Below are positions 1 to 64,000 of a DNA stretch of 64,000 bases, one piece after another. Under the pieces are notes generated by a model. The model searched no databases. It had not been told where the DNA came from and worked only from the letters and a program-made list of their open reading frames with translations. Both the position numbers and the translations under genes were made by a program. Source of the DNA: an uncultured virus (IMG/VR IMGVR_UViG_3300046008_001858) (taxonomy: Duplodnaviria; Heunggongvirae; Uroviricota; Caudoviricetes); IMG/VR virus record IMGVR_UViG_3300046008_001858. One strand, given 5' to 3'. The first letter of the stretch is position 1. Every line of letters begins with the position of its first letter.

Positions 1-603
1 TCATTCAGCATCCAAATCCTTATAAAGAGTATATTTATTTTTACCAGTATTTTTTGAATGATACATAGCTCTATCTGCTTTATAAATAATATCATCTTTA
101 GAATCTGTTTTTTCAGGTGAATATATTCCTATACTAGCTGTAACTTTAACATCTGGTTTTGAAAATGTTAAATCTTCAATACTCTTTCTTGTTCTTTCTG
201 CAATAGCCATACATTCCCTTTCATTAAGACCTGGTATTAACAATCCAAATTCTTCACCACCAAGTCTTCCTATTACAGTATGAGCACGATTATCAAATAC
301 AAGCTGTTTAGCTACAGTAATTAAAACCATATCACCTTCATTATGTGAATGGTTATCATTAATTTTTTTAAAATTATCTAAATCAATATATATTAATGTA
401 AATGGATAATTTTTTTCAACAAAATCTTTTTGCATATCTTCAATTGAACGAGAGAAACTTAATCTATTTGATACTTGTGTTAAAAAATCAAAATCAGCCA
501 TTCTTTTATTCTGTCTAGAAAGATTTATTTGTTCTTTCAATAAATTCTCCAACTCTATTATTTTCATTTTTAGCTTAAAATTTTCTCTCATTGATCTATA
601 CAT
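1..603 (-). CDS. Diguanylate cyclase (GGDEF domain)
   Basis: DFLT..NR, YIDLDNFKKINDNHSHNEGD, GRLGGEEF and ADRAMY..K..GKN motifs. Confidence 0.92.
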   Translation of the reverse strand: MYRSMRENFKLKMKIIELENLLKEQINLSRQNKRMADFDFLTQVSNRLSFSRSIEDMQKDFVEKNYPFTLIYIDLDNFKKINDNHSHNEGDMVLITVAKQLVFDNRAHTVIGRLGGEEFGLLIPGLNERECMAIAERTRKSIEDLTFSKPDVKVTASIGIYSPEKTDSKDDIIYKADRAMYHSKNTGKNKYTLYKDLDAE

Positions 604-867
604 AGTTTCATCTCCTTCATTTCGCTTATTTTAGACTTGTATTATAATCAATAAAATTAAAAAAACTTTAATTTAAGCATTATTTAATGTTTTTGGTGTT
701 CCAAATAGAGGTTATGCTGGTGGAGAGATGGTTTAATGCCATCTATTTTTCTTTAAGGAAATACTATAAAGTAGTTATTAATAACTATAAAATAGTTTTT
801 AATTTAATTTTTAATTAAGCAACATTAGTATATAATACTGACATGAAAACGATAAATCGTTATTCAT

Positions 868-951
868 GCCACCGTGGCGTAATGGTAGCCGCAAGGGACT
901 TAAAATCCCTCGTCTTCGGATGTACCAGTTCGAATCTGGTCGGTGGTACCA
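868..951 (+). tRNA. tRNA-Leu(TAA)
   Basis: Cloverleaf, anticodon arm AGGGA-CT-TAA-AA-TCCCT, long variable arm, TTCGAAT T-loop, encoded CCA. Confidence 0.93.
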
Positions 952-956
952 AAATA

Positions 957-1029
957 TGCTCTTCTCATCTAACGGTAGGATTTCGGCCATTTGTGTCGAC
1001 CATGTCAGTTCGAATCTGACTAAGAGCAA
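957..1029 (+). tRNA. Atypical tRNA-like gene (anticodon loop CATTTGT), copy 1
   Basis: Acceptor, D, anticodon and T stems present; lacks U33; near-identical copy at 35526. Confidence 0.6.
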
Positions 1030-1043
1030 CTATAAATATTACA

Positions 1044-1191
1044 TAAAGAAATGCGGTGTGGAAAGTAGACACACAACCAATATATACAAATTAGTATGAA
1101 GTACCGTTAAGGATGTTTGGTTATAACTGGGAATAGGCGCTCCTTTAGAAATATAAAACCTAATAGCAGGTTGACAACTGCCATTTCTTTA
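1044..1191 (+). ncRNA. Expanded tRNA-like RNA
   Basis: Closing stem TAAAGAAATG/CATTTCTTTA, D-like GTGTGGAAAGTAGACAC, T-like hairpin GCAG..CTGC. Confidence 0.45.
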
Positions 1192-1203
1192 CAGAATATT
1201 TAT

Positions 1204-1279
1204 GGGCCAATAGTTCAGCGGTTAGAGCCCTCCGCTCATAACGGAGTAGTCGTAGGTTCGATTCCTACTTGACCCACCA
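1204..1279 (+). tRNA. tRNA-Ile2/Met (CAT), probably Ile2
   Basis: Anticodon arm CTCCG-CT-CAT-AA-CGGAG, GGGCC acceptor start, CCA; no initiator features. Confidence 0.88.
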
Positions 1280-1360
1280 TTATTTATGGATCTGCCAGGT
1301 TTGGATAGTAATTATTTACTATGAAGAGTTCGAGTCTCATGCCACTTCCACATTATTTAT

Positions 1361-1464
1361 GTTTCGCTAGCTCAATGGCAGAGCACCTCCCTTTTAAGGA
1401 GTGAGAGAAATCTCAGGCAGTAAGATGCAGTGGTTCCAGTGTTCGAATCCTGGGCGGGACACCA
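1361..1464 (+). tRNA. tRNA-Lys(TTT) with about 30-nt expanded variable region
   Basis: CTCC-CT-TTT-AA-GGAG anticodon arm, TTCGAAT T-loop, CCA; insert between the anticodon and T arms. Confidence 0.7.
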
Positions 1465-1674
1465 AAAAAATATTTTTAAAGAATTTTTAATTTAAAAAAT
1501 TTTTAAAGTTATTTTCCAAAGTCAAGGTTGTAACTTTTGGAAACTCTGTGTTAAAACAGAAGGAATGCTTCGTAAATGGTGACTCATATAGCGAAGAAAT
1601 GGTTGGGTTGCCTACGTACTGGAAACGGTTGAAAGATACGTTAAAATCTTTCTGGTGGGTTTGACCTAATGAAA

Positions 1675-1797
1675 TTGTAGTGGCGGAATCAAAGACCTAT
1701 AGCTATTAGCTATAAAAAAGTGTGGTTACAAAGACGCTAACAACTATATTCATAATTATGTATGAATAATTTATAGGTGGAAGTCCTATAGCTACAA
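1675..1797 (+). ncRNA. Expanded tRNA-like RNA (family with 54202, 54435, 55399)
   Basis: TAGTGGCGGAAT..AGACGC D-like arm, 6-bp T-like stem TATAGG-TGGAAGT-CCTATA, closing TTGTAGT/GCTACAA. Confidence 0.6.
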
Positions 1798-1911
1798 AAG
1801 TCGAGAAGACTATAATTCTGCGAGAACCGATATCTTTTGATATTAACTGGGTCGTTAGTAATCCCGCTCGTGAGGTTTGGTACCAAAATAGTGATTCTTA
1901 AGAATCACTAT

Positions 1912-2439
1912 CTAAAATTCTTTCTTCATTAAATAAAATAAAGCAAATAAAACTCCAACAAAGATCCCCCCTGCATGAGCATACCAAGCAATCGGTAAAT
2001 GTAATGATAAAATAATTACATGAAAAATAACTGCTTGAATTACAAATGAAGCTATTTGACCACTAACAATTGAGTAAAAAGCAAATAATCCAAAAATTGC
2101 TCCTGAGGCACCAACAACATTTATTAATTGATCAGAACTCCCTATATAAGCAACTGAAGCTAATGATCCACCCAAACCTGATAAAAAATAAACAAAAAAC
2201 ATAATTTTACTAGAAATATTTTTCTCTGTTAATAATCCTACTTGTAATAATGCTATCATATTCATTGCTATATGAGCGATACCCGCATGTAAGAACATCG
2301 AAGTTATCCAAATAATAGGATTGTATAGATTTGAATTATTTAGGCCATAAAGGCCAATATAATGTTCATAATCAATTGGAAGAAATAAAAAATTTGCATA
2401 AACTAAAATATTTATTACAACCAAAGCAATTGTTATCAT
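1912..2439 (-). CDS. Rhomboid family intramembrane serine protease
   Basis: SMFLH..HIAMNM, GASGAIFG catalytic Ser motif, AHAGG catalytic His. Confidence 0.92.
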   Translation of the reverse strand: MITIALVVINILVYANFLFLPIDYEHYIGLYGLNNSNLYNPIIWITSMFLHAGIAHIAMNMIALLQVGLLTEKNISSKIMFFVYFLSGLGGSLASVAYIGSSDQLINVVGASGAIFGLFAFYSIVSGQIASFVIQAVIFHVIILSLHLPIAWYAHAGGIFVGVLFALFYLMKKEF

Positions 2440-2834
2440 TCAGCATCGTCCTCATAACCATTTTCAGAATAATGAAATTCACAACAAGGATATTCATCTC
2501 CATTTTTATCAATAGGAACTATCTCTAGCTGCAGAAGTTGCGTATCAGTAAAATTATAGAAAATGGATTTAATTAAATTCATATCAGTAATTTCTTCAAG
2601 ATGTTCGCCATAATTATGAATTATATTTCCATAGTTACGAACTTTAATAGAATCTTTTAAGAAAAAATTAATTTGTTCTTCTCTTGGCACTGGATCTTCG
2701 TCTCTATCAAAATCATAATTGTTACAAGAACATCCTTTTGGAACACATGTATCACAATAAAAATCTTTTTCAGGATCATTTCCTGACATTAAAAGCCATT
2801 TTGCTGTGTTATCACAATAACAACATTTTTTCAT
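2436..2834 (-). CDS. Hypothetical Cys-rich protein
   Basis: 132-aa ORF with RBS and CxxC motifs, overlaps the rhomboid start. Confidence 0.65.
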   Translation of the reverse strand: MKKCCYCDNTAKWLLMSGNDPEKDFYCDTCVPKGCSCNNYDFDRDEDPVPREEQINFFLKDSIKVRNYGNIIHNYGEHLEEITDMNLIKSIFYNFTDTQLLQLEIVPIDKNGDEYPCCEFHYSENGYEDDAE

Positions 2835-2963
2835 AAAATAATCCTTATTTTTTTAATATTATACAGAATTTATTATTAAATATATATTATTTTTAATTGG
2901 AATAATAAGTACTTTTTAAGTGAATAAAATATATAATATATTAATAATAAAAAGGTAGCCAAA

Positions 2964-3356
2964 ATGAATTATGAAACTGTTGAATCTTATAGAGCAGCTA
3001 TGGATAAACTAGCACAGTCGATTCAAAAAAAAGCAAATAAGTTATTACTTGCTAAAACTGAATTAAATGACTATCAAATAGAAGTAACCTATTGTAAAGG
3101 ATGGTTTGGTGGAGATGATCAAATAGAAGATAAAATGGTCATATCATTGTTTTTTAATTCAAAAAGAGTTGAAACCATAACTATTTCTCCTTATCGTGGT
3201 ACTTTTGGAAAGATAAATTTAATGGATGATTTTATTGATAATTATAATAAAAAGAAAAATATTAAAAAAAGTGTTAAAACTCTTTTTAATAATTATTTTA
3301 TAAAATTTGATAAAAATACATCTTCTATTTTAAAATCTTGTATAAACTTAATTTAA
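2964..3356 (+). CDS. Hypothetical protein
   Basis: 130-aa ORF after TATAAT promoter and AAGG RBS. Confidence 0.65.
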   Translation: MNYETVESYRAAMDKLAQSIQKKANKLLLAKTELNDYQIEVTYCKGWFGGDDQIEDKMVISLFFNSKRVETITISPYRGTFGKINLMDDFIDNYNKKKNIKKSVKTLFNNYFIKFDKNTSSILKSCINLI

Positions 3357-3422
3357 GATTATATTACATAATCAATATCTATTATTAATAAATAGATAAT
3401 TTTTTCGAAAAAAGGGGTTTAC

Positions 3423-3803
3423 ATGTTGTTTACTATAAATTCAGAGTTGCTCAAAAGAGCTGTACGAAAGCATCTTGCTAAAAAATATCGAATTGATATT
3501 TCAGCGATTACATATCTTGACTTTAATGAAGGAAGTCTTATTTCAGGTATTTTTACTGATAAACCATTTGGTGAAAATCAATCAAGACCTTTACTTGAAG
3601 TTAGATTAAAAATTAATGATATTGATTTTATTGAAACTATTTCAAATGAATCATATCTGTTTACTGTTGCAAAAACATTAATTTCTGAAGAATTGGGATT
3701 AAATGAATCTGATTTCATCTTAGAAGAAATTTATCCTTCTGAAAATAAAGAAAATGGTGACCTTGTTGTTGTTCATTTTTATTTAAATGGGGATGAGGAG
3801 TAA
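3423..3803 (+). CDS. Hypothetical protein
   Basis: 126-aa ORF with AGGGG RBS. Confidence 0.65.
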   Translation: MLFTINSELLKRAVRKHLAKKYRIDISAITYLDFNEGSLISGIFTDKPFGENQSRPLLEVRLKINDIDFIETISNESYLFTVAKTLISEELGLNESDFILEEIYPSENKENGDLVVVHFYLNGDEE

Positions 3804-3806
3804 GTT

Positions 3807-3989
3807 ATGAATAACATTGAAGCTTTAAAAGAAGCATTAAAAAATGTTGATTTGTATGACATTGAGGAAGCATTAAAAGAGCGACTTCAAGACGAATTTG
3901 AGAACGCTTACATGTGTTTTGACGGACTTACAAATCTAGATAGTAATCAGCAAAGAATTTTAAAATTCTATTTTGCTTTAAACAATTAA
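3807..3989 (+). CDS. Hypothetical protein
   Basis: 60-aa ORF, operonic, GAGGAG RBS. Confidence 0.6.
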   Translation: MNNIEALKEALKNVDLYDIEEALKERLQDEFENAYMCFDGLTNLDSNQQRILKFYFALNN

Positions 3990-3999
3990 AGGACTTATT

Positions 4000-4308
4000 A
4001 TGAATGCAAATTGTGTTTTATTCGGGGAAATTATTTGTGAAATACAACTAATTGTTGCTGAAAATGGAGCTATCTGTCGAACAGAACAAAGACGAATAAT
4101 TCTTGAAATGGCTGATAAAATGATTAAAGATGGATTAATTGATTCAGAATCAACTGATATCGATGAAATTATACTTAATAATATTGACAAGTATTTAGGA
4201 ACTTTGTTAAAATTAAAAAATGAATATTCATTTATAAGAACTATAAATGCAATAAAATCACATGCTTCTGAATGCAATAATTCATTATTTGGATTAAGCA
4301 ATACATAG
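4000..4308 (+). CDS. Hypothetical protein
   Basis: 102-aa ORF with AAGGA RBS. Confidence 0.6.
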   Translation: MNANCVLFGEIICEIQLIVAENGAICRTEQRRIILEMADKMIKDGLIDSESTDIDEIILNNIDKYLGTLLKLKNEYSFIRTINAIKSHASECNNSLFGLSNT

Positions 4309-4500
4309 TGGATTATTCCACTATTTCACTTTTAGTTAAAAAAATAAAATAAAAACTGGAGAACAATAAAATTAAAAATCGCAGATGAAATTTTTAGTTG
4401 CTAAATATGGAAATAAAATAGATCAAAGAAATCTATTTTTAGATATTGAAGATGAATTAATTAAAGAAAATATCAATTTTGAATTATTTGGAAACAATAT

Positions 4501-5271
4501 TTATTTAAAAAATAAATTATTTACATTATTTTCAATTTTATTTTCTAATTCTTTAATATCCTTTTTTAAAATAAAAGCAATTTTATTTAATACATATCTT
4601 GTGTATGCTGGTTCATTACGTTCTCCTCTATGAGGAACTGGAGTTAAATAAGGCCCATCTGTTTCAAGAATAATTCTATTAATATCCATTGATTTTAAAG
4701 TATTTTCTAATAAACCAGTTTTATCATAAGTTAAAACACCACCTATTCCAAAATAAAAATTAAACTTTTCTAATTCTAATAATTTTTTACTACCTAAAAA
4801 ACAATGAACAACTCCACCAACTAAATCATGTCCAAATTTAGAAACAGATTCAACCATTTCTAAATCAGTATCTCTTGAATGCAATATAACTGGTTTACGC
4901 CATTTTGCTGCTAATTCAAGTTGTTGTTCAAATACTTTCTTTTGAGCAGCCTTAACATCGTTTATGTTACTTCCAGGTTGAATTCTGTACCAATCTAATC
5001 CACATTCACCAATAGCCACACATTTCTCATGAGAAAGATGTCGTTCAATTAATTGTAAATTAAAATGATTCATTCTATTTGGATGATTTCCAGTACTAAA
5101 AAAAATATCCTCATGTTTATTTACTAAGTGTAAAATACCAACCATATTATCTGATTCAATTGCTGGTATAATAAATCTTTTAACTCCAGCATCTCTCGCT
5201 GTTCCTAAAACTCTATCTATGTCATTATGATATTGTTTAACATCTAAATGAACATGTGTGTCTGTTATCAT
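4501..5271 (-). CDS. tatD: TatD family hydrolase
   Basis: DTHVH, GNHP, AIGECGLD, LHSR, VVHCF and LETDGPYL motifs. Confidence 0.95.
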   Translation of the reverse strand: MITDTHVHLDVKQYHNDIDRVLGTARDAGVKRFIIPAIESDNMVGILHLVNKHEDIFFSTGNHPNRMNHFNLQLIERHLSHEKCVAIGECGLDWYRIQPGSNINDVKAAQKKVFEQQLELAAKWRKPVILHSRDTDLEMVESVSKFGHDLVGGVVHCFLGSKKLLELEKFNFYFGIGGVLTYDKTGLLENTLKSMDINRIILETDGPYLTPVPHRGERNEPAYTRYVLNKIAFILKKDIKELENKIENNVNNLFFK

Positions 5272-5335
5272 TTTTTACTCCCCTTATTTCATTCGGCCGC
5301 TTTGCGGTTTTAAGAAAAAATAGTGACATTTGTCA

Positions 5336-5776
5336 CTATAGATATTCATAAATCTCAATTTCTAAATCAAGATCTTCTAAATATTTGATCATTAATGGTT
5401 TTACTTGAGATTCAAAATCAAGTCCACCATTTTGACATCCTAGATGAGGGAATGCTATAGAAGTAATTCCTTTTTCTTTATATGTGTTTACAAATTTTTT
5501 TAAACCTTCTTCAATATTTTTAATTTCAGAAGGGTTTCTCCAATCAGTTTTTGTTGGAAAATTTAAAATCCATTTTTCTTCAGATTTATATAAAAATAAC
5601 TTACCAATATCTAGTAATTTATTATCACAAATCTTTTTATAAATAGAAAACATTCTTGGATATCGTTTTTTATATTTTAAAGCAATTCCTTTTCCCATAA
5701 CTCCAACACAATTTACTGTGTTAACGATGGTTTGAACTTCTGAAGAAAAAAAATCGCCTTTTATGAATTTTATCAT
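5336..5776 (-). CDS. Macrodomain ADP-ribose hydrolase (DarG/Poa1-like)
   Basis: GDFF, IVNTVNCVGVMGKGIA, ILNFPTK and SIAFPHLGCQNGGL motifs. Confidence 0.9.
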   Translation of the reverse strand: MIKFIKGDFFSSEVQTIVNTVNCVGVMGKGIALKYKKRYPRMFSIYKKICDNKLLDIGKLFLYKSEEKWILNFPTKTDWRNPSEIKNIEEGLKKFVNTYKEKGITSIAFPHLGCQNGGLDFESQVKPLMIKYLEDLDLEIEIYEYL

Positions 5777-5815
5777 ACGTCATCCTTTATTAATTGATAT
5801 TATAAATTTTTTATA

Positions 5816-6055
5816 TTAATATTTTTTATCTTTTAATGCTAACCATATTTGTTTATCTAATCTATATTGAATTAATCCATTTATAAAAATATAAGATATT
5901 AATAGCAATATAAACAAATAAAATTTATCTGTAAACATATAAATTAAAATAAAAAATGGAATAAGTAAACTTAAGTTATCAATAAAACTAAATTTTAAAT
6001 ACTTTAAAAATGAAGGAAACTCTTGTAATTTAATAATTTCGTCAATATGAATCAT
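5816..6055 (-). CDS. Hypothetical membrane protein
   Basis: 79 aa with two hydrophobic segments, GGAG RBS. Confidence 0.55.
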   Translation of the reverse strand: MIHIDEIIKLQEFPSFLKYLKFSFIDNLSLLIPFFILIYMFTDKFYLFILLLISYIFINGLIQYRLDKQIWLALKDKKY

Positions 6056-6164
6056 TTTTTCTCCATCTTCGCTAACAACTTTAGTTGTTTAACAATTATA
6101 ATCTTTAATTAAGGTGTATTATATTATAATTTTCCTTAATATAATATCAAGAGGAATAAAGATT

Positions 6165-6914
6165 ATGATTAAAGGGTTTATTGGAGACTATATAGGATCA
6201 ATTCATGAGGGATATCAATGGACAAAAAAGGATCAAGATATTTTAAATTTAAATGCTGAAAGAATACCAGTCATTAAAGATGCTTTTAACAAGAGAATAG
6301 AACAATCAATTACAGATGATTCTATTTGTACATTAGGACTTTATAAAGCATACTCTGAAGGAGCTATTGGAGATGAATCAGCACAAATATTAGCAAATTT
6401 TTGTAAAGAACATAGGGATTGTGGATTTGGAAAACAATTTGAAAAGTGGATAGATAATCCAATCCCCTATAACTCTTTTGCAAATGGATGTTTAATGAGA
6501 TTAGGGTTTTTAGAATATGTTCCTGAAAATGAAAGATTGTATTTTGGTATTGATTATACTGTTATTTCTCATAATCATGACGATTCTGTAGATTCTGTAA
6601 AAGATTATATTGAAATATTAAATAATAAAGGAAATACTTTTGTATTAAATAATATTATAAAGAAAAGAGAAATTAAAAAAACAGTTGAAGATTATCATAA
6701 TGATAAAAAATTTGAAATATCTGCTAAAGGGACACTTGATCAAGCATTAATTGTTTTAAAAGAATCGAATTCTTTTATAGAAATTCTTCAAAATTGTATG
6801 TTTATTGGTGGAGATACAGATACTTTAGCTACTATTGCTTGTAATTTAAGTAAATTTGAAATACCTGAAGAGTTGTTATTTATTTTAAAAGAAAAAATGA
6901 AGAATTTGATTTAA
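6165..6914 (+). CDS. ADP-ribosylglycohydrolase family protein
   Basis: GDYIGS, TDDS, SFANGCLMR, SHNH and GGDTDT motifs. Confidence 0.9.
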   Translation: MIKGFIGDYIGSIHEGYQWTKKDQDILNLNAERIPVIKDAFNKRIEQSITDDSICTLGLYKAYSEGAIGDESAQILANFCKEHRDCGFGKQFEKWIDNPIPYNSFANGCLMRLGFLEYVPENERLYFGIDYTVISHNHDDSVDSVKDYIEILNNKGNTFVLNNIIKKREIKKTVEDYHNDKKFEISAKGTLDQALIVLKESNSFIEILQNCMFIGGDTDTLATIACNLSKFEIPEELLFILKEKMKNLI

Positions 6915-6998
6915 TATATGTTTTTTAATTTAATAAATATTTAAGGATTTATAGATTATAATTACAATCTACAACGAATTAATTGTTGAGTTCTTTTT

Positions 6999-7330
6999 AT
7001 AAACAAATTTTGGAGGTGGGCTTAGAAGCAGCCATCCTTTAAAAAGTGAACCCTTATTTTCGCTAAAGTAGGCATTTAAGATTTCGGCAGTTACTTGGCA
7101 GTTTTAATACTGAATAGAAGGTAAACCTGATTTCGTATATGTACAGCGTCAGCATAACAATACTGAGTCCCTTAGGCAAGGTAGAAGGTGATTATGTTTG
7201 AACGCAAAAAAGATTCGCCGATCTTTATTTTTATTTATTATTTCTGTGGTTTAAAAATAATAAGAATGCGGGAAATAACCTCAGGGGAGAAGACAGTTCT
7301 TTGGCGTAACAGCATACAAAGTTTGTTTAT
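6999..7330 (+). ncRNA. Structured RNA containing a split mimic of the 23S rRNA L11-binding domain (H43/H44)
   Basis: 14-bp closing stem; GGCTTAGAAGCAGCCATCCTTTAAA at the 5' end and GCGTAACAGC at the 3' end; TATAAT promoter upstream. Confidence 0.7.
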
Positions 7331-7648
7331 TTATACTATTATAGTTTAAGAAAGAGTGTTACCAGAAGGGTAGCGAAGCTTGGAGTATTCAAAAAAACTT
7401 GAAAATCTTATAAAATATAATTTAAAAAGATAATATTTATTATTTTTTTAAACTATATTAAAATTGATCAGTTAATATTAGTTAGAAACTTTATTTTAAG
7501 AGTTACCAAATTAATGCATAGCTTATAGATTAAAGCTTACCCCACACAAGGGGTGAAAGTCGTTTGAATCGACGAACATTAAAGAGATATAAAGAAAATA
7601 TAGTTTCGGCTTATCAATCAATCGCCTAACTGGTAGAAATTGATATAT

Positions 7649-7735
7649 ATCGGAGAATAGTTTCAATAGGCAAAACGCTTCACCCTTATTGCAAGGATAA
7701 TGAAGAACCACACGTTCGAATCGTGTTTCGATGAC
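7649..7735 (+). ncRNA. tRNA-like element with enlarged anticodon arm
   Basis: D-like GTTTCAATAGGCAAAAC, stem CTTCA/TGAAG, T arm ACACG-TTCGAAT-CGTGT. Confidence 0.45.
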
Positions 7736-7779
7736 TAGATTTAAAAAAATAATTTTGTTATAATTCTGATAACAAAAAA

Positions 7780-7870
7780 GGGAAATTGGCAGAGTGGCCG
7801 ATTGCGACAGTCTTGAAAACTGTTGAGGGTTTGTAGCCCTCCGAAGGTTCGAATCCTTCATTTCCCGCCA
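7780..7870 (+). tRNA. tRNA-Ser(TGA)
   Basis: ACAGT-CT-TGA-AA-ACTGT, long variable arm, G73, CCA. Confidence 0.95.
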
Positions 7871-7875
7871 TTAAT

Positions 7876-7952
7876 GCCGACGTAGCTCAGGTGGTTAGAG
7901 CAGCTGATTTGTAATCAGCAGGCCAGGGGTTCGAATCCTCTTGTCGGCACCA
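7876..7952 (+). tRNA. tRNA-Thr(TGT)
   Basis: GCTGA-TT-TGT-AA-TCAGC, canonical cloverleaf, CCA. Confidence 0.95.
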
Positions 7953-7964
7953 AAACTTCAAAAA

Positions 7965-8144
7965 TTAGTTCCCATACTCAATACAAAACTTTCTTTTCTT
8001 TTCATCTAATAAAATAGAATATTCTTCTAAGTGTTTGTTATTATTTGCATAGTAACCATTATATATCATTGCTTTAACGTTCATTATCTGTTCTTGTGTT
8101 AATCCTAATTTTTCTTCAATATAAATCATTCTTTGTGTTTTCAT
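7965..8144 (-). CDS. Small hypothetical protein, paralog 1 of 3
   Basis: MKTQRMIYIEEKLGL.. aligns with the ORFs at 8156 and 8782. Confidence 0.7.
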   Translation of the reverse strand: MKTQRMIYIEEKLGLTQEQIMNVKAMIYNGYYANNNKHLEEYSILLDEKKRKFCIEYGN

Positions 8145-8155
8145 TACTAACCTCA

Positions 8156-8335
8156 TTATACGAAATAATCGAAACATAAGTTTCTAATAAAAGCATTTGT
8201 GAAAACAGAATATTCAATTGTATGTTTATTCTTTTTTGCATAATGTTCATTTGAAAGCATTGTTCTTGCATTATTAATCTGTTGTTCAGACCATCCTAAT
8301 TTTGATTCAATATCAATTCTCTTTTGACTTTTCAT
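8156..8335 (-). CDS. Small hypothetical protein, paralog 2 of 3 (59 aa, not in ORF track)
   Basis: Hand translation MKSQKRIDIESKLGWSEQQINNARTM..; GAGG RBS. Confidence 0.7.
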   Translation of the reverse strand: MKSQKRIDIESKLGWSEQQINNARTMLSNEHYAKKNKHTIEYSVFTNAFIRNLCFDYFV

Positions 8336-8444
8336 TTGTTAAAACCTCTTGTATTAATATCTTAGTGTTATATATCTTTTTTAAGTAAATTTTAATGATA
8401 TTATTAATATAATATCAGTATATTTTATACACAAGGATTTAAAA

Positions 8445-8777
8445 ATGAATCGATTAAAAGTATTTTATACTTCGGTATTAATGGTTTTTGTTATTGCAAT
8501 TGGTTTGATTTATATAGCTCATGATAATGAATTATATGCAGCAAAAAAACATGTTACTGAAACAAGTTTTGTTAAAATTGTTAAGAATGTAGAAAATCAA
8601 GATAGTTCAGAAAAAAAGATTTTCTATGTTGAACTTGATAATGGTAGCTTTTTTTTAGTAAAGAAAAATGGAAAATTTGTTCCAAAAGTAGGCCGAGAAG
8701 TTATGGTTTCTAAATCAGGATTAATTATTAAGTCTGAAATAGCAATTTTAGATTCTATTATTTTTAAATACGCATAA
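8445..8777 (+). CDS. Hypothetical membrane-anchored protein
   Basis: 110 aa with N-terminal TM helix and RBS. Confidence 0.65.
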   Translation: MNRLKVFYTSVLMVFVIAIGLIYIAHDNELYAAKKHVTETSFVKIVKNVENQDSSEKKIFYVELDNGSFFLVKKNGKFVPKVGREVMVSKSGLIIKSEIAILDSIIFKYA

Positions 8778-8781
8778 AAGT

Positions 8782-8985
8782 TTATGCGTTTTTTAATAAA
8801 TAATAATTTTCTAAATATTCTAAACAAAGTTCTTTTAATTTAATATCTTTTATTACTTCATATTCTTTCAAATTTTTATTTTTTTCAGCATAAAATTTAT
8901 CATGTATCATCGCAATAGCGTTTCTTATTTGATCTTCACTTAATTCTAATTCTTTTTCAATTTGAATCATTCTTTCATTTTTCAT
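8782..8985 (-). CDS. Small hypothetical protein, paralog 3 of 3
   Basis: MKNERMIQIEKELELSEDQI..; AGGAGG RBS. Confidence 0.7.
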   Translation of the reverse strand: MKNERMIQIEKELELSEDQIRNAIAMIHDKFYAEKNKNLKEYEVIKDIKLKELCLEYLENYYLLKNA

Positions 8986-9194
8986 TTTTAATTCCTCCTT
9001 ATTCGCCTAAAGGCTTTATTTTTTTCGTAGTTTTTAATTACATGCTTAGCGATTATCATAAACAACATTTACAGTCAATTGCCTTAAAGAGTAAGAAGTC
9101 TTCTTTTTAATCTTAATTATTAATACATGTTTTTATTTTTATAAAATATTATATCAATATTTTTTATTATTTAATAACTTAATAACTTAATAAC

Positions 9195-11009
9195 TTAATG
9201 AATTAGTTTATATCCATTTCCACTATGTATTAATTTCATAATATCAGTTTTTTCAAATTTCTTAGGTTTGTATAGTAATTCATTACCAGGCGCTATTTTA
9301 AATATAACTTTATTATGCTCTGACCAAAAGCTTTTTACAGATATAAAGCTATTTTCAATATTAATAGATAAAGAATCTAATTCTTTTTGCAATGACTTTA
9401 ATTCAAATTCTTTTTTTGTAAAAATAGCATGCAATTCTTTGACATCTCTAACTAAATATCCATTTTGTTTTAATTGATAATCTAGAGATGGAGGTAATGA
9501 AATTCTTAAAGATTCTAAATATTTAGCCTTTTCTTTTAACTCTTTTATTTTTACTCTACTATTATTAATAATTTTCAATAAACTTAATAATTTATCTTTT
9601 ATTTTTAAAAGTTCTTGTTCTGCTGAATTTATTTTGCCAACTTTTTCATTTAATTCATATTTACTAATTTTTGTAAAAGGACTGATAATTAACTGATTAT
9701 CTTCACCAATAATATGATCTATAATTATAGATTTTGAAGCCATAACATATGTATTTGATCTCAATTCTTTAATATAAATTTCCTCGCCAATAATAATTCC
9801 TCCATTAGCTATATCAATGGTTACGGATTCCCCTTTTATGTTTCCTTGCTCTAATGTTCCAATTTTAATATTTTTACCTTGTGCTCTTCCTTTTAGTCTA
9901 CCAATATTTATTAAATCAGCTTTAACCAATGAACTTTTATGAACTTGACCAGAAATTTGAGCTTGACTAGTTATGATATTTACACTTGGACCAACATTTC
10001 CAGCTAGAGATAAAGTTTCTACTTCAATTATAGTATTAAAAACTTGATCATGTGAATCACTTGTTTTTACAATATTTAAATGAATATCAGAAAAAGAATC
10101 AGATTCAATAGAACCAGTTTTTTTAAAAGAAACTTCACTAATATCTATTGTATTTTTTATCATTAGCAAACCTTTATTTAAAGATAAATATCCATTTTTT
10201 TGTGAATAAAAATCAATTTTATCTTCAAATTCTTTAACTTCAATTCCATCTTCAGTTTTAAAATTTATTTGAACTTTAGTATCAGGATCTTTTTTTTCTA
10301 TATACGTTCCTCTACAATTTAGTCCAGCTGAACCTTCTTTAGATTTTATAAATGACATAATTAATTGATCTTTTTTTATTTGAATAACAAAATTTCTTTT
10401 ACTGTGATCAATTCTTTGATCATTTTCTTCTTTTTTATAAAATATTTTAAAGTGAGAATTAATTTCTGTTAAGGGTTCAAATGATTCTGAAATTAAAAAT
10501 TTTCTATCTTCAAAATTAAATTTTTCATAAATCTGTATTTTAGCAATAATTTCAGAGAGCCATAATGATTCATTAATATCAAAAATATTTAATAATAATC
10601 CTAATTTCATTTTCTTTTTTAAAATTGCTTTTAAAATAAATTCTTTTATATTTTCAATATTTTTAATTTCTTTATTAAAAATTAAAAAAACTTTACTTAA
10701 ACTTTTATTTGCTTTAATAGAGATATCTATAAATTCTTTTTCTGACTCTTCTGTTTTTTCAAAAAAACTTACAATATAAGATTGTCTTATTGAAATTTTA
10801 TTATTTTTTATTTCATTTTCTAACTCTGTTCTATTTATAGATGTTATTTCAATTTCTTCATTATTTTTAATTAAAAATGTTTTGATATCTTTAATTTCAT
10901 AATCAATTAAATCTGAACTAATATTATTAGCTTTAGCAATATTTTTTAATTCAGAATTAAAGTTTTCAACTTCCAATGTTAACGGAAGTTTCAGTTTGTT
11001 TACAGACAT
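9195..11009 (-). CDS. Flagellar assembly protein A (FapA/DUF342-like)
   Basis: About 600 aa; RIDHSKRNFV, G..G.NCRG, VSFKKTGSI, beta-helix-like repeats and C-terminal coiled coil resemble Campylobacterota DUF342 proteins. Confidence 0.75.
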   Translation of the reverse strand: MSVNKLKLPLTLEVENFNSELKNIAKANNISSDLIDYEIKDIKTFLIKNNEEIEITSINRTELENEIKNNKISIRQSYIVSFFEKTEESEKEFIDISIKANKSLSKVFLIFNKEIKNIENIKEFILKAILKKKMKLGLLLNIFDINESLWLSEIIAKIQIYEKFNFEDRKFLISESFEPLTEINSHFKIFYKKEENDQRIDHSKRNFVIQIKKDQLIMSFIKSKEGSAGLNCRGTYIEKKDPDTKVQINFKTEDGIEVKEFEDKIDFYSQKNGYLSLNKGLLMIKNTIDISEVSFKKTGSIESDSFSDIHLNIVKTSDSHDQVFNTIIEVETLSLAGNVGPSVNIITSQAQISGQVHKSSLVKADLINIGRLKGRAQGKNIKIGTLEQGNIKGESVTIDIANGGIIIGEEIYIKELRSNTYVMASKSIIIDHIIGEDNQLIISPFTKISKYELNEKVGKINSAEQELLKIKDKLLSLLKIINNSRVKIKELKEKAKYLESLRISLPPSLDYQLKQNGYLVRDVKELHAIFTKKEFELKSLQKELDSLSINIENSFISVKSFWSEHNKVIFKIAPGNELLYKPKKFEKTDIMKLIHSGNGYKLIH

Positions 11010-11180
11010 AAATATCTCCATGATATGTAGCAATATATGCTTTCTATTAAATTAATTTTTTATTATACTATATATTTACTTAAGAAAAAATATAATTAAA
11101 TTCAGCATCTCTAAAGCACTGACTAAATTATAATCACTAAAAAAAATTTTCTAAAAGAAATTGTTCAGGAAGATCCTGAA

Positions 11181-11393
11181 CTAAATATAAACTTTATGAA
11201 CTGATTTAAAAAATGTATTTCCTATAACAACACAATTTTCTTCTTCTGATTCAATCGGAATAAAGCTTTGATAAAATTTACCTTTTTCATCTTTTGCTGA
11301 AATAGTAAAATCAGCTTTAATTCTATGTTGAAAATCAAGATGACCTTGATTAAAACTTTTTATAAATGCCGAAAGATATGGAAAAGTTTCCAT
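11181..11393 (-). CDS. Hypothetical protein
   Basis: 70-aa ORF with AGGGG RBS. Confidence 0.55.
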   Translation of the reverse strand: METFPYLSAFIKSFNQGHLDFQHRIKADFTISAKDEKGKFYQSFIPIESEEENCVVIGNTFFKSVHKVYI

Positions 11394-11531
11394 AATAAAC
11401 CCCTTTAAATAAATTTGTATATTTTTATACAGTAACTTATTGTTATATTAAGAATATATTTAAAAAACAGCTATTTACTTATTTATCAAATTAATATATA
11501 ATAACACAAAAATAAAACAAGCAGTGCTTTA

Positions 11532-13868
11532 GTGCTAGCAAAAAGGAATGATATTTTGATTACAAATTTTCTTAAATCTACAAAACTTAAACCCTACAAA
11601 AAAATCGCTTCAAATTCTATATCTACTGATATAAGTCTTCTTTCTGATTCTGAATTAAATACATTTATTAATGACAATATTAGTAATAAAGAAATTGCTT
11701 TTTCAGTAATAAGAGAAGCTGCTAAAAGAACTTTAAATATTGAACCTTACGATGTTCAAATTATGGGTGCTTTAATCATTACAGATGGAAAAATAGCAGA
11801 AATGAAAACAGGTGAGGGTAAAACATTGACTGCAGGTATGACTGCAGTATATAATGCTCTCTTAGGTAGAAAAGTATATATAGTTACAGTTAATGATTAT
11901 CTAGTAGAAAGAGATTCTCATGAAAATAAGCCATTATTTGATTTCTTTGAATTAAGTGTGGGAACAATTGTTTCGACCAATAGAGATAATGAATATAAAA
12001 AAGAACAATACGATTGTAATATTGTTTATGGAACAAATTCAGAATTTTGTTTTGACTATTTAAAAGATAATATGGTTCATGATATTAATGATAAAGTTCA
12101 ACCTGTGCAGGATTTTGTTCTTATAGACGAAATTGATTCAATTCTTATTGACGAAGCAAGAACACCACTTATTATTTCTGGTCAAAATGATTATTCTTCT
12201 TATGATTTGTATATGATAGATATTTTTTCAAAATCATTAAAAGAAGGGAAAATGGTTGTTGAAGATTACACAAAAAAATATACAGATGATTTCTATATTG
12301 ATCGACAACAACATTTAGTAATTTTATCAGAAGAAGGGATTAATAAAATAGAAAGTTTTTTCAAAATAGAACATTTATATGAAAATCATGATACAAGTGG
12401 ATTAGCACATATTATTGAACAAGCATTAGTTGCAAATCATATTTATGAAAATGGATTACAATATATTATTAAAGATTCAAGAATTGTTCTTATTGACGAA
12501 AATACAGGAAGATTAACAGAAGGTCGTCAATTATCTCATGGCTTACACCAAGCAATAGAAGCAAAAGAAAATCTTATATTATCTCCAGCAACATCTGTTT
12601 TAGCTGAAATAACATATCAAAATTATTTTAAATTATTTGAAACAATCGGTGGTATGACAGGAACAATTGAAACTGAAGCAAAAGAGATGTATGAAGTTTA
12701 TAAGTTAGATATTATTGAAGTTCCTACAAATAAACCTGTTATTAGAAAAGATAAGAAGGATATTATCTTTACAACAAAAGAAAGAAAAATTAAATATCTC
12801 ATTAATTTAGTTAAAGAAATTAATTCAAAAGGACAACCAATTCTTATTGGAACAGCTTCAGTAACAGATAATGAAATATTAGAAGAAATTTTTGAAAAAG
12901 AAAATATAAAAGTTAATGTTTTAAATGCTAAAAATGCTGAAATAGAAGGTGAGATTATTGCTAAAGCAGGACAATTTGGATCAATTACTTTAACAACAAA
13001 TATGGCGGGACGTGGAGTTGATATAAAACTTGATCAACAATCAAAAGATGTTGGTGGATTATTTGTAATTGGATTTGAAAGATATGATAATCGTCGTATT
13101 GATAATCAATTACGTGGGAGAAGTGGCCGTCAGGGAGATCCAGGTGTAACACAATTTTTTGTTTCTTTAGAAGACAGAATGATAAAAGCATTCGCAGGAA
13201 GTAAATTGCTTAATATTGTATCTAATTTAGATATAGATGATTCTGAATTTCTAGAATCAAGAATGATTTCAAAAGGAATAGAAAAAGCTCAAATAAAAAT
13301 GGAAGAATCTAATTTTGAAAGTAGAAAAGAATTAGTTAAATATGATCAAATAATTTCGATTCAAAGAAATAAAATATTTGAATTAAGAGATTCAATTCTT
13401 TCTCCTGATTATGATTTTATTTCAAAAATAAATGAATTAATTGAACATTCTGTTGATCAAGTTTTTTCAAATGGAGAAGAAGACAAAGAAACAGCATATA
13501 ATAATTTATTGTCATTATTTAACATTATGGTTAATGATTATTTATATTTAAGAAAACAAGATTTAGTTCATATGTTTGAAAATAAAATAGCTTCAAAATT
13601 TGGAATAATGCCTCCAGAAGACATGTTTAGTTTTATGAGAAGTATTTATTTGGATGCTATTGATTCAAGTTGGATTGAAAATTTAACAAATCTTGAAGAG
13701 TTAAGAAAAGGTGTAGGTCTTAGACAAATAAACCAAAAAGATCCTTTAATTGAATTTAATAAGGAAGCTTATTCAATGTTTGCTACAATGTTAAATGTAA
13801 ATCAATTAAAAATCATGAAAACATTATTGCATGTTCAAATTGAAATAATAAAAGAAGAGACCAATTAG
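11532..13868 (+). CDS. secA: Preprotein translocase subunit SecA
   Basis: AEMKTGEGKT, VTVNDYL, DEIDSILIDEARTPLIISG, TNMAGRGVDI and RRIDNQLRGRSGRQGDPG motifs. Confidence 0.98.
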   Translation: MLAKRNDILITNFLKSTKLKPYKKIASNSISTDISLLSDSELNTFINDNISNKEIAFSVIREAAKRTLNIEPYDVQIMGALIITDGKIAEMKTGEGKTLTAGMTAVYNALLGRKVYIVTVNDYLVERDSHENKPLFDFFELSVGTIVSTNRDNEYKKEQYDCNIVYGTNSEFCFDYLKDNMVHDINDKVQPVQDFVLIDEIDSILIDEARTPLIISGQNDYSSYDLYMIDIFSKSLKEGKMVVEDYTKKYTDDFYIDRQQHLVILSEEGINKIESFFKIEHLYENHDTSGLAHIIEQALVANHIYENGLQYIIKDSRIVLIDENTGRLTEGRQLSHGLHQAIEAKENLILSPATSVLAEITYQNYFKLFETIGGMTGTIETEAKEMYEVYKLDIIEVPTNKPVIRKDKKDIIFTTKERKIKYLINLVKEINSKGQPILIGTASVTDNEILEEIFEKENIKVNVLNAKNAEIEGEIIAKAGQFGSITLTTNMAGRGVDIKLDQQSKDVGGLFVIGFERYDNRRIDNQLRGRSGRQGDPGVTQFFVSLEDRMIKAFAGSKLLNIVSNLDIDDSEFLESRMISKGIEKAQIKMEESNFESRKELVKYDQIISIQRNKIFELRDSILSPDYDFISKINELIEHSVDQVFSNGEEDKETAYNNLLSLFNIMVNDYLYLRKQDLVHMFENKIASKFGIMPPEDMFSFMRSIYLDAIDSSWIENLTNLEELRKGVGLRQINQKDPLIEFNKEAYSMFATMLNVNQLKIMKTLLHVQIEIIKEETN

Positions 13869-13894
13869 GTCCGAATAAAAAGAGGGGTATAAAA

Positions 13895-14086
13895 ATGGCA
13901 CCATTACAAATGATTCACAATATAATGAAAAAAAAGAAAGCTAGTAAAGAAAGTATTCCAACAGGAATTTTTATTAATGAAAATTTTAAACCTTGCTTAA
14001 CTTTTTCATTAACAACTGATATTAAAGTTTTTGATAATTATGAAGATCTTGAAACTTATTTAATTGATATTTTGTCAAAATTATAA
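13895..14086 (+). CDS. Hypothetical protein
   Basis: 63-aa ORF with GAGGGG RBS. Confidence 0.5.
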   Translation: MAPLQMIHNIMKKKKASKESIPTGIFINENFKPCLTFSLTTDIKVFDNYEDLETYLIDILSKL

Positions 14087-14130
14087 TTTCTAAGATATAA
14101 TAATTTATATAAAGTTTGAGGCTATCTAAA

Positions 14131-14877
14131 ATGAAAAAACAATTAATACTATTAAGTTTCGTATCGTCAATGTTACTAGCAGATACATTTACTAACCCAT
14201 TACCAGCTTCTGTTAAAGCAACAGATAATGGAGGAGTAAAACAAGCTATCGATGCATACAAAGATGGTATAGGGGCGGAATTAGTTGAAAAACCAGGAGT
14301 AGCAGTTGATAATTCAGCAATGAATATATTAACAATAAAATATGGTGAAGCAGCTAAAGTAAATAATGTAACTGTAGTAAATCAAGTAGTATATGGGAAT
14401 TCAAATCCAACTTCAGCAGATTTAGCCTTAGCTGGAAGATTGACGGTAGATGGGGCAGCATGTAATGATAGTAATATAAATACAACAGGAGAGACATGGT
14501 TAAACGGAGTTTGCCAAGGTGGTACTATGGTTAATGGAATAGCTTGTAACGATGGAAATGCTCAAACAACAAATGATACTTATAATAATGGAGTATGTTT
14601 AGGAACAAATTTATATGATAATTGTGAGGGAGGATTATTAACATATACAAATGCAGCAAATTACTGTGCTAGTAAAGGAATGAGAATTCCTACAAAAGCA
14701 GAAAGTATTGCTGGTGGAGGAAATATTCCATCTTGTAATACAGGAGCAACATATGTAAGTTTAACTTCTAATTGGACGTCAACTTTATATAATGCAAGTA
14801 ATTATTATGTTTGGATTGATTCAAATATTGGTCCTTGTGGTGTAACAGGAACAAGATATGTTCGTTGTGTTAAATAA
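14131..14877 (+). CDS. Secreted Cys-repeat protein with C-terminal lectin-like module
   Basis: Signal peptide, CND.N..T.D..NGVC repeats, C-terminal A..YC...GMRIPT..W..VRCVK; N-terminus shared with the 31318 ORF. Confidence 0.7.
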   Translation: MKKQLILLSFVSSMLLADTFTNPLPASVKATDNGGVKQAIDAYKDGIGAELVEKPGVAVDNSAMNILTIKYGEAAKVNNVTVVNQVVYGNSNPTSADLALAGRLTVDGAACNDSNINTTGETWLNGVCQGGTMVNGIACNDGNAQTTNDTYNNGVCLGTNLYDNCEGGLLTYTNAANYCASKGMRIPTKAESIAGGGNIPSCNTGATYVSLTSNWTSTLYNASNYYVWIDSNIGPCGVTGTRYVRCVK

Positions 14878-14892
14878 AATTAAAATAGCTTC

Positions 14893-15483
14893 TTAAGTTA
14901 TTTTAGGTAAAGATATATTATTTAATTTGATATAAATTCTAATACAGAAAAAAATAATAAAAATAGGAATAATTATTATATTGCTAGTTCCTAAACTATA
15001 TATTAAAATTCCTATAATAATTGCTAAAGTTCCATAAATATCTTCATTTAATAATGAAGGTTTTTTATGTAAAAGAATATCTTTTACAACACCTCCTCCA
15101 GTAGCTGTAATCAATGATAAAAATATATACCCACTGACTCCTAAATTATATTTATGAGCTATCAATGCACCTGCAATTGAAAATGAAATTAATCCTAATG
15201 TATCAGCAATTAAGTAAATTGTTTTATCCTCAATATTTTTTTCATGAATTTTAAATAAATATCCAAAAATTATTGTAATTATTACTAATATAATTGGGTA
15301 TGTAGCGGAAAAAACAAAAGGAATGTTATTTGTTGATATATCTCTTATTATACCACCTGCAAATGCTGTTACAAAAGCAAGAATGAATACACCTAAGATA
15401 TCAGTGTTATTTTTTACTCCTGATATATATCCGCTTAAAGCGAAAGCTATTATTCCAATGATATCAAATGCGTGTAATAACAA
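14893..15483 (-). CDS. TRIC/UPF0126 (YadS-like) membrane protein
   Basis: Duplicated FALSG..D..G...TAFAGGIIRD and TATGGGVVKD motifs. Confidence 0.88.
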   Translation of the reverse strand: MLLHAFDIIGIIAFALSGYISGVKNNTDILGVFILAFVTAFAGGIIRDISTNNIPFVFSATYPIILVIITIIFGYLFKIHEKNIEDKTIYLIADTLGLISFSIAGALIAHKYNLGVSGYIFLSLITATGGGVVKDILLHKKPSLLNEDIYGTLAIIIGILIYSLGTSNIIIIPIFIIFFCIRIYIKLNNISLPKIT

Positions 15484-15544
15484 TTTTACATCCTTTACGT
15501 GATTATTTTAAAGTTTACTCCCAAAGGTTGTGAGCACGTTAAAA

Positions 15545-15688
15545 TTAACGTGCTTGAGCAAATGCAGTTCCAAGATCAGTAGCCAAATTTCCAGCAGGAG
15601 CTTTTGTTACAAGACCACCTGTAAGAATAAGAGCCAACACAAGAAGTGAAGCTCCAACTAAAATTATATCAAATAATGACTTAGTCAT
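15545..15688 (-). CDS. Small membrane protein (47 aa)
   Basis: MTKSLFDIILVGASLLVLALILTGG..; AAGGGG RBS. Confidence 0.5.
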   Translation of the reverse strand: MTKSLFDIILVGASLLVLALILTGGLVTKAPAGNLATDLGTAFAQAR

Positions 15689-15829
15689 GATAGCCCCTTA
15701 ATTAAAAAATATGATAAGTAATATAAACATATTTACAAAAAATAACTTATTTTAAGTTAATTTAAAATACAATAATATTTATATAACAAATTCAACCAAT
15801 TTAATTGGAATTTTTCACAGGAGCTTACA

Positions 15830-16465
15830 GTGGTTTACGAAAAAACACTTTTAATGACAGCCAATGAAGGGAAAATCAATGAGTTTAAAGAACTTATGGA
15901 TGGATTAGTTGGTTTTGATCGATTTAAATCTCCAAATGAGGTTAAATCTCAAGATCCTATTGAGGTAATCAAACATAAAACAAAAGATATGTTTGATATG
16001 AATAAAAAAGGTGTCTTACAATATTATAATTTTGTTGGAAATAACACAATCATAATGGTTGAAGATACATCTTTAATGATTGAAGGATTTAGTGTTGGAA
16101 CTGACATTAAATATGTTGTCGATCATATGGAGGATTATGCAGGTTGTAAAGCTGAATGGAATGTTTATCTTGGTGTTACAAATGGAAATTCATTAGAAAT
16201 TTACATGGGTAGTATTATTGGCAATCTTACAAAACAAGGTTATGGATCTTCTAAATTTGGATTCGATAAACATTTTATTCCACATGATCTTGAACAAGAT
16301 TTTAACGAAGATTATCTGACATTAAGTCAACTTCAAGATATTGGTAAAAAACATTTATTTTCTGCTAGAGCTAGAGCAATTCATAATTTCAATAAAGGTA
16401 ATTTTATTCAAAAAATTTCTTTATCAGAAGTTCCTGAATGGACTGGCCAATATCAAGAAGAATAA
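15830..16465 (+). CDS. HAM1/RdgB-like non-canonical purine NTP pyrophosphatase
   Basis: T.NEGKINE, VEDTSL, FGFDKHF and SAR motifs. Confidence 0.85.
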   Translation: MVYEKTLLMTANEGKINEFKELMDGLVGFDRFKSPNEVKSQDPIEVIKHKTKDMFDMNKKGVLQYYNFVGNNTIIMVEDTSLMIEGFSVGTDIKYVVDHMEDYAGCKAEWNVYLGVTNGNSLEIYMGSIIGNLTKQGYGSSKFGFDKHFIPHDLEQDFNEDYLTLSQLQDIGKKHLFSARARAIHNFNKGNFIQKISLSEVPEWTGQYQEE

Positions 16466-16485
16466 AACTCAAGAAAGGATTTATA

Positions 16486-16695
16486 ATGGATATGGAACAA
16501 GAACTTATAAAAAAACAAATTGTAGATGATTGTCAAGAAAGCTTAGATCATTTTAAAAGCAATCCAGGTAGTTACACAAATTGTACAACTGAGGCTGATA
16601 TTATTAGTCATTATGAACATATTGCTAATAGAGTTGAAGAAGCTAGTTGGATGGGCATTGAATTACAAAAAAAATTGTATCATAGTCTTTCTTAA
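16486..16695 (+). CDS. Hypothetical protein
   Basis: ORF after AAGGA RBS. Confidence 0.55.
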   Translation: MDMEQELIKKQIVDDCQESLDHFKSNPGSYTNCTTEADIISHYEHIANRVEEASWMGIELQKKLYHSLS

Positions 16696-16807
16696 TTGAT
16701 TAAAACAAAAAGATCATTTTAGATTTTTTTGTTTAAACTTTTAGTTTTTTAAGTATTTTTTAATACAATATTTTATATAATATAGAATATTAACAAAGGA
16801 TATAGTT

Positions 16808-16879
16808 ATGCGTATTACTAAACTCAATCGTAAACGTCAATCTCACTTTAAATCAACTACTCATATGTCATCTAAATGA
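16808..16879 (+). CDS. Small basic peptide MRITKLNRKRQSHFKSTTHMSSK
   Basis: AAGGA RBS and TATAAT promoter upstream. Confidence 0.4.
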   Translation: MRITKLNRKRQSHFKSTTHMSSK

Positions 16880-16921
16880 TTTACAAAATTAGCATATAAA
16901 ACTTAAATTAAAGGAATTAAA

Positions 16922-17428
16922 ATGGAAACAAAAATTGTAAATATGGATGAAAATTTAATGAATTGTAACGCTTTAAAAGGTGTTATTGAACAACGAACAA
17001 TGAATGCTGACGATTGGGTTGAAAAACATGGTAGCGGCACTCTTCGTAAAAATAAAAAACTTGGAATGACTTGGCGTGCACAATATCTTGAAGAACGAAC
17101 TGCTTATCAATTTGGATGGGAATTTCAAATTCAACCACGTAGTCGTATTATGTTTGGAGATGCTTTTACTGAAGGTGATTCACATTCAGTAACGGAAGCT
17201 GGATGGCATATTGAACGATATATGACATTGAAATTATTTCCTGAAGATCACTTTGAATGTAAATATATTAATGTAGAATACGGCCATGGTGAAAAAAAAG
17301 AAGGAATTGGAATTATTATTCGAGAAACAAGTGTCCAATGGATTCCTTCTGGACATATTGTTTTTGCTATTGTTGCAGAATTTGATTCTGTTGTTGGAGA
17401 ATGGAAAGATGCTACAAATCCATTTTAA
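16922..17428 (+). CDS. Hypothetical protein
   Basis: 168-aa ORF with strong RBS. Confidence 0.75.
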   Translation: METKIVNMDENLMNCNALKGVIEQRTMNADDWVEKHGSGTLRKNKKLGMTWRAQYLEERTAYQFGWEFQIQPRSRIMFGDAFTEGDSHSVTEAGWHIERYMTLKLFPEDHFECKYINVEYGHGEKKEGIGIIIRETSVQWIPSGHIVFAIVAEFDSVVGEWKDATNPF

Positions 17429-17450
17429 AAATTAAAAGGAGATAAAAACT

Positions 17451-17615
17451 ATGCAAGAGTTAGAAGTAAATATTGAAAATGAAGAAAAAAATACAAATAA
17501 AACAACTGAAGATAAAGTAGAACATTTTCCACATAATATTTCATCTGCGACTGAATATATTTATTCAGAAGAATTAAAAGAATTGCGAGAAGAAGCATGG
17601 ATTCACAAGGAATAA
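17451..17615 (+). CDS. Small acidic protein (54 aa)
   Basis: AGGAG RBS, MQELEVNIENEE.. Confidence 0.5.
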   Translation: MQELEVNIENEEKNTNKTTEDKVEHFPHNISSATEYIYSEELKELREEAWIHKE

Positions 17616-18118
17616 ACATATTCGTTATTGGACAATCAGGAACAGGAAAATCTCCTATTGCTAATAGAATTTCAGAAGCAAAAGAATTACAATTAATTAA
17701 AGCTTCTGAATACTTCAGAGAATCATTTAAAGGCTACTCAGAGGATCGAAATGAGTTTATTAGACTCATTAGTCAATTCAGTGCTGAAAAGCTTTCTGAG
17801 GACCCGTATGTTAATATTAATTATATTAAAGAGAAAATATATAATAAACCTTTCGTTATTGAAGGTATTAGAAATCCAATAGATTTTACAAATTTATTTA
17901 AATTTGGAAAAGATAAAGTAATTTTCTTAAACTATATTGATAATAAATTATCAAAAAGTAATTTTGAATCTGGATTAGATATTATCTTATCAATAATTAA
18001 TTGGTCAAAAAATATAGGTATTATGTCAAATGAAGATTTTATTCAAATTGATTTTAATACATTTTTTGGAAAAGATTCTTTAGAAGAAAAAATAAATTCA
18101 TTAATCGGGAGTCTTTAA
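17597..18118 (+). CDS. P-loop nucleotide kinase-like protein
   Basis: GQSGTGKS Walker A and VIEGIRN motif. Confidence 0.75.
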   Translation: MDSQGINIFVIGQSGTGKSPIANRISEAKELQLIKASEYFRESFKGYSEDRNEFIRLISQFSAEKLSEDPYVNINYIKEKIYNKPFVIEGIRNPIDFTNLFKFGKDKVIFLNYIDNKLSKSNFESGLDIILSIINWSKNIGIMSNEDFIQIDFNTFFGKDSLEEKINSLIGSL

Positions 18119-18301
18119 ATGATAACAAAAAAAATAGTTGTTAATATATTTTTATTTTTGCTTGTAGCATTTGTAATAATGGAAATTATTAAATTTTTAG
18201 CAATATTAATTTTTCCACTATTATTTTTAATAAAAATTATATTTTGGCTTGTTGTAATATATATTATAGGATATATTTTATTTAAAAAATTTAACAAATA
18301 A
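18119..18301 (+). CDS. Small membrane protein
   Basis: Hydrophobic 60-aa operonic ORF. Confidence 0.5.
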   Translation: MITKKIVVNIFLFLLVAFVIMEIIKFLAILIFPLLFLIKIIFWLVVIYIIGYILFKKFNK

Positions 18302-18344
18302 AGTTAAATAAAGTGCTCAAAAAAGCAAATTAAGGAAATTATAA

Positions 18345-18848
18345 ATGGTTCACGTTAATATTAATCCCATTAAAGCATTTGTTCATGAATCAGTACTTTA
18401 CGATGAAGATCTTTCAAAAAAAGATCTAATTGAGTGTACTGTATTTTCCGTATCATCTTATAAAGATGAAAGTATTACTTTTGGAATTGTATTAAAAGAT
18501 GGAAGTGTGTTTTTTTATATTCCACCGCATAAATTAACAGTATTAAGGACTCAACCTAAATATGAATTGAAGGACCTTGTTTATCACAACTGTGTGGATG
18601 ACGAATTTGTAATAACTTGTCATGATTTTTTAAAAAAAGAAGTTTTTGTATACTTAAAAAATGAAGATGAATGGGTTTCTGGAAAATATCAATTTACAAT
18701 TGATTGGTATAAAGATAATGGACTATTACATTTAATTATTCTAGATTCAGGGCAATTTTGTTTAATGCCATCTCATAAGGTTAAATTCAATGGCGGTGAA
18801 AAAAAATTTGTTTTTTATAAAAAAATGCATAGTATTTGGAAAATTTGA
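18345..18848 (+). CDS. Hypothetical protein
   Basis: 167-aa ORF with RBS. Confidence 0.7.
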   Translation: MVHVNINPIKAFVHESVLYDEDLSKKDLIECTVFSVSSYKDESITFGIVLKDGSVFFYIPPHKLTVLRTQPKYELKDLVYHNCVDDEFVITCHDFLKKEVFVYLKNEDEWVSGKYQFTIDWYKDNGLLHLIILDSGQFCLMPSHKVKFNGGEKKFVFYKKMHSIWKI

Positions 18849-18881
18849 TTCTATAAGAATGCAAGAACCTCTTAGAGGTTC

Positions 18882-19493
18882 TTAATTAGATTTAAAGCAT
18901 CGAATTGTAAACCAAACTTCTTGGCCAGAGACACTACAAAGTCCATTTAATTCACGCATAGATTGATTATAAAAATATGCGTCGAATTTCACATCTACAT
19001 GTGAAAATCTATTCATATTTTCATCTGATTCCATAATTTCCTTTATAACTTTATTAATTTCTGTTAATGAACATGATTCAATAACTTTTACTTGATCTTT
19101 GAACGCTTCTGTAATTGAATTTATAATTGTTGCTTGCTGAAATGAAATAACAAAAATAAATCTATCATCTAGACATTCATTTTCTTCTGGTTGAAAAGAT
19201 AATATCTTTTTAATTTCAATATTTTCAATTGAAATACGTTGATTGATTGGTGTATTAAAAGCATTTTCAGTTTGAAAATAAACTGTTTTTTCATTAAGTC
19301 TGAAAAAAGTATCTCTTCGCCCTTGGAATTTTTGTAATTCCGATATCTCGATGCTATTTCCAGTTTCTTTATTTTGAAAAAAAACTTCACTACTATCAGA
19401 TCTAACTGAAAAATTAGAAAGAAATACTTGAATTTCTTCTGGATACTGAATTGTGGCTTCCATTTTAAATGGTACCATATTAACCTGTTGCAT
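18882..19493 (-). CDS. Hypothetical protein
   Basis: 203-aa ORF with AAGGA RBS. Confidence 0.7.
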   Translation of the reverse strand: MQQVNMVPFKMEATIQYPEEIQVFLSNFSVRSDSSEVFFQNKETGNSIEISELQKFQGRRDTFFRLNEKTVYFQTENAFNTPINQRISIENIEIKKILSFQPEENECLDDRFIFVISFQQATIINSITEAFKDQVKVIESCSLTEINKVIKEIMESDENMNRFSHVDVKFDAYFYNQSMRELNGLCSVSGQEVWFTIRCFKSN

Positions 19494-19783
19494 ATTGAAT
19501 CCTTCGTTTCAAAAGTTATGCCAAAGACACACTATTAAGTTATAGTAATGATAAATATTTTTATAGAAAGATTAAAGAAAATCTAAAGTATTCTGTGATA
19601 GAATATTTTCATATAGTTTTAAAAAGGAGTTATTATGGTTGTAATATTAAAATTAATAAAAAAGAAATTTAAACGTTGGAATATTTCTGATAAAAAAGAT
19701 AAAGAACTTTCAAAAGAAAATAAAAAAGAATTAAAAGAACAATTTAGATCAGAATTGTTTTTTGGTTAATAAAAGGATTTTTT

Positions 19784-19987
19784 ATGATTAAAGCAAATAG
19801 AGATAATTGTTTTACGATTTTACTTTTAAACAAAACATGTGAAGAAGATGAAGAAGAAAAATGGACTTTTTCTTATAATTATTACAATTTTAATTGTATT
19901 GAAAATGGTGAGCAAATAATTATAAATGTATTTAATAATTTTAATAAACTTGTAAAAACTTTTAGCAATGTTATTTTACAAGCTTAA
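19784..19987 (+). CDS. Hypothetical protein
   Basis: 67-aa ORF with AAGGA RBS. Confidence 0.5.
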   Translation: MIKANRDNCFTILLLNKTCEEDEEEKWTFSYNYYNFNCIENGEQIIINVFNNFNKLVKTFSNVILQA

Positions 19988-19997
19988 CTACTCATAT

Positions 19998-21495
19998 GTC
20001 AAATTACCCCACCCTGAACACAACGCAGTTGCTTAAGCAGCATGACTGTAATAATGGATGAGGCTTGTATCTGGACTCCTATAAATAAATTTATAGCTAA
20101 CTAAAGTTAGAATCTCAATTCCTGGAATCGTAACCGAAACCAAGCTTTAACTTCAACATCCGACACACTAGGGACAATTGACAAATGCCCCGAGAAAACT
20201 TCTTTTACATACTTCGCTCTCAGTCCTATATTTAATCCACCAATAAAATCTGCATCGGCGGAATAACTACAATGTAAGCACACAAATTCCTCACCCTTAT
20301 TCTTTCTATTTCCAGAATCAGCGAATCCACATTTTGGACATTGCTGACTTGTTTTATAGGGATCAACAAACACAGGTAAAGAACTTTTCATGTAAGATTT
20401 ATATGCAATAGAACCTTGAAGGTCAAAAAAGCTCCACTGGCTTTTTCTTCTGTTTGCGTCTTTCTTTTTCTTACTGTGTTTTTTATTTGATTTTGTTTCA
20501 GTGTTTTCTCTTATATTAGTTAAATCTTCGATTCCTATTATTGAATGTTCTTCAACAATAGAATTAGCTATGCAATGATTTACATCCTTTATAAACCGTC
20601 TCTCTCTTCCACTAATCGAACGTAATCTTCTTTTAGCGGAACGAGTGCCTTTGGCTTGTAATTCAGCACGTTTTTTACTGTACGAATCTTTTATCCTTAA
20701 TGTTGTTTTTCCAAAATACATTTCTGTTTTTTTGGTCTTTGTATTTACGGTTACTGCAAGTTTTCGTTGTCCAACATCCACACCAATAAAATTATTAAAA
20801 TCTTCCAATGGTTGAAAATTGGTTGGAACTTCAATTGTAACTATAAGATAGACAATCTTATTTACGGTATCAAAATATAACAAACCACCATTAGCCCCAA
20901 ATTGATTAATGTAATCAATATGTTTATTATAGCCCTTGTAAGAGACTTTCATTCTTCCCGTCAAGGTTTTAATAGACACAATATCGTGATTAAACGAGAA
21001 ATCCTTTTTTGATTGAAGATTAATTGTTTGTGCTCCGAATTTGGCTGGCTGGGTTTGTGGTTTAGAATATTTTTTATCCATTCGTGTAGTAGCAATAGAT
21101 TTGTATTGAGCTGCAACTTCTCTAATAATTGAACAAGAGATTTGAGAAGGTAATTTATATTCTTCACGAAGTATGTTATAAGTTAAATTATGCAGATCAA
21201 GTTTATTTCTATTTTTTGTTTCGAAAGAAATTTTACTAACAAAATTTTTACCATCTTTACATGCTAAAGCTAAAGTTCGTAAATCATTATATTGTGATTT
21301 AGTTGTCTCCAACTTTAATTTTACTGATAGTATTACCACTTCTGGTAATAGTATTTTATTAGTTTTTCCTTTCATAATATTATTATATCATAAATTAAAA
21401 AATATTTACAAAAAGTAATTATATATCGCAGCTCCTCCAACTTCGTTCATTTCAGGATCCGCCCTAAATGACGAGGTTTCCGCTACTAAAAGTTA
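19998..21495 (-). mobile_element. IS200/IS605-family tnpB-only element (boundaries approximate)
   Basis: tnpB plus right-end motif CAGGGTGGGGTAATTTGAC (minus strand) and a GC-rich left-end hairpin region at about 21430-21490; no tnpA. Confidence 0.75.
20107..21375 (-). CDS. tnpB: RNA-guided endonuclease TnpB
   Basis: RuvC GVDVG, IGIEDL and ADFIGGLN motifs; TSQQCPKCG..CLHC zinc ribbon. Confidence 0.95.
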   Translation of the reverse strand: MKGKTNKILLPEVVILSVKLKLETTKSQYNDLRTLALACKDGKNFVSKISFETKNRNKLDLHNLTYNILREEYKLPSQISCSIIREVAAQYKSIATTRMDKKYSKPQTQPAKFGAQTINLQSKKDFSFNHDIVSIKTLTGRMKVSYKGYNKHIDYINQFGANGGLLYFDTVNKIVYLIVTIEVPTNFQPLEDFNNFIGVDVGQRKLAVTVNTKTKKTEMYFGKTTLRIKDSYSKKRAELQAKGTRSAKRRLRSISGRERRFIKDVNHCIANSIVEEHSIIGIEDLTNIRENTETKSNKKHSKKKKDANRRKSQWSFFDLQGSIAYKSYMKSSLPVFVDPYKTSQQCPKCGFADSGNRKNKGEEFVCLHCSYSADADFIGGLNIGLRAKYVKEVFSGHLSIVPSVSDVEVKAWFRLRFQELRF

Positions 21496-21508
21496 GATGA
21501 ATAGTTAA

Positions 21509-21880
21509 TCATTTTCTACAAATTTTAATATTTTCATATTTTTGCATATATTCTTCATAAGTCCCTTGAAGTTTTCTTAATTCAAGTGCACCTAATAAAA
21601 CATCTACACCTTTTTCAAATTGTTTTTCAATCCAAGCATCTTGTGCTAAATTCCAATCATTAAAATATTCTCCTTGACACTTAACAGCTGCTTTTTCAGG
21701 TAATACTAACAACATTCCTTCAGTTGAAACAAAATATTTATATATTATATTTTTATTACGTTCAAAATATTCTTCTCTATAACGTTCTGGGTTACCTTCT
21801 GATAATTTAATTACCATATCATGCTTTATAATGGCTAATTTCGATATTGGTTCTCTAATTGTAAAATCTTGATTATTCAT
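21509..21880 (-). CDS. Hypothetical protein
   Basis: 123-aa ORF with RBS. Confidence 0.65.
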   Translation of the reverse strand: MNNQDFTIREPISKLAIIKHDMVIKLSEGNPERYREEYFERNKNIIYKYFVSTEGMLLVLPEKAAVKCQGEYFNDWNLAQDAWIEKQFEKGVDVLLGALELRKLQGTYEEYMQKYENIKICRK

Positions 21881-22032
21881 TTTAAAAGTTCCTTTTTAAT
21901 TTATTTTATCTTAAACTATATTAAAAATGACTGAAATATTTTTATTTTTTATTAACGTTCGATTAAGGATATATTTGTTAAAATACTTTAAATAAAGACT
22001 ATTAAACGAATAATAGTAAAGGAAATTTTAAA

Positions 22033-23049
22033 ATGAAACTCGTAAATGTTAATCAACTAAGAAACAAAAAAAATTTATTAGCTTTTTCTGGCGGAACAGA
22101 TTCAAGTGCACTGTTTAATGTTTTAATTTCAGAAAAAATTGAATTTGATATTATCATTGTAAATTACAATACTAGAGAAACATCTTTTGCTGAAACTATG
22201 TTTGCTCGTGATTTAGCAACAACTTATAATAAAATGTGTTTTACAAAAAGTGTTGTAATTGAAAATCATTCTAATTTTGAAAAAGTAGCAAGAGATGTTA
22301 GACATTCATTTTTCGAAGAAACAATTAAGGAATATAATTATGACAATTTAATTACAGGTCATAATCTTAATGATAAAATGGAATGGTTTCTTATGCAAAT
22401 GACAAGAGGCGCTGGAATTAGAGAATTATTTGGTATGGAACCAATTTCAGAAAAAGAAATTGATAATTCAGGTATTTTTTATAATATTGTTCGACCTTTG
22501 ATCTCTACTTCAAAAGAAGAAATTCTTGCTTATCTTGAAGATAATAAATTGAAACATTTTTTCGACGAATCTAATAATGATCAAAAATATACTCGTAATC
22601 AATTTAGAGCAAATTATGTATCAAAACTTGTTTCAGACTTTTCAACTGGTATTTCAAAAACATTTGATATTTTAGAAAAAGAAGTTGATTGTCTTGATAT
22701 TAAAGTTGAATATATTGAAAGATCCGATGATTATGCTATCGTAAAAGCTGCTGATTATAATTTTGTTTCTATTGCTAGTTTGTTATTAAAAAAATATGGA
22801 TATGTCATGAGCGGCCCTCAGCGTGATTCATTTCATACACTATGTGAATTAGTTGTTACCATTGGAACAATGCCTTATGTTATCTCTTATCATACAAATA
22901 CACTAACGTTTACACCTTATGTAATTGGAGTTGCAATGACAAATGAATTTAAGGAGAAAATGCGCAAATCTTTAGTTCATCCTAAGCATAGAGCTTATTT
23001 ATTTATGATTGAAAATAAAAATAATTTAAATTATACTTCTATTGTATAA
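22033..23049 (+). CDS. tilS: tRNA(Ile)-lysidine synthetase
   Basis: AFSGGTDS PP-loop, FEKVAR, TGHNLND..E, IVRPL and DESN..KYTRNQFR motifs. Confidence 0.95.
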   Translation: MKLVNVNQLRNKKNLLAFSGGTDSSALFNVLISEKIEFDIIIVNYNTRETSFAETMFARDLATTYNKMCFTKSVVIENHSNFEKVARDVRHSFFEETIKEYNYDNLITGHNLNDKMEWFLMQMTRGAGIRELFGMEPISEKEIDNSGIFYNIVRPLISTSKEEILAYLEDNKLKHFFDESNNDQKYTRNQFRANYVSKLVSDFSTGISKTFDILEKEVDCLDIKVEYIERSDDYAIVKAADYNFVSIASLLLKKYGYVMSGPQRDSFHTLCELVVTIGTMPYVISYHTNTLTFTPYVIGVAMTNEFKEKMRKSLVHPKHRAYLFMIENKNNLNYTSIV

Positions 23050-23086
23050 TTATAAAAAATAAAACGTAATAGGAAATTAACATAAT

Positions 23087-23887
23087 ATGAATATGAACGA
23101 TATATTAGCATTTATAAATATAGATGATATATTAAATAATGAAGAGATTAAAAGTCTTTTATCAAAATATCAAAATGAATTTATATATTATATGAATATT
23201 ATTATTAATAATCCTATAGTCAAAATAGCTATATCTATTATATTAATTATTTATATGTACAAAAAAATTATTAAATTTAATGAAAATAGAAAATTACGAA
23301 AAATTAAAAAAGAAAAAGAACTTTTTGACTTAGGACAAAATAAAAGATTTACTCAAAAAAATTATTTTTCGTCATATAAAATTCCAGATAATGTAAAATT
23401 TAAATTTTTACAAACTTATCCAAAGTATAAGATTGAAGATTTCATGAATATAGAAAAAACATTAATGGATTATTTTTGGTTATATATCCCTGAATATGGG
23501 ACTAGGAATCTATTTTTCACAATTCATTCTAAAATCGCAGATGATTTGTGGCATATATTTTCATTATTTCCAAAGGAATATAATGATTTTTGTATTAATT
23601 CCTTTGGTTTTAACGTTAAATTCATTCCTTATAACAATAATGAATCATTTCAAAAAATATTAAATACATATCGAATGCTGAAAGTTAAAAATAAAACAGA
23701 AGGATTTGATTTAGATACAAAATATCGTATAGAAAATAAATATAATAATGAATTTATAATCAAAATTGAACATATTCTCTATAAAGATAAATCGAATAGA
23801 ACTCCTGAAGAAAATGAATTAATATCATCTTTGGGATTTGATTTTGACTTTGAAAAAAAAGAATTAAAAAAATCATATTTTAGTTAA
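23087..23887 (+). CDS. Hypothetical membrane-anchored protein
   Basis: 266 aa with one TM helix and an S..ADDLWH.F.L...Y..FC motif. Confidence 0.65.
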   Translation: MNMNDILAFINIDDILNNEEIKSLLSKYQNEFIYYMNIIINNPIVKIAISIILIIYMYKKIIKFNENRKLRKIKKEKELFDLGQNKRFTQKNYFSSYKIPDNVKFKFLQTYPKYKIEDFMNIEKTLMDYFWLYIPEYGTRNLFFTIHSKIADDLWHIFSLFPKEYNDFCINSFGFNVKFIPYNNNESFQKILNTYRMLKVKNKTEGFDLDTKYRIENKYNNEFIIKIEHILYKDKSNRTPEENELISSLGFDFDFEKKELKKSYFS

Positions 23888-23952
23888 TATAGGTGTTTTT
23901 AAGCTTTTATTTTATATAATATTTATATAAAAAGAAGCTAAAGGTTGTTAAT

Positions 23953-24390
23953 ATGAATGTTGTAAAAGTATTTCTCGCTGATAGATCAAGCGATATAGAA
24001 GTGTCCATTGAAACAGTTAGTGAAGTAATTGAATCATTTATTATGATAAATGATAATCAAGCTTTCTCACTTGAAAATGGAAATTCTTATTTTCCTATTC
24101 AACCACAAAATTCATTATTTAATAATGAGTTTACTACATTAACAGAGATTTATTCTGACTTTGTTCCAACAGAAGTTATTTTGTTAATTGAAGAAGCTAC
24201 AGTTAAATCAGCAATGGGAACTGAACATGTTGGATATAGAGCATCTTTAGTTAAAATTAATAAAGAAACTCCTGCTTCATTAATGTTTACGGTAATTTCA
24301 TCTATAGGCCCAGTAAGATTGTATAAAGATGAAGAATATACAATAAGAAAAGTAAAAAGAAGTTTTCAAAGTTTTTATAGATTAAGCTAA
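23953..24390 (+). CDS. Hypothetical protein
   Basis: 145-aa ORF with promoter and RBS. Confidence 0.65.
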   Translation: MNVVKVFLADRSSDIEVSIETVSEVIESFIMINDNQAFSLENGNSYFPIQPQNSLFNNEFTTLTEIYSDFVPTEVILLIEEATVKSAMGTEHVGYRASLVKINKETPASLMFTVISSIGPVRLYKDEEYTIRKVKRSFQSFYRLS

Positions 24391-24481
24391 TTTTTAAGTA
24401 AATAAGTCTTATTACTATTGAAGATTCTCTTTTTTGAGTTTCATAAATTTATAATCGCTAAAAGCGGAAAAGGAAGTTACC

Positions 24482-24958
24482 ATGCCATGTTATGATCCAC
24501 GAGACGAAGAAGATCGTATTGAAGCTAGTAAGCGTGCAAATAATGCACTAAAGGAAGTTGGTGAGCTAAAAGCTCAAATTAAAAAGTTGAAACGTCAAGA
24601 AATTGAACGTGAAGTTGAAGTATGCAAGATTATGTCTGCAATGCTTTCTTTTTTGAATATTGGAGAGTATTCATCTCCAGATGAATTTGAAGAAATTTTC
24701 TTTAATTATGAAGAAATTGAACAAACCTTTAATGTTGAAAAGGGTCTTTTCAAATATCACCAAGAACATCGAATGGAAGATCAAAAGTTTTATATTAAAA
24801 CTTTGAAAAAAATGAAAAAAGCTGAGACGGATAAATCTATCAGAAAAGAAATTAAAGAAGAAATTAAAAAAGCAAAAGTTATTGATCTAAATACTGATTT
24901 TAGACCACTTGTTGATCGAAGTTATTTTTCTTCAAAATTTCTACCAGCACATAAATAA
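24482..24958 (+). CDS. Hypothetical protein (MPCYDPR N-terminus)
   Basis: 158-aa ORF with RBS. Confidence 0.7.
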   Translation: MPCYDPRDEEDRIEASKRANNALKEVGELKAQIKKLKRQEIEREVEVCKIMSAMLSFLNIGEYSSPDEFEEIFFNYEEIEQTFNVEKGLFKYHQEHRMEDQKFYIKTLKKMKKAETDKSIRKEIKEEIKKAKVIDLNTDFRPLVDRSYFSSKFLPAHK

Positions 24959-24969
24959 TTCATAAGGGA

Positions 24970-25806
24970 TTGAAAATGTCACAGTCAATTGTAAAAAAAT
25001 TATCAACAGTCTTTCTTAATTTTGAAAATAGTTTTAAAAATACTAATTATTCAAAAGAAGAATTAAACAAAAGATCTTCCAAAATAACGGAAGATTATTA
25101 CAGCGGAAAAGTTATGTTTAAAGCTGGAGTTAAAAGTGATTTTATTAGAATTTATCAAAATGATAAAAATATGTCAATTGGTTTTAGCTTTATAACTAAC
25201 GGTGAACCTGATATTGTTTATCCAATAACGATATCTATTTTTCAAGATAATAAAAGATATTTTAAAGAAGTTACACCAACAGTGTTGAGTGACGGATTAA
25301 AAAGTATCTATAAAACAACAAAACCAGAGATTTTTGAAGAAGTTATTCTTGCTGTTTTTAAAACATTTGAATTTTCAGCTTCAGAGGAAACGAATGTTAT
25401 TTTGTTTGACGAATTTTATGCTTTTGACGAAATCAAGATCTTAACGGAAAAAGAACGTGAAGATATCGATTCAAGCAAAGAATCTTATACAGAGATATCA
25501 AAACAAAGATATAAAATTCAATCTGAAATCAATAGAAAAGTAGCTGAATATCAAAGCGAATTGGAAAATTATTATCAACTAAATGGAGTAACTTTCAATA
25601 CTCTTAAACAACAAGAAGCAGCGGCTTTACAAGAAATCTTAGAATCAGAAGTAAAGTTTGTTGATAAAGTTGTAAGTTATTACAATAATTTTGATATTTC
25701 ACTTGAAAAGTTCTTAAATAATATTTCAAGAAAATTTCAATTTGGTTATTTTTCTTCAAAAGGTTATGATAAAGCCTTAGATAATAGAATTAAAGGAAAA
25801 CTTTAA
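24970..25806 (+). CDS. Hypothetical protein
   Basis: 278-aa operonic ORF. Confidence 0.7.
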   Translation: MKMSQSIVKKLSTVFLNFENSFKNTNYSKEELNKRSSKITEDYYSGKVMFKAGVKSDFIRIYQNDKNMSIGFSFITNGEPDIVYPITISIFQDNKRYFKEVTPTVLSDGLKSIYKTTKPEIFEEVILAVFKTFEFSASEETNVILFDEFYAFDEIKILTEKEREDIDSSKESYTEISKQRYKIQSEINRKVAEYQSELENYYQLNGVTFNTLKQQEAAALQEILESEVKFVDKVVSYYNNFDISLEKFLNNISRKFQFGYFSSKGYDKALDNRIKGKL

Positions 25807-25890
25807 TTTTCCCCTTTTTAAGGGGTTAAAATATGAAAATCTCCTTATAACAGATAGCGTGTTACAAAACACAATTTTAAAGGAGTTATT

Positions 25891-26607
25891 ATGAAAATAA
25901 CAACAGAAATCATTCTAGCTCGATTCAAAACTGTTGAAAAACATATTGGAAAGAACTACGATTACAGTAAGTTTATATATACAGGAACAAATTATAAAGG
26001 TATTATTATTTGTCCTATTCACGGAGAATTTCTTCAAACACCAAAAGCTCATACTCATGGAGATGGTTGTCCAGATTGTGCACATCCAAATAAATTGCTT
26101 TCCAGAGAAAAAGTTATCGAAGACATTGAAAAAGTTCATGGTGTAGATACATTTGATTTAACTGAATTTGAATACACAGGTTCTAAAGATAAATCAAAAA
26201 TTACATGCTTATCTTGTAATAATGTATTTTTTCAACATAAAAGAAATCTTGTACAAAGAAAGTATGGATGTCCTTGTTGCGCAAAAAGTGGTTTTAATCC
26301 AAATTTACCAGGAATTCTTTATTATTTAAAAATAGAGAAAAATGGTCAAGTTGGTTTTAAAATAGGCATTACGAATAAAACGTTAGAAGAACGATTTAGA
26401 GCTGATTTAAAATATATCACTGTAATTTGGACGGAAACGTTTGAAAATGGACAAGATGCGTTAACCAAAGAACAATCTATTCTAAAAGAATTTGGGCATG
26501 CTAGATGGACTAGAAAGACTAATGGTGTAAAGATGAAACCATTGTTAAAAGCAGGTAATACTGAAATATTTAAATATGACGTTTTATCTCTTATTGGTTT
26601 TAATTAA
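25891..26607 (+). CDS. Putative free-standing homing endonuclease (zinc-binding repeats, GIY-YIG-like C-terminus)
   Basis: ICPIHGEF..H..GCPDC repeats; LYYLKI..FKIGIT...RF..E motif. Confidence 0.7.
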   Translation: MKITTEIILARFKTVEKHIGKNYDYSKFIYTGTNYKGIIICPIHGEFLQTPKAHTHGDGCPDCAHPNKLLSREKVIEDIEKVHGVDTFDLTEFEYTGSKDKSKITCLSCNNVFFQHKRNLVQRKYGCPCCAKSGFNPNLPGILYYLKIEKNGQVGFKIGITNKTLEERFRADLKYITVIWTETFENGQDALTKEQSILKEFGHARWTRKTNGVKMKPLLKAGNTEIFKYDVLSLIGFN

Positions 26608-26697
26608 TACAGGAATTCCTGTATTGATTTTCATTTTATGAATTAATCTAAAAGATTTTTAGTAACACGGAAATATCCGTATTACCAATTTAAAAAA

Positions 26698-27042
26698 TCA
26701 ATCTAAGCCTAGTTCATTAAATATAAAATTTAAAAACTTAGCATGACTAGATGTGTTTGATAGCGATGGTTTTAGATCCATAATATAATCTAATTTACCT
26801 TGATATAGCCACTCTAATATTGGATAGAGTGAATGGATTGAAGTATATTCAAACCCTTCTTTTTTAGCTTTTTCAGAAAGAATTTCAAGCAACTCTTTTT
26901 CTTCAAGGAACAAGCAATCAAAAAGTTTTTCTTTTTGTTGTTTTGTTTGAGGTAGTAATTTATATTGCTCAAAAACATCTTTTGCTTCTTGAATTGAAAG
27001 TCTCCAATTCAAGTTATCGATAATTTTTTCTTCTTTTTTCAT
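26698..27042 (-). CDS. Hypothetical protein
   Basis: 114-aa ORF with RBS. Confidence 0.6.
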   Translation of the reverse strand: MKKEEKIIDNLNWRLSIQEAKDVFEQYKLLPQTKQQKEKLFDCLFLEEKELLEILSEKAKKEGFEYTSIHSLYPILEWLYQGKLDYIMDLKPSLSNTSSHAKFLNFIFNELGLD

Positions 27043-27052
27043 GATAATTCCT

Positions 27053-27454
27053 TTATTTTATTAGTAATCGCAACTGTCTTAAAACAGTTTTATTTCTTTT
27101 GTCATAAAAAGCGATTAGTTTTGAATAATCATTTTCATTATATCCAAGACAATCTCTAGACAAAATAACTTTAATTTCATAAGGAGTAAATGGATTTAAC
27201 CAAAAACTATTTCTTTTCAAGAAATTAAAATAATGTCGTACAATGTATTTTAAACCCAATAAATATCCAAATTCATGTATCTCTGGATATCTAGTAAAAA
27301 AATGCTCAGTACCATTTTTCCAATACAATCGTTTCCGTGGAAAAAAAGCTTCGAAATCTTTTCTAATGGAAGAAAAAATTGTAATTTCAGATTTCAATAA
27401 AACACCAGAAATCAAACCTAAAAAAAAGATCATTACAGCAAGTAAGATCGACAT
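27053..27454 (-). CDS. Hypothetical membrane-anchored protein
   Basis: N-terminal TM helix, GGGGG RBS. Confidence 0.6.
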   Translation of the reverse strand: MSILLAVMIFFLGLISGVLLKSEITIFSSIRKDFEAFFPRKRLYWKNGTEHFFTRYPEIHEFGYLLGLKYIVRHYFNFLKRNSFWLNPFTPYEIKVILSRDCLGYNENDYSKLIAFYDKRNKTVLRQLRLLIK

Positions 27455-27603
27455 AATACACCCCCATATAAAATGTATATTCAAATAAGAATACCATTTT
27501 TAGTTATATATACAGATTTATATAAAAAGTTCTATTTTTTTTTAATAAAAATGAAATACTCTATTAAGTATAATTTTTGTTAAACTTATATAAGGAATTC
27601 ATC

Positions 27604-28254
27604 GTGAGTCCACTAAAACTTTTTCTAAATACACATCCTGCAACAATATGGATTGCTGTAAATCTTTCTTTAACTTACTTATTTTTTTCAATTAATTTTA
27701 TGTTTCATAAAATTATAGGTATTTATCTTGGAGTTATTTCAATAATTTCATTAATTATAATGTTAATAATTATTAAATTTCTATATAAAAGTAAGAAAAA
27801 TGATTTAATTAAAGAGATAGATAAAAAAGAATTTAAAGAATTTAAAGAAAATGTATTTAATAAATACAATGGAGAGAATAAATATAATTATGAAAACAAA
27901 ACTCTTGAAGGTATTTTTATTAAAATAGAACAAGCGAAAGAACTTCTTGATAAAAGATTCTCTTTTTCTTCAATTATAAAAGATAGAATTAAAGATTTAA
28001 TGTTTGATTATTTAAATTTAGCAATTAAAAATTTCGATTTAATTAAAGATATGAGAAAAACTGCTGAGAATTCATCTCATAATTATGGAGATGAAATAAA
28101 TGCTTTATGTCGAGAAAACGATGAAATATCAAAAAATCTAGATAATTTAATAAGAGAATTTTTTATTGATCAAAAAGGTGAAGATAATATATCTGAACTA
28201 AATGAATCATTATTAAGAAGTTTAGAATTATTTGAAAGAATGAGAAAAAAATGA
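27604..28254 (+). CDS. Hypothetical membrane protein with coiled coil
   Basis: Two TM segments; overlaps the next start (ATGA). Confidence 0.6.
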   Translation: MSPLKLFLNTHPATIWIAVNLSLTYLFFSINFMFHKIIGIYLGVISIISLIIMLIIIKFLYKSKKNDLIKEIDKKEFKEFKENVFNKYNGENKYNYENKTLEGIFIKIEQAKELLDKRFSFSSIIKDRIKDLMFDYLNLAIKNFDLIKDMRKTAENSSHNYGDEINALCRENDEISKNLDNLIREFFIDQKGEDNISELNESLLRSLELFERMRKK

Positions 28255-29138
28255 ATAACTTAAAAACAGCATCTTATATATTTTTTGGATTATTTGGATT
28301 TTTTACATTCATATTATGGTTTAACTATTTTTTATATAATCATAATGTAAAAAAAGAACCTGTTATTAAAAAAGAATTAACATGTGGAACAGGAATGGTT
28401 TTAACAAAGTACCCAGAAGGACTTGTTTGTATTCCTAAGGTAGGTAGTTGTGACGATAATAACAAGCAAACCATAAAAGACGAATGGGTTAAAGGAGTTT
28501 GTACAGGAATTAATATTGAAGGTAAGATTTGTAATGACAATAATGAGTTAACTATTAATGATTCATATACAAATGGTATTTGTATTGGTATAGTACAAGA
28601 AGGCTCAAGCTGTAACGATGATAATTCAAAAACAATAAATGATCAATATCACAATAAACAATGTATAGGAACATATGTTGAGGGTAAATCTTGTAATGAT
28701 CACTTTGAAGATACAATTAACGATATGTATCATTACGGTATTTGTATAGGTGAATCAGTTGAAAATAAAGAATGTAATGATAATAATATCAATACAATTA
28801 ATGATAGATATCATAAAGGTGTTTGCGCTGGAAGTAATGTAGAAGGTCAACCTTGTAATGATAATAATCCTCAAACTGTCAATGATTTTTACAAAAAAGG
28901 TATTTGTTCAGGTGTAAATATGGAAGGAATTTCTTGTTCAGACGATGATTTTTCAACAATATTAGATTCTTTTCATAATGGAGTTTGTATTGGAAAACAT
29001 TTGGATCAACTAAAATGTGACGATCATAATCCAAAAACGATAAACGATACTTTAAAAAAGAGTGGTACATGCTCAGGAATAAATGTTGAAGGAAAACCTT
29101 GTAATAATGGAAAATTTCATAATGGAGTTTGTGCATGA
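28251..29138 (+). CDS. Membrane-anchored Cys-repeat protein
   Basis: About 8 tandem 27-aa CNDNNxxTINDxYxxGxCxG repeats after a TM helix. Confidence 0.8.
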   Translation: MNNLKTASYIFFGLFGFFTFILWFNYFLYNHNVKKEPVIKKELTCGTGMVLTKYPEGLVCIPKVGSCDDNNKQTIKDEWVKGVCTGINIEGKICNDNNELTINDSYTNGICIGIVQEGSSCNDDNSKTINDQYHNKQCIGTYVEGKSCNDHFEDTINDMYHYGICIGESVENKECNDNNINTINDRYHKGVCAGSNVEGQPCNDNNPQTVNDFYKKGICSGVNMEGISCSDDDFSTILDSFHNGVCIGKHLDQLKCDDHNPKTINDTLKKSGTCSGINVEGKPCNNGKFHNGVCA

Positions 29139-29158
29139 TTATTTTTAATAGCGAAAAT

Positions 29159-29605
29159 ATGATAAAAAATAGTATTTTTTTATTTTTAGGATTAATAGCC
29201 ACTTTTTCTATAATCTTATACTTATTTAAAATTGATTATTCAACAAAGCTTGCAAATAATGTTAATTCAATAAAGCAAGAAAGAGATATTGCGGTCCAGT
29301 CTTTAAACACAAAAATAATAAGCTCCTGTCCTGCAGGATATGTATTTACTAATGGACACTGTGAAGAAGATTCAGCAAATAAATTAAGCAGCATGCCATT
29401 ATCACAAGTAAATAATCAAATTATGAGTGTGCAAAAACAATCTATATCAATGGTATTAGATTTTTCAAAGGTTTTTTCTTTATTAGTCTTAATAATTGGT
29501 TTTATATCATTTTTTAGAACACATGAGATTCAAAGCATTGTAATGCCAATAATGTTGGCAAGCTTTTTAAGTTTTATGCCTATAATGTTAAATTCATTTT
29601 TTTAA
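29159..29605 (+). CDS. Hypothetical membrane protein
   Basis: TM segments and CPAGY..C motif. Confidence 0.6.
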   Translation: MIKNSIFLFLGLIATFSIILYLFKIDYSTKLANNVNSIKQERDIAVQSLNTKIISSCPAGYVFTNGHCEEDSANKLSSMPLSQVNNQIMSVQKQSISMVLDFSKVFSLLVLIIGFISFFRTHEIQSIVMPIMLASFLSFMPIMLNSFF

Positions 29606-29646
29606 CATAAATAAGATATAATCTATTTAAAAAAGGAGATAAAAAT

Positions 29647-29847
29647 ATGATAAACATCCCATTAGCACACACAAAAAAAGGTGTTATTAGTTTAACTAAA
29701 ATTGAACAACCGTATGGGCCAAAAAGTGATCCAGTAGTAAGTATTGGAATTAGTATCGCTGGAGGAGAAACTCCAGATTATAAAGTTCATATTCCAATAG
29801 AAAATATAGATGATTTAATATCTGCTTTAAAAACAGTTAAATCTTAA
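29647..29847 (+). CDS. Hypothetical protein
   Basis: 66 aa with AGGAG RBS and TATAAT promoter. Confidence 0.65.
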   Translation: MINIPLAHTKKGVISLTKIEQPYGPKSDPVVSIGISIAGGETPDYKVHIPIENIDDLISALKTVKS

Positions 29848-30110
29848 TTATAAGCGTTAAATTCTTTTAACGCTTCTTCTCTGCTTTTATTAAATTGAGA
29901 CCCTCTTACTAATAATAATTTACCACTATTTTCATAAGCATTAATATATTCAACTTCTTTAAATATAATTATTTCATAATCTTTTTTATCCTGTAAATAA
30001 TTAATATCTAAATAAGTATATATTGGTGCAAATATAACGTCAAAATTATGACTCTCAATTTTTTTATTAAAAAATATTTGTTTAAAAAATTTTTTAATTT
30101 TAGACTTCAT
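29844..30110 (-). CDS. Hypothetical protein
   Basis: ORF with GGAG RBS. Confidence 0.5.
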   Translation of the reverse strand: MKSKIKKFFKQIFFNKKIESHNFDVIFAPIYTYLDINYLQDKKDYEIIIFKEVEYINAYENSGKLLLVRGSQFNKSREEALKEFNAYN

Positions 30111-30299
30111 ATTACTCTCCATTATCTTTAACGATATAATCGTTTTTCGATGTTTTTAAAACTTTAATGAATTATATTAAAAAATTATTTTAAAACTTGA
30201 ATTTAATATAAAATTTATAAAAATAAGTGTGATTATTAATGTTTTTAAAAGCTTTTATCGATTATAATATAAATTAAACAATCTAAAGAGGAATAAATT

Positions 30300-31241
30300 A
30301 TGAACAATAAATTTAAAATAGCATTTTTCTTATCGATAGGATTAATGTTATTTTCAATATTTAATTATATATTAATTATTACTGGATCCACACTATGCAA
30401 GTCTGACGGATGTTCATTTGCGGGGACAATGATTTCTATAGATAAACAATATCTATACCTTTTAGGTGCCTTATTTGGATCATTAATGGGATATATATCA
30501 TATTTAATATCTGATCAAAACAAAGAAACAGAAAAGCTTCAAGAATTATGGAATGTATTAATTACAGGTGCATTGATTTTTGAATCTGCTATTTATCTTC
30601 ATTTATTTATAACAACAGGAACAGTTTGCGCAATTTGTACAATAATTTATGCATTAATTATATCAATGTTTTTAACTACAAGATCTATAATTTCATTCAT
30701 TCCAATAGTTTTAAGTATATTTCTTGCGTTAAGCTTAATGCAAACAACTAAAGTTAATTTTAAAGTAAATTCTCAATATACATTATTTCAATCAGAAACA
30801 TGTCCTCATTGTAAGAAAGTAAAAAATTATTTAAATGAACATTCAATAGTTTATTCTAAAGTAAATGCTCTTGATTCTGAGGCCTATACATTTCTTCAAA
30901 GCTTAAATATTTCTTCTATTCCTGTATTACTTGAAAAAACTAATAATGGATATAGAGTAATTGAAGGAGATAATAATATTATCAAATCATTTAAAGACAA
31001 AACTTCTAGTGTAGAAATAAAGCAAATTACTAAAGAAGAACCAAATCTCATACAACAAAAATTTTCAAATGAAACACCAATGATAACAAAAGAAAAAATT
31101 TTAGAGAGAGAAATCGGAAGAGCTAGTATAAATCCTAAATATATTGAAGAAAATCCATTATTCAATATAAAAGTTAATAATGAAGAAGGATGTCAAATAC
31201 AACAACAAACTCCTTGTGTAGATGAAAATAAAACAAATTAA
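30300..31241 (+). CDS. VKOR-like membrane domain fused to a glutaredoxin/thioredoxin domain
   Basis: C..DGC, membrane CAIC, soluble TCPHC and IPVL cis-Pro motif. Confidence 0.75.
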   Translation: MNNKFKIAFFLSIGLMLFSIFNYILIITGSTLCKSDGCSFAGTMISIDKQYLYLLGALFGSLMGYISYLISDQNKETEKLQELWNVLITGALIFESAIYLHLFITTGTVCAICTIIYALIISMFLTTRSIISFIPIVLSIFLALSLMQTTKVNFKVNSQYTLFQSETCPHCKKVKNYLNEHSIVYSKVNALDSEAYTFLQSLNISSIPVLLEKTNNGYRVIEGDNNIIKSFKDKTSSVEIKQITKEEPNLIQQKFSNETPMITKEKILEREIGRASINPKYIEENPLFNIKVNNEEGCQIQQQTPCVDENKTN

Positions 31242-31317
31242 ATCACTATTAATTAAATTTTATAAAAGTTAATTTATAAAGATATAATATTAAAAATAAT
31301 TATTAAAGAGGTATATT

Positions 31318-32268
31318 ATGAATTTTAAGATTATTAATTTAAGCTTAGTTTTTTCATCTATGTTATTTGGAAGTACATTTAATCCTTATGGTGTGCTTCC
31401 AAATGCTGTAAAATCAATTGATAACGGTGGCACTAAACCAGCAATCGATGCATATAAAGATGGTATTGGAGCTGAGTTAATTGATAAGCCTGGAGTTGCT
31501 ACAGACAATTCAGCAATGAATACTTTAGCTTTGAAATATGGTGAAGATGCTAAAATTAATAATACTACTATTCTTAATCAAGTAGTTAATGGGAATTCAA
31601 ACCCTACCGCTGCTGATTTAGCTCTAGCAAATAAATTAAATGCAAATGGAACATTTTGTAATGATAATATAGATTCTACATACAATGATATGTATATGAA
31701 TGGAGTATGTTCTGGAACACTTACAAAATCTTGTAAAGAACTTAAAGTCCTTATACCTTCTTCAGCAGATGGAATTTATAATATTTCATTAGATAATACA
31801 GAAGCTTCTTATCCTGTTTATTGTGATATGACAACCGATGGTGGTGGTTGGACTTTAATATTTAAACATAATATAAATGGTGGCTATTATTCAAATGCGA
31901 CTGCAAGATCTTTTAATGTTATGTCTCCAACTTCTAATCTTTATTCAATTTTAGATAAATTAGAAAATTTTAGAAAAGATGGAATATTTACATTGAAAAT
32001 AAATTGGCCTTTAAATAAATCAATTTATAATATATGGTCTCAAACATCTAATTTTACATCTCAGCCAGTAGCAGGATATACACCTATTAATATTCAAGCA
32101 ACAGAAAATTTATGGGGTGGATTGGAATATAATGGTGGAATTACATTTGCAGATGGAACTGTTAATCATGTAAATTGGTATTATTCAATTGGTTCAACTG
32201 GGGCTTGGAATAATGCAATACCTTCCAATAATTCAGCTGTAACTGAAGTTGATTTATGGGTAAAATAA
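31318..32268 (+). CDS. Secreted protein with fibrinogen-like C-terminal domain
   Basis: Signal peptide; SCKEL..DGIY..VYCDMTTDGGGWTL; N-terminus paralogous to the 14131 ORF. Confidence 0.8.
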   Translation: MNFKIINLSLVFSSMLFGSTFNPYGVLPNAVKSIDNGGTKPAIDAYKDGIGAELIDKPGVATDNSAMNTLALKYGEDAKINNTTILNQVVNGNSNPTAADLALANKLNANGTFCNDNIDSTYNDMYMNGVCSGTLTKSCKELKVLIPSSADGIYNISLDNTEASYPVYCDMTTDGGGWTLIFKHNINGGYYSNATARSFNVMSPTSNLYSILDKLENFRKDGIFTLKINWPLNKSIYNIWSQTSNFTSQPVAGYTPINIQATENLWGGLEYNGGITFADGTVNHVNWYYSIGSTGAWNNAIPSNNSAVTEVDLWVK

Positions 32269-32338
32269 TATATATGATAAAAGTTGTAATACAATATTCA
32301 ATAAATTTTAAAATATGGTTAAAATAAAAGGATTTTTT

Positions 32339-32776
32339 ATGATAGATAATGTTAAATATGTAAAAATTGAAGTAGCAGTTAGATATGACGAAGATGATAT
32401 TCCGAATAATTTTCCGTTTAGAAAAAATAATCTTTTAATTTTAACTGTAGAGCATCCATCTGGGAAAATTATTGGTTTCCCTATAGATTATATGTTTGAT
32501 CATGAATGGATGATCAATAATCTAGGAATTAAGACAACAGAAGATATTTTAAATACAAAAAGATTTCATTTAGGAATGAAAATAACAGATCAAGGCTCAT
32601 ATTATTTATTAGATGAAAATATGAATGAAATAGCAAGTATAGAAAATGATTATGTTCCAGATAGATATTCAATTCCTGGAGAATTTGGGGATTATTTAAA
32701 TTTTTATATAAATTTAGAAACTAGAATTATTGAAAATTGGTATGGTCAAAATTCAAGCTTTAAAGAATTTATTTAA
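32339..32776 (+). CDS. Hypothetical protein
   Basis: MKITDQGSYYL..DYVP..GDYL motif, RBS. Confidence 0.7.
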   Translation: MIDNVKYVKIEVAVRYDEDDIPNNFPFRKNNLLILTVEHPSGKIIGFPIDYMFDHEWMINNLGIKTTEDILNTKRFHLGMKITDQGSYYLLDENMNEIASIENDYVPDRYSIPGEFGDYLNFYINLETRIIENWYGQNSSFKEFI

Positions 32777-32858
32777 ATTATTTTCTTAATAATAGCTTAA
32801 AGTAAAAAGTTTTATAATTTAATAAATTATAACAGTAATTATTACTTAGGAGCTTTTT

Positions 32859-33719
32859 ATGAAAAAAATTATTAAAACGTATAATGAACATAAATTAAGC
32901 ATTCATTTTTATTTAAAAGGTGTAATAAATCACTTTAAAACTGATAAGAATGATTTGAATTCATTGCAGCATATTATTAATACAGATAAATCAATTGAAA
33001 TTATTTATTTTGTAAATAATGATTATCAACAAATAACCCCATCTATTTTTAGAAATTTTATGGATAATGATAGAATTGGTGTTGATAAATCATATTATTT
33101 TAACATTATAAATTTCACGAAAGAAACTATTCAGATTAGTAATCCTTATTTACATTACAATACAGGAAGGCCAACTCTAACTTTAACAAAAAAAGAAGAT
33201 AATGGATATATAGTTATTGATTTTGATTTAATAAGATTATTAGAAGAATTAAGATTAATAGATCACAATAGCTTATTTTATAAAATAAATTCAACTATTG
33301 TAAGCTCTTCAGGTTTTATCTTAGGATTAGTATCATTATTTTTAATTTTTTACGGTATTTATATTTTTATAAATATGTTATTTTATTGGAATGCAGAAGA
33401 AGTCTTTCATAAAATATTTTCATCTATAATTTCTATTACTATAGGAATAGCTATATATGATTTAGCAAAAACATTTATCGAACAAGAAGTTATTTTTAAT
33501 AAAATGAATTATTCCAGTATTTCTCAGTCAGACATTTTAATTAAATTTCTAAATTCAATAATTATTGCTTTATCGATAGAATCTTTAATGGCAGTATTTA
33601 AAATTGTTTTATCAAATCCTGAACACATGATAAATGCCTTTTATCTTATATTAGGAGATACTTTATTAATATTAGGAACAGGGCTTTACATTTTTTTAAG
33701 TAGATATAATAAAAAATAG
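32859..33719 (+). CDS. PDC/Cache-like sensor domain fused to a 4-TM PsiE-like domain
   Basis: DKSYYF..ISNPY sensor-like part; IAIYDLAKT..E..IALSIESL membrane part. Confidence 0.65.
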   Translation: MKKIIKTYNEHKLSIHFYLKGVINHFKTDKNDLNSLQHIINTDKSIEIIYFVNNDYQQITPSIFRNFMDNDRIGVDKSYYFNIINFTKETIQISNPYLHYNTGRPTLTLTKKEDNGYIVIDFDLIRLLEELRLIDHNSLFYKINSTIVSSSGFILGLVSLFLIFYGIYIFINMLFYWNAEEVFHKIFSSIISITIGIAIYDLAKTFIEQEVIFNKMNYSSISQSDILIKFLNSIIIALSIESLMAVFKIVLSNPEHMINAFYLILGDTLLILGTGLYIFLSRYNKK

Positions 33720-33746
33720 TTAAAATTCTTACAGTTTTTAATAAAA

Positions 33747-33770
33747 TTTTAAGTTTAATATGTTATACTT
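33747..33770 (+). promoter_or_regulatory. Putative promoter of the leader/tRNA array
   Basis: TTTTAAG followed by TGTTATACT (extended -10), same layout as other promoters in the window. Confidence 0.55.
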
Positions 33771-33941
33771 CTGGTATCAAAAGGTAAAATATATCTTTTG
33801 TGGCTATAGAGAATAAATATGTTGTTTATGTCTCCATTTCTAAAGTAGTTTGGCAGATCCGTCATTCGAAACTAGAGAAGGATCATTTACAATATATTTA
33901 TTTTCTATAAAAAAATAAATATAAAATAAAAGGAGAATCAA

Positions 33942-34028
33942 ATGAAAACTGTTCAATCATATCAACCGTATCAGTATCAGCCGCAACATAGTGGCCATGG
34001 CCGTTCTCCTATGGAGAGAGATAGTTAA
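33942..34028 (+). CDS. Leader peptide 1, MKTVQSYQPYQYQPQHSGHGRSPMERDS
   Basis: AAGGAG RBS; Tyr/Gln/Pro/His-rich; followed by hairpins and a terminator. Confidence 0.75.
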   Translation: MKTVQSYQPYQYQPQHSGHGRSPMERDS

Positions 34029-34056
34029 TTCTATCTTTTTTCATAACAAATCTCTT

Positions 34057-34110
34057 AAGGGGGGATTTGGAGAAGGTCTTAGGATCTAATCCAAGTCTCC
34101 CCTTTTTTTT
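34057..34110 (+). terminator. Intrinsic terminator (attenuator 1)
   Basis: AAGGGGGGATTTGGA/TCCAAGTCTCCCCTT stem followed by a T-run. Confidence 0.85.
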
Positions 34111-34267
34111 GGTCTATAAAATAGGGTTTTTGAATATTTAAATGTTCAATTTAGATTTTTGAATATAAATATATTCAATTTAATATAAAAATAAATAACA
34201 ACAAACACGCAGTGTGTGCATTCGTAAGAATACGAAGTAGGCATTAGCGAAACAGGAGAAAATTGAA

Positions 34268-34342
34268 ATGCAAACTTTAACTTATCAATATCAGCATAGC
34301 TATCAACCCCAACATCCTAGTTGTAGGAGAACTCTCATGTGA
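34268..34342 (+). CDS. Leader peptide 2, MQTLTYQYQHSYQPQHPSCRRTLM
   Basis: AGGAG RBS; shares YQPQH with leader 1. Confidence 0.75.
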   Translation: MQTLTYQYQHSYQPQHPSCRRTLM

Positions 34343-34384
34343 CTTTTTTTAAGGTCATAACCCAGAAAAACTGAAAAAGTTTTT

Positions 34385-34436
34385 AAGGGGAAGGAAAGAG
34401 AGATCTTCGTAGATTTTTCTTCCTTCCCCTTTTTTT
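34385..34436 (+). terminator. Intrinsic terminator (attenuator 2)
   Basis: AAGGGGAAGGAA..TTCCTTCCCCTT long stem followed by a T-run. Confidence 0.85.
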
Positions 34437-34640
34437 ATGCTTTAAATAGTACAAAAAAGGTATTTTTGTCGAAAGATGAGAAGTATTTACTGAGTAATTA
34501 TTTATTAGGTGATAACACCGACAGCTGGTGGTTATTGATAATAAATAATAAAAAGATGAATAAAGAAAATTATTTAGTAGAACAAGTGAATTACGTAATA
34601 AACTTGAAATACCTGTTTTGTGCTATTTATAGCAATATAT

Positions 34641-34732
34641 GCTGAATTTCCCTCTCGACTGAATACGTAAATCGGTTGACTTTAAACAGAGAGGTGGTTA
34701 GTCGAAAGGTTAAATTCCTTAAGGAGGCACCA
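34641..34732 (+). ncRNA. Pseudoknotted tRNA-like RNA, divergent copy
   Basis: CCTCTC/GAGAGG, ACTGA/TCGGT, GACT/AGTC, 4-bp T stem, ACCA end. Confidence 0.6.
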
Positions 34733-34738
34733 AATTAT

Positions 34739-34832
34739 GTATTTCTTTCCTTCTACTCGGCTGTAACCCGAGCGTCTAAAAAACGGAGGGGTAGTATTAA
34801 GACAGGAGGTGCAAGTCCTCGGAAATACACCA
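34739..34832 (+). ncRNA. Pseudoknotted 8/4 tRNA-Tyr(GTA)-like RNA
   Basis: 8-bp acceptor, CTCGG-CT-GTA-AC-CCGAG, 4-bp T stem, ACCA; no conventional D arm. Confidence 0.7.
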
Positions 34833-34843
34833 AAGATTATTAT

Positions 34844-34937
34844 GGGTCTCTTTCCTTCCACTCGGCTGTAACCCGAGCGTCTCAAATACGGAGGGGTAGT
34901 ATTAAGACAGGCTGTGCAAGTCAGCGGGGGCCCACCA
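34844..34937 (+). ncRNA. Pseudoknotted 8/4 tRNA-Tyr(GTA)-like RNA
   Basis: Same core as the 34739 copy with covarying acceptor and T stems. Confidence 0.7.
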
Positions 34938-34940
34938 AAT

Positions 34941-35025
34941 GGAGATGTCGTATAGAGACCGATTACAGCAGCCTGTAAAGCTGCCGCCTACAGCCGCCTT
35001 GGTTTGAATCCAAGCGTCTCCACCA
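34941..35025 (+). tRNA. tRNA-Tyr(GTA)
   Basis: GCAGC-CT-GTA-AA-GCTGC, long variable region, ACCA. Confidence 0.85.
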
Positions 35026-35034
35026 TTATTATAT

Positions 35035-35112
35035 CTGGGTGTAACGTGAATGGTTATAACGTGCTCCTTTGGAAGGAGGGACATGTGGGTTCGAGTCCCA
35101 CCGCTCAGACCA
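35035..35112 (+). tRNA. tRNA-Pro(TGG)
   Basis: C1-G72, A73, CTCC-TT-TGG-AA-GGAG, CCA. Confidence 0.8.
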
Positions 35113-35122
35113 AAATTATAAA

Positions 35123-35197
35123 TGATAATATAGCTCAAAGAATAGAGTACCATGAACGGTCGTGGAGATTTTGGTGTAATTCCAGATATTGTCAACA
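35123..35197 (+). pseudogene. tRNA-like gene without a canonical anticodon loop
   Basis: Acceptor, D and T-like stems present; anticodon arm CCATGA-ACGG-TCGTGG. Confidence 0.5.
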
Positions 35198-35256
35198 AAA
35201 AAAAGCTTTTCTAAAGAAATAAGTTAGCGCTGATTTAAATTTCTTTAGTTATTTAT

Positions 35257-35331
35257 CTAGCTGTTGGAAAGTGGTAATCCGCTTGATTTGGGATCAAGAG
35301 ACCGTGAGTTCGAATCTCACCAGTTAGACCA
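35257..35331 (+). tRNA. tRNA-Pro(TGG)
   Basis: CTTGA-TT-TGG-GA-TCAAG, C1-G72, ACCA. Confidence 0.9.
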
Positions 35332-35342
35332 AAATTATATTT

Positions 35343-35429
35343 GTATCGGTAGAACGTAAGTGGAAGCGTGCAGGTCTGTAAAACCTGAGTCTATTGGCCT
35401 TGAAAGTTCGATCCTTTCCCGATGCACCA
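35343..35429 (+). tRNA. tRNA-Tyr(GTA)
   Basis: CAGGT-CT-GTA-AA-ACCTG, variable arm, ACCA. Confidence 0.88.
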
Positions 35430-35439
35430 GAATAAATAT

Positions 35440-35516
35440 TGCGAAGTGGAGAAATTGGTGTCTCAACGTCCTTTGAAGTCGTAAACATGCAGGTTCGAAT
35501 CCTGCCTTCGCAGCCA
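35440..35516 (+). tRNA. tRNA-Gln(TTG)
   Basis: U1-A72, G73, CT-TTG-AA loop, CCA. Confidence 0.85.
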
Positions 35517-35525
35517 AACCAAATA

Positions 35526-35598
35526 TGCTCTTATCATCTAACGGTAGGATTTCGGCCATTTGTGCCGACCATGTCAGTTCAAGTCTGACTAAGAGCAA
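35526..35598 (+). tRNA. Atypical tRNA-like gene (loop CATTTGT), copy 2
   Basis: Near-identical to 957-1029; TCGGC/GCCGA stem. Confidence 0.6.
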
Positions 35599-35606
35599 CT
35601 AAAAAT

Positions 35607-35681
35607 GTGGCTTGTAGCTTAATGGATTAAAGCATCTCTTTGTGGCAGAGAATACTGGGTTCGATTCCCACGGTCACCCCA
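35607..35681 (+). tRNA. tRNA-His(GTG)
   Basis: TCTCT-TT-GTG-GC-AGAGA, C73, CCA. Confidence 0.78.
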
Positions 35682-35687
35682 TAATAT

Positions 35688-35773
35688 TGCGAAGTAAACG
35701 AATTGGTAGAGTTACGGGTCTTTGAAACCCGAGTCTTAGGACAGTGTAGGTTCGAAGCCTACCTTCGCAGCCA
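35688..35773 (+). tRNA. tRNA-Gln(TTG) with long variable arm
   Basis: CGGGT-CT-TTG-AA-ACCCG, GTC-TTAG-GAC variable hairpin, GCCA. Confidence 0.82.
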
Positions 35774-35821
35774 AAAGATAATAAAGAAGAGATTTCTTTA
35801 CAGAAAAGTTAAAGTATGAAT

Positions 35822-35890
35822 ATCTATTTAGTTTAATGGTAAAACAAGCTCAGAAGAGCTAGATGTTGGTTCGAGTCCAACAATAGGAAC
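35822..35890 (+). pseudogene. tRNA-like gene with 4-nt anticodon loop
   Basis: D arm GTTTAATGGTAAAAC, AGCTC-AGAA-GAGCT, T arm GTTGG-TTCGAGT-CCAAC. Confidence 0.55.
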
Positions 35891-35989
35891 TCCTTATTCA
35901 GAAAAACTTAGTAAGTCTAGAAAGAATGTGGGAGCATTCAAAAAACTAGAGAAATCTGCTCTTTGTTATCTTAAAATAACAAAAATTAT

Positions 35990-36063
35990 AACTCTTTCGT
36001 CTAGCGGTAGGACATTTGGTTTTGGACCAAAGAACTCAGGTTCGAATCCTGATAGAGTTTCCA
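35990..36063 (+). tRNA. tRNA-Gln(TTG)
   Basis: TTTGG-TT-TTG-GA-CCAAA, canonical T arm, CCA. Confidence 0.8.
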
Positions 36064-36198
36064 AAATATACAATAGTATGTATAAAGTCATATATTTTCT
36101 ATTAAGGCTTACATTAGTAAGTTTTAAGTGTGAATATATCTAATTAGATATTTTACATGTTATATATACCGATAAGAGATCTAAAAAGATATTTTATC

Positions 36199-36275
36199 GG
36201 TGTCTATAATCTAATGGCTAAGAGACTTGACTATGAATCAAGGACATCTCGGTTCGAATCCGAGTGGGCACACCA
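36199..36275 (+). tRNA. tRNA with ATG anticodon (His CAU decoder)
   Basis: CTTGA-CT-ATG-AA-TCAAG, full cloverleaf, ACCA. Confidence 0.8.
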
Positions 36276-36287
36276 AATTTCTAAAAT

Positions 36288-36363
36288 ATGTACAGAATAA
36301 ATAAACCTCCTCGTGGTTGTACATGGATACTTATATATTAATATATAAGGCTAATATGTTTAT
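36288..36363 (+). ncRNA. HDV-like self-cleaving ribozyme
   Basis: P1 ATGTACA/TGTACAT, P3 ACC-TCCTCGT-GGT, P1.1 GG, P4 hairpin, J4/2 GCTAA, P2 ATAAATA/TGTTTAT. Confidence 0.75.
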
Positions 36364-36371
36364 ATAAATAT

Positions 36372-36443
36372 GTGGTTCGTAGCATAAAGGTAATGCGCTA
36401 GATTGTGGCTCTAGATAAGAGGGATCAATACCCTTCGTTCCAA
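36372..36443 (+). tRNA. tRNA-His(GTG), degenerate
   Basis: CTAGA-TT-GTG-GC-TCTAG; imperfect acceptor and T loop; no CCA. Confidence 0.6.
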
Positions 36444-36444
36444 C

Positions 36445-36518
36445 GGGAATAAAGCTCTTTGGAGAGCGCTAGGAAGAGGTTCTTAGAGGATTTGGTTCGA
36501 TTCCAAATATTCTCAACC
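36445..36518 (+). pseudogene. tRNA-like gene without a canonical anticodon loop
   Basis: GGGAATA/TATTCTC acceptor, T arm TTTGG-TTCGATT-CCAAA, CTAGGAA-GAGG-TTCTTAG arm. Confidence 0.5.
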
Positions 36519-36759
36519 TAAAAATACTTCAATTAATAAATCACACAAAAATAATTTTTTATCTTAAAGATAATCAAACTATTCTCACCAACTTGTGTAA
36601 GTTGGTAGAGTAGCTTAGTTAAATAATAGCCATTATATATAAAAATGGGAAAATGACAATAAATGCACCTACACTCAACATTAGATTCATTGAAGAAATA
36701 ATTAAATCCATAACAAACTCCCTTATTCGCTAACGCTTATTAAGCACTGCGTGTTTTTT

Positions 36760-37128
36760 TTAAAGTTCCAAAATAAATTCCATAGCTTTAAACACCGCTT
36801 CTGGTTCTGTATCAGCATAAAAATGTGTCTTAATAAAAGATCCATGAGTCCAGCAATGCCATTCTCCAGATTCATCTTTATTACTTGCTAACCAAAAATA
36901 TGTTTTTGCACCAACTTTTACGTCAATACCATTAAAAGCAAATTCTTTACAAAGACTTGCTAACTCATGAAGATTTAATCCCTTTGGATATTGTTTTGCA
37001 TTTTCATAAGCAGGCTCACCTTTATCCCAACCATATTGAGTAAGAACCCAAAAACTGTTATCACTCGGATCAATATATGGAATACATTCGAACCCAAGAA
37101 CTGCACTTAATACTTTAGCGGTAATCAT
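36760..37128 (-). CDS. Hypothetical protein, tandem paralog family
   Basis: LHELA..CKE.A..EAVFKAMEFI motif shared by 5 adjacent ORFs. Confidence 0.8.
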   Translation of the reverse strand: MITAKVLSAVLGFECIPYIDPSDNSFWVLTQYGWDKGEPAYENAKQYPKGLNLHELASLCKEFAFNGIDVKVGAKTYFWLASNKDESGEWHCWTHGSFIKTHFYADTEPEAVFKAMEFILEL

Positions 37129-37502
37129 TTTTGATCCTTTAAACTTTTTAAAACAAATTCACAAGCCATAAAAATAGCTTCTGGTATTGTGTCATTAATG
37201 AATTTTTCACTAATATCATAACTTTTTAATAAATCTGCTCTCGCTTTTTTATTGTAAAAATAACCTTGAACAATATATCCATAAGAATAAGCCCACTCTT
37301 GACACTTATGAGCTAACTCATAAATATTAATCTCTCCATCGTACATAATCGATGTATGATTAATACAACCATCTGAAAAGTTATATTTAATTGAGTTATC
37401 CTCAACTTTAATTCTTACAATTCGAGAAATATATGATTCCCCATCGTAAGACGAAATAGTTTCTTTTCCTATTACCACTGTAATTAGATCTAAACTAATC
37501 AT
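37125..37502 (-). CDS. Hypothetical protein, tandem paralog family
   Basis: IYELAHKCQEWA..EAIFMACEFV. Confidence 0.8.
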   Translation of the reverse strand: MISLDLITVVIGKETISSYDGESYISRIVRIKVEDNSIKYNFSDGCINHTSIMYDGEINIYELAHKCQEWAYSYGYIVQGYFYNKKARADLLKSYDISEKFINDTIPEAIFMACEFVLKSLKDQK

Positions 37503-37840
37503 GACTCATCCTTTATAAGATTTAAAATAAATTCACCAGATTTAAAAATTGCTTCATATTCATACTTATCTGAATCTAAACTGACAATAGATCTATGAAG
37601 CGATTTAGCTGTTGAATTAAACTTATCTTTACATGCAATTTCAGTGGAAATAATATATCCATTTTCATAAGCCCAAATTTTACATTTGTTTGCCAATTCA
37701 TGAAGATTGAGACCTTCAGGATATTTCTTGCCATTAAATTTTTGCCAACCAAATTCAGTACAAACAAGTAAAGAATTATCTTCTTTAATTTCTGTATATT
37801 TTGGACCGAGTATAGCAATTAATAATTTACTTGTAATCAT
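37499..37840 (-). CDS. Hypothetical protein, tandem paralog family
   Basis: LHELANKCKIWA..EAIFKSGEFI. Confidence 0.8.
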   Translation of the reverse strand: MITSKLLIAILGPKYTEIKEDNSLLVCTEFGWQKFNGKKYPEGLNLHELANKCKIWAYENGYIISTEIACKDKFNSTAKSLHRSIVSLDSDKYEYEAIFKSGEFILNLIKDES

Positions 37841-38277
37841 TTCTGATCCTTTTCTATTTGATCAAAAATCCATTCACAAGCTTTAAAGATTGCATCTATA
37901 TAAGTTTTCTCTCTTATTAGATACTCTTGTGACACATGCCATTCTTCTTTACCGCCTTGTATCACTTCATTAATATTTAGCAAATTCATTTTTAAATTAA
38001 CGTAACATGTAACAAGATCTTTGTTAACACTTATTGTTAAATTTTTATGATATTCTTTAGCCCACTCTTGACATTTATGAGCTAATTCATGAATATTAAT
38101 ACCATTTGGATATTCTTCTGAATTTTTATAAGCAGGATCGCCTTTTTTAAAACCAAATTCATCTCTATTAAAAAAGAAATTTTTATTTGGTACAAGAATC
38201 CAAAAACTACCGTCATCTTCAATGTACGGTATACATTCAAACCCAAGCACTGCGCTTAGTACATTATTATTAATCAT
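37837..38277 (-). CDS. Hypothetical protein, tandem paralog family
   Basis: IHELAHKCQEWA..DAIFKACEWI. Confidence 0.8.
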   Translation of the reverse strand: MINNNVLSAVLGFECIPYIEDDGSFWILVPNKNFFFNRDEFGFKKGDPAYKNSEEYPNGINIHELAHKCQEWAKEYHKNLTISVNKDLVTCYVNLKMNLLNINEVIQGGKEEWHVSQEYLIREKTYIDAIFKACEWIFDQIEKDQK

Positions 38278-38627
38278 TTCTGATCCTTTTCCATATTAGC
38301 TGAAATAAACTCTACAGCTTTAATAACAGCATCTTGTTCGTCATCTTCATCTGTTGAAAAACATTTCTGACCACTATCAATTTTAACACGTACATATGTT
38401 CGATTATCATCGTCAATATAACACAAATGAATATCAATAGTGAAACCATTTTTACGAATCCAATCTTTACATTTTTCTAATAAAAAATGTATTTCATATT
38501 CGATGCTTTCGTTAATTGTACGAACCATTAAATATGAACCTTTTCTTGTCACAAGAATAGATTCATCGACATATTCAACTTGAACCCCAAGCACTTTTGA
38601 CAATGCTAAACAACTAATAACTTCCAT
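38274..38627 (-). CDS. Hypothetical protein, tandem paralog family
   Basis: IHFLLEKCKDWI..DAVIKAVEFI. Confidence 0.8.
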   Translation of the reverse strand: MEVISCLALSKVLGVQVEYVDESILVTRKGSYLMVRTINESIEYEIHFLLEKCKDWIRKNGFTIDIHLCYIDDDNRTYVRVKIDSGQKCFSTDEDDEQDAVIKAVEFISANMEKDQK

Positions 38628-38712
38628 GGTAACATCCTTTTAAACAACTCATTTCAATGAATGTGTTTGACTATGTTATATCAAGATAAGTTTATTTAAT
38701 TTGTATTATTTT

Positions 38713-38991
38713 TTATTTCGAAGAAATTTTAATAAAGGTATTACCATCTTCTATTTCATTCCAAGTAACAATCTTTCCTTTTGAATCTTTCCAACAATCC
38801 ATAAAAGGATGTCTATCACCATCTGGTAATTCTTGAAAATAATCAAAAAATAATTCTTTTGTTTCAGAACTATTCCAGCAAACTATTTTATCATTTGACA
38901 TTTCTTTAAATTTCTTAATATTATATACATTTACATATTCTTGATTGCTTTTAACCGCAATAAATTTTCCAACTTCGATTAATTTATTCAT
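38713..38991 (-). CDS. Hypothetical protein
   Basis: 92-aa ORF with RBS. Confidence 0.6.
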   Translation of the reverse strand: MNKLIEVGKFIAVKSNQEYVNVYNIKKFKEMSNDKIVCWNSSETKELFFDYFQELPDGDRHPFMDCWKDSKGKIVTWNEIEDGNTFIKISSK

Positions 38992-39147
38992 CTAAAAATC
39001 CTTATATTTAACTAAATATTTTTAATATTATATTTAAAATACACTTAATTAAATATAAATTTGTGTGTTATTTTTAATCAAATTTAAAGGTTTATTCTAC
39101 TATAATTATATAGATAAAAAGCATTGAATACTTAAGAAGGATTGAAT

Positions 39148-39351
39148 ATGAAAATATTGGAAGTCGAATCAATTTATGGCGGAGAAATTAAAATAGTTAA
39201 AACAAGAAAGGATTTTGTGTGTAAATGCTGTGAGGAACTAAAACCAAAAGGTACAATGGCAAAATCATTTAAATGCGCAAATTCAAATGATTTTTTTGAA
39301 TTAAAATTTTGTTTAGATTGCGATGGAAAATATTTCATCCAAACAAATTGA
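39148..39351 (+). CDS. Small zinc-finger protein
   Basis: Two CxxC motifs. Confidence 0.6.
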   Translation: MKILEVESIYGGEIKIVKTRKDFVCKCCEELKPKGTMAKSFKCANSNDFFELKFCLDCDGKYFIQTN

Positions 39352-39368
39352 AAAATAAAGGATCTATT

Positions 39369-39788
39369 ATGACGAACGATATTAATGAAGTTATGGACAC
39401 TCTGGACGCAGCTGTGTTCTCTGGGGATACATTTTTAAATAAAGAAAATCTTGAAAATTTTAAACATTTTCTTGAACGTTGGAATTCTCAAGTGAAAGTA
39501 TTAGAATCAACTGGTGAAAACATATTTGCTACTGATTCTTTTGTTGCTGCAGTTACAGGAAATTTACCTATTTTAAAAGTAGATAATATTGAATCTACAT
39601 ATTGGAATATTGAAGAAAATGACGAAAACGAAGATGATTATATATTAGTTTTTGGTTTTGAAAATTATGATATAAATTTCAAAGAATCTGATATCTCAAA
39701 TATTGAAGATCTTGGTAATAATTCTTGGAAAGTAACTTTTTCTGAAGATGGAAAAGAAAAAATTTCAACTTTTAAATTTTATTCGTAA
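39369..39788 (+). CDS. Hypothetical acidic protein
   Basis: ORF after AAGGA RBS. Confidence 0.65.
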   Translation: MTNDINEVMDTLDAAVFSGDTFLNKENLENFKHFLERWNSQVKVLESTGENIFATDSFVAAVTGNLPILKVDNIESTYWNIEENDENEDDYILVFGFENYDINFKESDISNIEDLGNNSWKVTFSEDGKEKISTFKFYS

Positions 39789-39955
39789 AATAAATAATGT
39801 ATAAAGAATATAATTATATTTATTCTTATAACTTAACATAACTTTTTTATGGCGATTCATGATTTTAACGATAAAGAAGAAGAAAAAAATACTATAAAAT
39901 TACAATAGAATTTAAAGATGAAAGTAATTTAATAGGTTTATTACGGAGGTAATAA

Positions 39956-40294
39956 ATGAAAACAAAAGGAGTTTTAAATAACGTAGTAAAAGGTTTCGAA
40001 AAGAAATCTGGCGATTTCTTTAACAAGAATCAGATAATAATGTGGGCCCTACGAAGCTCATTAATGTCTGCCTTGATATCTTTAACAAAAGGTATCTTCT
40101 TGCTTAACGTAATCATAACAGAAAAAAGTATTAATGTCAATATTGATAAAGATGTTTTTTTGCAAATAGGTGTTGCTTTCATAGTTATAACTTTGATTTC
40201 TTTATTCACTAAAGAATTATTCAAAAGAAAGCATGAATTTAAAAAGAGTCTAAAAGAAAATGTTGCTGCATCTTTTCTTGGATTTATTATTTAA
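39956..40294 (+). CDS. Hypothetical membrane protein
   Basis: GGAGG RBS, TM segments. Confidence 0.65.
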   Translation: MKTKGVLNNVVKGFEKKSGDFFNKNQIIMWALRSSLMSALISLTKGIFLLNVIITEKSINVNIDKDVFLQIGVAFIVITLISLFTKELFKRKHEFKKSLKENVAASFLGFII

Positions 40295-40386
40295 GAGTTA
40301 ATCTCTTCTGCTCCGTTTCGGAGTAGTTTTATAAATTTAGATACAATAATAAAGATAATAACACCAATAAAGGAGTAACATAATAA

Positions 40387-40926
40387 ATGATTAAAAACTC
40401 AATAATAACAAGGATATTTCTACATATAGTTATAATATTATTTGCTATAGGACCAATGCTATTAGCAGCATCTTATTTAAGAATTAAAATACCAGATTAT
40501 TATAATTACACAGCATTTCCGTTACTATATGTATCTATTATTGCTTCATGGTTTATATATATTCCTGAGTTAATAAAAAGAACATATAAATATTTTGGAA
40601 TTCTTCAAACAAAAGAAGAAAAAGAACTTTATAGTCTTTCAGATGATAAAGCAATGGACAATACAGGATCTTTTTTAATGGCTGTAATCATTGGTGCTGC
40701 CTCTATAATTCTAGGATTAATTTATTATGGATTAGTAGCAAAATACAACGTAATGGAAAATTTAGGTTATTTTCATATTATGACAATTATATTATCTGGT
40801 TTAATAACTTTAGTTTCATACAAAGGAATGACTAAAGGGATGAATGTTTTATTAAAAAAATCCTCACGAAGTGACACGAGCCTGAAAGGCATCGTAGATG
40901 GGTGGGAAGAAGAAATTAAGGATTAA
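40387..40926 (+). CDS. Hypothetical 4-TM membrane protein
   Basis: AGGAG RBS, four hydrophobic segments. Confidence 0.65.
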   Translation: MIKNSIITRIFLHIVIILFAIGPMLLAASYLRIKIPDYYNYTAFPLLYVSIIASWFIYIPELIKRTYKYFGILQTKEEKELYSLSDDKAMDNTGSFLMAVIIGAASIILGLIYYGLVAKYNVMENLGYFHIMTIILSGLITLVSYKGMTKGMNVLLKKSSRSDTSLKGIVDGWEEEIKD

Positions 40927-40938
40927 GGTATTGATAAG

Positions 40939-41172
40939 ATGAAATATTTATTAATATTATTTTTCACATTAGATTTATTTGCAAGAACTCATAGTTCAAG
41001 ACATATTTCATTAAGAAGTATTTTTTATTCATTTATTTTAATTGCTATATATATAATATTTAAAGTTTTGATAGTTTTATTTCAAAAAAATGAAACAACA
41101 AAAAAACCTGAAGATACCATAAATATAGTTAGTGAAAAGAAAAATTCTTTTGAATTTATAAGGGATAAATAA
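40939..41172 (+). CDS. Small membrane protein
   Basis: 77 aa, signal-like segment plus TM helix. Confidence 0.55.
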   Translation: MKYLLILFFTLDLFARTHSSRHISLRSIFYSFILIAIYIIFKVLIVLFQKNETTKKPEDTINIVSEKKNSFEFIRDK

Positions 41173-41176
41173 AAAT

Positions 41177-41524
41177 TTACTCCTCTATATTTAATATTTC
41201 TTTAATTAGTACTAAATTACTTACAATATCTTTTTCCATTTCTTGACTTAGCTCGTTTATATCTCGATGATAATCTTTTCTCCAAAAATAATCTGCATAA
41301 CTCTTATTAGGTAGAATTAATGTTAAGAAATCATTTGTTATTTTATTCTCATATTTCAATACAGCTTGATATGTTTCATCTCCTTTATATTTTCCAATAT
41401 ATACAACATCTGTTTTTAATTTAATCTTATTATTTTGGTCAAATAAATCTTTTATTATTAAATTTTTTTCTACTTGAGAAATTTTTCTTAAAGACTCAAA
41501 TCTATCCTGTACTTGTTGATTCAT
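41177..41524 (-). CDS. Hypothetical protein
   Basis: 115-aa ORF with GAGG RBS. Confidence 0.6.
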   Translation of the reverse strand: MNQQVQDRFESLRKISQVEKNLIIKDLFDQNNKIKLKTDVVYIGKYKGDETYQAVLKYENKITNDFLTLILPNKSYADYFWRKDYHRDINELSQEMEKDIVSNLVLIKEILNIEE

Positions 41525-41623
41525 AATTACCTCATCTCATATTATAATATTCAATATAATACTATATTAAATATTATTTTATTGAAAAATGCTATAATTT
41601 ATAAATTAATTTGGAGTTAAAAT

Positions 41624-41878
41624 ATGAAGAAACATAGCACAAGAACAATTGAAGAATTAGAAAATTTAGCAGAAGAAATGGGTGATTTGGAATATAATTC
41701 ATTAAGCGATTTTTTGGAGTCTTTAGCTATAAAGTTTCTAACTGATTCTAATAAAAATAAAAATATTGGTCGTGTAAAATTATCTCAAGAATTAGAAATG
41801 GCATCTATTTATGTAAGAAAAGCAAGTGAAAGTATAGAAAATGCTTATGGTTTATCTAAACGATTTGTTGAGGAATAA
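41624..41878 (+). CDS. Hypothetical protein
   Basis: 84-aa ORF with promoter and RBS. Confidence 0.65.
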   Translation: MKKHSTRTIEELENLAEEMGDLEYNSLSDFLESLAIKFLTDSNKNKNIGRVKLSQELEMASIYVRKASESIENAYGLSKRFVEE

Positions 41879-41965
41879 ATTTATTTATTCAAATAAATTA
41901 AAAAAATAATTTTTATTTAAGATTTAAAGATATATAATATAATATATTATATAAAAGGATCTAAA

Positions 41966-42625
41966 ATGAAAAAAATCTTGTTCTTGTTAATCTTCTCTAT
42001 AAACTCATTATTTGCAGGCATTTTGTTGGAAAATTTTCCTAACTCTGAATTAAAAGATGAAAATCTTACATTTAAATATAAGACAAACAAAATAGATCAT
42101 TGGTATGGAAGTTCTTCATCTGTAAATGGAGTTTATTTATCTAATGAATTAAAATTTAAAGTTGAAACAGAAAAAGCTGTTGTTATTAATAAAGGTGGTT
42201 TTTCAAAAGAAGACATGAAATTAATAGCTCATATTATTGATTATGAATATATTGAGAATTATGAAGATATTCCAAAAGATACTGAATATTTAATTGGAGT
42301 TGAAGTTTATGCTTATCCATATGAAGGTAATTGGACAAAATTAAATATGAATGTGATAGAGAATAAAGATTCTGGATCTGCTGCTCAAGGATTTTTAAAT
42401 GCTGCTGCAAATAATAACATATCGCAAAGTTCTAGTAATGCTTCTTTAGGATTAGCAGGTTTGTCTATTGCTGCATCTTTATTTCAATCAAATACAAATA
42501 TGATATATAAAGTATCAATCTTAAATAGGAATACAAATGATCTAAAATCAACCTTTGTTTTAGTTATCGGAAAAACATCTTTACCATTTTTACTTGCTAG
42601 AGGATTAGAAGCTGAATGGCAATAA
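41966..42625 (+). CDS. Hypothetical secreted protein
   Basis: MKKILFLLIFSINSLFA signal peptide. Confidence 0.7.
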   Translation: MKKILFLLIFSINSLFAGILLENFPNSELKDENLTFKYKTNKIDHWYGSSSSVNGVYLSNELKFKVETEKAVVINKGGFSKEDMKLIAHIIDYEYIENYEDIPKDTEYLIGVEVYAYPYEGNWTKLNMNVIENKDSGSAAQGFLNAAANNNISQSSSNASLGLAGLSIAASLFQSNTNMIYKVSILNRNTNDLKSTFVLVIGKTSLPFLLARGLEAEWQ

Positions 42626-42689
42626 AAGATATCAAATAAAAATTATTTTTAGTAAGCTTTTAAAGCTTACTATTTAATCTTTTAGATAT

Positions 42690-43457
42690 TTAATTCCATG
42701 TAGCGAAAATTTCTTCACCGTCCATATCTAATAATACAGCTTGTATTTCTTTACTTTCTCCACCTTCTTGAAATACACATTCTAATGAACAAGATTTAAA
42801 TAGTTTCTGTCCTTCTTCTGACTCAGATTCATAATAAAAACTACCGTACATTTCTCCTATTAATTCTCGACCTTCTTCAATATTAGAATTATCGTTATAC
42901 AAATCTAACATTTTTTGTAACATTGTATCGTCAATATAAAATGCTTCTGAAATGATTTCCCAATCTCCAAAAGTTTCATCTAAATTAATTGTTCCAAAAG
43001 AAACAAATTTTGGATTAAAATCATCTACTTCAATAATGTATGAATTTTGAATATTTTTTTCTACTGAATATCCACCGAAAATTAAAAATTCATCTTCACA
43101 TTTTGATTGAATATCTTCAACGTCAATATATGGATTCTTAAGTGTAAATGTTTGAAAAATTATTTCTTCATAATCTTTATCACTGTAATATGTACTATAA
43201 ATTTCATTTAAAGGTTCATCTTCTTCATTTACTTCTTCAATTAAAAATTTACCATCTTTAGAGTCTGGACCATATACGCCAACAATTTCTTGGTGTTCAA
43301 AAAATTCAACCATAACATCTCCATCTTCTGACCAGTTTGAAATACTCAATTCTTCATTTTCAGCAGCATTTAATAAAAGATTTCTTTTAGCCTCATCTGT
43401 TACAATACCCATTGAAAATTCGCCGCCAGTATTTATTACTGTTAATTTAACTCTCAT
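42690..43457 (-). CDS. Hypothetical acidic protein
   Basis: 255-aa ORF with AGGAG RBS. Confidence 0.75.
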   Translation of the reverse strand: MRVKLTVINTGGEFSMGIVTDEAKRNLLLNAAENEELSISNWSEDGDVMVEFFEHQEIVGVYGPDSKDGKFLIEEVNEEDEPLNEIYSTYYSDKDYEEIIFQTFTLKNPYIDVEDIQSKCEDEFLIFGGYSVEKNIQNSYIIEVDDFNPKFVSFGTINLDETFGDWEIISEAFYIDDTMLQKMLDLYNDNSNIEEGRELIGEMYGSFYYESESEEGQKLFKSCSLECVFQEGGESKEIQAVLLDMDGEEIFATWN

Positions 43458-43645
43458 ATTAAACTCCTTTTTATATATTATAATATATATTCTTTTAAAT
43501 TTAAATTTAATTATATAAGATATTTTTCCATAAAATAAGTTAGATGAAGATATATTTAATAATATATCAACTTTTAAAAATTTATTAATAAATAGTTAAG
43601 TTCTTTTATATTATAATTAAATAAATAAGCTAAAAGGAATTTATT

Positions 43646-43981
43646 ATGACAGAAGAATACTTTGGATTATCATCTTTAGATGAAGCTAAAATTTTAGCAA
43701 AATGTAGCGCAAGAATTACAAGAGAATCTTGGGATAAAGAAGATGAAAATAAAGCAATTGTTTTAGGCGATGAATTATCGAGAAGCTATGGGTTGTATTC
43801 AGATCATCCTTATGATTTTCATAAAATATATAAAGGTGAATTAACAAATTATGTTAAAGAATTTAAAGAAAAATTTCCTGCTGAATGGTATTTAGTTCGA
43901 GTAGGAGATGAAAATTTTAAACCAGTTCCTTATATTTTTTCTGAAGATGATCTCAAAGCTACAGATTGGAGAGGTTGGTAG
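43646..43981 (+). CDS. Hypothetical protein (possible DUF2829-like)
   Basis: ARITRESW N-terminal and S.DDLKATDW C-terminal motifs. Confidence 0.6.
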   Translation: MTEEYFGLSSLDEAKILAKCSARITRESWDKEDENKAIVLGDELSRSYGLYSDHPYDFHKIYKGELTNYVKEFKEKFPAEWYLVRVGDENFKPVPYIFSEDDLKATDWRGW

Positions 43982-44206
43982 TTAACTTCTGATAGAAGCT
44001 AATTACCGTGCAATTTTAATTATGATATAATTAGAAAATAAATAATAAATGAAACTCTAAAGCTCATCTATGTTGTCTTTTGAATCATTTTATTTATTTT
44101 AAATTATAATATCTTATTATTTTTAAATAATATATTTATTATTGATTATTTTTTAATCATTATTTAAAAAAGAGACAATTTTTACAAAAATAGGTGAGAG
44201 ATTTTT

Positions 44207-46192
44207 ATGTTCAGCAAATATTTAGATAATTTTATTAATATAGGTGTTTTAGATTCAGATACAGATGAAGAAAAATTAGCAAAAAAAATGTTTTCTTTTT
44301 TACCAATACTTATTGGTACATTAGCTATATTTTGGGGTTCATTTTATCTTTATTTAGGTCATTACATCTCTGCAGCGATTCCTTTAAGTTATTCAATCAT
44401 TTCAATCATTGGAATATGGAGAATGTCTATTACTAAAAGATTAGAAACAATTCAATTCACTCAATTATCTTTAGTTTTAATCTTACCTTTTTTATTAATG
44501 TGGTCATTAGGTGGATTTGAAGCAGGTAGTTATGTTTTAATTTGGGCTTTCTTTGCACCAGTAGCAGCATTATCTTTGAAAAAAGCGAGAAGTAGATGTT
44601 GGTTTATATTATTTGTAATTTTATCTTTATTGTCTGCAGCAATGAATACTTATTTAGAAACAAATATTGAACCAATTCCAATGGAATGGATTCATTTCTT
44701 TTTTGGATTAAATACTGTTTTTGGATTCACAGGAATATATATAATGTTAAAACATTATGTTAATAGTAGAAATGAAGATACAGAAAAAATATTATTAAGA
44801 GAACATTTAGCTATTATCGAAAAAAATGAAGCCTTAGAAGAAGTTAATTTAAAATTAGGTCATGCTGTAACAAAAGATAGTTTAACAGGACTAGACAATA
44901 GATTGTCATTAATGACTAAATTACATGCTATTTTAGAAAATAATTCAGAAGATAAATTTGCTTTATGTTTTATTGATTTAGATAGATTTAAACAAATTAA
45001 TGATTCTTTGAGCCATAACGTAGGAGATGAAGTTTTAATATATGTTGCAGATACATTAACAAAATGTGTAGATGAAACTGATATGGTCGCTCGCTTAGGC
45101 GGAGATGAATTTATATTATTAATGGAAAATATTGGAACTAAAGAAGAACTAACAATAAAAATAAATCATATTCTTGAATCATTAAGACAAATGATTCATT
45201 TTGGAGGATTAGATCTACAAGTTACTTGTAGTCTAGGTGTATCAATTTATCCAGATGATTTATCTATTGAAAATCAAACTTTAGATTCAAGAGCAAAAGC
45301 AAATTTAATGTTAAGAAATTCAGATACAGCAATGTATAAAGTTAAAGATGAAGGTAGGGATAAATTTATTTTTTTCAAAGAGGATATGCATACTGAAAAA
45401 TTAAATGAACTCATTTTAGAAACAGATTTAAGATTAGCATTAAAAAATGATAACTTTGAAGTCTATTATCAACCACAAATAGATATAAAAGAAGGTAAAG
45501 TTATAGGTATGGAAGCATTGGTAAGATGGATCCATCCTGAAAAAGGAATTATTTCTCCCTTAGAATTTATACCTTTAGCTGAAAAGATAGGTTTGATTAT
45601 TAATTTAGATAGAAGTGTTATGATTAAAGCTATGAATCAATTAGTAGAATGGAATAACTCAAAATTATTTAATGGAACAGTTTCTTTAAATTTATCAGCA
45701 AGACAATTAGAGCAACTTGATTTTGTTGATTTTGTTAAAGAGCAACTTTCTATCTCTGGTTGTAAAGCTGAATGGATTGAGTTAGAAGTTACAGAAAGTC
45801 ATATTATGCAAGATACAGAACAAGCAATATCAATTTTAAAGGAATTAGGTGAATTAGGAATAAAAATTTCTGTTGACGATTTTGGTGTAGGCTATTCATC
45901 TTTAACATATTTAAAGAAATTACCAATTAATAAATTAAAGATAGATAAATCATTCATTGACGGTGTCCCATATGATCGAGGTGATACGTCAATAGTAAAA
46001 GCAATAATTGTTATGGCAACTGGATTAGGACTTGAAATAATAGCTGAGGGTATCGAAAATACTGAGCAAAAAGAATTCTTACTTGACAATGGATGTTACT
46101 TAATGCAAGGATACTTATGTTCTAAACCGTTAAGTGCTTCTGCTTTTGAAGATTTTGTAAAAGTTGGTTGTCCTAAGAAAGTTAAATGTTGA
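44207..46192 (+). CDS. Membrane-bound GGDEF-EAL c-di-GMP enzyme
   Basis: N-terminal TM domain, ARLGGDEF, YQPQ..EALVRW, DDFGVGYSSL, LKIDKSF and QGY motifs. Confidence 0.95.
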   Translation: MFSKYLDNFINIGVLDSDTDEEKLAKKMFSFLPILIGTLAIFWGSFYLYLGHYISAAIPLSYSIISIIGIWRMSITKRLETIQFTQLSLVLILPFLLMWSLGGFEAGSYVLIWAFFAPVAALSLKKARSRCWFILFVILSLLSAAMNTYLETNIEPIPMEWIHFFFGLNTVFGFTGIYIMLKHYVNSRNEDTEKILLREHLAIIEKNEALEEVNLKLGHAVTKDSLTGLDNRLSLMTKLHAILENNSEDKFALCFIDLDRFKQINDSLSHNVGDEVLIYVADTLTKCVDETDMVARLGGDEFILLMENIGTKEELTIKINHILESLRQMIHFGGLDLQVTCSLGVSIYPDDLSIENQTLDSRAKANLMLRNSDTAMYKVKDEGRDKFIFFKEDMHTEKLNELILETDLRLALKNDNFEVYYQPQIDIKEGKVIGMEALVRWIHPEKGIISPLEFIPLAEKIGLIINLDRSVMIKAMNQLVEWNNSKLFNGTVSLNLSARQLEQLDFVDFVKEQLSISGCKAEWIELEVTESHIMQDTEQAISILKELGELGIKISVDDFGVGYSSLTYLKKLPINKLKIDKSFIDGVPYDRGDTSIVKAIIVMATGLGLEIIAEGIENTEQKEFLLDNGCYLMQGYLCSKPLSASAFEDFVKVGCPKKVKC

Positions 46193-46292
46193 TATCACAT
46201 TTGTGATATATTACTCATTTAAGCATTTATCTATATAGAAAATATAGTTTTTCCATATTATCTATATAAATTTAGCTTAATTAATAAAACTT

Positions 46293-47273
46293 TTAGTTAA
46301 AATTAATAACAACTTTATAATAATTATCTGGAGTTAATCTGAAATTATCGTTTTTCACACATCGTTCTGTGTTCGCTAATAAATGTCCTGTTTGTAACCA
46401 ATCTCTTCCAGAAGTATATATTTCTTCTTTAAAATTAAATTCAGAATCATAAACAAATGTATGCGAAAATTGTCTTGAATATTCTCGATCATTTTTAAAA
46501 TTATCAGTAATAAAAATATTATTTGACATAAAATATCCAGATCTTAATTTATGAAAACAATCAAACGAAAATACTGTTGTCTTAGTTATATCTAAAATTT
46601 CTTCAATAGTCATTTCTTGAAAACTTAATGAATAATTTTCAGAAATAGGTTTGATATCTTCATAATAAAGAATATTCTTTTTAATTATAAATACACTATT
46701 AATAGTATCAACAATATCTTTTTTTGTAATTTTCAAGTCTTTAATGACTTTTACCTTATTATTTAAATAAAATACGTTGTTTTCATATATTGAATCAACT
46801 TTATAATCATTATGTTTATAAACTTCAAATGCAACATGCTTTTTTTGAACTTTAGATACTATAATTTCTCCAGCTTTACTTCTTCGATAAGAAATGATAT
46901 ATTTTAAACCAAGATAAATAAAATAACTTTTTTTATCATCTAACATATATACATTTCCAATAACTAAATCATTAAAGTCAATAGATATACTTGTATTATT
47001 ATATGTTTCTGTCAACCAAGAATCATAAACATGTTTTGGTTTAGGATTACCATATGAATCAAGAATAAAAGGAAAAACAAAGGAATTATTTATAATAGAA
47101 ACTTTATTTTTAATTATTAATTTCATAATAGAAGAAAGAGACATTGAGTAGGTTTGTTCATTATCAAAAATTAATGATACTGAATCATCGTCTATACTTT
47201 TAATATATGCCTCATTTGTGACATAAGGTTCGTAATGTTTTGTTTTTTGAAATAATTTTGGATCAAAAGCCAT
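46293..47273 (-). CDS. Hypothetical protein
   Basis: 326-aa ORF with RBS. Confidence 0.7.
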   Translation of the reverse strand: MAFDPKLFQKTKHYEPYVTNEAYIKSIDDDSVSLIFDNEQTYSMSLSSIMKLIIKNKVSIINNSFVFPFILDSYGNPKPKHVYDSWLTETYNNTSISIDFNDLVIGNVYMLDDKKSYFIYLGLKYIISYRRSKAGEIIVSKVQKKHVAFEVYKHNDYKVDSIYENNVFYLNNKVKVIKDLKITKKDIVDTINSVFIIKKNILYYEDIKPISENYSLSFQEMTIEEILDITKTTVFSFDCFHKLRSGYFMSNNIFITDNFKNDREYSRQFSHTFVYDSEFNFKEEIYTSGRDWLQTGHLLANTERCVKNDNFRLTPDNYYKVVINFN

Positions 47274-47450
47274 TTTAAATTCCTTGCTTATTATTAAATA
47301 TATTTTAATATATTTAAGCTTAAAAAAAGCTTTTTTCTAGAAAAACATATGTCTTTATCTAGAATTTTTAAGTTAAATCATTATATTACAATGAAATCTT
47401 TTTAAAGATTATTTCAATGGTTCTCTTATAGAACCTAAGGGGAGTTTATT

Positions 47451-47846
47451 ATGATATTCGGATTTACAGAAGCAGATGATTGTGAAGGTCGTAGTATGAG
47501 CGTGCGTTTTTATTTTTACGGAAAAGATAAAAAAGATGCGTTGGAAAGATATAAAAAAATGTCTGGAAAAGAATGGATTACATGTGGATTTTACGGAATT
47601 AAAGAACTATCAAAAGAAGATGGTAAAAAAGTTGTAAAAGACTTTAAAAAGGTTTATAAAAAAGCTTATCTTCACATAGATATTTATTCAAAATATCTTG
47701 AATTTTTGAGAAAAGATACAAGTATTGAAAATTTAAAGATTGAAAAATCAATTCTTAAATATCAAGAAAGAAATTTGAAACAATTTGTTGAGCTTAATAA
47801 AGAAGCTTTAAAATTGAATGTTATGCAATATAATATCATTCTATAA
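47451..47846 (+). CDS. Hypothetical protein
   Basis: 131-aa ORF with GGGGAG RBS. Confidence 0.65.
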   Translation: MIFGFTEADDCEGRSMSVRFYFYGKDKKDALERYKKMSGKEWITCGFYGIKELSKEDGKKVVKDFKKVYKKAYLHIDIYSKYLEFLRKDTSIENLKIEKSILKYQERNLKQFVELNKEALKLNVMQYNIIL

Positions 47847-47895
47847 GTATTCGTTCTTTTGAACGAATATTGAAAACTTTTAGTTAATATGTGAA

Positions 47896-50082
47896 TCAAC
47901 CATTAAACAAAAATAACTCTCTCAACTCCTCATCTCCCATCTTACTTAGATAAGATAAATTTCCTCCATTCATTGTTTTATCAAATAGATCTTTTTTAGA
48001 AATTAGCATATCATTAATTTTTTCTTCAAAAGTTCCTTTTGATATAAATCTTGAAACGAAAACTTCTTTTTGTTGACCACGTCTATGGGCCCTATCAGTG
48101 GCCTGGTTTTCAACTGCAGGATTAAACCATAAATCATAATGTACTACATGATTTGCCTCAACTATATTAAGCCCTGTACCACCTGCTTTTAGTGAAATGA
48201 TCAAGATATCATATGAATCTGTTTTAAACGCTTGTAGCGTCTCTAAACGCTGTTCTACGTTCATTCCACCATGAAATATTAATGTGTTATCAAATTCATC
48301 TGCCAAAATATTTAACATCCTCACATATTGTGTAAAAATGATAATTTTTTCTTTATTTTTTCGGACTTTATTAATTATTTCTTTTAATTCATTTAATTTA
48401 CCAGAATTTAAGTTTAAGAATTCTTCAGAATAATTTCCTGGATGATTACAAGCCTGTTTCAATCTTGTAATTGTAGATAAAATTATTCCTAATCTTTTTC
48501 CATTCTCATCTCCAGATAATTTTTCAATTTCTTTTAAAGAATCTTCCACAATTTTATTATAAATCAATTCTTGCTCTGGTTCTAAAGAAATAATAACATC
48601 TTCTATATATTTTTCTGGTAACGGTAAAATACTTTTATCTCGTCTTAATATAAATGGATCTATTGTTTTTTTCAACATAACTAGTAACTGATCCGAGATG
48701 TCTTTAGTTTTATATTTTGAAGAAAAATCAGATTTGCTACCTAAATAACCAGGTATTATAAAATTAAAAATTGACCAGAGGTCCATTAAATTATTTTCTA
48801 CAGGAGTCCCTGTTAAAGCTATTTTAGAATAACTTTGAATCTCATTTAATTTTTTAGCAATAACACTATCAAAATTTTTAATTTTTTGAGCTTCATCTAT
48901 AACTATTAAATCCCATTTTGTATCTCTTAATAATTGATCATAAGTAACTGTTCCGTAAGTTGTAAGAACTATATCTGTATCATGTATTTTTCTTCCTGCT
49001 CCATAATAAAATGAAGATGTTAATTCAGAAAACGATTCTATTTCATATTCCCAATTTAATAACACTGCAGTAGGAACAATTATCAATACTTTTAGATCTT
49101 GCTGAGTGTTCTTTAAATATTGAATTGTCGTTATCGTTTGAAGTGTTTTTCCAAGGCCCATATCATCTGCTAAAATAGAACCGAATCCATTTAAATAATT
49201 ATTTACTAACCATTGAACACCTTCTTTTTGATATTCTTCTAATGTAACTATTTTCATTACAGGAACTTCAATTTCTTTGAATTCTATTTTATTTGCAATA
49301 AATTCATTAATTTTATCATTCATATTTGTTGTATCTTGAATATATTCTCTGACAACATCGATATATGACAATTCTTCTTCTTTTTCTATTTCTTTTAAAA
49401 AATCTTCATCGATTTCTATTAATTTATCTTTATAAAAAAGAATATTTCCATTTATTTTGTCTTTAAATAGAGTAAGATCTAGAGTTTCATCGTCTATTAT
49501 TACTTTTCTTTTAAAAATATCATCTTGTGTGAAAAATGATTCACTATCTGGAAAAATTCCAATTTTAGCTTTACTTTTTTCGCCTTTATATATGATATTT
49601 ATTCCATAAGATTTTAATCTTTCAATTTCAGAATAAATTGCTTTAAAGTCATCTATTGAAATTAATGCACCTTCTTTAAAACTAATGATTCTTTTTAATA
49701 ATTTAGATTTTAAGAAAGAAGTTTTTGCTTTATTTTTCTGATCACAAAATAAAGATACTCCGTCATCTGTTTTTTCAATAATTAAATCAACTTCATTCAA
49801 ATGAAATACTTGTTGAAAATGAATATTTTTTTCTGAAGAAATATGTTTAAATATTTTTGTAAATTTTTTACCATCTTTATTTATGGATAAATTAATTTTA
49901 TCTTCAAGATTTTTTTTAATTTCTTCATTTAATAAATAATTAATAGATGGCAATAATTTAAATTCTTTTTGTAGATTTATATATGAATTAGCGGCAATAA
50001 CTTTTCTTAGATCCTCATCTATATCAATATTCTTCAATATTTTTTTAAGATATTTTAAAATTTTATTTTTTAATAATTTCAA
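47896..50082 (-). CDS. SNF2-family DEAD/DEAH helicase
   Basis: LADDMGLGKT, DEAQKIKN, LTGTPVEN, SLKAGGTGLN and QATDRAHRRGQ motifs. Confidence 0.95.
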   Translation of the reverse strand: MKLLKNKILKYLKKILKNIDIDEDLRKVIAANSYINLQKEFKLLPSINYLLNEEIKKNLEDKINLSINKDGKKFTKIFKHISSEKNIHFQQVFHLNEVDLIIEKTDDGVSLFCDQKNKAKTSFLKSKLLKRIISFKEGALISIDDFKAIYSEIERLKSYGINIIYKGEKSKAKIGIFPDSESFFTQDDIFKRKVIIDDETLDLTLFKDKINGNILFYKDKLIEIDEDFLKEIEKEEELSYIDVVREYIQDTTNMNDKINEFIANKIEFKEIEVPVMKIVTLEEYQKEGVQWLVNNYLNGFGSILADDMGLGKTLQTITTIQYLKNTQQDLKVLIIVPTAVLLNWEYEIESFSELTSSFYYGAGRKIHDTDIVLTTYGTVTYDQLLRDTKWDLIVIDEAQKIKNFDSVIAKKLNEIQSYSKIALTGTPVENNLMDLWSIFNFIIPGYLGSKSDFSSKYKTKDISDQLLVMLKKTIDPFILRRDKSILPLPEKYIEDVIISLEPEQELIYNKIVEDSLKEIEKLSGDENGKRLGIILSTITRLKQACNHPGNYSEEFLNLNSGKLNELKEIINKVRKNKEKIIIFTQYVRMLNILADEFDNTLIFHGGMNVEQRLETLQAFKTDSYDILIISLKAGGTGLNIVEANHVVHYDLWFNPAVENQATDRAHRRGQQKEVFVSRFISKGTFEEKINDMLISKKDLFDKTMNGGNLSYLSKMGDEELRELFLFNG

Positions 50083-50201
50083 TTTATTAATCCTTTATCT
50101 TATTTAAAATGATTTTAACATAATAGAAGTTAAATAAATATTAAAATATTCTGTATTATTCCACTAAATAAAATTAATGTTTAAACAGAGGGGATTTAAT
50201 T

Positions 50202-50648
50202 ATGTTCGAAAGAGATTCATATATAAAAAACAACTTATTAAAAAATGAAGAAATTCTTTTTTTAGCGAAAATACATCCGATTATTTTTTTATTATCTTTA
50301 AATATAATATTAGTCGCAGTATTTATAAACTACACGTTTATATATATTTTAATGTCAACATTATTAGTTTTAGTTTTATGTGCATCTGCTATATATTATT
50401 TTTCTACTGAATTTGGAGTAACAAATAAAAGAATTATTAAAAAAACAGGATTATTAAGTAGAGATACAGTTGAACTAAATTTGGAAAAAATAGAAAGCTT
50501 AAGTGTAGATCAATCAATATTTGGACGAATTTTTAATTATGGTACATTAACAGTTGTTGGTACAGGTGGAACAAGAGCAGTGGTTAATTGGGTTGAAGAT
50601 CCATTAGAATTTAGAAAAGTTTATATTGAGCATATTATGAAGAATTAA
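50202..50648 (+). CDS. Bacterial PH-domain membrane protein
   Basis: TEFGVTNKRII.KTG..IES..VDQSIFGRIFNYGT. Confidence 0.85.
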   Translation: MFERDSYIKNNLLKNEEILFLAKIHPIIFLLSLNIILVAVFINYTFIYILMSTLLVLVLCASAIYYFSTEFGVTNKRIIKKTGLLSRDTVELNLEKIESLSVDQSIFGRIFNYGTLTVVGTGGTRAVVNWVEDPLEFRKVYIEHIMKN

Positions 50649-50649
50649 G

Positions 50650-51040
50650 CCATTATCGTCGGCGAGACGCTATAAAGTATTTTTCGATTTCTTGCTGAAG
50701 ACATTACTTTCTACATGTTATGCTTTATAAATTTGCAAACTTTCCAACAAATGCCAAGCTCCTTCTTCAGTGGAAACCTGGAATTACATTCTTAACATCC
50801 CTTTGACTCTTCGGGACCACCCGATATCTCATACGAGAGCTGTTGGCGAAACATTAAGACCTACATTTGTATTTTGCTCTGGAATATAAATTAAAATCCT
50901 TATCGGCATGGTAAACCATTTTTAGATTATTCATCTAAAATTTAATTCATATCTTTCTTTTTAACGTCTTGAAGTCAAAAACAATGACAAATCGTGTAAA
51001 GTGGATTAAACTTGATAGTTTTATACCTAACCCCTATCAA
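50650..51040 (-). ncRNA. Candidate ~390-nt structured RNA
   Basis: ORF-free, GC-enriched, local hairpins, TATAAT on the minus strand at about 51050. Confidence 0.4.
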
Positions 51041-51186
51041 AAAGGTGATTATAATCATAACATATTTTTTATAAAATTATTCTTAATTATAGATAAGTAT
51101 ATTTAGATCTATTTTAAGCAACTTAAAAGCATATTTTATATATAATATTTACGAATAAAAATTCGTAGAACCGAAGAGGAGATGAA

Positions 51187-51405
51187 ATGTTACTTTCATA
51201 TTCAGATAAAATAATTTGTAAAAAATGTGTTACTGAACATAATGTTCAAGATTTATGTTTAAAAAATTGGTCTAAAACAAAAGAAGATTGCATTACAGAA
51301 ATTTGTTTTTGTGGAGAAGAATTTCAATTTTCACTTCATTCTACATATGATTTTGATAACGAAGAAGAAATCGTCTTAGGGCTATATCTTTTTGAGAATT
51401 ATTAG
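51187..51405 (+). CDS. Small zinc-binding hypothetical protein
   Basis: CKKC and CFCG motifs, GAGGAG RBS. Confidence 0.6.
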   Translation: MLLSYSDKIICKKCVTEHNVQDLCLKNWSKTKEDCITEICFCGEEFQFSLHSTYDFDNEEEIVLGLYLFENY

Positions 51406-51536
51406 GAGTTTAAAATGATTTTTTATATTGGAATAACAATTCTATTTGTTGGAATAACTATTATTTTAATAAAAATGGATAAGAATATTATAAAAGATGG
51501 AGAACTTTTTTTGGTAAGTCCTCTGCCTTAAATATA

Positions 51537-51764
51537 TTATATAATGCTTGAGAATATTTTCTCAATAGCATTTAATATCTCCTTTTGCCGTTTTGGTGAA
51601 TGACACATTGTATTACAGCATATATACTTGTAAACTACTAATCCCTTTTTATAAACTTTTTTATTCTTATAAGCTTTTTTCATTTTTTTGAAATGCTTTC
51701 TAATATATTTAGGTGAATCTATCAAAAAATCTTGAACGATATCGATATTTTTTTGCTTACTCAT
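51537..51764 (-). CDS. Hypothetical protein
   Basis: 75-aa ORF with AAGGA RBS. Confidence 0.55.
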   Translation of the reverse strand: MSKQKNIDIVQDFLIDSPKYIRKHFKKMKKAYKNKKVYKKGLVVYKYICCNTMCHSPKRQKEILNAIEKIFSSII

Positions 51765-51920
51765 AATGAGTCCTTATTGTTTATTTTTAATTAACATAAT
51801 TATATCAACAAGATATTACACTTCGATTACAATAACAGAATTGTTTTCATTCCTTTTTAAGCTTAAATTAGATAATATAAAAATAAATTAAATACTCGTA
51901 GATCTACAGGAGAGTTTATT

Positions 51921-52289
51921 ATGTACTTTAGTATCAACAGAAAAATATTTAAATATTTAAATGAAGATTTAAGAAAAGAATATGTTTATGAAATTATTTT
52001 AAAAGAAAATAGTACTAATGATATGCTTAATTATGAAGAAGAAGCTAAAATAACAAATGCTATTATTGAGATAATCAATAAAAATGAAGAATGGCATGAA
52101 AAATTTGGAATAGAACGTAAAAATGGATTAAAACAAGTAGCTGAAGATTGTTTAGTTCCAGGTGAAAGTGAAGTTTCTGGATATTATCATTTAGGGAATT
52201 TATTAATTGCTCCTTGTGATTGGAGTTGGGATGATAATGGAGATTTTGATTATTCCTTTGAAATTTATCAGAAATTTAATTCTGATTAA
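51921..52289 (+). CDS. Hypothetical protein
   Basis: 122-aa ORF with AGGAG RBS. Confidence 0.65.
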   Translation: MYFSINRKIFKYLNEDLRKEYVYEIILKENSTNDMLNYEEEAKITNAIIEIINKNEEWHEKFGIERKNGLKQVAEDCLVPGESEVSGYYHLGNLLIAPCDWSWDDNGDFDYSFEIYQKFNSD

Positions 52290-52296
52290 AGATATT

Positions 52297-52503
52297 TTAT
52301 TTTAAAATATCTTTTTCATCCATTATTTCAATAAGTCCGCAAGCAATCGCCTTATCTATACCTACAACTTCGAATTCATCGCACTCTGGACAGTGAATGT
52401 TTTCTTCATTTGGTAAAACATTATCAATTTCTTCTCCACATTCTTTGCAAATACCAACATTACTATCTCGACAAAATTTAACTTTTCTTTCTGTAAAAAA
52501 CAT
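52297..52503 (-). CDS. Small zinc-ribbon protein
   Basis: CKECG..CPEC, AGGAG RBS. Confidence 0.7.
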   Translation of the reverse strand: MFFTERKVKFCRDSNVGICKECGEEIDNVLPNEENIHCPECDEFEVVGIDKAIACGLIEIMDEKDILK

Positions 52504-52778
52504 TTTACATCTCCTTCGGTTCTATGAATTTTTATTTATATTATTATAATTAAATTGTACTTAATATTTACTTAGCTTTTATAAAATATCAAATGAAAGT
52601 CATGCCGTTTTCAGGAATACTGCTTAAAAGTTGGATGAAAATTGCTTAACCATGATAGATCCTTTTCTATTTAATTATCTGTATAAATGGAGTTAATTTT
52701 TTATAAAATGAATATAAATCAATTATTTTTTTGAAATAGTTTATATTACAAAGTAATTTTTATTCCAAGGAATTTCCA

Positions 52779-52904
52779 ATGTTCAAACACTATATTGAAA
52801 CGACTCACAAAGCTGAGCGTATTGTAGATGGGATTTATGTTGTTATCGGCATAATCCTATCAGCTGTAATGTTGTACGCAACATATGTCGCTCCAATCCA
52901 GTAA
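52779..52904 (+). CDS. Small membrane protein (41 aa)
   Basis: AAGGA RBS, single TM helix. Confidence 0.45.
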   Translation: MFKHYIETTHKAERIVDGIYVVIGIILSAVMLYATYVAPIQ

Positions 52905-53218
52905 TGGATATGGAGTTAATCATTTTATGATAATCATTTACAAAAAATAATTCATTTTTATTAAGTATTTTTTAAGTTATAGTTGTATATACTTTTGCCA
53001 TAAGAACGGTAAGGACCACTTACTTAAAAAGTCTCTTTAACTGACGAGCGGTATCCATAGGAACAGAAAGCATTTATGCGTAAATTCCAAGTATTCCTCA
53101 GCTCAATGTGCGTATTATTAGATCTACTATGGAGCGATCTTATAATAATACGGATAACAGCATGGCGTGTTGGCAGATCGTTATCCAACAGTGTGTACGA
53201 AAACACACAATTTTATAT

Positions 53219-53298
53219 GAAGATTGTAGCTCCAACTGGTTAGAGCACTGGGTGTTAACTCAGACAGGTTGTAGGTTCGAATCCTATCAATCTTCGCC
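53219..53298 (+). tRNA. Degenerate tRNA-Asn(GTT)-like gene
   Basis: CTGGG-TGTTAA-CTCAG 6-nt loop; good D and T arms. Confidence 0.55.
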
Positions 53299-53642
53299 TT
53301 TTCACTTATTCATAATAGTACTGAGGCGATTCATTTCAATCAGTAGGTTAATGTCAGATGGAGTTGAAGAACTTCTATTGCAGAAGCTGTTATTGCTAGG
53401 TAACAGTAAATACTAATCCTAGAATAGATGCATCTATTTTAGGTAATAAATTATTAAAAAACAACTTTACGATCTAAGTATTTTATAAAAATATTTATAC
53501 CGTCGAGCTTGAAAGAGGTAAAACTTGTAAAGACTCTCATTCTTTATAGGTTAAGAAGAGTTTAATAATACCTTAAATTGGGAAATGAGATTTCTGGTTT
53601 TTTGGTTTATATTGAACATGTTGCGGCGGACAAATTATATAT

Positions 53643-53709
53643 GGTAAAATCGTCTAACTGGTTAGGACAGCGAATCGCACAATATTGGTTCAAATCCAAT
53701 TTTTACCCA
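53643..53709 (+). pseudogene. tRNA-like gene with truncated anticodon arm
   Basis: GGTAAAA/TTTTACC acceptor, D arm, GCG-AAT-CGC stub, T arm, CCA. Confidence 0.6.
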
Positions 53710-53806
53710 AAAAACTTTGCAAGAGATAAAACTTCAGGTGTACGGCCAATCAGAGCACCAAAGACGAAGCGGTAAAAGTCCGAATCGATTTAGGCACGTT
53801 TTATAT

Positions 53807-53882
53807 GAAGATTGTAGCTGAATTGGTGAGAGCGTCCTCCGTAAAACGAGGGAGATGTAGGTTCGACTCCTATTGATCTTCA
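53807..53882 (+). pseudogene. tRNA-like gene with non-canonical anticodon arm
   Basis: GAAGATTG acceptor as at 53219, T arm GTAGG-TTCGACT-CCTAT. Confidence 0.55.
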
Positions 53883-53890
53883 TAAAGCAT

Positions 53891-53965
53891 CTCGTAGTAG
53901 TATAACGGATATTACAAGGCACTCCTAAGGCTTTAATAGAAGTTCGATTCTTCTCTGTGAGACCA
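53891..53965 (+). tRNA. tRNA-Arg(CCT)
   Basis: CT-CCT-AA loop, weak anticodon stem, T arm, ACCA. Confidence 0.7.
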
Positions 53966-54201
53966 TTAAATTTAATATTGAATTAAGTTTTTTATTAAAA
54001 TTTAATTCAGTGTTAGCAAACTGAGGAATTTTCTAGTTAACCTAAAGAACTATACGTATTTGAGTTTGTACGTAACCGACTCTCGATTTGGAACTACTGC
54101 AGATAAGCGAGCAGCCAACGTAGCTTAGACTTTACAGATGGTAGCCTGGCAGTTTAGAGTAAACTGTGTTACAAGTGTTTCAGCTAAGAAATGCGAAAAA
54201 T

Positions 54202-54405
54202 ACATAGTGGCGGAATAACTTTTAAGACTGATATGAAAAGTTCTTAAGTAGAAAGACGCAAGCGGTTAGTAGACGTACACCTATACATTTTCAAATAGGT
54301 AGATCTCGTGTGCAAAGTTAGGCTGGAAACCGAGTTAATGCTAGTCAGGAAAATGTAGCATGAATCTAAGCACACAATCCAATGGTGTAAGTCCATTGGC
54401 TATGT
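54202..54405 (+). ncRNA. Expanded tRNA-like RNA
   Basis: ACATAGTGGCGGAAT..AGACGC..CAATGG-TGTAAGT-CCATTG-GCTATGT. Confidence 0.65.
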
Positions 54406-54434
54406 TATAGCAGCGATTAAATTCGCATTCAAAT

Positions 54435-54656
54435 AATAGTGGTGGAATAAATATTGTTGTAGGTATGGGTGTAGCTCAGGTATATTAGAGCGCTACTGTA
54501 AAAGGTAGAGGTCGCAGTGAAAATCTGCCACGAATTGAACCGTAAGACCACGATGATAAAGACACGATTAACCAGATGTAATAATTTCGGCACTTGATAT
54601 GTCGCAAGGAGCATGTGGAGAATATCAAATCCAAGAGTGAGAGTCTCTTGGCTATT
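54435..54656 (+). ncRNA. Expanded tRNA-like RNA
   Basis: AATAGTGGTGGAAT..AGACAC..CAAGAG-TGAGAGT-CTCTTG-GCTATT. Confidence 0.65.
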
Positions 54657-54664
54657 TAATATTA

Positions 54665-54738
54665 TGAATATAGTAACTCAATTGGTTAGAGTGTCCTTCT
54701 ATGGTCAGGTTATAGGTTCGAATCCTATCTATATTCAC
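54665..54738 (+). pseudogene. tRNA-like gene with collapsed anticodon arm
   Basis: Acceptor GAATATAG/CTATATTC, canonical D and T arms. Confidence 0.6.
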
Positions 54739-55024
54739 TTAAAAATTATTAACTGCTTGATTGAATTGAACACTAGTAGATCAAGAGTCGTTTCCAAGGT
54801 TCTTTGGCTGGACGACCGTAGAGATGGAAATTCTCTCAGATACAATACGAAATTATAAGTTGTATCACATATTGTAGGTTGCAGTCAACAGGCTGTAATT
54901 AAATAGGATGATTTGAATTTATTCAAAAAGATAGAGACTTACCTACAATATTAGGATTGCTAAATTTCAGTTGAGCTTATCTTCTTTTCCAGAGTGGTGG
55001 AATTAAGAGATTTAGTCCTAAAAA

Positions 55025-55145
55025 AAATATTTAATGAAGACTATAAATGGAAAGAGGTTCGATTCCTCGGGAGGCGGAGATAACTTCAATGTCGCCTAGG
55101 TGAGCGCTGCGGCAAAATAGCTCAATTAGTTTTCACAAAATATTT
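55025..55145 (+). ncRNA. Circularly permuted tRNA mimic (YrlA-like topology), copy 1
   Basis: Long closing stem enclosing T arm, then a capped stem, then a D-like hairpin. Confidence 0.6.
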
Positions 55146-55244
55146 AAGACCGCTAGTAACGGACTAAAAGAAATACACCAGGAACTCCCGTAGAAATACG
55201 TCGTTTTTTCGAAACATAATGGGTGTACGAATCTTATTAATTAA

Positions 55245-55346
55245 TAAATATTTAATGAAGCATACTATGCGGTTCGAGCCCGTACCTACATTTGATAGGT
55301 TAAAAATCCTCTTGGAAAGGACGTAGTATGTTTCACAAAATATTTA
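55245..55346 (+). ncRNA. Circularly permuted tRNA mimic (YrlA-like topology), copy 2
   Basis: Same AAATATTTAATGAAG/TTTCACAAAATATTT scaffold; T arm GCGG-TTCGAGC-CCGT comes first. Confidence 0.65.
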
Positions 55347-55398
55347 GTTAAGAGGGTTCTGATATGCAAAATATAAAAGGTGATTTTTAATTAATAGT

Positions 55399-55559
55399 TA
55401 CATAGTGGCGGAATATAGACGCAGAGTGAGTTACAAAAATGTAAGAATAACTGTATGGTTCGGAATCTCGGTTATTCACAACTAACATAGGTAGTAGATG
55501 TCCGATCTTAGTCCTGAATAGAAAATTTTGTTCAAGAGTGAAAGTCTCTTGACTATGTA
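55399..55559 (+). ncRNA. Expanded tRNA-like RNA
   Basis: TACATAGTGGCGGAATATAGACGC..CAAGAG-TGAAAGT-CTCTTG-ACTATGTA. Confidence 0.65.
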
Positions 55560-56176
55560 TTTAAAATATTGTTCATTTTGCTGAATTCAATATATATTGA
55601 CACCAAGATGATTAGTGTAAAGTTGATATTAAAGAAAGCACCAGAAACTTTGTTTTAGTGTTGCAATCATTTCTATCACAACAGCAATATTTTTATTTAT
55701 GCACAAGGCAATCAAGGATTGTTGAAACTTGCAAGTTTGTGCATAATTAAATATCTCATTCAGTCCCAGAAGTCGTTTATGGGATTGATAGGATATTTGT
55801 TCGATAGTATAGAAACGAACTTTGAATATGGTACGAAAGTACAGAATTTAGAAATAAGTTGGCACATATTCGGCTGATCACGTACAATCAATCTTCCTTG
55901 AGTTGTATGGAGCACAAGCATTTATCTGAAACATCGGCATAAAGATTTTGGAAGTAGCTTTTTTGAAGAAAACTAGGGTTTTGCTAACATAAAAACTCAA
56001 TTACGCTTTATCCACCTCTAATTCATTACTCTCTTGTCGAGTATTAGTTATGTGCCAACGATAGGCGGCTTCTATTTAATCAAAACTTCAACCCCATATT
56101 TATCTTCATTTTAGACTTATTGTCAATTATTTTTATTAATTATTATATAATTAACTTATATAAAGGAGAAACAAAA

Positions 56177-56542
56177 ATGTCAAAAAAAACTATAAAAGAA
56201 ATTAGCGATGATTTAATGTTTGAGGGATTATCAAGTGACTACATAGAAGATGATCATTTTATTATATTTGTAAATTATTCTCAAGAGGAATTACAAGAAA
56301 TTATTTTAAATTTAACTAAACTTAAAGAAGAGATAAATGATTATGCATTTACAGCTCAAGAACTTAAAGAATTTAAAAAAGATATTAAAGATACACAAAA
56401 ATTGCTAAAAAAGTTTATTAAAATTAAAGATATGCTAAAAAAATATGGAACTTTAAGTGATATTATAGATTCTGAAAAAGAGTTAAGTGAAATTATTGAA
56501 AAATTCATAATTTTTTCAAAAAGATATAATATTCATATATAA
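56177..56542 (+). CDS. Hypothetical protein
   Basis: AGGAG RBS. Confidence 0.6.
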   Translation: MSKKTIKEISDDLMFEGLSSDYIEDDHFIIFVNYSQEELQEIILNLTKLKEEINDYAFTAQELKEFKKDIKDTQKLLKKFIKIKDMLKKYGTLSDIIDSEKELSEIIEKFIIFSKRYNIHI

Positions 56543-56648
56543 AGATATTGTTAATTTCATTGAGGTGGTTATTAATTTTTGATTACTACATATAACATTA
56601 CATATCTTTTATGTTTAATAAAAGTAATTTTGACAATGGAGTAATATC

Positions 56649-56921
56649 ATGGATACTATGGCCGAGCTTAATGCTTATAGAAAAAAGTATAATGACGAAT
56701 TCAATACAAATAAGATTTATCGTCAAGATGGAAAGAAATGGACTTTACCAGCAATGATTGTCGATGGAACTTATTCTGTAATTGGAAAGTCTTATGACTA
56801 TGAAATTTTAGGATTTAGAAAACCTATCAAAGGTGAGTATTTTGTTAGCGGAGCAATTCCTGCAGCATATAAAGCTTTAAACGATTTATCAACAGAATAT
56901 ATCGTTATTAAGCTTTTATAA
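56649..56921 (+). CDS. Hypothetical protein
   Basis: 90-aa ORF with GGAG RBS. Confidence 0.65.
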   Translation: MDTMAELNAYRKKYNDEFNTNKIYRQDGKKWTLPAMIVDGTYSVIGKSYDYEILGFRKPIKGEYFVSGAIPAAYKALNDLSTEYIVIKLL

Positions 56922-56978
56922 TTATTAATTAATTTCGTTGTTTAATTACAACGAAGTTAATTATTCATTTTATGAAAA

Positions 56979-57197
56979 TTATTTTTCAATATAAGAATAA
57001 CTTACAATTAAAAATCCATCGACTGAATAATCAATATCAATAACATTAACTTCTATATAATTATTTTCAATAGCGAATTCTGTTAATCCATTTTTTAAAC
57101 AAGTTTCCATTGCTTGAAATTCAGCAGTTGTATGTCCATAATAAATTGTTTTAACTCCAAAGTTCTCAATATTTTTATATTTAATAGTTGGTGTCAT
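56979..57197 (-). CDS. Hypothetical protein
   Basis: 72-aa ORF with AGGAG RBS. Confidence 0.6.
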   Translation of the reverse strand: MTPTIKYKNIENFGVKTIYYGHTTAEFQAMETCLKNGLTEFAIENNYIEVNVIDIDYSVDGFLIVSYSYIEK

Positions 57198-57208
57198 TTT
57201 TATACTCC

Positions 57209-57601
57209 TTATAATGAACGTTCAAATCGTTCTTTAGTATTTCCAGTTAATTCACCAATCTTAGTGATCTCAGCTTGAATTGACGGCTTATCTCTAAATA
57301 AATCCTCATACTTTTCAAGTAAAACCTTTAATTTACTTATAGAATTTTTAAAATTTTCTTCAGTTCTATCTTGAACAATTAAATCTTGAGCAAGAACTGC
57401 AGCATCCATTAGGCAAGCTTTTTCTATGCCTGTATAATTCTTTTAAATATGGATCTCCACGTCATCTCTTATACCATTACTATTAACGTCTATTCCAGCT
57501 ATTGTAGCTGCGTTAGCTGTTTCATCTGGCATTGGTGGTAAGATATATTCAGCTGCAAAGATAGATGTTGTCAACGCTATCATTAGAATTATTTTTTTCA
57601 T
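57209..57601 (-). pseudogene. Secreted protein gene interrupted by an in-frame TAA
   Basis: MKKIILMIAL..AGIDVNSNGIRDDVEIHI*KNYTGIEKACLMDAAVLAQ in one frame; stop at 57443-57445. Confidence 0.7.
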
Positions 57602-57750
57602 GAGTTCAACCTTTTTGTTTATTATATAAGAATCAACCTTAAATAAGTGTTAATTTACAAATATTTAGACTTAAATAATTAATATTATTTTTATAAAATA
57701 ATATGTATAATATTGAAAATAAAAATTCGAAGAACCAAAGGGGATTTAAA

Positions 57751-58347
57751 ATGGGTCAAGCTAAAGAAAAAATAAAATATGAAGAAATAGTTAAGAATGT
57801 TGCTGAAAAAATTGCAACCTATATTGAAGATAATGATATTAAAGGTTCTTGTCATTTTGTATCATATTTTTATAAATATTATTTATTAAAATATCATAAT
57901 ATTAATATTAAAATTCATAGCGGAATAATTGTTCCTTCGAATGATTCTTTTGGTTTTCATTCTTGGAATTCATTTAATGGAAAATTAATTGATTTAACAA
58001 TTCATAAACAAAATATTGTAGATTATAACTGTATTATTCTTGATAATATATTTATTGACAAAGGTATAATGGCAGTTACTTATAATCATGATCAATTACC
58101 AGAACGTTATTTAAACACTTGTAATATAAAAGCTAAAGAAGAGTATGATTTAAAAAATAAAACTTCTTTATCCGCAGAAGAAGAGAAGTTTTTAATTATT
58201 TTATCAGACTTTTTAGATATGGATGCAAGATTAAATAAATTTGAAAAATTTAATTATTCAACTATTAAAGAATTAGAAGAATACTTATATCTTTCAGACA
58301 ATGATAATGAAAGAAAATTATTTTTTAATTTATTCGATATAAAATAA
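57751..58347 (+). CDS. Hypothetical protein with transglutaminase-like C-H-D pattern
   Basis: GSCH..HSW..LIDLT. Confidence 0.6.
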   Translation: MGQAKEKIKYEEIVKNVAEKIATYIEDNDIKGSCHFVSYFYKYYLLKYHNINIKIHSGIIVPSNDSFGFHSWNSFNGKLIDLTIHKQNIVDYNCIILDNIFIDKGIMAVTYNHDQLPERYLNTCNIKAKEEYDLKNKTSLSAEEEKFLIILSDFLDMDARLNKFEKFNYSTIKELEEYLYLSDNDNERKLFFNLFDIK

Positions 58348-58477
58348 TGACCAAAAAATACTGTGTAGTAGATTATATCAAAAGGTATATGATCTGTTAG
58401 GACACGATGTTGATAAAACGAAGATAAACTCAGTAAATATGGTTTGAATAATATATAATAATAAAAGGAGAATAAAA

Positions 58478-58720
58478 ATGCAATTTATAAAAAATAAATA
58501 CTATCAATTAAAATTGTGGATTTGGTGGAATTTTGTTATTAAAAAAAATGAATTTTCTAAAAAACTTGATCTTTTTTATATCAAAAGAAGATGTAAAAAA
58601 TTATCTTTAACTGAATTGTCATATCTTGTTGTTCGACAGCGTCAATTAGCGCATGATTTGGACAATGGTGACGCTGTAAGTGTTGAGGCTATTATTAAGA
58701 GTAGAATAGCTATTTTTTGA
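58478..58720 (+). CDS. Hypothetical protein
   Basis: 80-aa ORF with AGGAG RBS. Confidence 0.6.
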   Translation: MQFIKNKYYQLKLWIWWNFVIKKNEFSKKLDLFYIKRRCKKLSLTELSYLVVRQRQLAHDLDNGDAVSVEAIIKSRIAIF

Positions 58721-58834
58721 GTTGTCACTTTTTATTCTCAATATGTTAATTTAAAATTAATTTTTTTCCAAAAATTTCAATTATGTTTTTATTTTTTGAA
58801 ATTTTAAAGTTAAATCCCTTCACCATTATCACAA

Positions 58835-59150
58835 ACCCGCTATGCGATCTTCGATTCTGCTTCGCAGCCCTTATCACCCTCTGCACCCTTCTCGCCTTTG
58901 GCTCAAGCACCCACTTCGTGATCTTCGATTTCGTGCTCGTTTGAGCAGCTTCGCTGTTAAACAAGTTGGTTCAAGCAGATAAATCTGTTTTCAGGTGGCG
59001 TTTGTTCCAGTCCCTTTCATTAAACTACGTTTAACTTAGCACCCAGCTTCGCTGATCCTTTCTTCGAAACTGCGTTGCAGTGTCGATTTCGTGTTTCTGA
59101 CTCGTTCAGCCCTACTGGAACTGTTTTAGCTATGCTTGACAGTGTCATTT
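58835..59150. repeat. GC-rich island of short CTTCG-loop hairpins
   Basis: CTGC-TTCG-CAG, CAGC-TTCG-CTG (x2), GATCTTCGATT (x2), CGATTTCGTG (x2), AGCACCCA (x2). Confidence 0.65.
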
Positions 59151-59323
59151 CTTATCTGATATAATATCAAATGCCTGTAATAGGTCTGTCTTATATATAC
59201 TTTTAGTAGTATTTAAATAAATTTTCATCTATTGATATTGGAATTTGAAAATCTTATATATATTTATAGTAGTATGTAGATATATTAAATCTATGTGTGA
59301 AATACGCTGCCTTAAAAAGTTTT

Positions 59324-60157
59324 TTAAATATAAAAACTTTCAAACCAATTAGCAAATATTTCACTATTTAAATCATAGTTCTCTAATTTTTTGTAAGAAT
59401 CTAAATTAAAACTTGATTTATTTTTTTCAACTATTTTAATATGATTTTTTGATAAATAATATTTATAATTTAAGTTAAAATCCAAGTTATTTTCAAAAAT
59501 GAAATGTCCTAATTCATGAAAAAATACATAAGGATTTCTAGGATCTATTATTATTAGATTTTTACTAATAAACATTCCTTCTTTTTTATATTTTCTTATT
59601 TTTTTAAATCTAATTTGAAGATCTGGATATTTAATTTTTAAAGAATCAATACTTTCTTTTATTTTTCTAAAAAACATTAATAATTCAAATAATTTATAAT
59701 CTTTTGGTATTTCAACTAAAGATAATTTCAAATACTTTATTATTTCTATAATTTCTTTTTTTACTAATAAATTATGTCCTGTTAAAAAATCTTTATTTTC
59801 ACCGTTTAAAATTTCAATAGACAATTTATTTGTTGTCAATATATGTTCTGATTCAGATTTTTTATAACCTTTTTTATTCTTTTCTTTATATTCCAATATT
59901 TCTTTTATATACAACCAGTTTAAACCGTCTTCTAGGTCTATTGTATGATAGATATCACTTATATACTTATCGTCAAGATTATATGTGTTTATGAGACTTT
60001 CAGAGAGCTTATTTCTTTTAAAAACAAGCATATTATTAATATTGAATATTTTTTTATCTTTTTGTATAAATTTTAAATTATTTGACAATTCATTTTGAAT
60101 ATTTAAATAATCAAAAATCTTATTTTGTTTGTATTCTTTAATTAAAGATTTAAGCAT
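59324..60157 (-). CDS. Putative zinc metallopeptidase (HExxH)
   Basis: FFHELGH and SEIFANWF motifs; coupled to hsdR. Confidence 0.6.
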   Translation of the reverse strand: MLKSLIKEYKQNKIFDYLNIQNELSNNLKFIQKDKKIFNINNMLVFKRNKLSESLINTYNLDDKYISDIYHTIDLEDGLNWLYIKEILEYKEKNKKGYKKSESEHILTTNKLSIEILNGENKDFLTGHNLLVKKEIIEIIKYLKLSLVEIPKDYKLFELLMFFRKIKESIDSLKIKYPDLQIRFKKIRKYKKEGMFISKNLIIIDPRNPYVFFHELGHFIFENNLDFNLNYKYYLSKNHIKIVEKNKSSFNLDSYKKLENYDLNSEIFANWFESFYI

Positions 60158-63100
60158 TAATTCTCCAAAAAGTAAAATATTTCTTTTTCATTTGCAAGAA
60201 TATCGTCAATAAAAATAAGTAATTCTTCTTTTAAATTGTTGTAAAAAGTTGGATGAATATTTTGTTTTACAATAACAACTCCTTTTTTAAACAGTGTAAT
60301 TCGTAATTCATTTCCTTTATTCATATAAATTAAATTTTTCTTAATCGTTTCTATAATAGCTTCAATATTATTTTGTGTAGATTTTGTTTCGTTTATGACG
60401 TTTATAACTACAGATACAATGATATTAGTATATTCTTCAACATTACAAAGATCAATTGTAGACTCAATATCTATCAATGTTTTTTTAATTAAATTATCTA
60501 TAAGTGCTGTCAAATAATATTTAATATGATTGTTATCATGTTTATTTGAAATTGTTTCTTTTATAGAATTTGTAATTTTTTCAGTTTGTTCTTTTATAGA
60601 GTCTAATTCATCGACACTAAATGATTCTTTATTTAATAACATAAGTAGATTTTCTATTTCTTCAAGAATTGACTTTTCTAAAATAGATCTTCCTAAATTA
60701 GATAATTTATTTTTTATAAAATCTTTTTTTCTACTATTTATAATTTCTATTTCTACAGATGTATATTCATTTAATGTAACTTCTTCAGGAATAAATTCTC
60801 CAAAAATCTTATTTGATACATCTTTTAAATCTATTTTTAATAAAAATAAATTTTCATGAAGAATATCTCGTTTTTGAGTTTCTGTTAATTTATATAATTC
60901 ATTTCTTTCAATTAAGTCTTTATTTATCATTCTTAAATTAGATAAAAATGTTTTAAGTCTTATTTTATCTTTATGGTTTATGAATAAAGAAGGAACAATA
61001 ACTTTTGATAATTGTTCGTTTAATTCTTTAACTTTATTAAAATAATGATCTTTATCTTCTAATGAATTTATGCCAGCTAAAGCTTTAATAATTCCTTGTT
61101 CTGTTTTTAATTGTGCTTCGTCAATTTTAAATAACGCTAAAAAGGATGGAATCGTATTATCTTCAATATCTTTTAAAATTAAAAATGCTTCATCTTCTGA
61201 AATAGCTATCGATGTAGATTCAAAATTTTCACCTGAATTATAAAGATCAAATGATTTTTTAAATATATCAAAATTAATATCTTTATTATGAGTAATATCA
61301 TAAACATAACTAGCTAATTTACCTTCTCTTATTGTTGCACCTCTTGTTGCTATTTGCATAATAAGTTTAAGATCATGAATATATCTATTTAAAAATACAG
61401 TAACTAATTCTTTTAAATCAAAACCCATAAGATGTTTTCCAACGATAATTAATACATCTATAGAATCTTCATGTTGAAGCATAAATTCTTCTTTTACAGA
61501 TGTTTTTCCAGCGACTAATACACCATTAATATTCGTTTCGTCAAAGTCAAGTTCTATTTTTAATCTTTTATCTTCAGAACTCCAAATATCTTCACCTAAT
61601 TTTGTATTTGAAACATCTATTCCAAATCTAATTGATCGATATCTATTTTGTTTAATATCTTTAATATTTTGAGTCTGATCAAGATCCATATTTTCTGATT
61701 GATTTAATAAAATATGTTTTTTCAAATCTAATATAAATTTCATTCCTTCTTGAATTGAAGATACAACTAAAAATGCTTTTGGTCTAAAAGGTAAAGTTGC
61801 TTTCAATTCATATAAATGATTAACAATTAAATCCATTTTCTTTTTATTTAATTCTCTTTTTAAAGAATCTATTGCTATTTTAGTTTCATCTGAATTTATT
61901 TTTTTAATTGAATCAGTTTGATATGTTTCAAAAGCAGACAATATATATGATAATTCTTCTTTTGTGTAATAATAAAGAGGGCCATCTTCATCTATCTCTT
62001 TTTCATCTAACAGTATTTCTAGTACCTTTTCTAATTCTTCATCTATTGAACAATCTAAGCGTTTTGACATTATTATATTTTTAATTTTTTTGTGAGTACT
62101 AAATTTAGCAATAAAATCTTTAATATTAAGTTTTAAATCATTGAAATAACTGTTTAACTGTACTTCAAGATTTTGAAATTTTAATAAAAGTTTTTTATCA
62201 TCTTCTAATTCACTTTCCCATTTTGCATATTTAAAAAAACAAGGTAAAACTGTATTTAATTTACGTGCATTATTTGGAGTAAAATTATCAATTTGTTTTC
62301 CCATTCTTTCTGACGTTATATCTTGTAATACACCATCTCTATTTTCAATTACAGGAGTAGCTGTTGCTGATACATAAGATGCATGTGGAAACATTATTTT
62401 TCTAACTGCAGCATAACCACTTATTAAATTTTGGTGTGTATGATTTTCATCTACTAAAAATAAATATTCCTGACTATTTTTAACCTCTTTTTTTATGTAA
62501 TCGATAGAAGATTCCATTTTTTGAATATTTGTTAAATAAATTTTACATCCACTAACTTTTTCATTTATAGCTTTTTTAAATTCTGCTTTTGTTGTTATTT
62601 CTTGATATGCTGTATTGTTAATAGTTATAAGTGTTTCTTTTAAATTATCCTTAACTGTTAAATCATGAGTAAGTATAATAATTTTTTTAAATTTTATTGA
62701 ATTTTTTCTAACATATTCTAAAATTAATTTAAATGTATTTGATTTACCACTTCGAGTATGGTGTTTGAAATATACTGAAACAGGCTCTGTTTTCTTCAAT
62801 TCTTCAATAATTTTTTTAGCAGCAAAATATTGTTGAACCCTTGCATTAATTAAATTGTTTTCACTTACAAATGTATAGTTTATAATATAGCTTAAAATAT
62901 CTTCTTGTTTTGTAAAAAGTTCTGTTGCTAAGTCAAAAAAAGAATTTTCTGTTTTTTTATTATCACCATAAGATTCCCATAAAGGATTGTTTTTATTTTT
63001 ATAATTACTTGTTATAAATGTATTTTGTGTATCTGTTCCTACACAAAATAAAAATCTATGATAAGTTTTTTTATTTACGATATCTTCTATTGCTTCTGTA

Positions 63101-63666
63101 TATCCTGTACTTAAAGATTTTATTTCAATACAAACAGTTGGAATTCCGTTTAAATATATAGCAAAATCTGGATATTCAGTTTTTGCATTAGATTCTTTAA
63201 TTCTTTTTTCTTTAATAATTTGAAGAATATTTTGTTCAGGATTTGAAGTATTGAAAATAAAGTATGTTTCTATTATTTTTTCATTATTTTTATCTGTTAA
63301 TGTAAATTGACGATTATCATTGATTGTATATAATTCATAAAGATCTTTATTTGTTTTTGTTAAGTCATTTATTATTTTATCAAACTTTTGTATAAAATCA
63401 CTTATAATTAACATTGTAAGAGTTTCTACTGGTATATGATTGTGTCTTTGATACAATCCTTTGTTTCCGTTTTTAATTGCTTCTGTGAGGTCTTGTATAA
63501 GGAGATATGGATGAGCTTGAAGTTCGTCATCTCTGTCTGTTTTTTGTAATTCCTCATAAATTTCTTTTTTTTGAGAAATTCTAAAGAATTGACTTATTTT
63601 TGTTTGAATCTGTTTTTCGTTTAAACTTTTTTTTAGATCTTCTGCTAATTTTTCTATTTCTTTCAT
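60157..63666 (-). CDS. hsdR: Type I restriction enzyme subunit R (divergent)
   Basis: PDFAIYLNGIP..IEIK nuclease motif, QQYFA, HHTRSGKS, DENH, ATATP and HLMGFD. Confidence 0.88.
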   Translation of the reverse strand: MKEIEKLAEDLKKSLNEKQIQTKISQFFRISQKKEIYEELQKTDRDDELQAHPYLLIQDLTEAIKNGNKGLYQRHNHIPVETLTMLIISDFIQKFDKIINDLTKTNKDLYELYTINDNRQFTLTDKNNEKIIETYFIFNTSNPEQNILQIIKEKRIKESNAKTEYPDFAIYLNGIPTVCIEIKSLSTGYTEAIEDIVNKKTYHRFLFCVGTDTQNTFITSNYKNKNNPLWESYGDNKKTENSFFDLATELFTKQEDILSYIINYTFVSENNLINARVQQYFAAKKIIEELKKTEPVSVYFKHHTRSGKSNTFKLILEYVRKNSIKFKKIIILTHDLTVKDNLKETLITINNTAYQEITTKAEFKKAINEKVSGCKIYLTNIQKMESSIDYIKKEVKNSQEYLFLVDENHTHQNLISGYAAVRKIMFPHASYVSATATPVIENRDGVLQDITSERMGKQIDNFTPNNARKLNTVLPCFFKYAKWESELEDDKKLLLKFQNLEVQLNSYFNDLKLNIKDFIAKFSTHKKIKNIIMSKRLDCSIDEELEKVLEILLDEKEIDEDGPLYYYTKEELSYILSAFETYQTDSIKKINSDETKIAIDSLKRELNKKKMDLIVNHLYELKATLPFRPKAFLVVSSIQEGMKFILDLKKHILLNQSENMDLDQTQNIKDIKQNRYRSIRFGIDVSNTKLGEDIWSSEDKRLKIELDFDETNINGVLVAGKTSVKEEFMLQHEDSIDVLIIVGKHLMGFDLKELVTVFLNRYIHDLKLIMQIATRGATIREGKLASYVYDITHNKDINFDIFKKSFDLYNSGENFESTSIAISEDEAFLILKDIEDNTIPSFLALFKIDEAQLKTEQGIIKALAGINSLEDKDHYFNKVKELNEQLSKVIVPSLFINHKDKIRLKTFLSNLRMINKDLIERNELYKLTETQKRDILHENLFLLKIDLKDVSNKIFGEFIPEEVTLNEYTSVEIEIINSRKKDFIKNKLSNLGRSILEKSILEEIENLLMLLNKESFSVDELDSIKEQTEKITNSIKETISNKHDNNHIKYYLTALIDNLIKKTLIDIESTIDLCNVEEYTNIIVSVVINVINETKSTQNNIEAIIETIKKNLIYMNKGNELRITLFKKGVVIVKQNIHPTFYNNLKEELLIFIDDILANEKEIFYFLEN

Positions 63667-63686
63667 TTTTACATATTCTCCCTTGG

Positions 63687-64000
63687 TTATCTTGTTCTTA
63701 TTCTACCTGATAAAAGCTCTTGCTGAAAGAATTTAAATCTTTTTTCTTCTTTTTTTAGGTTTTGCTCTTCTTTTTCTATTAAATTGTCTGATTTAGTTAA
63801 TAATGTTGCTATTAGAGTTTGCTCTAATATGTTTTTTGTTAAAATTAGTTTTGAATTATTTAATGTTTTTTGATTCATTAATGGTGATCCAAAAGCATTT
63901 CTTCCTGCATTTAAGATTGAATATATTGGTAATATATAATAAAAATATTTTAAATTAACATTTTTATTAGTTTTATAATCAAATCCCATAATTGCTTCAT
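63687..64000 (-). CDS. hsdS: Type I restriction specificity subunit S, C-terminal part (runs off window)
   Basis: LEQTLIATLL..D.LIE..K..QQELLSG conserved helical spacer, upstream of hsdR. Confidence 0.75.
   Translation of the reverse strand, partial: EAIMGFDYKTNKNVNLKYFYYILPIYSILNAGRNAFGSPLMNQKTLNNSKLILTKNILEQTLIATLLTKSDNLIEKEEQNLKKEEKRFKFFQQELLSGRIRTR

Follow-up and report, generated by a model that had tools for sequence, protein, structure and literature searches.

Leader-peptide transcription attenuators of amino-acid operons may be multivalent, as in thr and ilvGMEDA, and attenuators of this class also control trp, his, leu and phe. The pheM leader attenuator of E. coli acts on the pheST operon encoding phenylalanyl-tRNA synthetase, where the decoding of one codon type, sensed by a leader peptide, governs a gene of the translation apparatus with no biosynthetic pathway involved. 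T-box riboswitches act on a terminator in response to the state of a particular tRNA; however, they bind that tRNA themselves, without an ORF. An old question is why tRNA genes occur in phages and when they are expressed. Leader-peptide attenuation is described in general terms for amino-acid operons in the accessible parts of PMC1183508 and PMC3082878. According to the accessible parts of two further papers, the trn operon (L-array) of Anabaena sp. PCC 7120 is induced by translational stress (PMC8421152, PMC10272220) and is controlled by promoter direct repeats and the repressor TrcR (PMC8421152). Within those parts, the terms attenuat*, leader and terminator were absent from PMC8421152, and attenuat*, leader peptide, terminator and stalling from PMC10272220. 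Literature searches found no description of leader-peptide attenuation of tRNA genes.

The window analyzed here is a stretch of 64,000 nucleotides from an uncultured virus, in which two short ORFs rich in Tyr, Gln, Pro and His codons precede a tRNA array (Table 1). Based on all analyses, the locus was judged to be probably two ribosome-sensing transcription attenuators arranged in series and gating the array. A leader-peptide attenuator agrees with the match between codons and anticodons, with the exceptional strength of the terminators and with the conservation of the Y/Q/P/H cluster. As in the amino-acid operons, a short ORF rich in the codons to be monitored is followed by an intrinsic terminator, alternative pairing of the terminator 5′ arm is predicted to depend on the ribosome position, one leader would sense several amino acids, and rare codons stand at regulatory positions. 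Unlike in those operons, which concern biosynthetic enzymes, tRNAs would be regulated here; two complete units lie in tandem on a phage- or plasmid-like carrier, and a clear 1:2 "anti-antiterminator" is missing. Since the downstream genes were tRNAs and tRNA-like RNAs, with no enzymes of amino-acid biosynthesis or aminoacylation among them, the locus was considered a variant and not a member of the classical attenuators. The pheM system differs in that a synthetase rather than tRNA genes is regulated, a single amino acid is sensed and there is a single unit. The T-box covariance model gave no match in 33700-36700 at E<=5. As far as the accessible parts of the Anabaena reports go, that operon is likewise an accessory tRNA array, normally off and induced upon impaired translation, but it relies on promoter direct repeats and TrcR, whereas leader attenuation is proposed here.

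Table 1. Features of the leader region and the tRNA array (positions in the window).
Feature	Position	Strand	Details
Promoter-like stretch	33720-33769	+	TTAAAA-16-TAAAAT, then TGTTATACT; consensus match only, TGTTATACT read by eye
AU-rich long hairpin before ORF1	33805-33909	+	26-nt arms, 85% complementary
Predicted leader ORF1	33942-34028	+	28 codons, MKTVQSYQPYQYQPQHSGHGRSPMERDS; SD AGGAGA 5-10 nt upstream of ATG
Y/Q/P/H cluster of ORF1	33960-33989	+	
Predicted antiterminator strand P1, unit 1	33999-34009	+	pairs with 34071-34080 of terminator 1 5′ arm; ddG −4.7 kcal/mol
Hairpin B1	34011-34045	+	covers ORF1 stop codon; runs into TCATAAC (34041-34047)
Short hairpin CAAATCTCTT/GGGGGATTTG	34047-34069	+	34047-56 with 34060-69; sequesters first 10 nt of terminator 1 5′ arm
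Terminator 1	34059-34110	+	stem 34059-34102, T8 at 34103-34110; −29.2 kcal/mol, strongest in window
Two TTGAA-N10-TTCAA palindromes	34130-34178	+	possible operator or promoter of unit 2 (repeat search)
Predicted leader ORF2	34268-34342	+	24 codons, MQTLTYQYQHSYQPQHPSCRRTLM; SD AGGAGA upstream of ATG
Y/Q/P/H cluster of ORF2	34283-34315	+	
Predicted antiterminator strand P1, unit 2	34326-34336	+	pairs with 34398-34408; ddG −9.5 kcal/mol
Hairpin B2	34338-34359	+	covers ORF2 stop codon; runs into TCATAAC (34355-34361)
Terminator 2	34387-34436	+	stem 34387-34429, T7 at 34430-34436; −27.5 kcal/mol
Structured RNA domain	34438-34634	+	28-nt closing arms; begins 2 nt past terminator 2 T-run
Two paralogous tRNA-like RNAs	34738-34832, 34844-34937	+	GUA loop, 3′ CCA
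tRNA array	34941-36515	+	Tyr, Pro, Pro, Tyr, Gln, Lys-type, His, Gln, loop-less, Gln, His(AUG), His, loop-less
HDV-like ribozyme candidate	36288-36363	+	12 nt after tRNA-His(AUG); RF02682 match

The amino-acid composition of the two ORFs was established by counting. Tyr, Gln, Pro and His made up 13 of the 28 residues in ORF1 and 12 of the 24 in ORF2, against a background of 10.9% in 40 long ORFs of the window (binomial P = 2.4e-6 and 2.2e-6, respectively). These counts and the shared YQPQH reproduced those of an earlier sequence-only reading of this DNA, and an RBS (AGGAG) was found at both ORFs. When ranked by Y/Q/P/H content, the two ORFs were first and third among 1950 short ORFs of the window and the top two among the 92 that carry an SD. 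A degenerate DNA pattern for YQPQH matched twice in the window and not once in 100 shuffles. When the leaders were scored for the amino acids served by each of the three remaining tRNA islands, just 2-5/28 and 2-5/24 were obtained. Rare codons were frequent: CCG or CCC in 3 of 5 leader Pro codons (8% background) and CAG in 3 of 10 leader Gln codons (10% background). A lone Lys codon occurs in the two leaders, although the array holds one Lys-type tRNA. Comparison of the paralogous units revealed that the YQ-YQ-YQPQH cluster was kept despite divergence elsewhere, and that only two differences, both synonymous, lay within YQPQH. Purely synonymous differences, together with the SD sites and start codons, speak for translation of the two predicted leaders.

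The two terminators were the strongest of 20 candidates with a hairpin and a T-run in 64 kb, the third having −16.7 kcal/mol, and the folding z-scores were −6.57 for unit 1 and −5.61 for unit 2; the strong hairpins claimed earlier to follow the ORFs were thus recovered. Likewise, every part of the common layout that had been described for the two units, namely the RBS, the ORF, the hairpin over the stop codon leading into CATAAC and the terminator, could be located.

The alternative folds were established by masked folding, in which the bases under the ribosome were blocked and the ribosome position was stepped along the leader. A segment inside each ORF (P1), lying 10-11 nt downstream of the final His codon, paired with the terminator 5′ arm. 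With the P-site anywhere up to the last codons of the cluster, the arm was sequestered at 19/22 in unit 1 and 13/24 in unit 2. These values fell to 10/22 and 3/24 with the P-site just beyond the cluster, and the P1 pairing disappeared in both units once the ribosome had left the cluster. The same three-way shape was predicted for units 1 and 2 despite their differing sequence. Folding with and without a ribosome footprint, as had been suggested, thus gave position-dependent alternative pairing in both units, with a P1 geometry that the earlier reading had not described. The hairpin CAAATCTCTT/GGGGGATTTG, proposed earlier to sequester the terminator 5′ arm, formed whenever the terminator 3′ arm was absent. 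A P1 duplex at least as good was found in 0.465 of composition-matched shuffles for unit 1, which therefore did not exceed them, and in 0.044 for unit 2, a marginal value. With the ribosome placed at the stop codon of unit 1, the P1 strand was free again; when unit 1 was folded without a ribosome, this strand paired with the SD region instead. The default of unit 2 without translation was the antiterminated fold. In these models, a candidate antiterminator geometry appears in both units, with weak statistics for unit 1, and the putative switch point falls where the codon cluster ends. The stop-codon hairpins did not behave as a classical 1:2 element in any of the folds. The attenuator reading was partly supported, through the composition, the terminators and the cluster; the alternative pairing was statistically weak for unit 1. 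At equilibrium the terminators were favored by about 14 kcal/mol, hence any switch must be kinetic.

We proposed that in each unit a ribosome would translate the short ORF as RNA polymerase proceeds through the leader. With fast decoding at the Tyr, Gln, Pro and His codons, this ribosome would cover the P1 segment, which could then not pair with the terminator 5′ arm, so that the very stable terminator would form and transcription would end. A ribosome stalled within the cluster would leave the segment free, and this segment, together with the adjoining small hairpin, would hold the terminator 5′ arm and allow the polymerase to continue. Passage of both gates would yield a precursor with the large structured domain, the tRNA-like RNAs and the Tyr, Pro, Gln and His tRNAs. 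The tRNAs would thereby be made during a shortage of their decoding capacity and turned off on recovery. We infer the translation of the ORFs, the kinetic competition of the folds, the co-transcription of the array and the nature of the trigger, for which starvation or host tRNA cleavage had been proposed.

The composition of the array was confirmed by ARAGORN, which called Tyr and Pro twice each and Gln and His three times each. The claim that all readable anticodons belonged to these four amino acids held for 10 of 11 tRNAs and broke down for the one at 35526-35599, which was called Lys(UUU) and has an unusual A33. Two genes, 35822-35890 and 36445-36515, could not be upheld as tRNAs, having 4-nt loops and no anticodon. 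The two "Tyr-like" RNAs ahead of the array proved to be genuine structured paralogues, with 5 of 24 base pairs compensatory between them, and received no call from ARAGORN or Rfam. Ahead of the three remaining tRNA islands there was no short ORF with both an SD and a composition to match, in agreement with what had been stated before.

Sequence searches found no relatives of this element. However, the same layout was recognized in the published Cellulophaga phages phi38:1, Calle_1 and phi4:1, whose sequence homology to the window was undetectable. In phi38:1, each of three tRNA blocks is preceded by a common promoter-like motif, an ORF of 25-29 codons and a terminator. The ORFs matched the amino acids of their own block in 19/25, 13/29 (17/29 when a Tyr-like gene is counted) and 17/29 codons (P = 0.0028, 0.00045 and 0.00053), versus 2-9 matches to the other blocks. 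The suggestion that leader codons track array anticodons was thereby borne out in a published group unrelated to the window. The terminator 5′ arm paired with a segment inside the ORF in 3/3 phi38:1 units, and units of this type recurred in Calle_1 and in the unrelated phage phi4:1, the ORFs being unannotated or labelled only as hypothetical proteins. The MKT N-terminus of the Cellulophaga ORFs also resembles ORF1. They differ in that every block has just one unit with a promoter-like motif to itself, rather than two in tandem, and in lacking the SD that the window ORFs have, which is consistent with a Bacteroidota host.

The transcription of the locus was considered next to these findings. 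One promoter for both units had been claimed, yet the stretch in question was a consensus match only, and such sites were no commoner than in shuffles (21 found vs 22.0 expected in a consensus scan of this DNA of 25% GC). Unit 2 may possibly have its own promoter, as a shared TATAAAAA..TAAATA motif and the two palindromes precede ORF2, and in DNA of 25% GC a separate promoter after 34436 is possible as well. The long hairpin before ORF1 had z = −7.06 on the + strand and −2.73 on the − strand, hence G-U pairs favor a + strand RNA. The structured domain reached −55.8 kcal/mol (z = −8.1) on the + strand and just −38.3 kcal/mol on the − strand, and its position directly past the T-run suggests transcripts reading through terminator 2. 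Contigs from RNA libraries covered parts of the region at low depth and were possibly DNA-derived.

The ORFs might instead be ordinary genes for Y/Q/P/H-rich small proteins with constitutive terminators, the array having its own promoter and the amino-acid match being indirect or coincidental. Each ORF does have an SD, a start codon and a terminator of its own, promoter-like sequences are everywhere in AT-rich DNA, and the unit 1 antiterminator has no statistical support. This explanation was nevertheless considered unlikely, as a composition match of P about 2e-6 arose twice, the conservation between the paralogues is confined to the Y/Q/P/H cluster, and a structured + strand RNA begins 2 nt after terminator 2. 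Moreover, the leader composition in the Cellulophaga phages shifts block by block in step with the tRNAs, for which a shared peptide function offers no explanation.

It was judged more doubtful still that the units serve as insulators, whose terminators shield the array from upstream transcription while the ORFs just aid ribosome clearance or RNA stabilization. The array would then be set at a promoter, e.g., at the palindromes 34130-34178, similarly to the repressor-controlled Anabaena trn operon. The exceptional terminator strength, the two palindromic repeats between the units and the promoter-level regulation described in the accessible part of PMC8421152 agree with such an arrangement; however, it accounts neither for ORFs whose codons correspond to the amino acids of the array, nor for the conserved cluster, nor for the RNA domain that directly follows terminator 2. 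Very improbable was a trans-acting factor controlling termination through the leader RNA with the frames secondary, e.g., a protein recognizing UAUCA, read three times per unit with spacings divisible by three, or the UCAUAAC found at the equivalent place in both units, because the SD sites, start codons and purely synonymous YQPQH differences speak for translation, a PHROGs and Pfam scan of 29 ORFs yielded no RNA-binding regulator, and the leader RNA matched no Rfam family.

Assuming the two attenuators in series, a leader spelled in the codons read by the downstream tRNAs would make the tRNA supply self-regulating, and would directly sense decoding failure, including failure brought about by host anticodon nucleases. 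Amino-acid operons are the textbook case of this control logic, and literature searches did not find tRNA genes described as its target; what this instance adds is the gates in series and an array devoted, in nearly all readable anticodons, to four amino acids. More tentatively, and with doubt outweighing belief, the locus may be an inducible counter-defence, in which a two-stage stalling sensor of cleaved or depleted host tRNA-Tyr, -Gln, -Pro and -His turns on replacement tRNAs. The replacements would include tRNAs with unusual anticodon loops, i.e., His(AUG) and the Lys-type with A33, and possible decoys are the tRNA-like RNAs that lack an anticodon loop, together with the two Tyr-anticodon mimics. 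If generalized, leader attenuators with matching codons would constitute a control of phage tRNA genes that is both widespread and undescribed. As the Cellulophaga phages are cultured, the idea is open to bench testing.

An HDV-like ribozyme candidate was also observed within the array, possibly of the theta type that occurs next to phage tRNAs. The RF02682 alignment was full length with the conserved core present, and its score of 33.8 bits (E 6.5e-5 on 241 nt) fell below the gathering score of 44.

Both leader ORFs of the proposed tandem YQPQH attenuators, ORF1 (28 aa) and ORF2 (24 aa), were real, and each was preceded by AGGAG. Tyr, Gln, Pro and His made up 13 of 28 and 12 of 24 residues, respectively, against a background of 10.9% in 40 long ORFs of the window (binomial P of 2.4e-6 and 2.2e-6). 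For these residues the two leaders ranked 1st and 3rd among 1950 short ORFs of the window and were the top two within the 92 short ORFs with an SD. The YQPQH string was common to both leaders, as had been claimed, its degenerate pattern occurring twice in the window and not at all in 100 shuffles. Rare codons were found in the leaders: CCG (two) and CCC (one) among five Pro codons, which together reached 8% in the background, and CAG at 3/10 Gln codons (background 10%).

The two units, each comprising a leader ORF, a hairpin over its stop codon and a terminator, were diverged paralogues with different peptide tails. The SD-ATG-(A/C)AAACT start, the CUC..AUG element, UCAUAAC, the T-run and UUAAGGGG at the terminator foot were kept in both, as was the YQ-YQ-YQPQH cluster, the sole two differences inside YQPQH being synonymous. 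It was also observed that two TTGAA-N10-TTCAA palindromes, a possible operator pair, lay 29 nt apart between terminator 1 and ORF2 (34130-34178).

A strong hairpin with a T-run ended each unit, of -29.2 kcal/mol with T8 in unit 1 and of -27.5 kcal/mol with T7 in unit 2, in agreement with the sequence-only reading. The whole window held 20 such candidates, the third best of only -16.7 kcal/mol; a simple terminator scan missed terminators 1 and 2 owing to the limits it set on stem and loop. The folding of units 1 and 2 compared to shuffles gave z values of -6.57 and -5.61, respectively.

Each leader was folded up to the terminator loop, blocking the bases covered by the ribosome (P-site -14 to +14) and, as soon as a second ribosome was able to load, those of the SD region as well. 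The predicted sequestration of the terminator 5' arm depended on the ribosome position in both units, and two helices tied up the arm. The first directly followed UCAUAAC. In unit 1 it was a small hairpin (34047-56 with 34060-69), by which the arm could be sequestered in the model, as proposed earlier, and in unit 2 a small helix around an AU hairpin (34361-63 with 34387-89). The second was P1, a long-range pairing of a putative antiterminator strand in the ORF with the arm's distal half (unit 1, 33999-34009 with 34071-80; unit 2, 34326-36 with 34398-408). In each unit P1 began 10-11 nt downstream of the final His codon of the cluster. For P-sites up to the last cluster codons, the arm was sequestered 19/22 in unit 1 and 13/24 in unit 2; once the ribosome was beyond, these values were 10/22 and 3/24. 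The P1 energies were -4.7 and -9.5 kcal/mol, respectively, and against composition-matched shuffles P1 was no better in unit 1 (0.465) and marginal in unit 2 (0.044). When the 3' arm was included, equilibrium favoured the terminator over the antiterminator. In the masked folds of unit 1, P1 became free again when the ribosome sat on the stop codon. The hairpin over the stop codon was rejected as a classical 1:2 element, since it coexisted with the antiterminator in the folds.

The array downstream carried the expected anticodons for Tyr (two), Pro (two), Gln (three) and His (three), but the claim that every clearly readable anticodon was for one of these four amino acids was not confirmed, as ARAGORN also called a tRNA of Lys(UUU) type, whose loop was unusual. 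Unusual anticodon loops of the kind seen in the Lys(UUU)-type tRNAs and in tRNA-His(AUG) were proposed, in the abstract of PMC10264068, to evade anticodon nucleases. The two Tyr-like RNAs pointed out earlier were genuine: the paralogues kept the GUA loop and the CCA end, and 5 of 24 pairs were compensatory. Their D arm was replaced by an unusual helix enclosing the anticodon hairpin, and they were called by neither ARAGORN nor Rfam. A third CCA-ended tRNA-like RNA was possibly present at 34636-34732. ARAGORN also called two further tRNA-like genes whose anticodon arm was a lengthened stem with a loop of 4 nt at its end, and these may be decoys or mimics. The HDV-like ribozyme candidate aligned to RF02682 over the full length, its core being conserved, and scored 33.8 bits (gathering score 44). 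Four tRNA islands were found in the window, and upstream of the other three no SD-bearing, composition-matched short ORF was present, as first noted. A 101-nt stretch at 1361-1461 matched the tRNA model at 38.2 bits and carried an insertion behind the anticodon region; it was possibly an intron-bearing tRNA.

As a possible sign of read-through, a 197-nt domain with 28-nt closing arms (34438-34634) began 2 nt past the terminator 2 T-run. Its folding was better on the + strand (-55.8 kcal/mol, z = -8.1) than on the - strand (only -38.3 kcal/mol), and therefore it was taken as a + strand RNA, whose 5' arm would leave a promoter no space directly behind the terminator. A comparable + strand hairpin lay upstream of ORF1 (33805-33909, z = -7.1). 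Neither domain matched an Rfam family; flanking the leader units, they may be processing stalks. RNA-library contigs covered 34071-34287 and 34119-34312 at low depth, with DNA carry-over possible. Two RNA and two DNA runs yielded identical low-depth contigs only, without variants or ends, and the uncovered parts were uninformative.

We proposed, with moderate confidence, that the element was a tandem ribosome-sensing attenuator gating the Tyr/Pro/Gln/His tRNA array. Such an element would work like multivalent amino-acid attenuators, and its trigger may be starvation, cleavage of host tRNAs or simple feedback. In contrast to classical attenuators, the regulated genes would be tRNA genes, and for this reason it was not counted as a classical member. 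No description of leader-peptide attenuation of tRNA genes was found in the literature searched. The regulated tRNA array of Anabaena was controlled at the promoter according to passages of PMC8421152 and the terms searched in PMC10272220, and the portion consulted of Naville and Gautheret (PMC2965389) mentioned no such attenuator case.

Further, the tracking of array anticodons by leader codons was positive in published Cellulophaga phages, which were not relatives of the window. Within 24 kb, phi38:1 (NC_021796) contained three copies of the motif GTTGTATATTT, and every copy preceded an ORF of 25-29 codons, a terminator and a tRNA block. Leader A (MKTIMNIATDIRTKGVKLLGRSRVL) matched its own block (Lys-Ile-Gly-Met-Asp-Thr-Val-Arg) at 19/25 residues, leader B (Ser-Asn-Phe) at 13/29, or 17/29 counting an uncalled Tyr-like gene, and leader C (Pro-Glu-Gln-His-Leu-Arg) at 17/29, with binomial P of 0.0028, 0.00045 and 0.00053, respectively; against the other blocks 2-9 matches were recorded. 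In the folds of all three units the terminator 5' arm paired with an in-ORF segment until the ribosome arrived. The same three units were present in Calle_1. The unrelated 146-kb phage phi4:1 carried homologous tRNA blocks, which were likewise each preceded by a short ORF with its terminator, and hand counts gave own-block matches of 11/22 for leader C', 28/39 for leader A' (start uncertain, over the annotated gp075 frame) and 10/32 for leader B', which became 14/32 when a pseudo-tRNA was counted as Asn. Based on the own-block matches in these phages, it was concluded that leader composition tracked block anticodons where testable. Several of the leader ORFs were annotated as hypothetical proteins (gp066, gp070, gp075) or overlapped mis-called CDSs, and the leader-terminator units were not discussed in the sections consulted of the RNA-seq paper on phi38:1, which infects Cellulophaga baltica (PMC5335546). 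An uncalled tRNA-Ala-like gene was also observed in phi38:1 (13425-13497).

Searches of IMG/VR, of JGI metagenome contigs, of GTDB genome contigs and of phage and plasmid collections revealed no relative of the element. In IMG/VR the upstream protein, SecA, a family alignment and two exact tRNA-like patterns gave no match, and all 19 leader-pattern loci were rejected as chance matches within unrelated sequence. A 24-mer query gave 0 matches in metagenome contigs; a family alignment for the 146-aa protein encoded downstream gave 125 relatives, of which 80 were kept, one relative being a 1.1-kb fragment of this same element. A tRNA scan that covered the 42 longer of the 80 loci detected none. 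In genome contigs the leader pattern was rejected at 66 loci, which held no short Y/Q/P/H-rich ORF and in 64 cases fell within a reading frame 100 codons long or longer. Collections of phages and plasmids gave tRNA-level matches only, or none. In the phage collection all matches of the SecA protein were secA-type sequences of phage-labelled records, less than 60% identical.

The window had a GC content of 25%. Alternative genetic codes were ruled out, as no frame ran on past TGA or TAG and the standard code fitted. Many ORFs lacked a family match, and bacterial-type genes stood among them. The best tblastn matches of SecA, about 40% identical, were likewise secA-type sequences in phage-labelled records. 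The window DNA was contained in lake and freshwater metagenomes from many studies. The protein directly upstream of the leaders (32859-33719) was found on a 228-kb contig, and its named homologues (52-58% identity) belonged to Sulfuricurvum, Sulfurimonas and other Campylobacterales; the closest homologue, P0002, was 64% identical, lay on a 163-kb contig and had no match in genome contigs. We inferred that the element was large, phage- or plasmid-like and carried by Campylobacterales-type hosts.

Coordinates of features in the window and in the Cellulophaga phages
Feature	Sequence	Coordinates	Remarks
ORF1	window	33942-34028	leader ORF, unit 1
ORF2	window	34268-34342	leader ORF, unit 2
Tyr-like tRNA-like RNAs	window	34738-34832, 34844-34937	GUA 7-nt loop, 3' CCA
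tRNA-like genes without anticodon	window	35822-35890, 36445-36515	Rfam tRNA 44.7, 41.7 bits
tRNA-His	window	36200-36275	anticodon AUG (A34)
Lys(UUU)-type tRNAs, near-identical	window	35526-35599, 957-1030	A at position 33, CCA not encoded
HDV-like ribozyme candidate	window	36288-36363	12 nt past tRNA-His(AUG)
ATAGTGGCGGAATA matches	window	1677, 14269, 54204, 54436, 55402	
SecA	window	11532-13868	
TnpB	window	20107-21375	
TilS-like PP-loop protein	window	22033-23049	
GGDEF-EAL protein	window	44207-46192	
Type I restriction R subunit	window		
Leader units	phi38:1 (L166)	13253-13416, 14729-14918, 15972-16137	
Leader units	further Cellulophaga phage sequence (L168)	3040-3190, 3990-4165, 5772-5925	

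Additionally, the motif ATAGTGGCGGAATA had five matches in the window at no more than 2 mismatches, when 0.21 were expected. Four of the five lay in long non-coding stretches adjoining tRNA islands 1 and 4 (one stretch at ~53980-56000), and two copies were terminated by the same CAAGAGTGA.AGTCTCTTG hairpin. The repeat was probably an undescribed repeated structured RNA.

Follow-up and report, generated by a model that had tools for sequence, protein, structure and literature searches.

A family of pseudoknotted tRNA-Tyr genes without a D hairpin: candidates for a tRNA with re-threaded strands

Three tandem units of 92, 94, and 94 nt stand immediately upstream of a tRNA array in the 64,000-nt stretch of DNA analyzed here, referred to as the window. 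Each unit ends in ACCA and resembles a tRNA-Tyr gene, and none of them contains a D hairpin. An earlier note on this DNA had read them as tRNAs with a rewired architecture, that is, an 8/4 division of acceptor and T stem combined with a long-range pseudoknot in place of the D arm, which could act either as functional, nuclease-evading tRNA-Tyr or as decoys. The question raised by this locus is which kind of RNA such genes encode. Neither ARAGORN (21 genes in the window) nor Rfam (22 matches in the window) covered the three units, and a permissive Rfam scan of the units returned three short chance matches only. The positions of the units and of neighboring features are collected in Table 1.

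The 5' half of a unit consists of an 8-nt acceptor strand, 2 nt, a 6-nt pyrimidine tract, 1 nt, and a hairpin with the anticodon GTA. The 3' half is composed of 1 nt, a 3-bp variable stem around 20–24 nt, 2 nt, a 4-bp T stem (AAGG/CCTT, GAGG/CCTC, and GCTG/CAGC in copies 1, 2, and 3) with a 7-nt loop, the 3' acceptor strand, A, and CCA. The pyrimidine tract forms a long-range helix of 6 bp, termed P1, with purines inside the variable loop (CCTCTC/GAGAGG in copy 1, CCTTCT/GGAGGG in copy 2, and CCTTCC/GGAGGG in copy 3); copies 1 and 3 differ by two compensatory pairs. Copies 2 and 3 possess an 8-bp acceptor and a CT-GTA-AC loop. In copy 1, three of the eight acceptor pairs are broken, the anticodon loop has 9 nt, and the T loop lacks C56; despite the damaged acceptor, its pseudoknot is whole, with Watson-Crick pairs at 6/6 positions. 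Unit lengths, 3' ends, T stems, the two clean copies, and the degenerate first copy had all been described correctly before. Two further details stood in part: the tract does pair with purines inside the variable loop, but a seventh pair proposed earlier is not conserved, and the variable-arm closure given as 4 bp (GTCT/AGAC or GACT/AGTC) is a real stem, extended in some members, of which 3 bp are conserved. Absent from the earlier note were the displacement of the D loop behind the pseudoknot strand, the wide occurrence of the family in phages, and the status of copy 1 as a degenerate member.

Single-strand folding of the three units was unremarkable (z-scores of −0.88, −0.32, and +0.84). As these folds are no better than those of shuffled sequences, the case rests on the comparison of family members. 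A DNA run of another study yielded an identical contig over 34638–34811, covering copy 1 and most of copy 2, so the junction between these copies is not peculiar to one assembly. A 232-nt contig (34742–34973) from one of three RNA libraries is compatible with transcription of the units; it is possibly derived from DNA, and no RNA ends are visible in it. Copy 1 was not covered by any of the three RNA libraries; these are contig-level data and uninformative on expression.

Table 1. Positions of the pseudoknotted units and of neighboring features in the window
Feature	Position	Strand	Remarks
Copy 1, degenerate pseudoknotted tRNA-Tyr-like gene	34641–34732	+	P1: 34651–34656 with 34689–34694
Copy 2, intact pseudoknotted tRNA-Tyr(GTA)	34739–34832	+	89.5 bits, in training set
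Copy 2, acceptor	34739–34746/34821–34828	+	
Copy 2, pseudoknot helix P1	34749–34790	+	34749–34754 with 34785–34790; family covariation
Copy 2, anticodon	34763–34765	+	
Copy 2, variable stem	34774–34776/34801–34803	+	
Copy 2, putative displaced D-loop segment	34791–34800	+	AG at 34793–34794, predicted to dock on G55/C56 of the T loop
Copy 2, T arm	34806–34820	+	
Copy 2, A73	34829	+	followed by CCA
Copy 3, intact pseudoknotted tRNA-Tyr(GTA)	34844–34937	+	85.7 bits, in training set; P1: 34854–34859 with 34890–34895; anticodon 34868–34870
Downstream tRNA array	34941–36515	+	13 ARAGORN calls, several degenerate: Tyr x2, Pro x2, Gln x3, His x3, one called Lys, two unassigned
Leader peptide 1, terminator hairpin, and competing antiterminator	33942–34112 (ORF 33942–34028)	+	13/28 codons Tyr/Gln/Pro/His
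Leader peptide 2, terminator hairpin, and competing antiterminator	34268–34442 (ORF 34268–34342)	+	12/24 codons Tyr/Gln/Pro/His

Relatives were sought with sequence and structure patterns. A blastn search of the three units against phages and plasmids gave chance matches only. Among the narrow patterns, the narrowest found no locus and another found four loci, all of them other tRNAs; further ones (19, 14, 15, and 24 loci) each contained one true relative, the same phage fragment every time (G001). A pattern that ignored the tract and the loop added at least two relatives among the 124 loci listed, a metagenome scan at least one among the 116 loci listed, and a scan of genome contigs gave two loci, both due to chance. 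In the final pattern TTCC, G-C, and RGG were fixed, while the anticodon, tract positions 3–6, and most of the loop were left free. It matched 46 loci in phage contigs, 32 with full stems and 14 without. The 32 true loci represent 23 distinct sequences, and GTA was found in 32/32 although the anticodon had been left free. As the pattern was derived from tRNA-Tyr, the statement that the anticodon is always GTA applies to the sampled family and does not extend to the architecture. A structure descriptor that left the anticodon open, run over 1.88 Mb of loci, gave 33 distinct matches (some genes in two registers), of which 32 had GTA; no other anticodon was recovered, the 33rd match being a misread canonical tRNA-Tyr.

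A covariance model was built from the 23 distinct sequences together with copies 2 and 3. Copy 1, which was outside the training set, scored 46.8 bits (E = 6e-11), whereas canonical tRNAs reached at most 36.4 bits. In control arrays the model recognized one diverged member (L262, 47.7 bits), and unannotated members were detected in the cultured Pseudomonas phages Rembedalsseter (86.3 bits), SCYZ1 (82.1 bits), and Lyrsu02 (70.9 bits); Lyrsu01 and Lyrsu03 were matched by blastn alone. Members measure 88–100 nt and are carried by a phage or a bacterial element. A sample of 401 genomes from the phylum to which G014 belongs yielded no member of the family, and the covariance model gave none in G014 and G015. 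Lactobacillus phages LP65 and Satyr, Bacillus phage P59, and phage f2b1 were matched by blastn and rejected as members, since their tRNA-Tyr genes have a D arm. Those of LP65 (L373, about 4974–5059) and Satyr (L374, about 3973–4057) are unannotated, have an extended D stem, and were missed by ARAGORN. SCYZ1 (L372) carries two 12/12 sigma-70 promoters with an extended −10 element (283–311 and 534–562), upstream of the knotted tRNA-Tyr gene and a tRNA-Pro gene and just before the terminase gene; in the phage record MH518298.3 the knotted gene occupies 46806–46894 on the minus strand. Furthermore, tRNAs with stop anticodons (CTA or TTA) occur in several member phages (L333, L343, L347, L350, and L381), which suggests recoding or suppression.

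Conservation was assessed on 29 aligned genes with a mean identity of 61%. G1-C72 and A73 are present in 29/29 and an encoded CCA in 25/29. All 29 genes carry GTA, and 28 of them have a 7-nt YUGUAAM anticodon loop; U33, A37, and the 5-bp anticodon stem are likewise kept in 28/29. Every member has a 9-nt connector without a hairpin where the D arm would be expected. The variable loop is enlarged to 18–30 nt and includes a linker of 6–14 nt that is 60% A. RNAalifold, applied to 25 sequences, recovered the 8-bp acceptor, the anticodon stem, the 3-bp variable stem, and the 4-bp T stem, with double changes in 16/20 pairs. When the pseudoknot was included for 29 sequences, 92.8% of cells were paired and 21/26 pairs showed double changes, a result that beat all 500 shuffles and all slid controls; for the anticodon arm, 97.2% of cells were paired. 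The 8/4 division is supported by position 8, which pairs with 65 in 29/29 genes using five pair types, whereas 49 and 65 are pairable in 9/29 only.

On the automatic alignment, P1 was paired in 75.9% of cells, many rows being one column off in the 3' strand. Because of this misplacement P1 was tested free of the alignment: each tract was compared with the best 6-mer that its own variable loop, or the loops of other members, could offer. All six positions pair in 28/29 genes, 16 of which have Watson-Crick pairs only. The score of a tract with its own loop was 5.71, compared to 4.75 ± 0.11 for swapped tracts, and was reached in 0/100,000 permutations; in an earlier set of 25 sequences, 24 were fully paired (0/20,000 permutations). 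Pairs 1 and 2 are invariant by ascertainment in 23/29 genes, as they were fixed by the search pattern, and pairs 4 and 5, which the pattern left unconstrained, occur as five and four pair types. Compensatory change was seen in all five helices. The earlier note had claimed covarying stems on the basis of three copies and had named covariation among homologues as the test of the rewired architecture; both the 8/4 division and the pseudoknot without a D hairpin are borne out by it. That a real, covarying, and uncatalogued family of pseudoknotted tRNA-Tyr genes exists is, in our judgment, nearly certain.

Rather than being lost, the D loop seems to have shifted to a place behind the pseudoknot strand. 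One or two bases past the 3' strand of P1, the 29 genes carry an RG motif, which is GG in 16 and AG in 10; the remaining three read G-Y-G. This motif varies together with T-loop position 55: AG is accompanied by G55 in 10/10 genes, one of which (L262) has a degenerate T loop, and U55 by GG in 16/19, every GG being found with U55. The combination of AG and G55 occurs in at least three sequence subgroups, as judged by inspection of the alignment and not from a tree. Ordinary tRNAs from the same loci (1108 distinct genes, 999 with readable T loops) show G55 with AG in 26 and with GG in 4 cases, and U55 with GG in 945 and with AG in 12. By covariation, a contact of the G18/G19 type with T-loop positions 55/56 appears to be retained, made here from the displaced loop.

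From these pairings a knotted L shape can be proposed. P1 would stack on the anticodon stem and replace the D stem together with the 8-14 and 15-48 layers. The tract would descend from the acceptor into the anticodon stem, the course normally taken by the 3' D strand, and the A-rich linker would lead from the variable stem to the partner strand. The latter would run up like a 5' D strand, present G18/G19 or A18/G19 to the T loop, and return to close the variable stem. In canonical tRNA, four D-stem pairs and two tertiary layers above them make six layers, matching the six pairs of P1. A common origin of the tract and the 5' D strand was also considered: E. coli tRNA-Tyr has UUCCC at positions 8–12, as read from a probe (PMC11555353; sources cited by PMC number were accessible in part). 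This sequence is present at these positions in 0/24 canonical phage tRNA-Tyr genes of the loci, and the homology remains a suggestion.

If such a gene serves translation, it may take the place of the canonical one. In arrays covering at least 12 other amino acids, a canonical tRNA-Tyr was found in 1/11 member arrays compared to 13/15 control arrays (Fisher p = 1.7e-4); the counts were 1/14 and 15/24 for at least nine amino acids, and 1/17 and 19/37 for at least six. Loci with fewer tRNA types were omitted and one locus per 90% cluster was counted, which removes kinship only roughly; as related phages share labels, the p values overstate independence. The controls were shorter (about 8 kb compared to 12 kb) and had been chosen by another pattern. 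The array of G001 contains 24 tRNAs for 19 amino acids, tyrosine alone being absent; it is headed by a short leader ORF with codons for all 20 amino acids (by eye), followed by a terminator (L055, about 17100–17210, minus strand). Additionally, no canonical tRNA-Tyr was found in seven CheckV-complete member genomes (G002, G004–G007, G009, and G012, with G002 and G004 being close relatives) and two GenBank-complete ones, using a whole-genome pattern that recovers 21/25 known canonical genes. Sixteen matches of this pattern were fetched and none was a tRNA; the eight matches in G003 were judged by eye only. Replacement is not strict, as the window has two canonical tRNA-Tyr genes beside the units and the locus L346/L365 has one. 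Nevertheless, the replacement of canonical tRNA-Tyr argues for a working tRNA.

The identity elements point in the same direction. A73, U35, and G1-C72 specify tyrosine in bacteria (PMC9976931), and the family presents GTA, A73, and G1-C72. The RNA would be cut from the array transcript, charged by the host TyrRS, and used to read UAC and UAU. We therefore favor, as an interpretation of sequence comparisons, a functional, nuclease-evading tRNA-Tyr over a decoy, since canonical tRNA-Tyr is replaced in complete sets and both the Tyr identity elements and the elbow contact are kept. That the genes encode a working, translating tRNA-Tyr with a re-threaded core seems likely. As a whole, a tyrosine tRNA with re-threaded strands that keeps the functional surfaces of the L shape is the best explanation, to which we assign a probability of roughly 65%.

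The strongest competitor is a non-translating decoy, a tRNA-Tyr-shaped RNA that titrates or inhibits a nuclease, toxin, or synthetase specific for tRNA-Tyr. It would suit the arrangement in the window, where three tandem copies lie beside two canonical tRNA-Tyr genes and one of them combines a broken acceptor and a 9-nt loop with a perfect P1, a combination that fits a decoy as well as decay. Small Pseudomonas phages carry the knotted gene with at most one other tRNA gene nearby, and irregular tRNAs that are charged but do not translate are known (PMC5389517). Bacterial TyrRS contacts the variable arm (PMC1934993), which is altered here, so charging could be impaired, and this keeps the decoy alive. 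From a decoy one would, however, expect neither the displacement of canonical tRNA-Tyr from tRNA sets that are otherwise full nor the retention of the 12-bp branch, U33, A37, and the 5-bp anticodon stem in 28/29 genes. We consider it unlikely, yet worth carrying along.

A two-state RNA, functioning as a switch between the pseudoknot and a long variable hairpin, would account for copy 3, for which the minimum-energy fold contains an inner variable helix and the centroid, at similar energy, contains P1. As this inner helix is confined to one subgroup and the A-rich linker of the family has no consistent partner, such a switch is very improbable. Similarly, a D-loop-like motif 3' of the anticodon arm looks as if parts had been reordered, which might indicate an interrupted or permuted precursor that is cut and rejoined to an ordinary cloverleaf. 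There is no second D-stem strand from which to rebuild a D hairpin, the acceptor ends and CCA are already in mature order, and no joint was seen inside the units in four runs (contigs only, a weak argument), leaving little room for this proposal. Decayed tRNA-Tyr pseudogenes with chance complementarity of purines and pyrimidines would agree with the null folding scores, the damaged copy 1, and other degenerate tRNA genes in the array, but are contradicted for the family by the compensatory changes across 29 genes and the P1 permutation test and hardly credible, although decay could hold for copy 1 alone.

The re-threaded tRNA-Tyr is most like canonical class II tRNA-Tyr (RF00005, including the nuclease-resistant tRNAs of SP15 and T5; PMC11555353, PMC12673091), yet it misses two defining features of it, the D arm and the 7/5 branch. 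Common to both are the GTA anticodon arm, G1-C72, A73, CCA, a 12-bp branch, the T loop, the elbow motif, and the place in tRNA arrays. The variable stem is also of the same type, and 13/24 canonical phage genes in the loci start it with N-G-C/T-C. In contrast to the D stem-loop and 7/5 branch of the canonical tRNA, members have an 8/4 branch, a variable loop knotted to the 5' tract, and the D-loop motif 3' of the anticodon arm. The variable loop of SP15 tRNA-Tyr is just 5 nt longer than that of E. coli (PMC12673091).

An 8/4 branch, a long variable region, and occurrence in phage tRNA clusters are shared with the 8/4 allo-tRNAs and phage 8/4 tRNA-Ser/His (Mukai et al., 2017; PMC5389517), and 8/4 tRNAs work in E. 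coli translation (PMC5389517). Allo-tRNAs have a long, tRNA-Sec-like D stem with a tetraloop, mostly G73 or U73, Ser or Ala identity, and 35 anticodons (PMC5389517), whereas the present family has no D hairpin, A73 throughout, and GTA in all 32 loci; the main part of that text describes no pseudoknot. The D-armless tRNAs described in a review are mitochondrial (PMC7609411). Mitochondrial tRNA-Ser likewise lacks the D hairpin and translates, but is an organellar gene product with a short, flexible, unpaired connector (PMC7609411); in the present family the connector contributes to a 6-bp helix that covaries, the elbow motif has been re-created, and the total length exceeds that of a normal tRNA. 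The tRNA-like structure of bromoviruses (TLS-Tyr) is also a non-cloverleaf RNA showing Tyr identity elements, but lies at the 3' end of a plant-virus RNA genome, has C1-G72, and is non-translating (PMC9976931). Members of the family are free-standing DNA genes with G1-C72 and a plain 8-bp acceptor helix. The pseudoknot of TLS-Tyr lies in the acceptor arm, and YrlA Y RNA, tmRNA, and the stable RNAs of phages T4 and T5 are tRNA mimics without a conserved anticodon arm. The family is set apart from the latter group, by their descriptions, through its conserved anticodon arm and the lack of an Rfam match. A literature search, largely at the level of titles and abstracts and mostly outside subscription papers, retrieved no description of a pseudoknotted D-armless tRNA.

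The remodeled region is one attacked by defense nucleases. The variable loop is where E. coli tRNA-Tyr is cut by PtuAB of retron-Eco7, which spares SP15 tRNA-Tyr owing to its longer loop (PMC12673091); in vitro, tRNA-Tyr is degraded directly by PtuAB (PMC13376987). This region is likewise the target of Septu, which T6 escapes via tandem amplification of its own tRNA-Tyr gene (PMC13096335). Rescue by SP15 tRNA-Tyr needs a strong promoter and an intact anticodon (PMC11555353). By analogy, the knot would bury or remove the variable loop cut by Septu and retron-Eco7 PtuAB, and tyrosine decoding would continue under attack. The remodeled target region, the 12/12 sigma-70 consensus in front of the knotted gene of SCYZ1, and the triplication in the window may be taken as a fit to evasion, not as a test of it. 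Whether the architecture was selected for escape from nucleases that cut tRNA-Tyr at its variable loop, such as Septu and retron-Eco7, is in our view an even bet.

Regulation of the array in the window may be linked to the same amino acids. Both leader ORFs upstream of the units have ribosome-binding sites and are followed by a terminator hairpin of about −30 kcal/mol, the 5' arm of which is able to pair with the leader instead. Their content of Tyr, Gln, Pro, and His codons (Table 1) exceeds the 10.8% measured across 12 long window ORFs (binomial p of about 2e-6 for each leader). Judged from these features, the leaders are probable attenuators, and as their codons specify the amino acids of the array tRNAs, the array looks inducible by a shortage of those tRNAs; the two leaders would switch it on when Tyr, Gln, Pro, and His tRNAs fail. 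Several other tRNA genes of the window are unusual. Near-identical odd tRNAs, called Lys(TTT), occur in two arrays (35526–35599 and 957–1030); they have A at position 33, and their D arm resembles the one in the Gln gene of the array. Further degenerate tRNA genes are located at 35822–35890 and 36445–36515. A 101-nt tRNA-like gene at 1361–1461, whose anticodon loop has TTT and whose variable region is greatly enlarged, was matched by Rfam (38.2 bits) and missed by ARAGORN. The region 53000–55200, about 2 kb almost without ORFs, contains at least five tRNA genes that are weak or degenerate, together with long unexplained stretches that may be more structured RNAs.

The window encodes SecA, a PP-loop protein, GGDEF/EAL proteins, a type I restriction subunit, an IS605-type transposase, and many unknown ORFs. 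Only 3 of the 30 proteins scanned match PHROG families, none of them structural. A neighboring gene falls into clusters commonest in Campylobacterota, and the sequencing runs best matching the window are lake and freshwater metagenomes. In our reading, the window belongs to a freshwater bacterium resembling Campylobacterota and represents a large mobile element or an accessory region; a plasmid, a huge phage, and an island fit alike. Other observations concern a macro domain beside an ADP-ribosylglycohydrolase (5336–6914), SecA (11532–13868), the PP-loop protein (22033–23049), which we take to be TilS-like, and a weak Tad2-like match under the Pfam cut-off (43646–43981). Five short tandem ORFs at 36760–38627 look paralogous, and the first has only four homologues in a protein search.

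Outside mitochondria, a cloverleaf with a D arm is regarded as universal. If the present reading is true, RNase P, TyrRS, EF-Tu, and the ribosome accept another chain topology. A fully translating pseudoknot tRNA would then be a second topological route to the L shape, spread in unrelated phages as a structural escape from nucleases and possibly a general chassis overlooked by annotation tools; we hold this broader proposal to be about as likely to stand as to fall. The family accounts for tRNA-Tyr genes "missing" from phage annotations, and engineered tRNAs could be built on it as a new scaffold. As the remodeled part is the part cut by Septu and retron-Eco7, it permits a direct test of how phage tRNAs evade tRNA-cutting defenses, and the cultured carriers, the Pseudomonas phages SCYZ1, Rembedalsseter, and Lyrsu02, make the family accessible to such testing.
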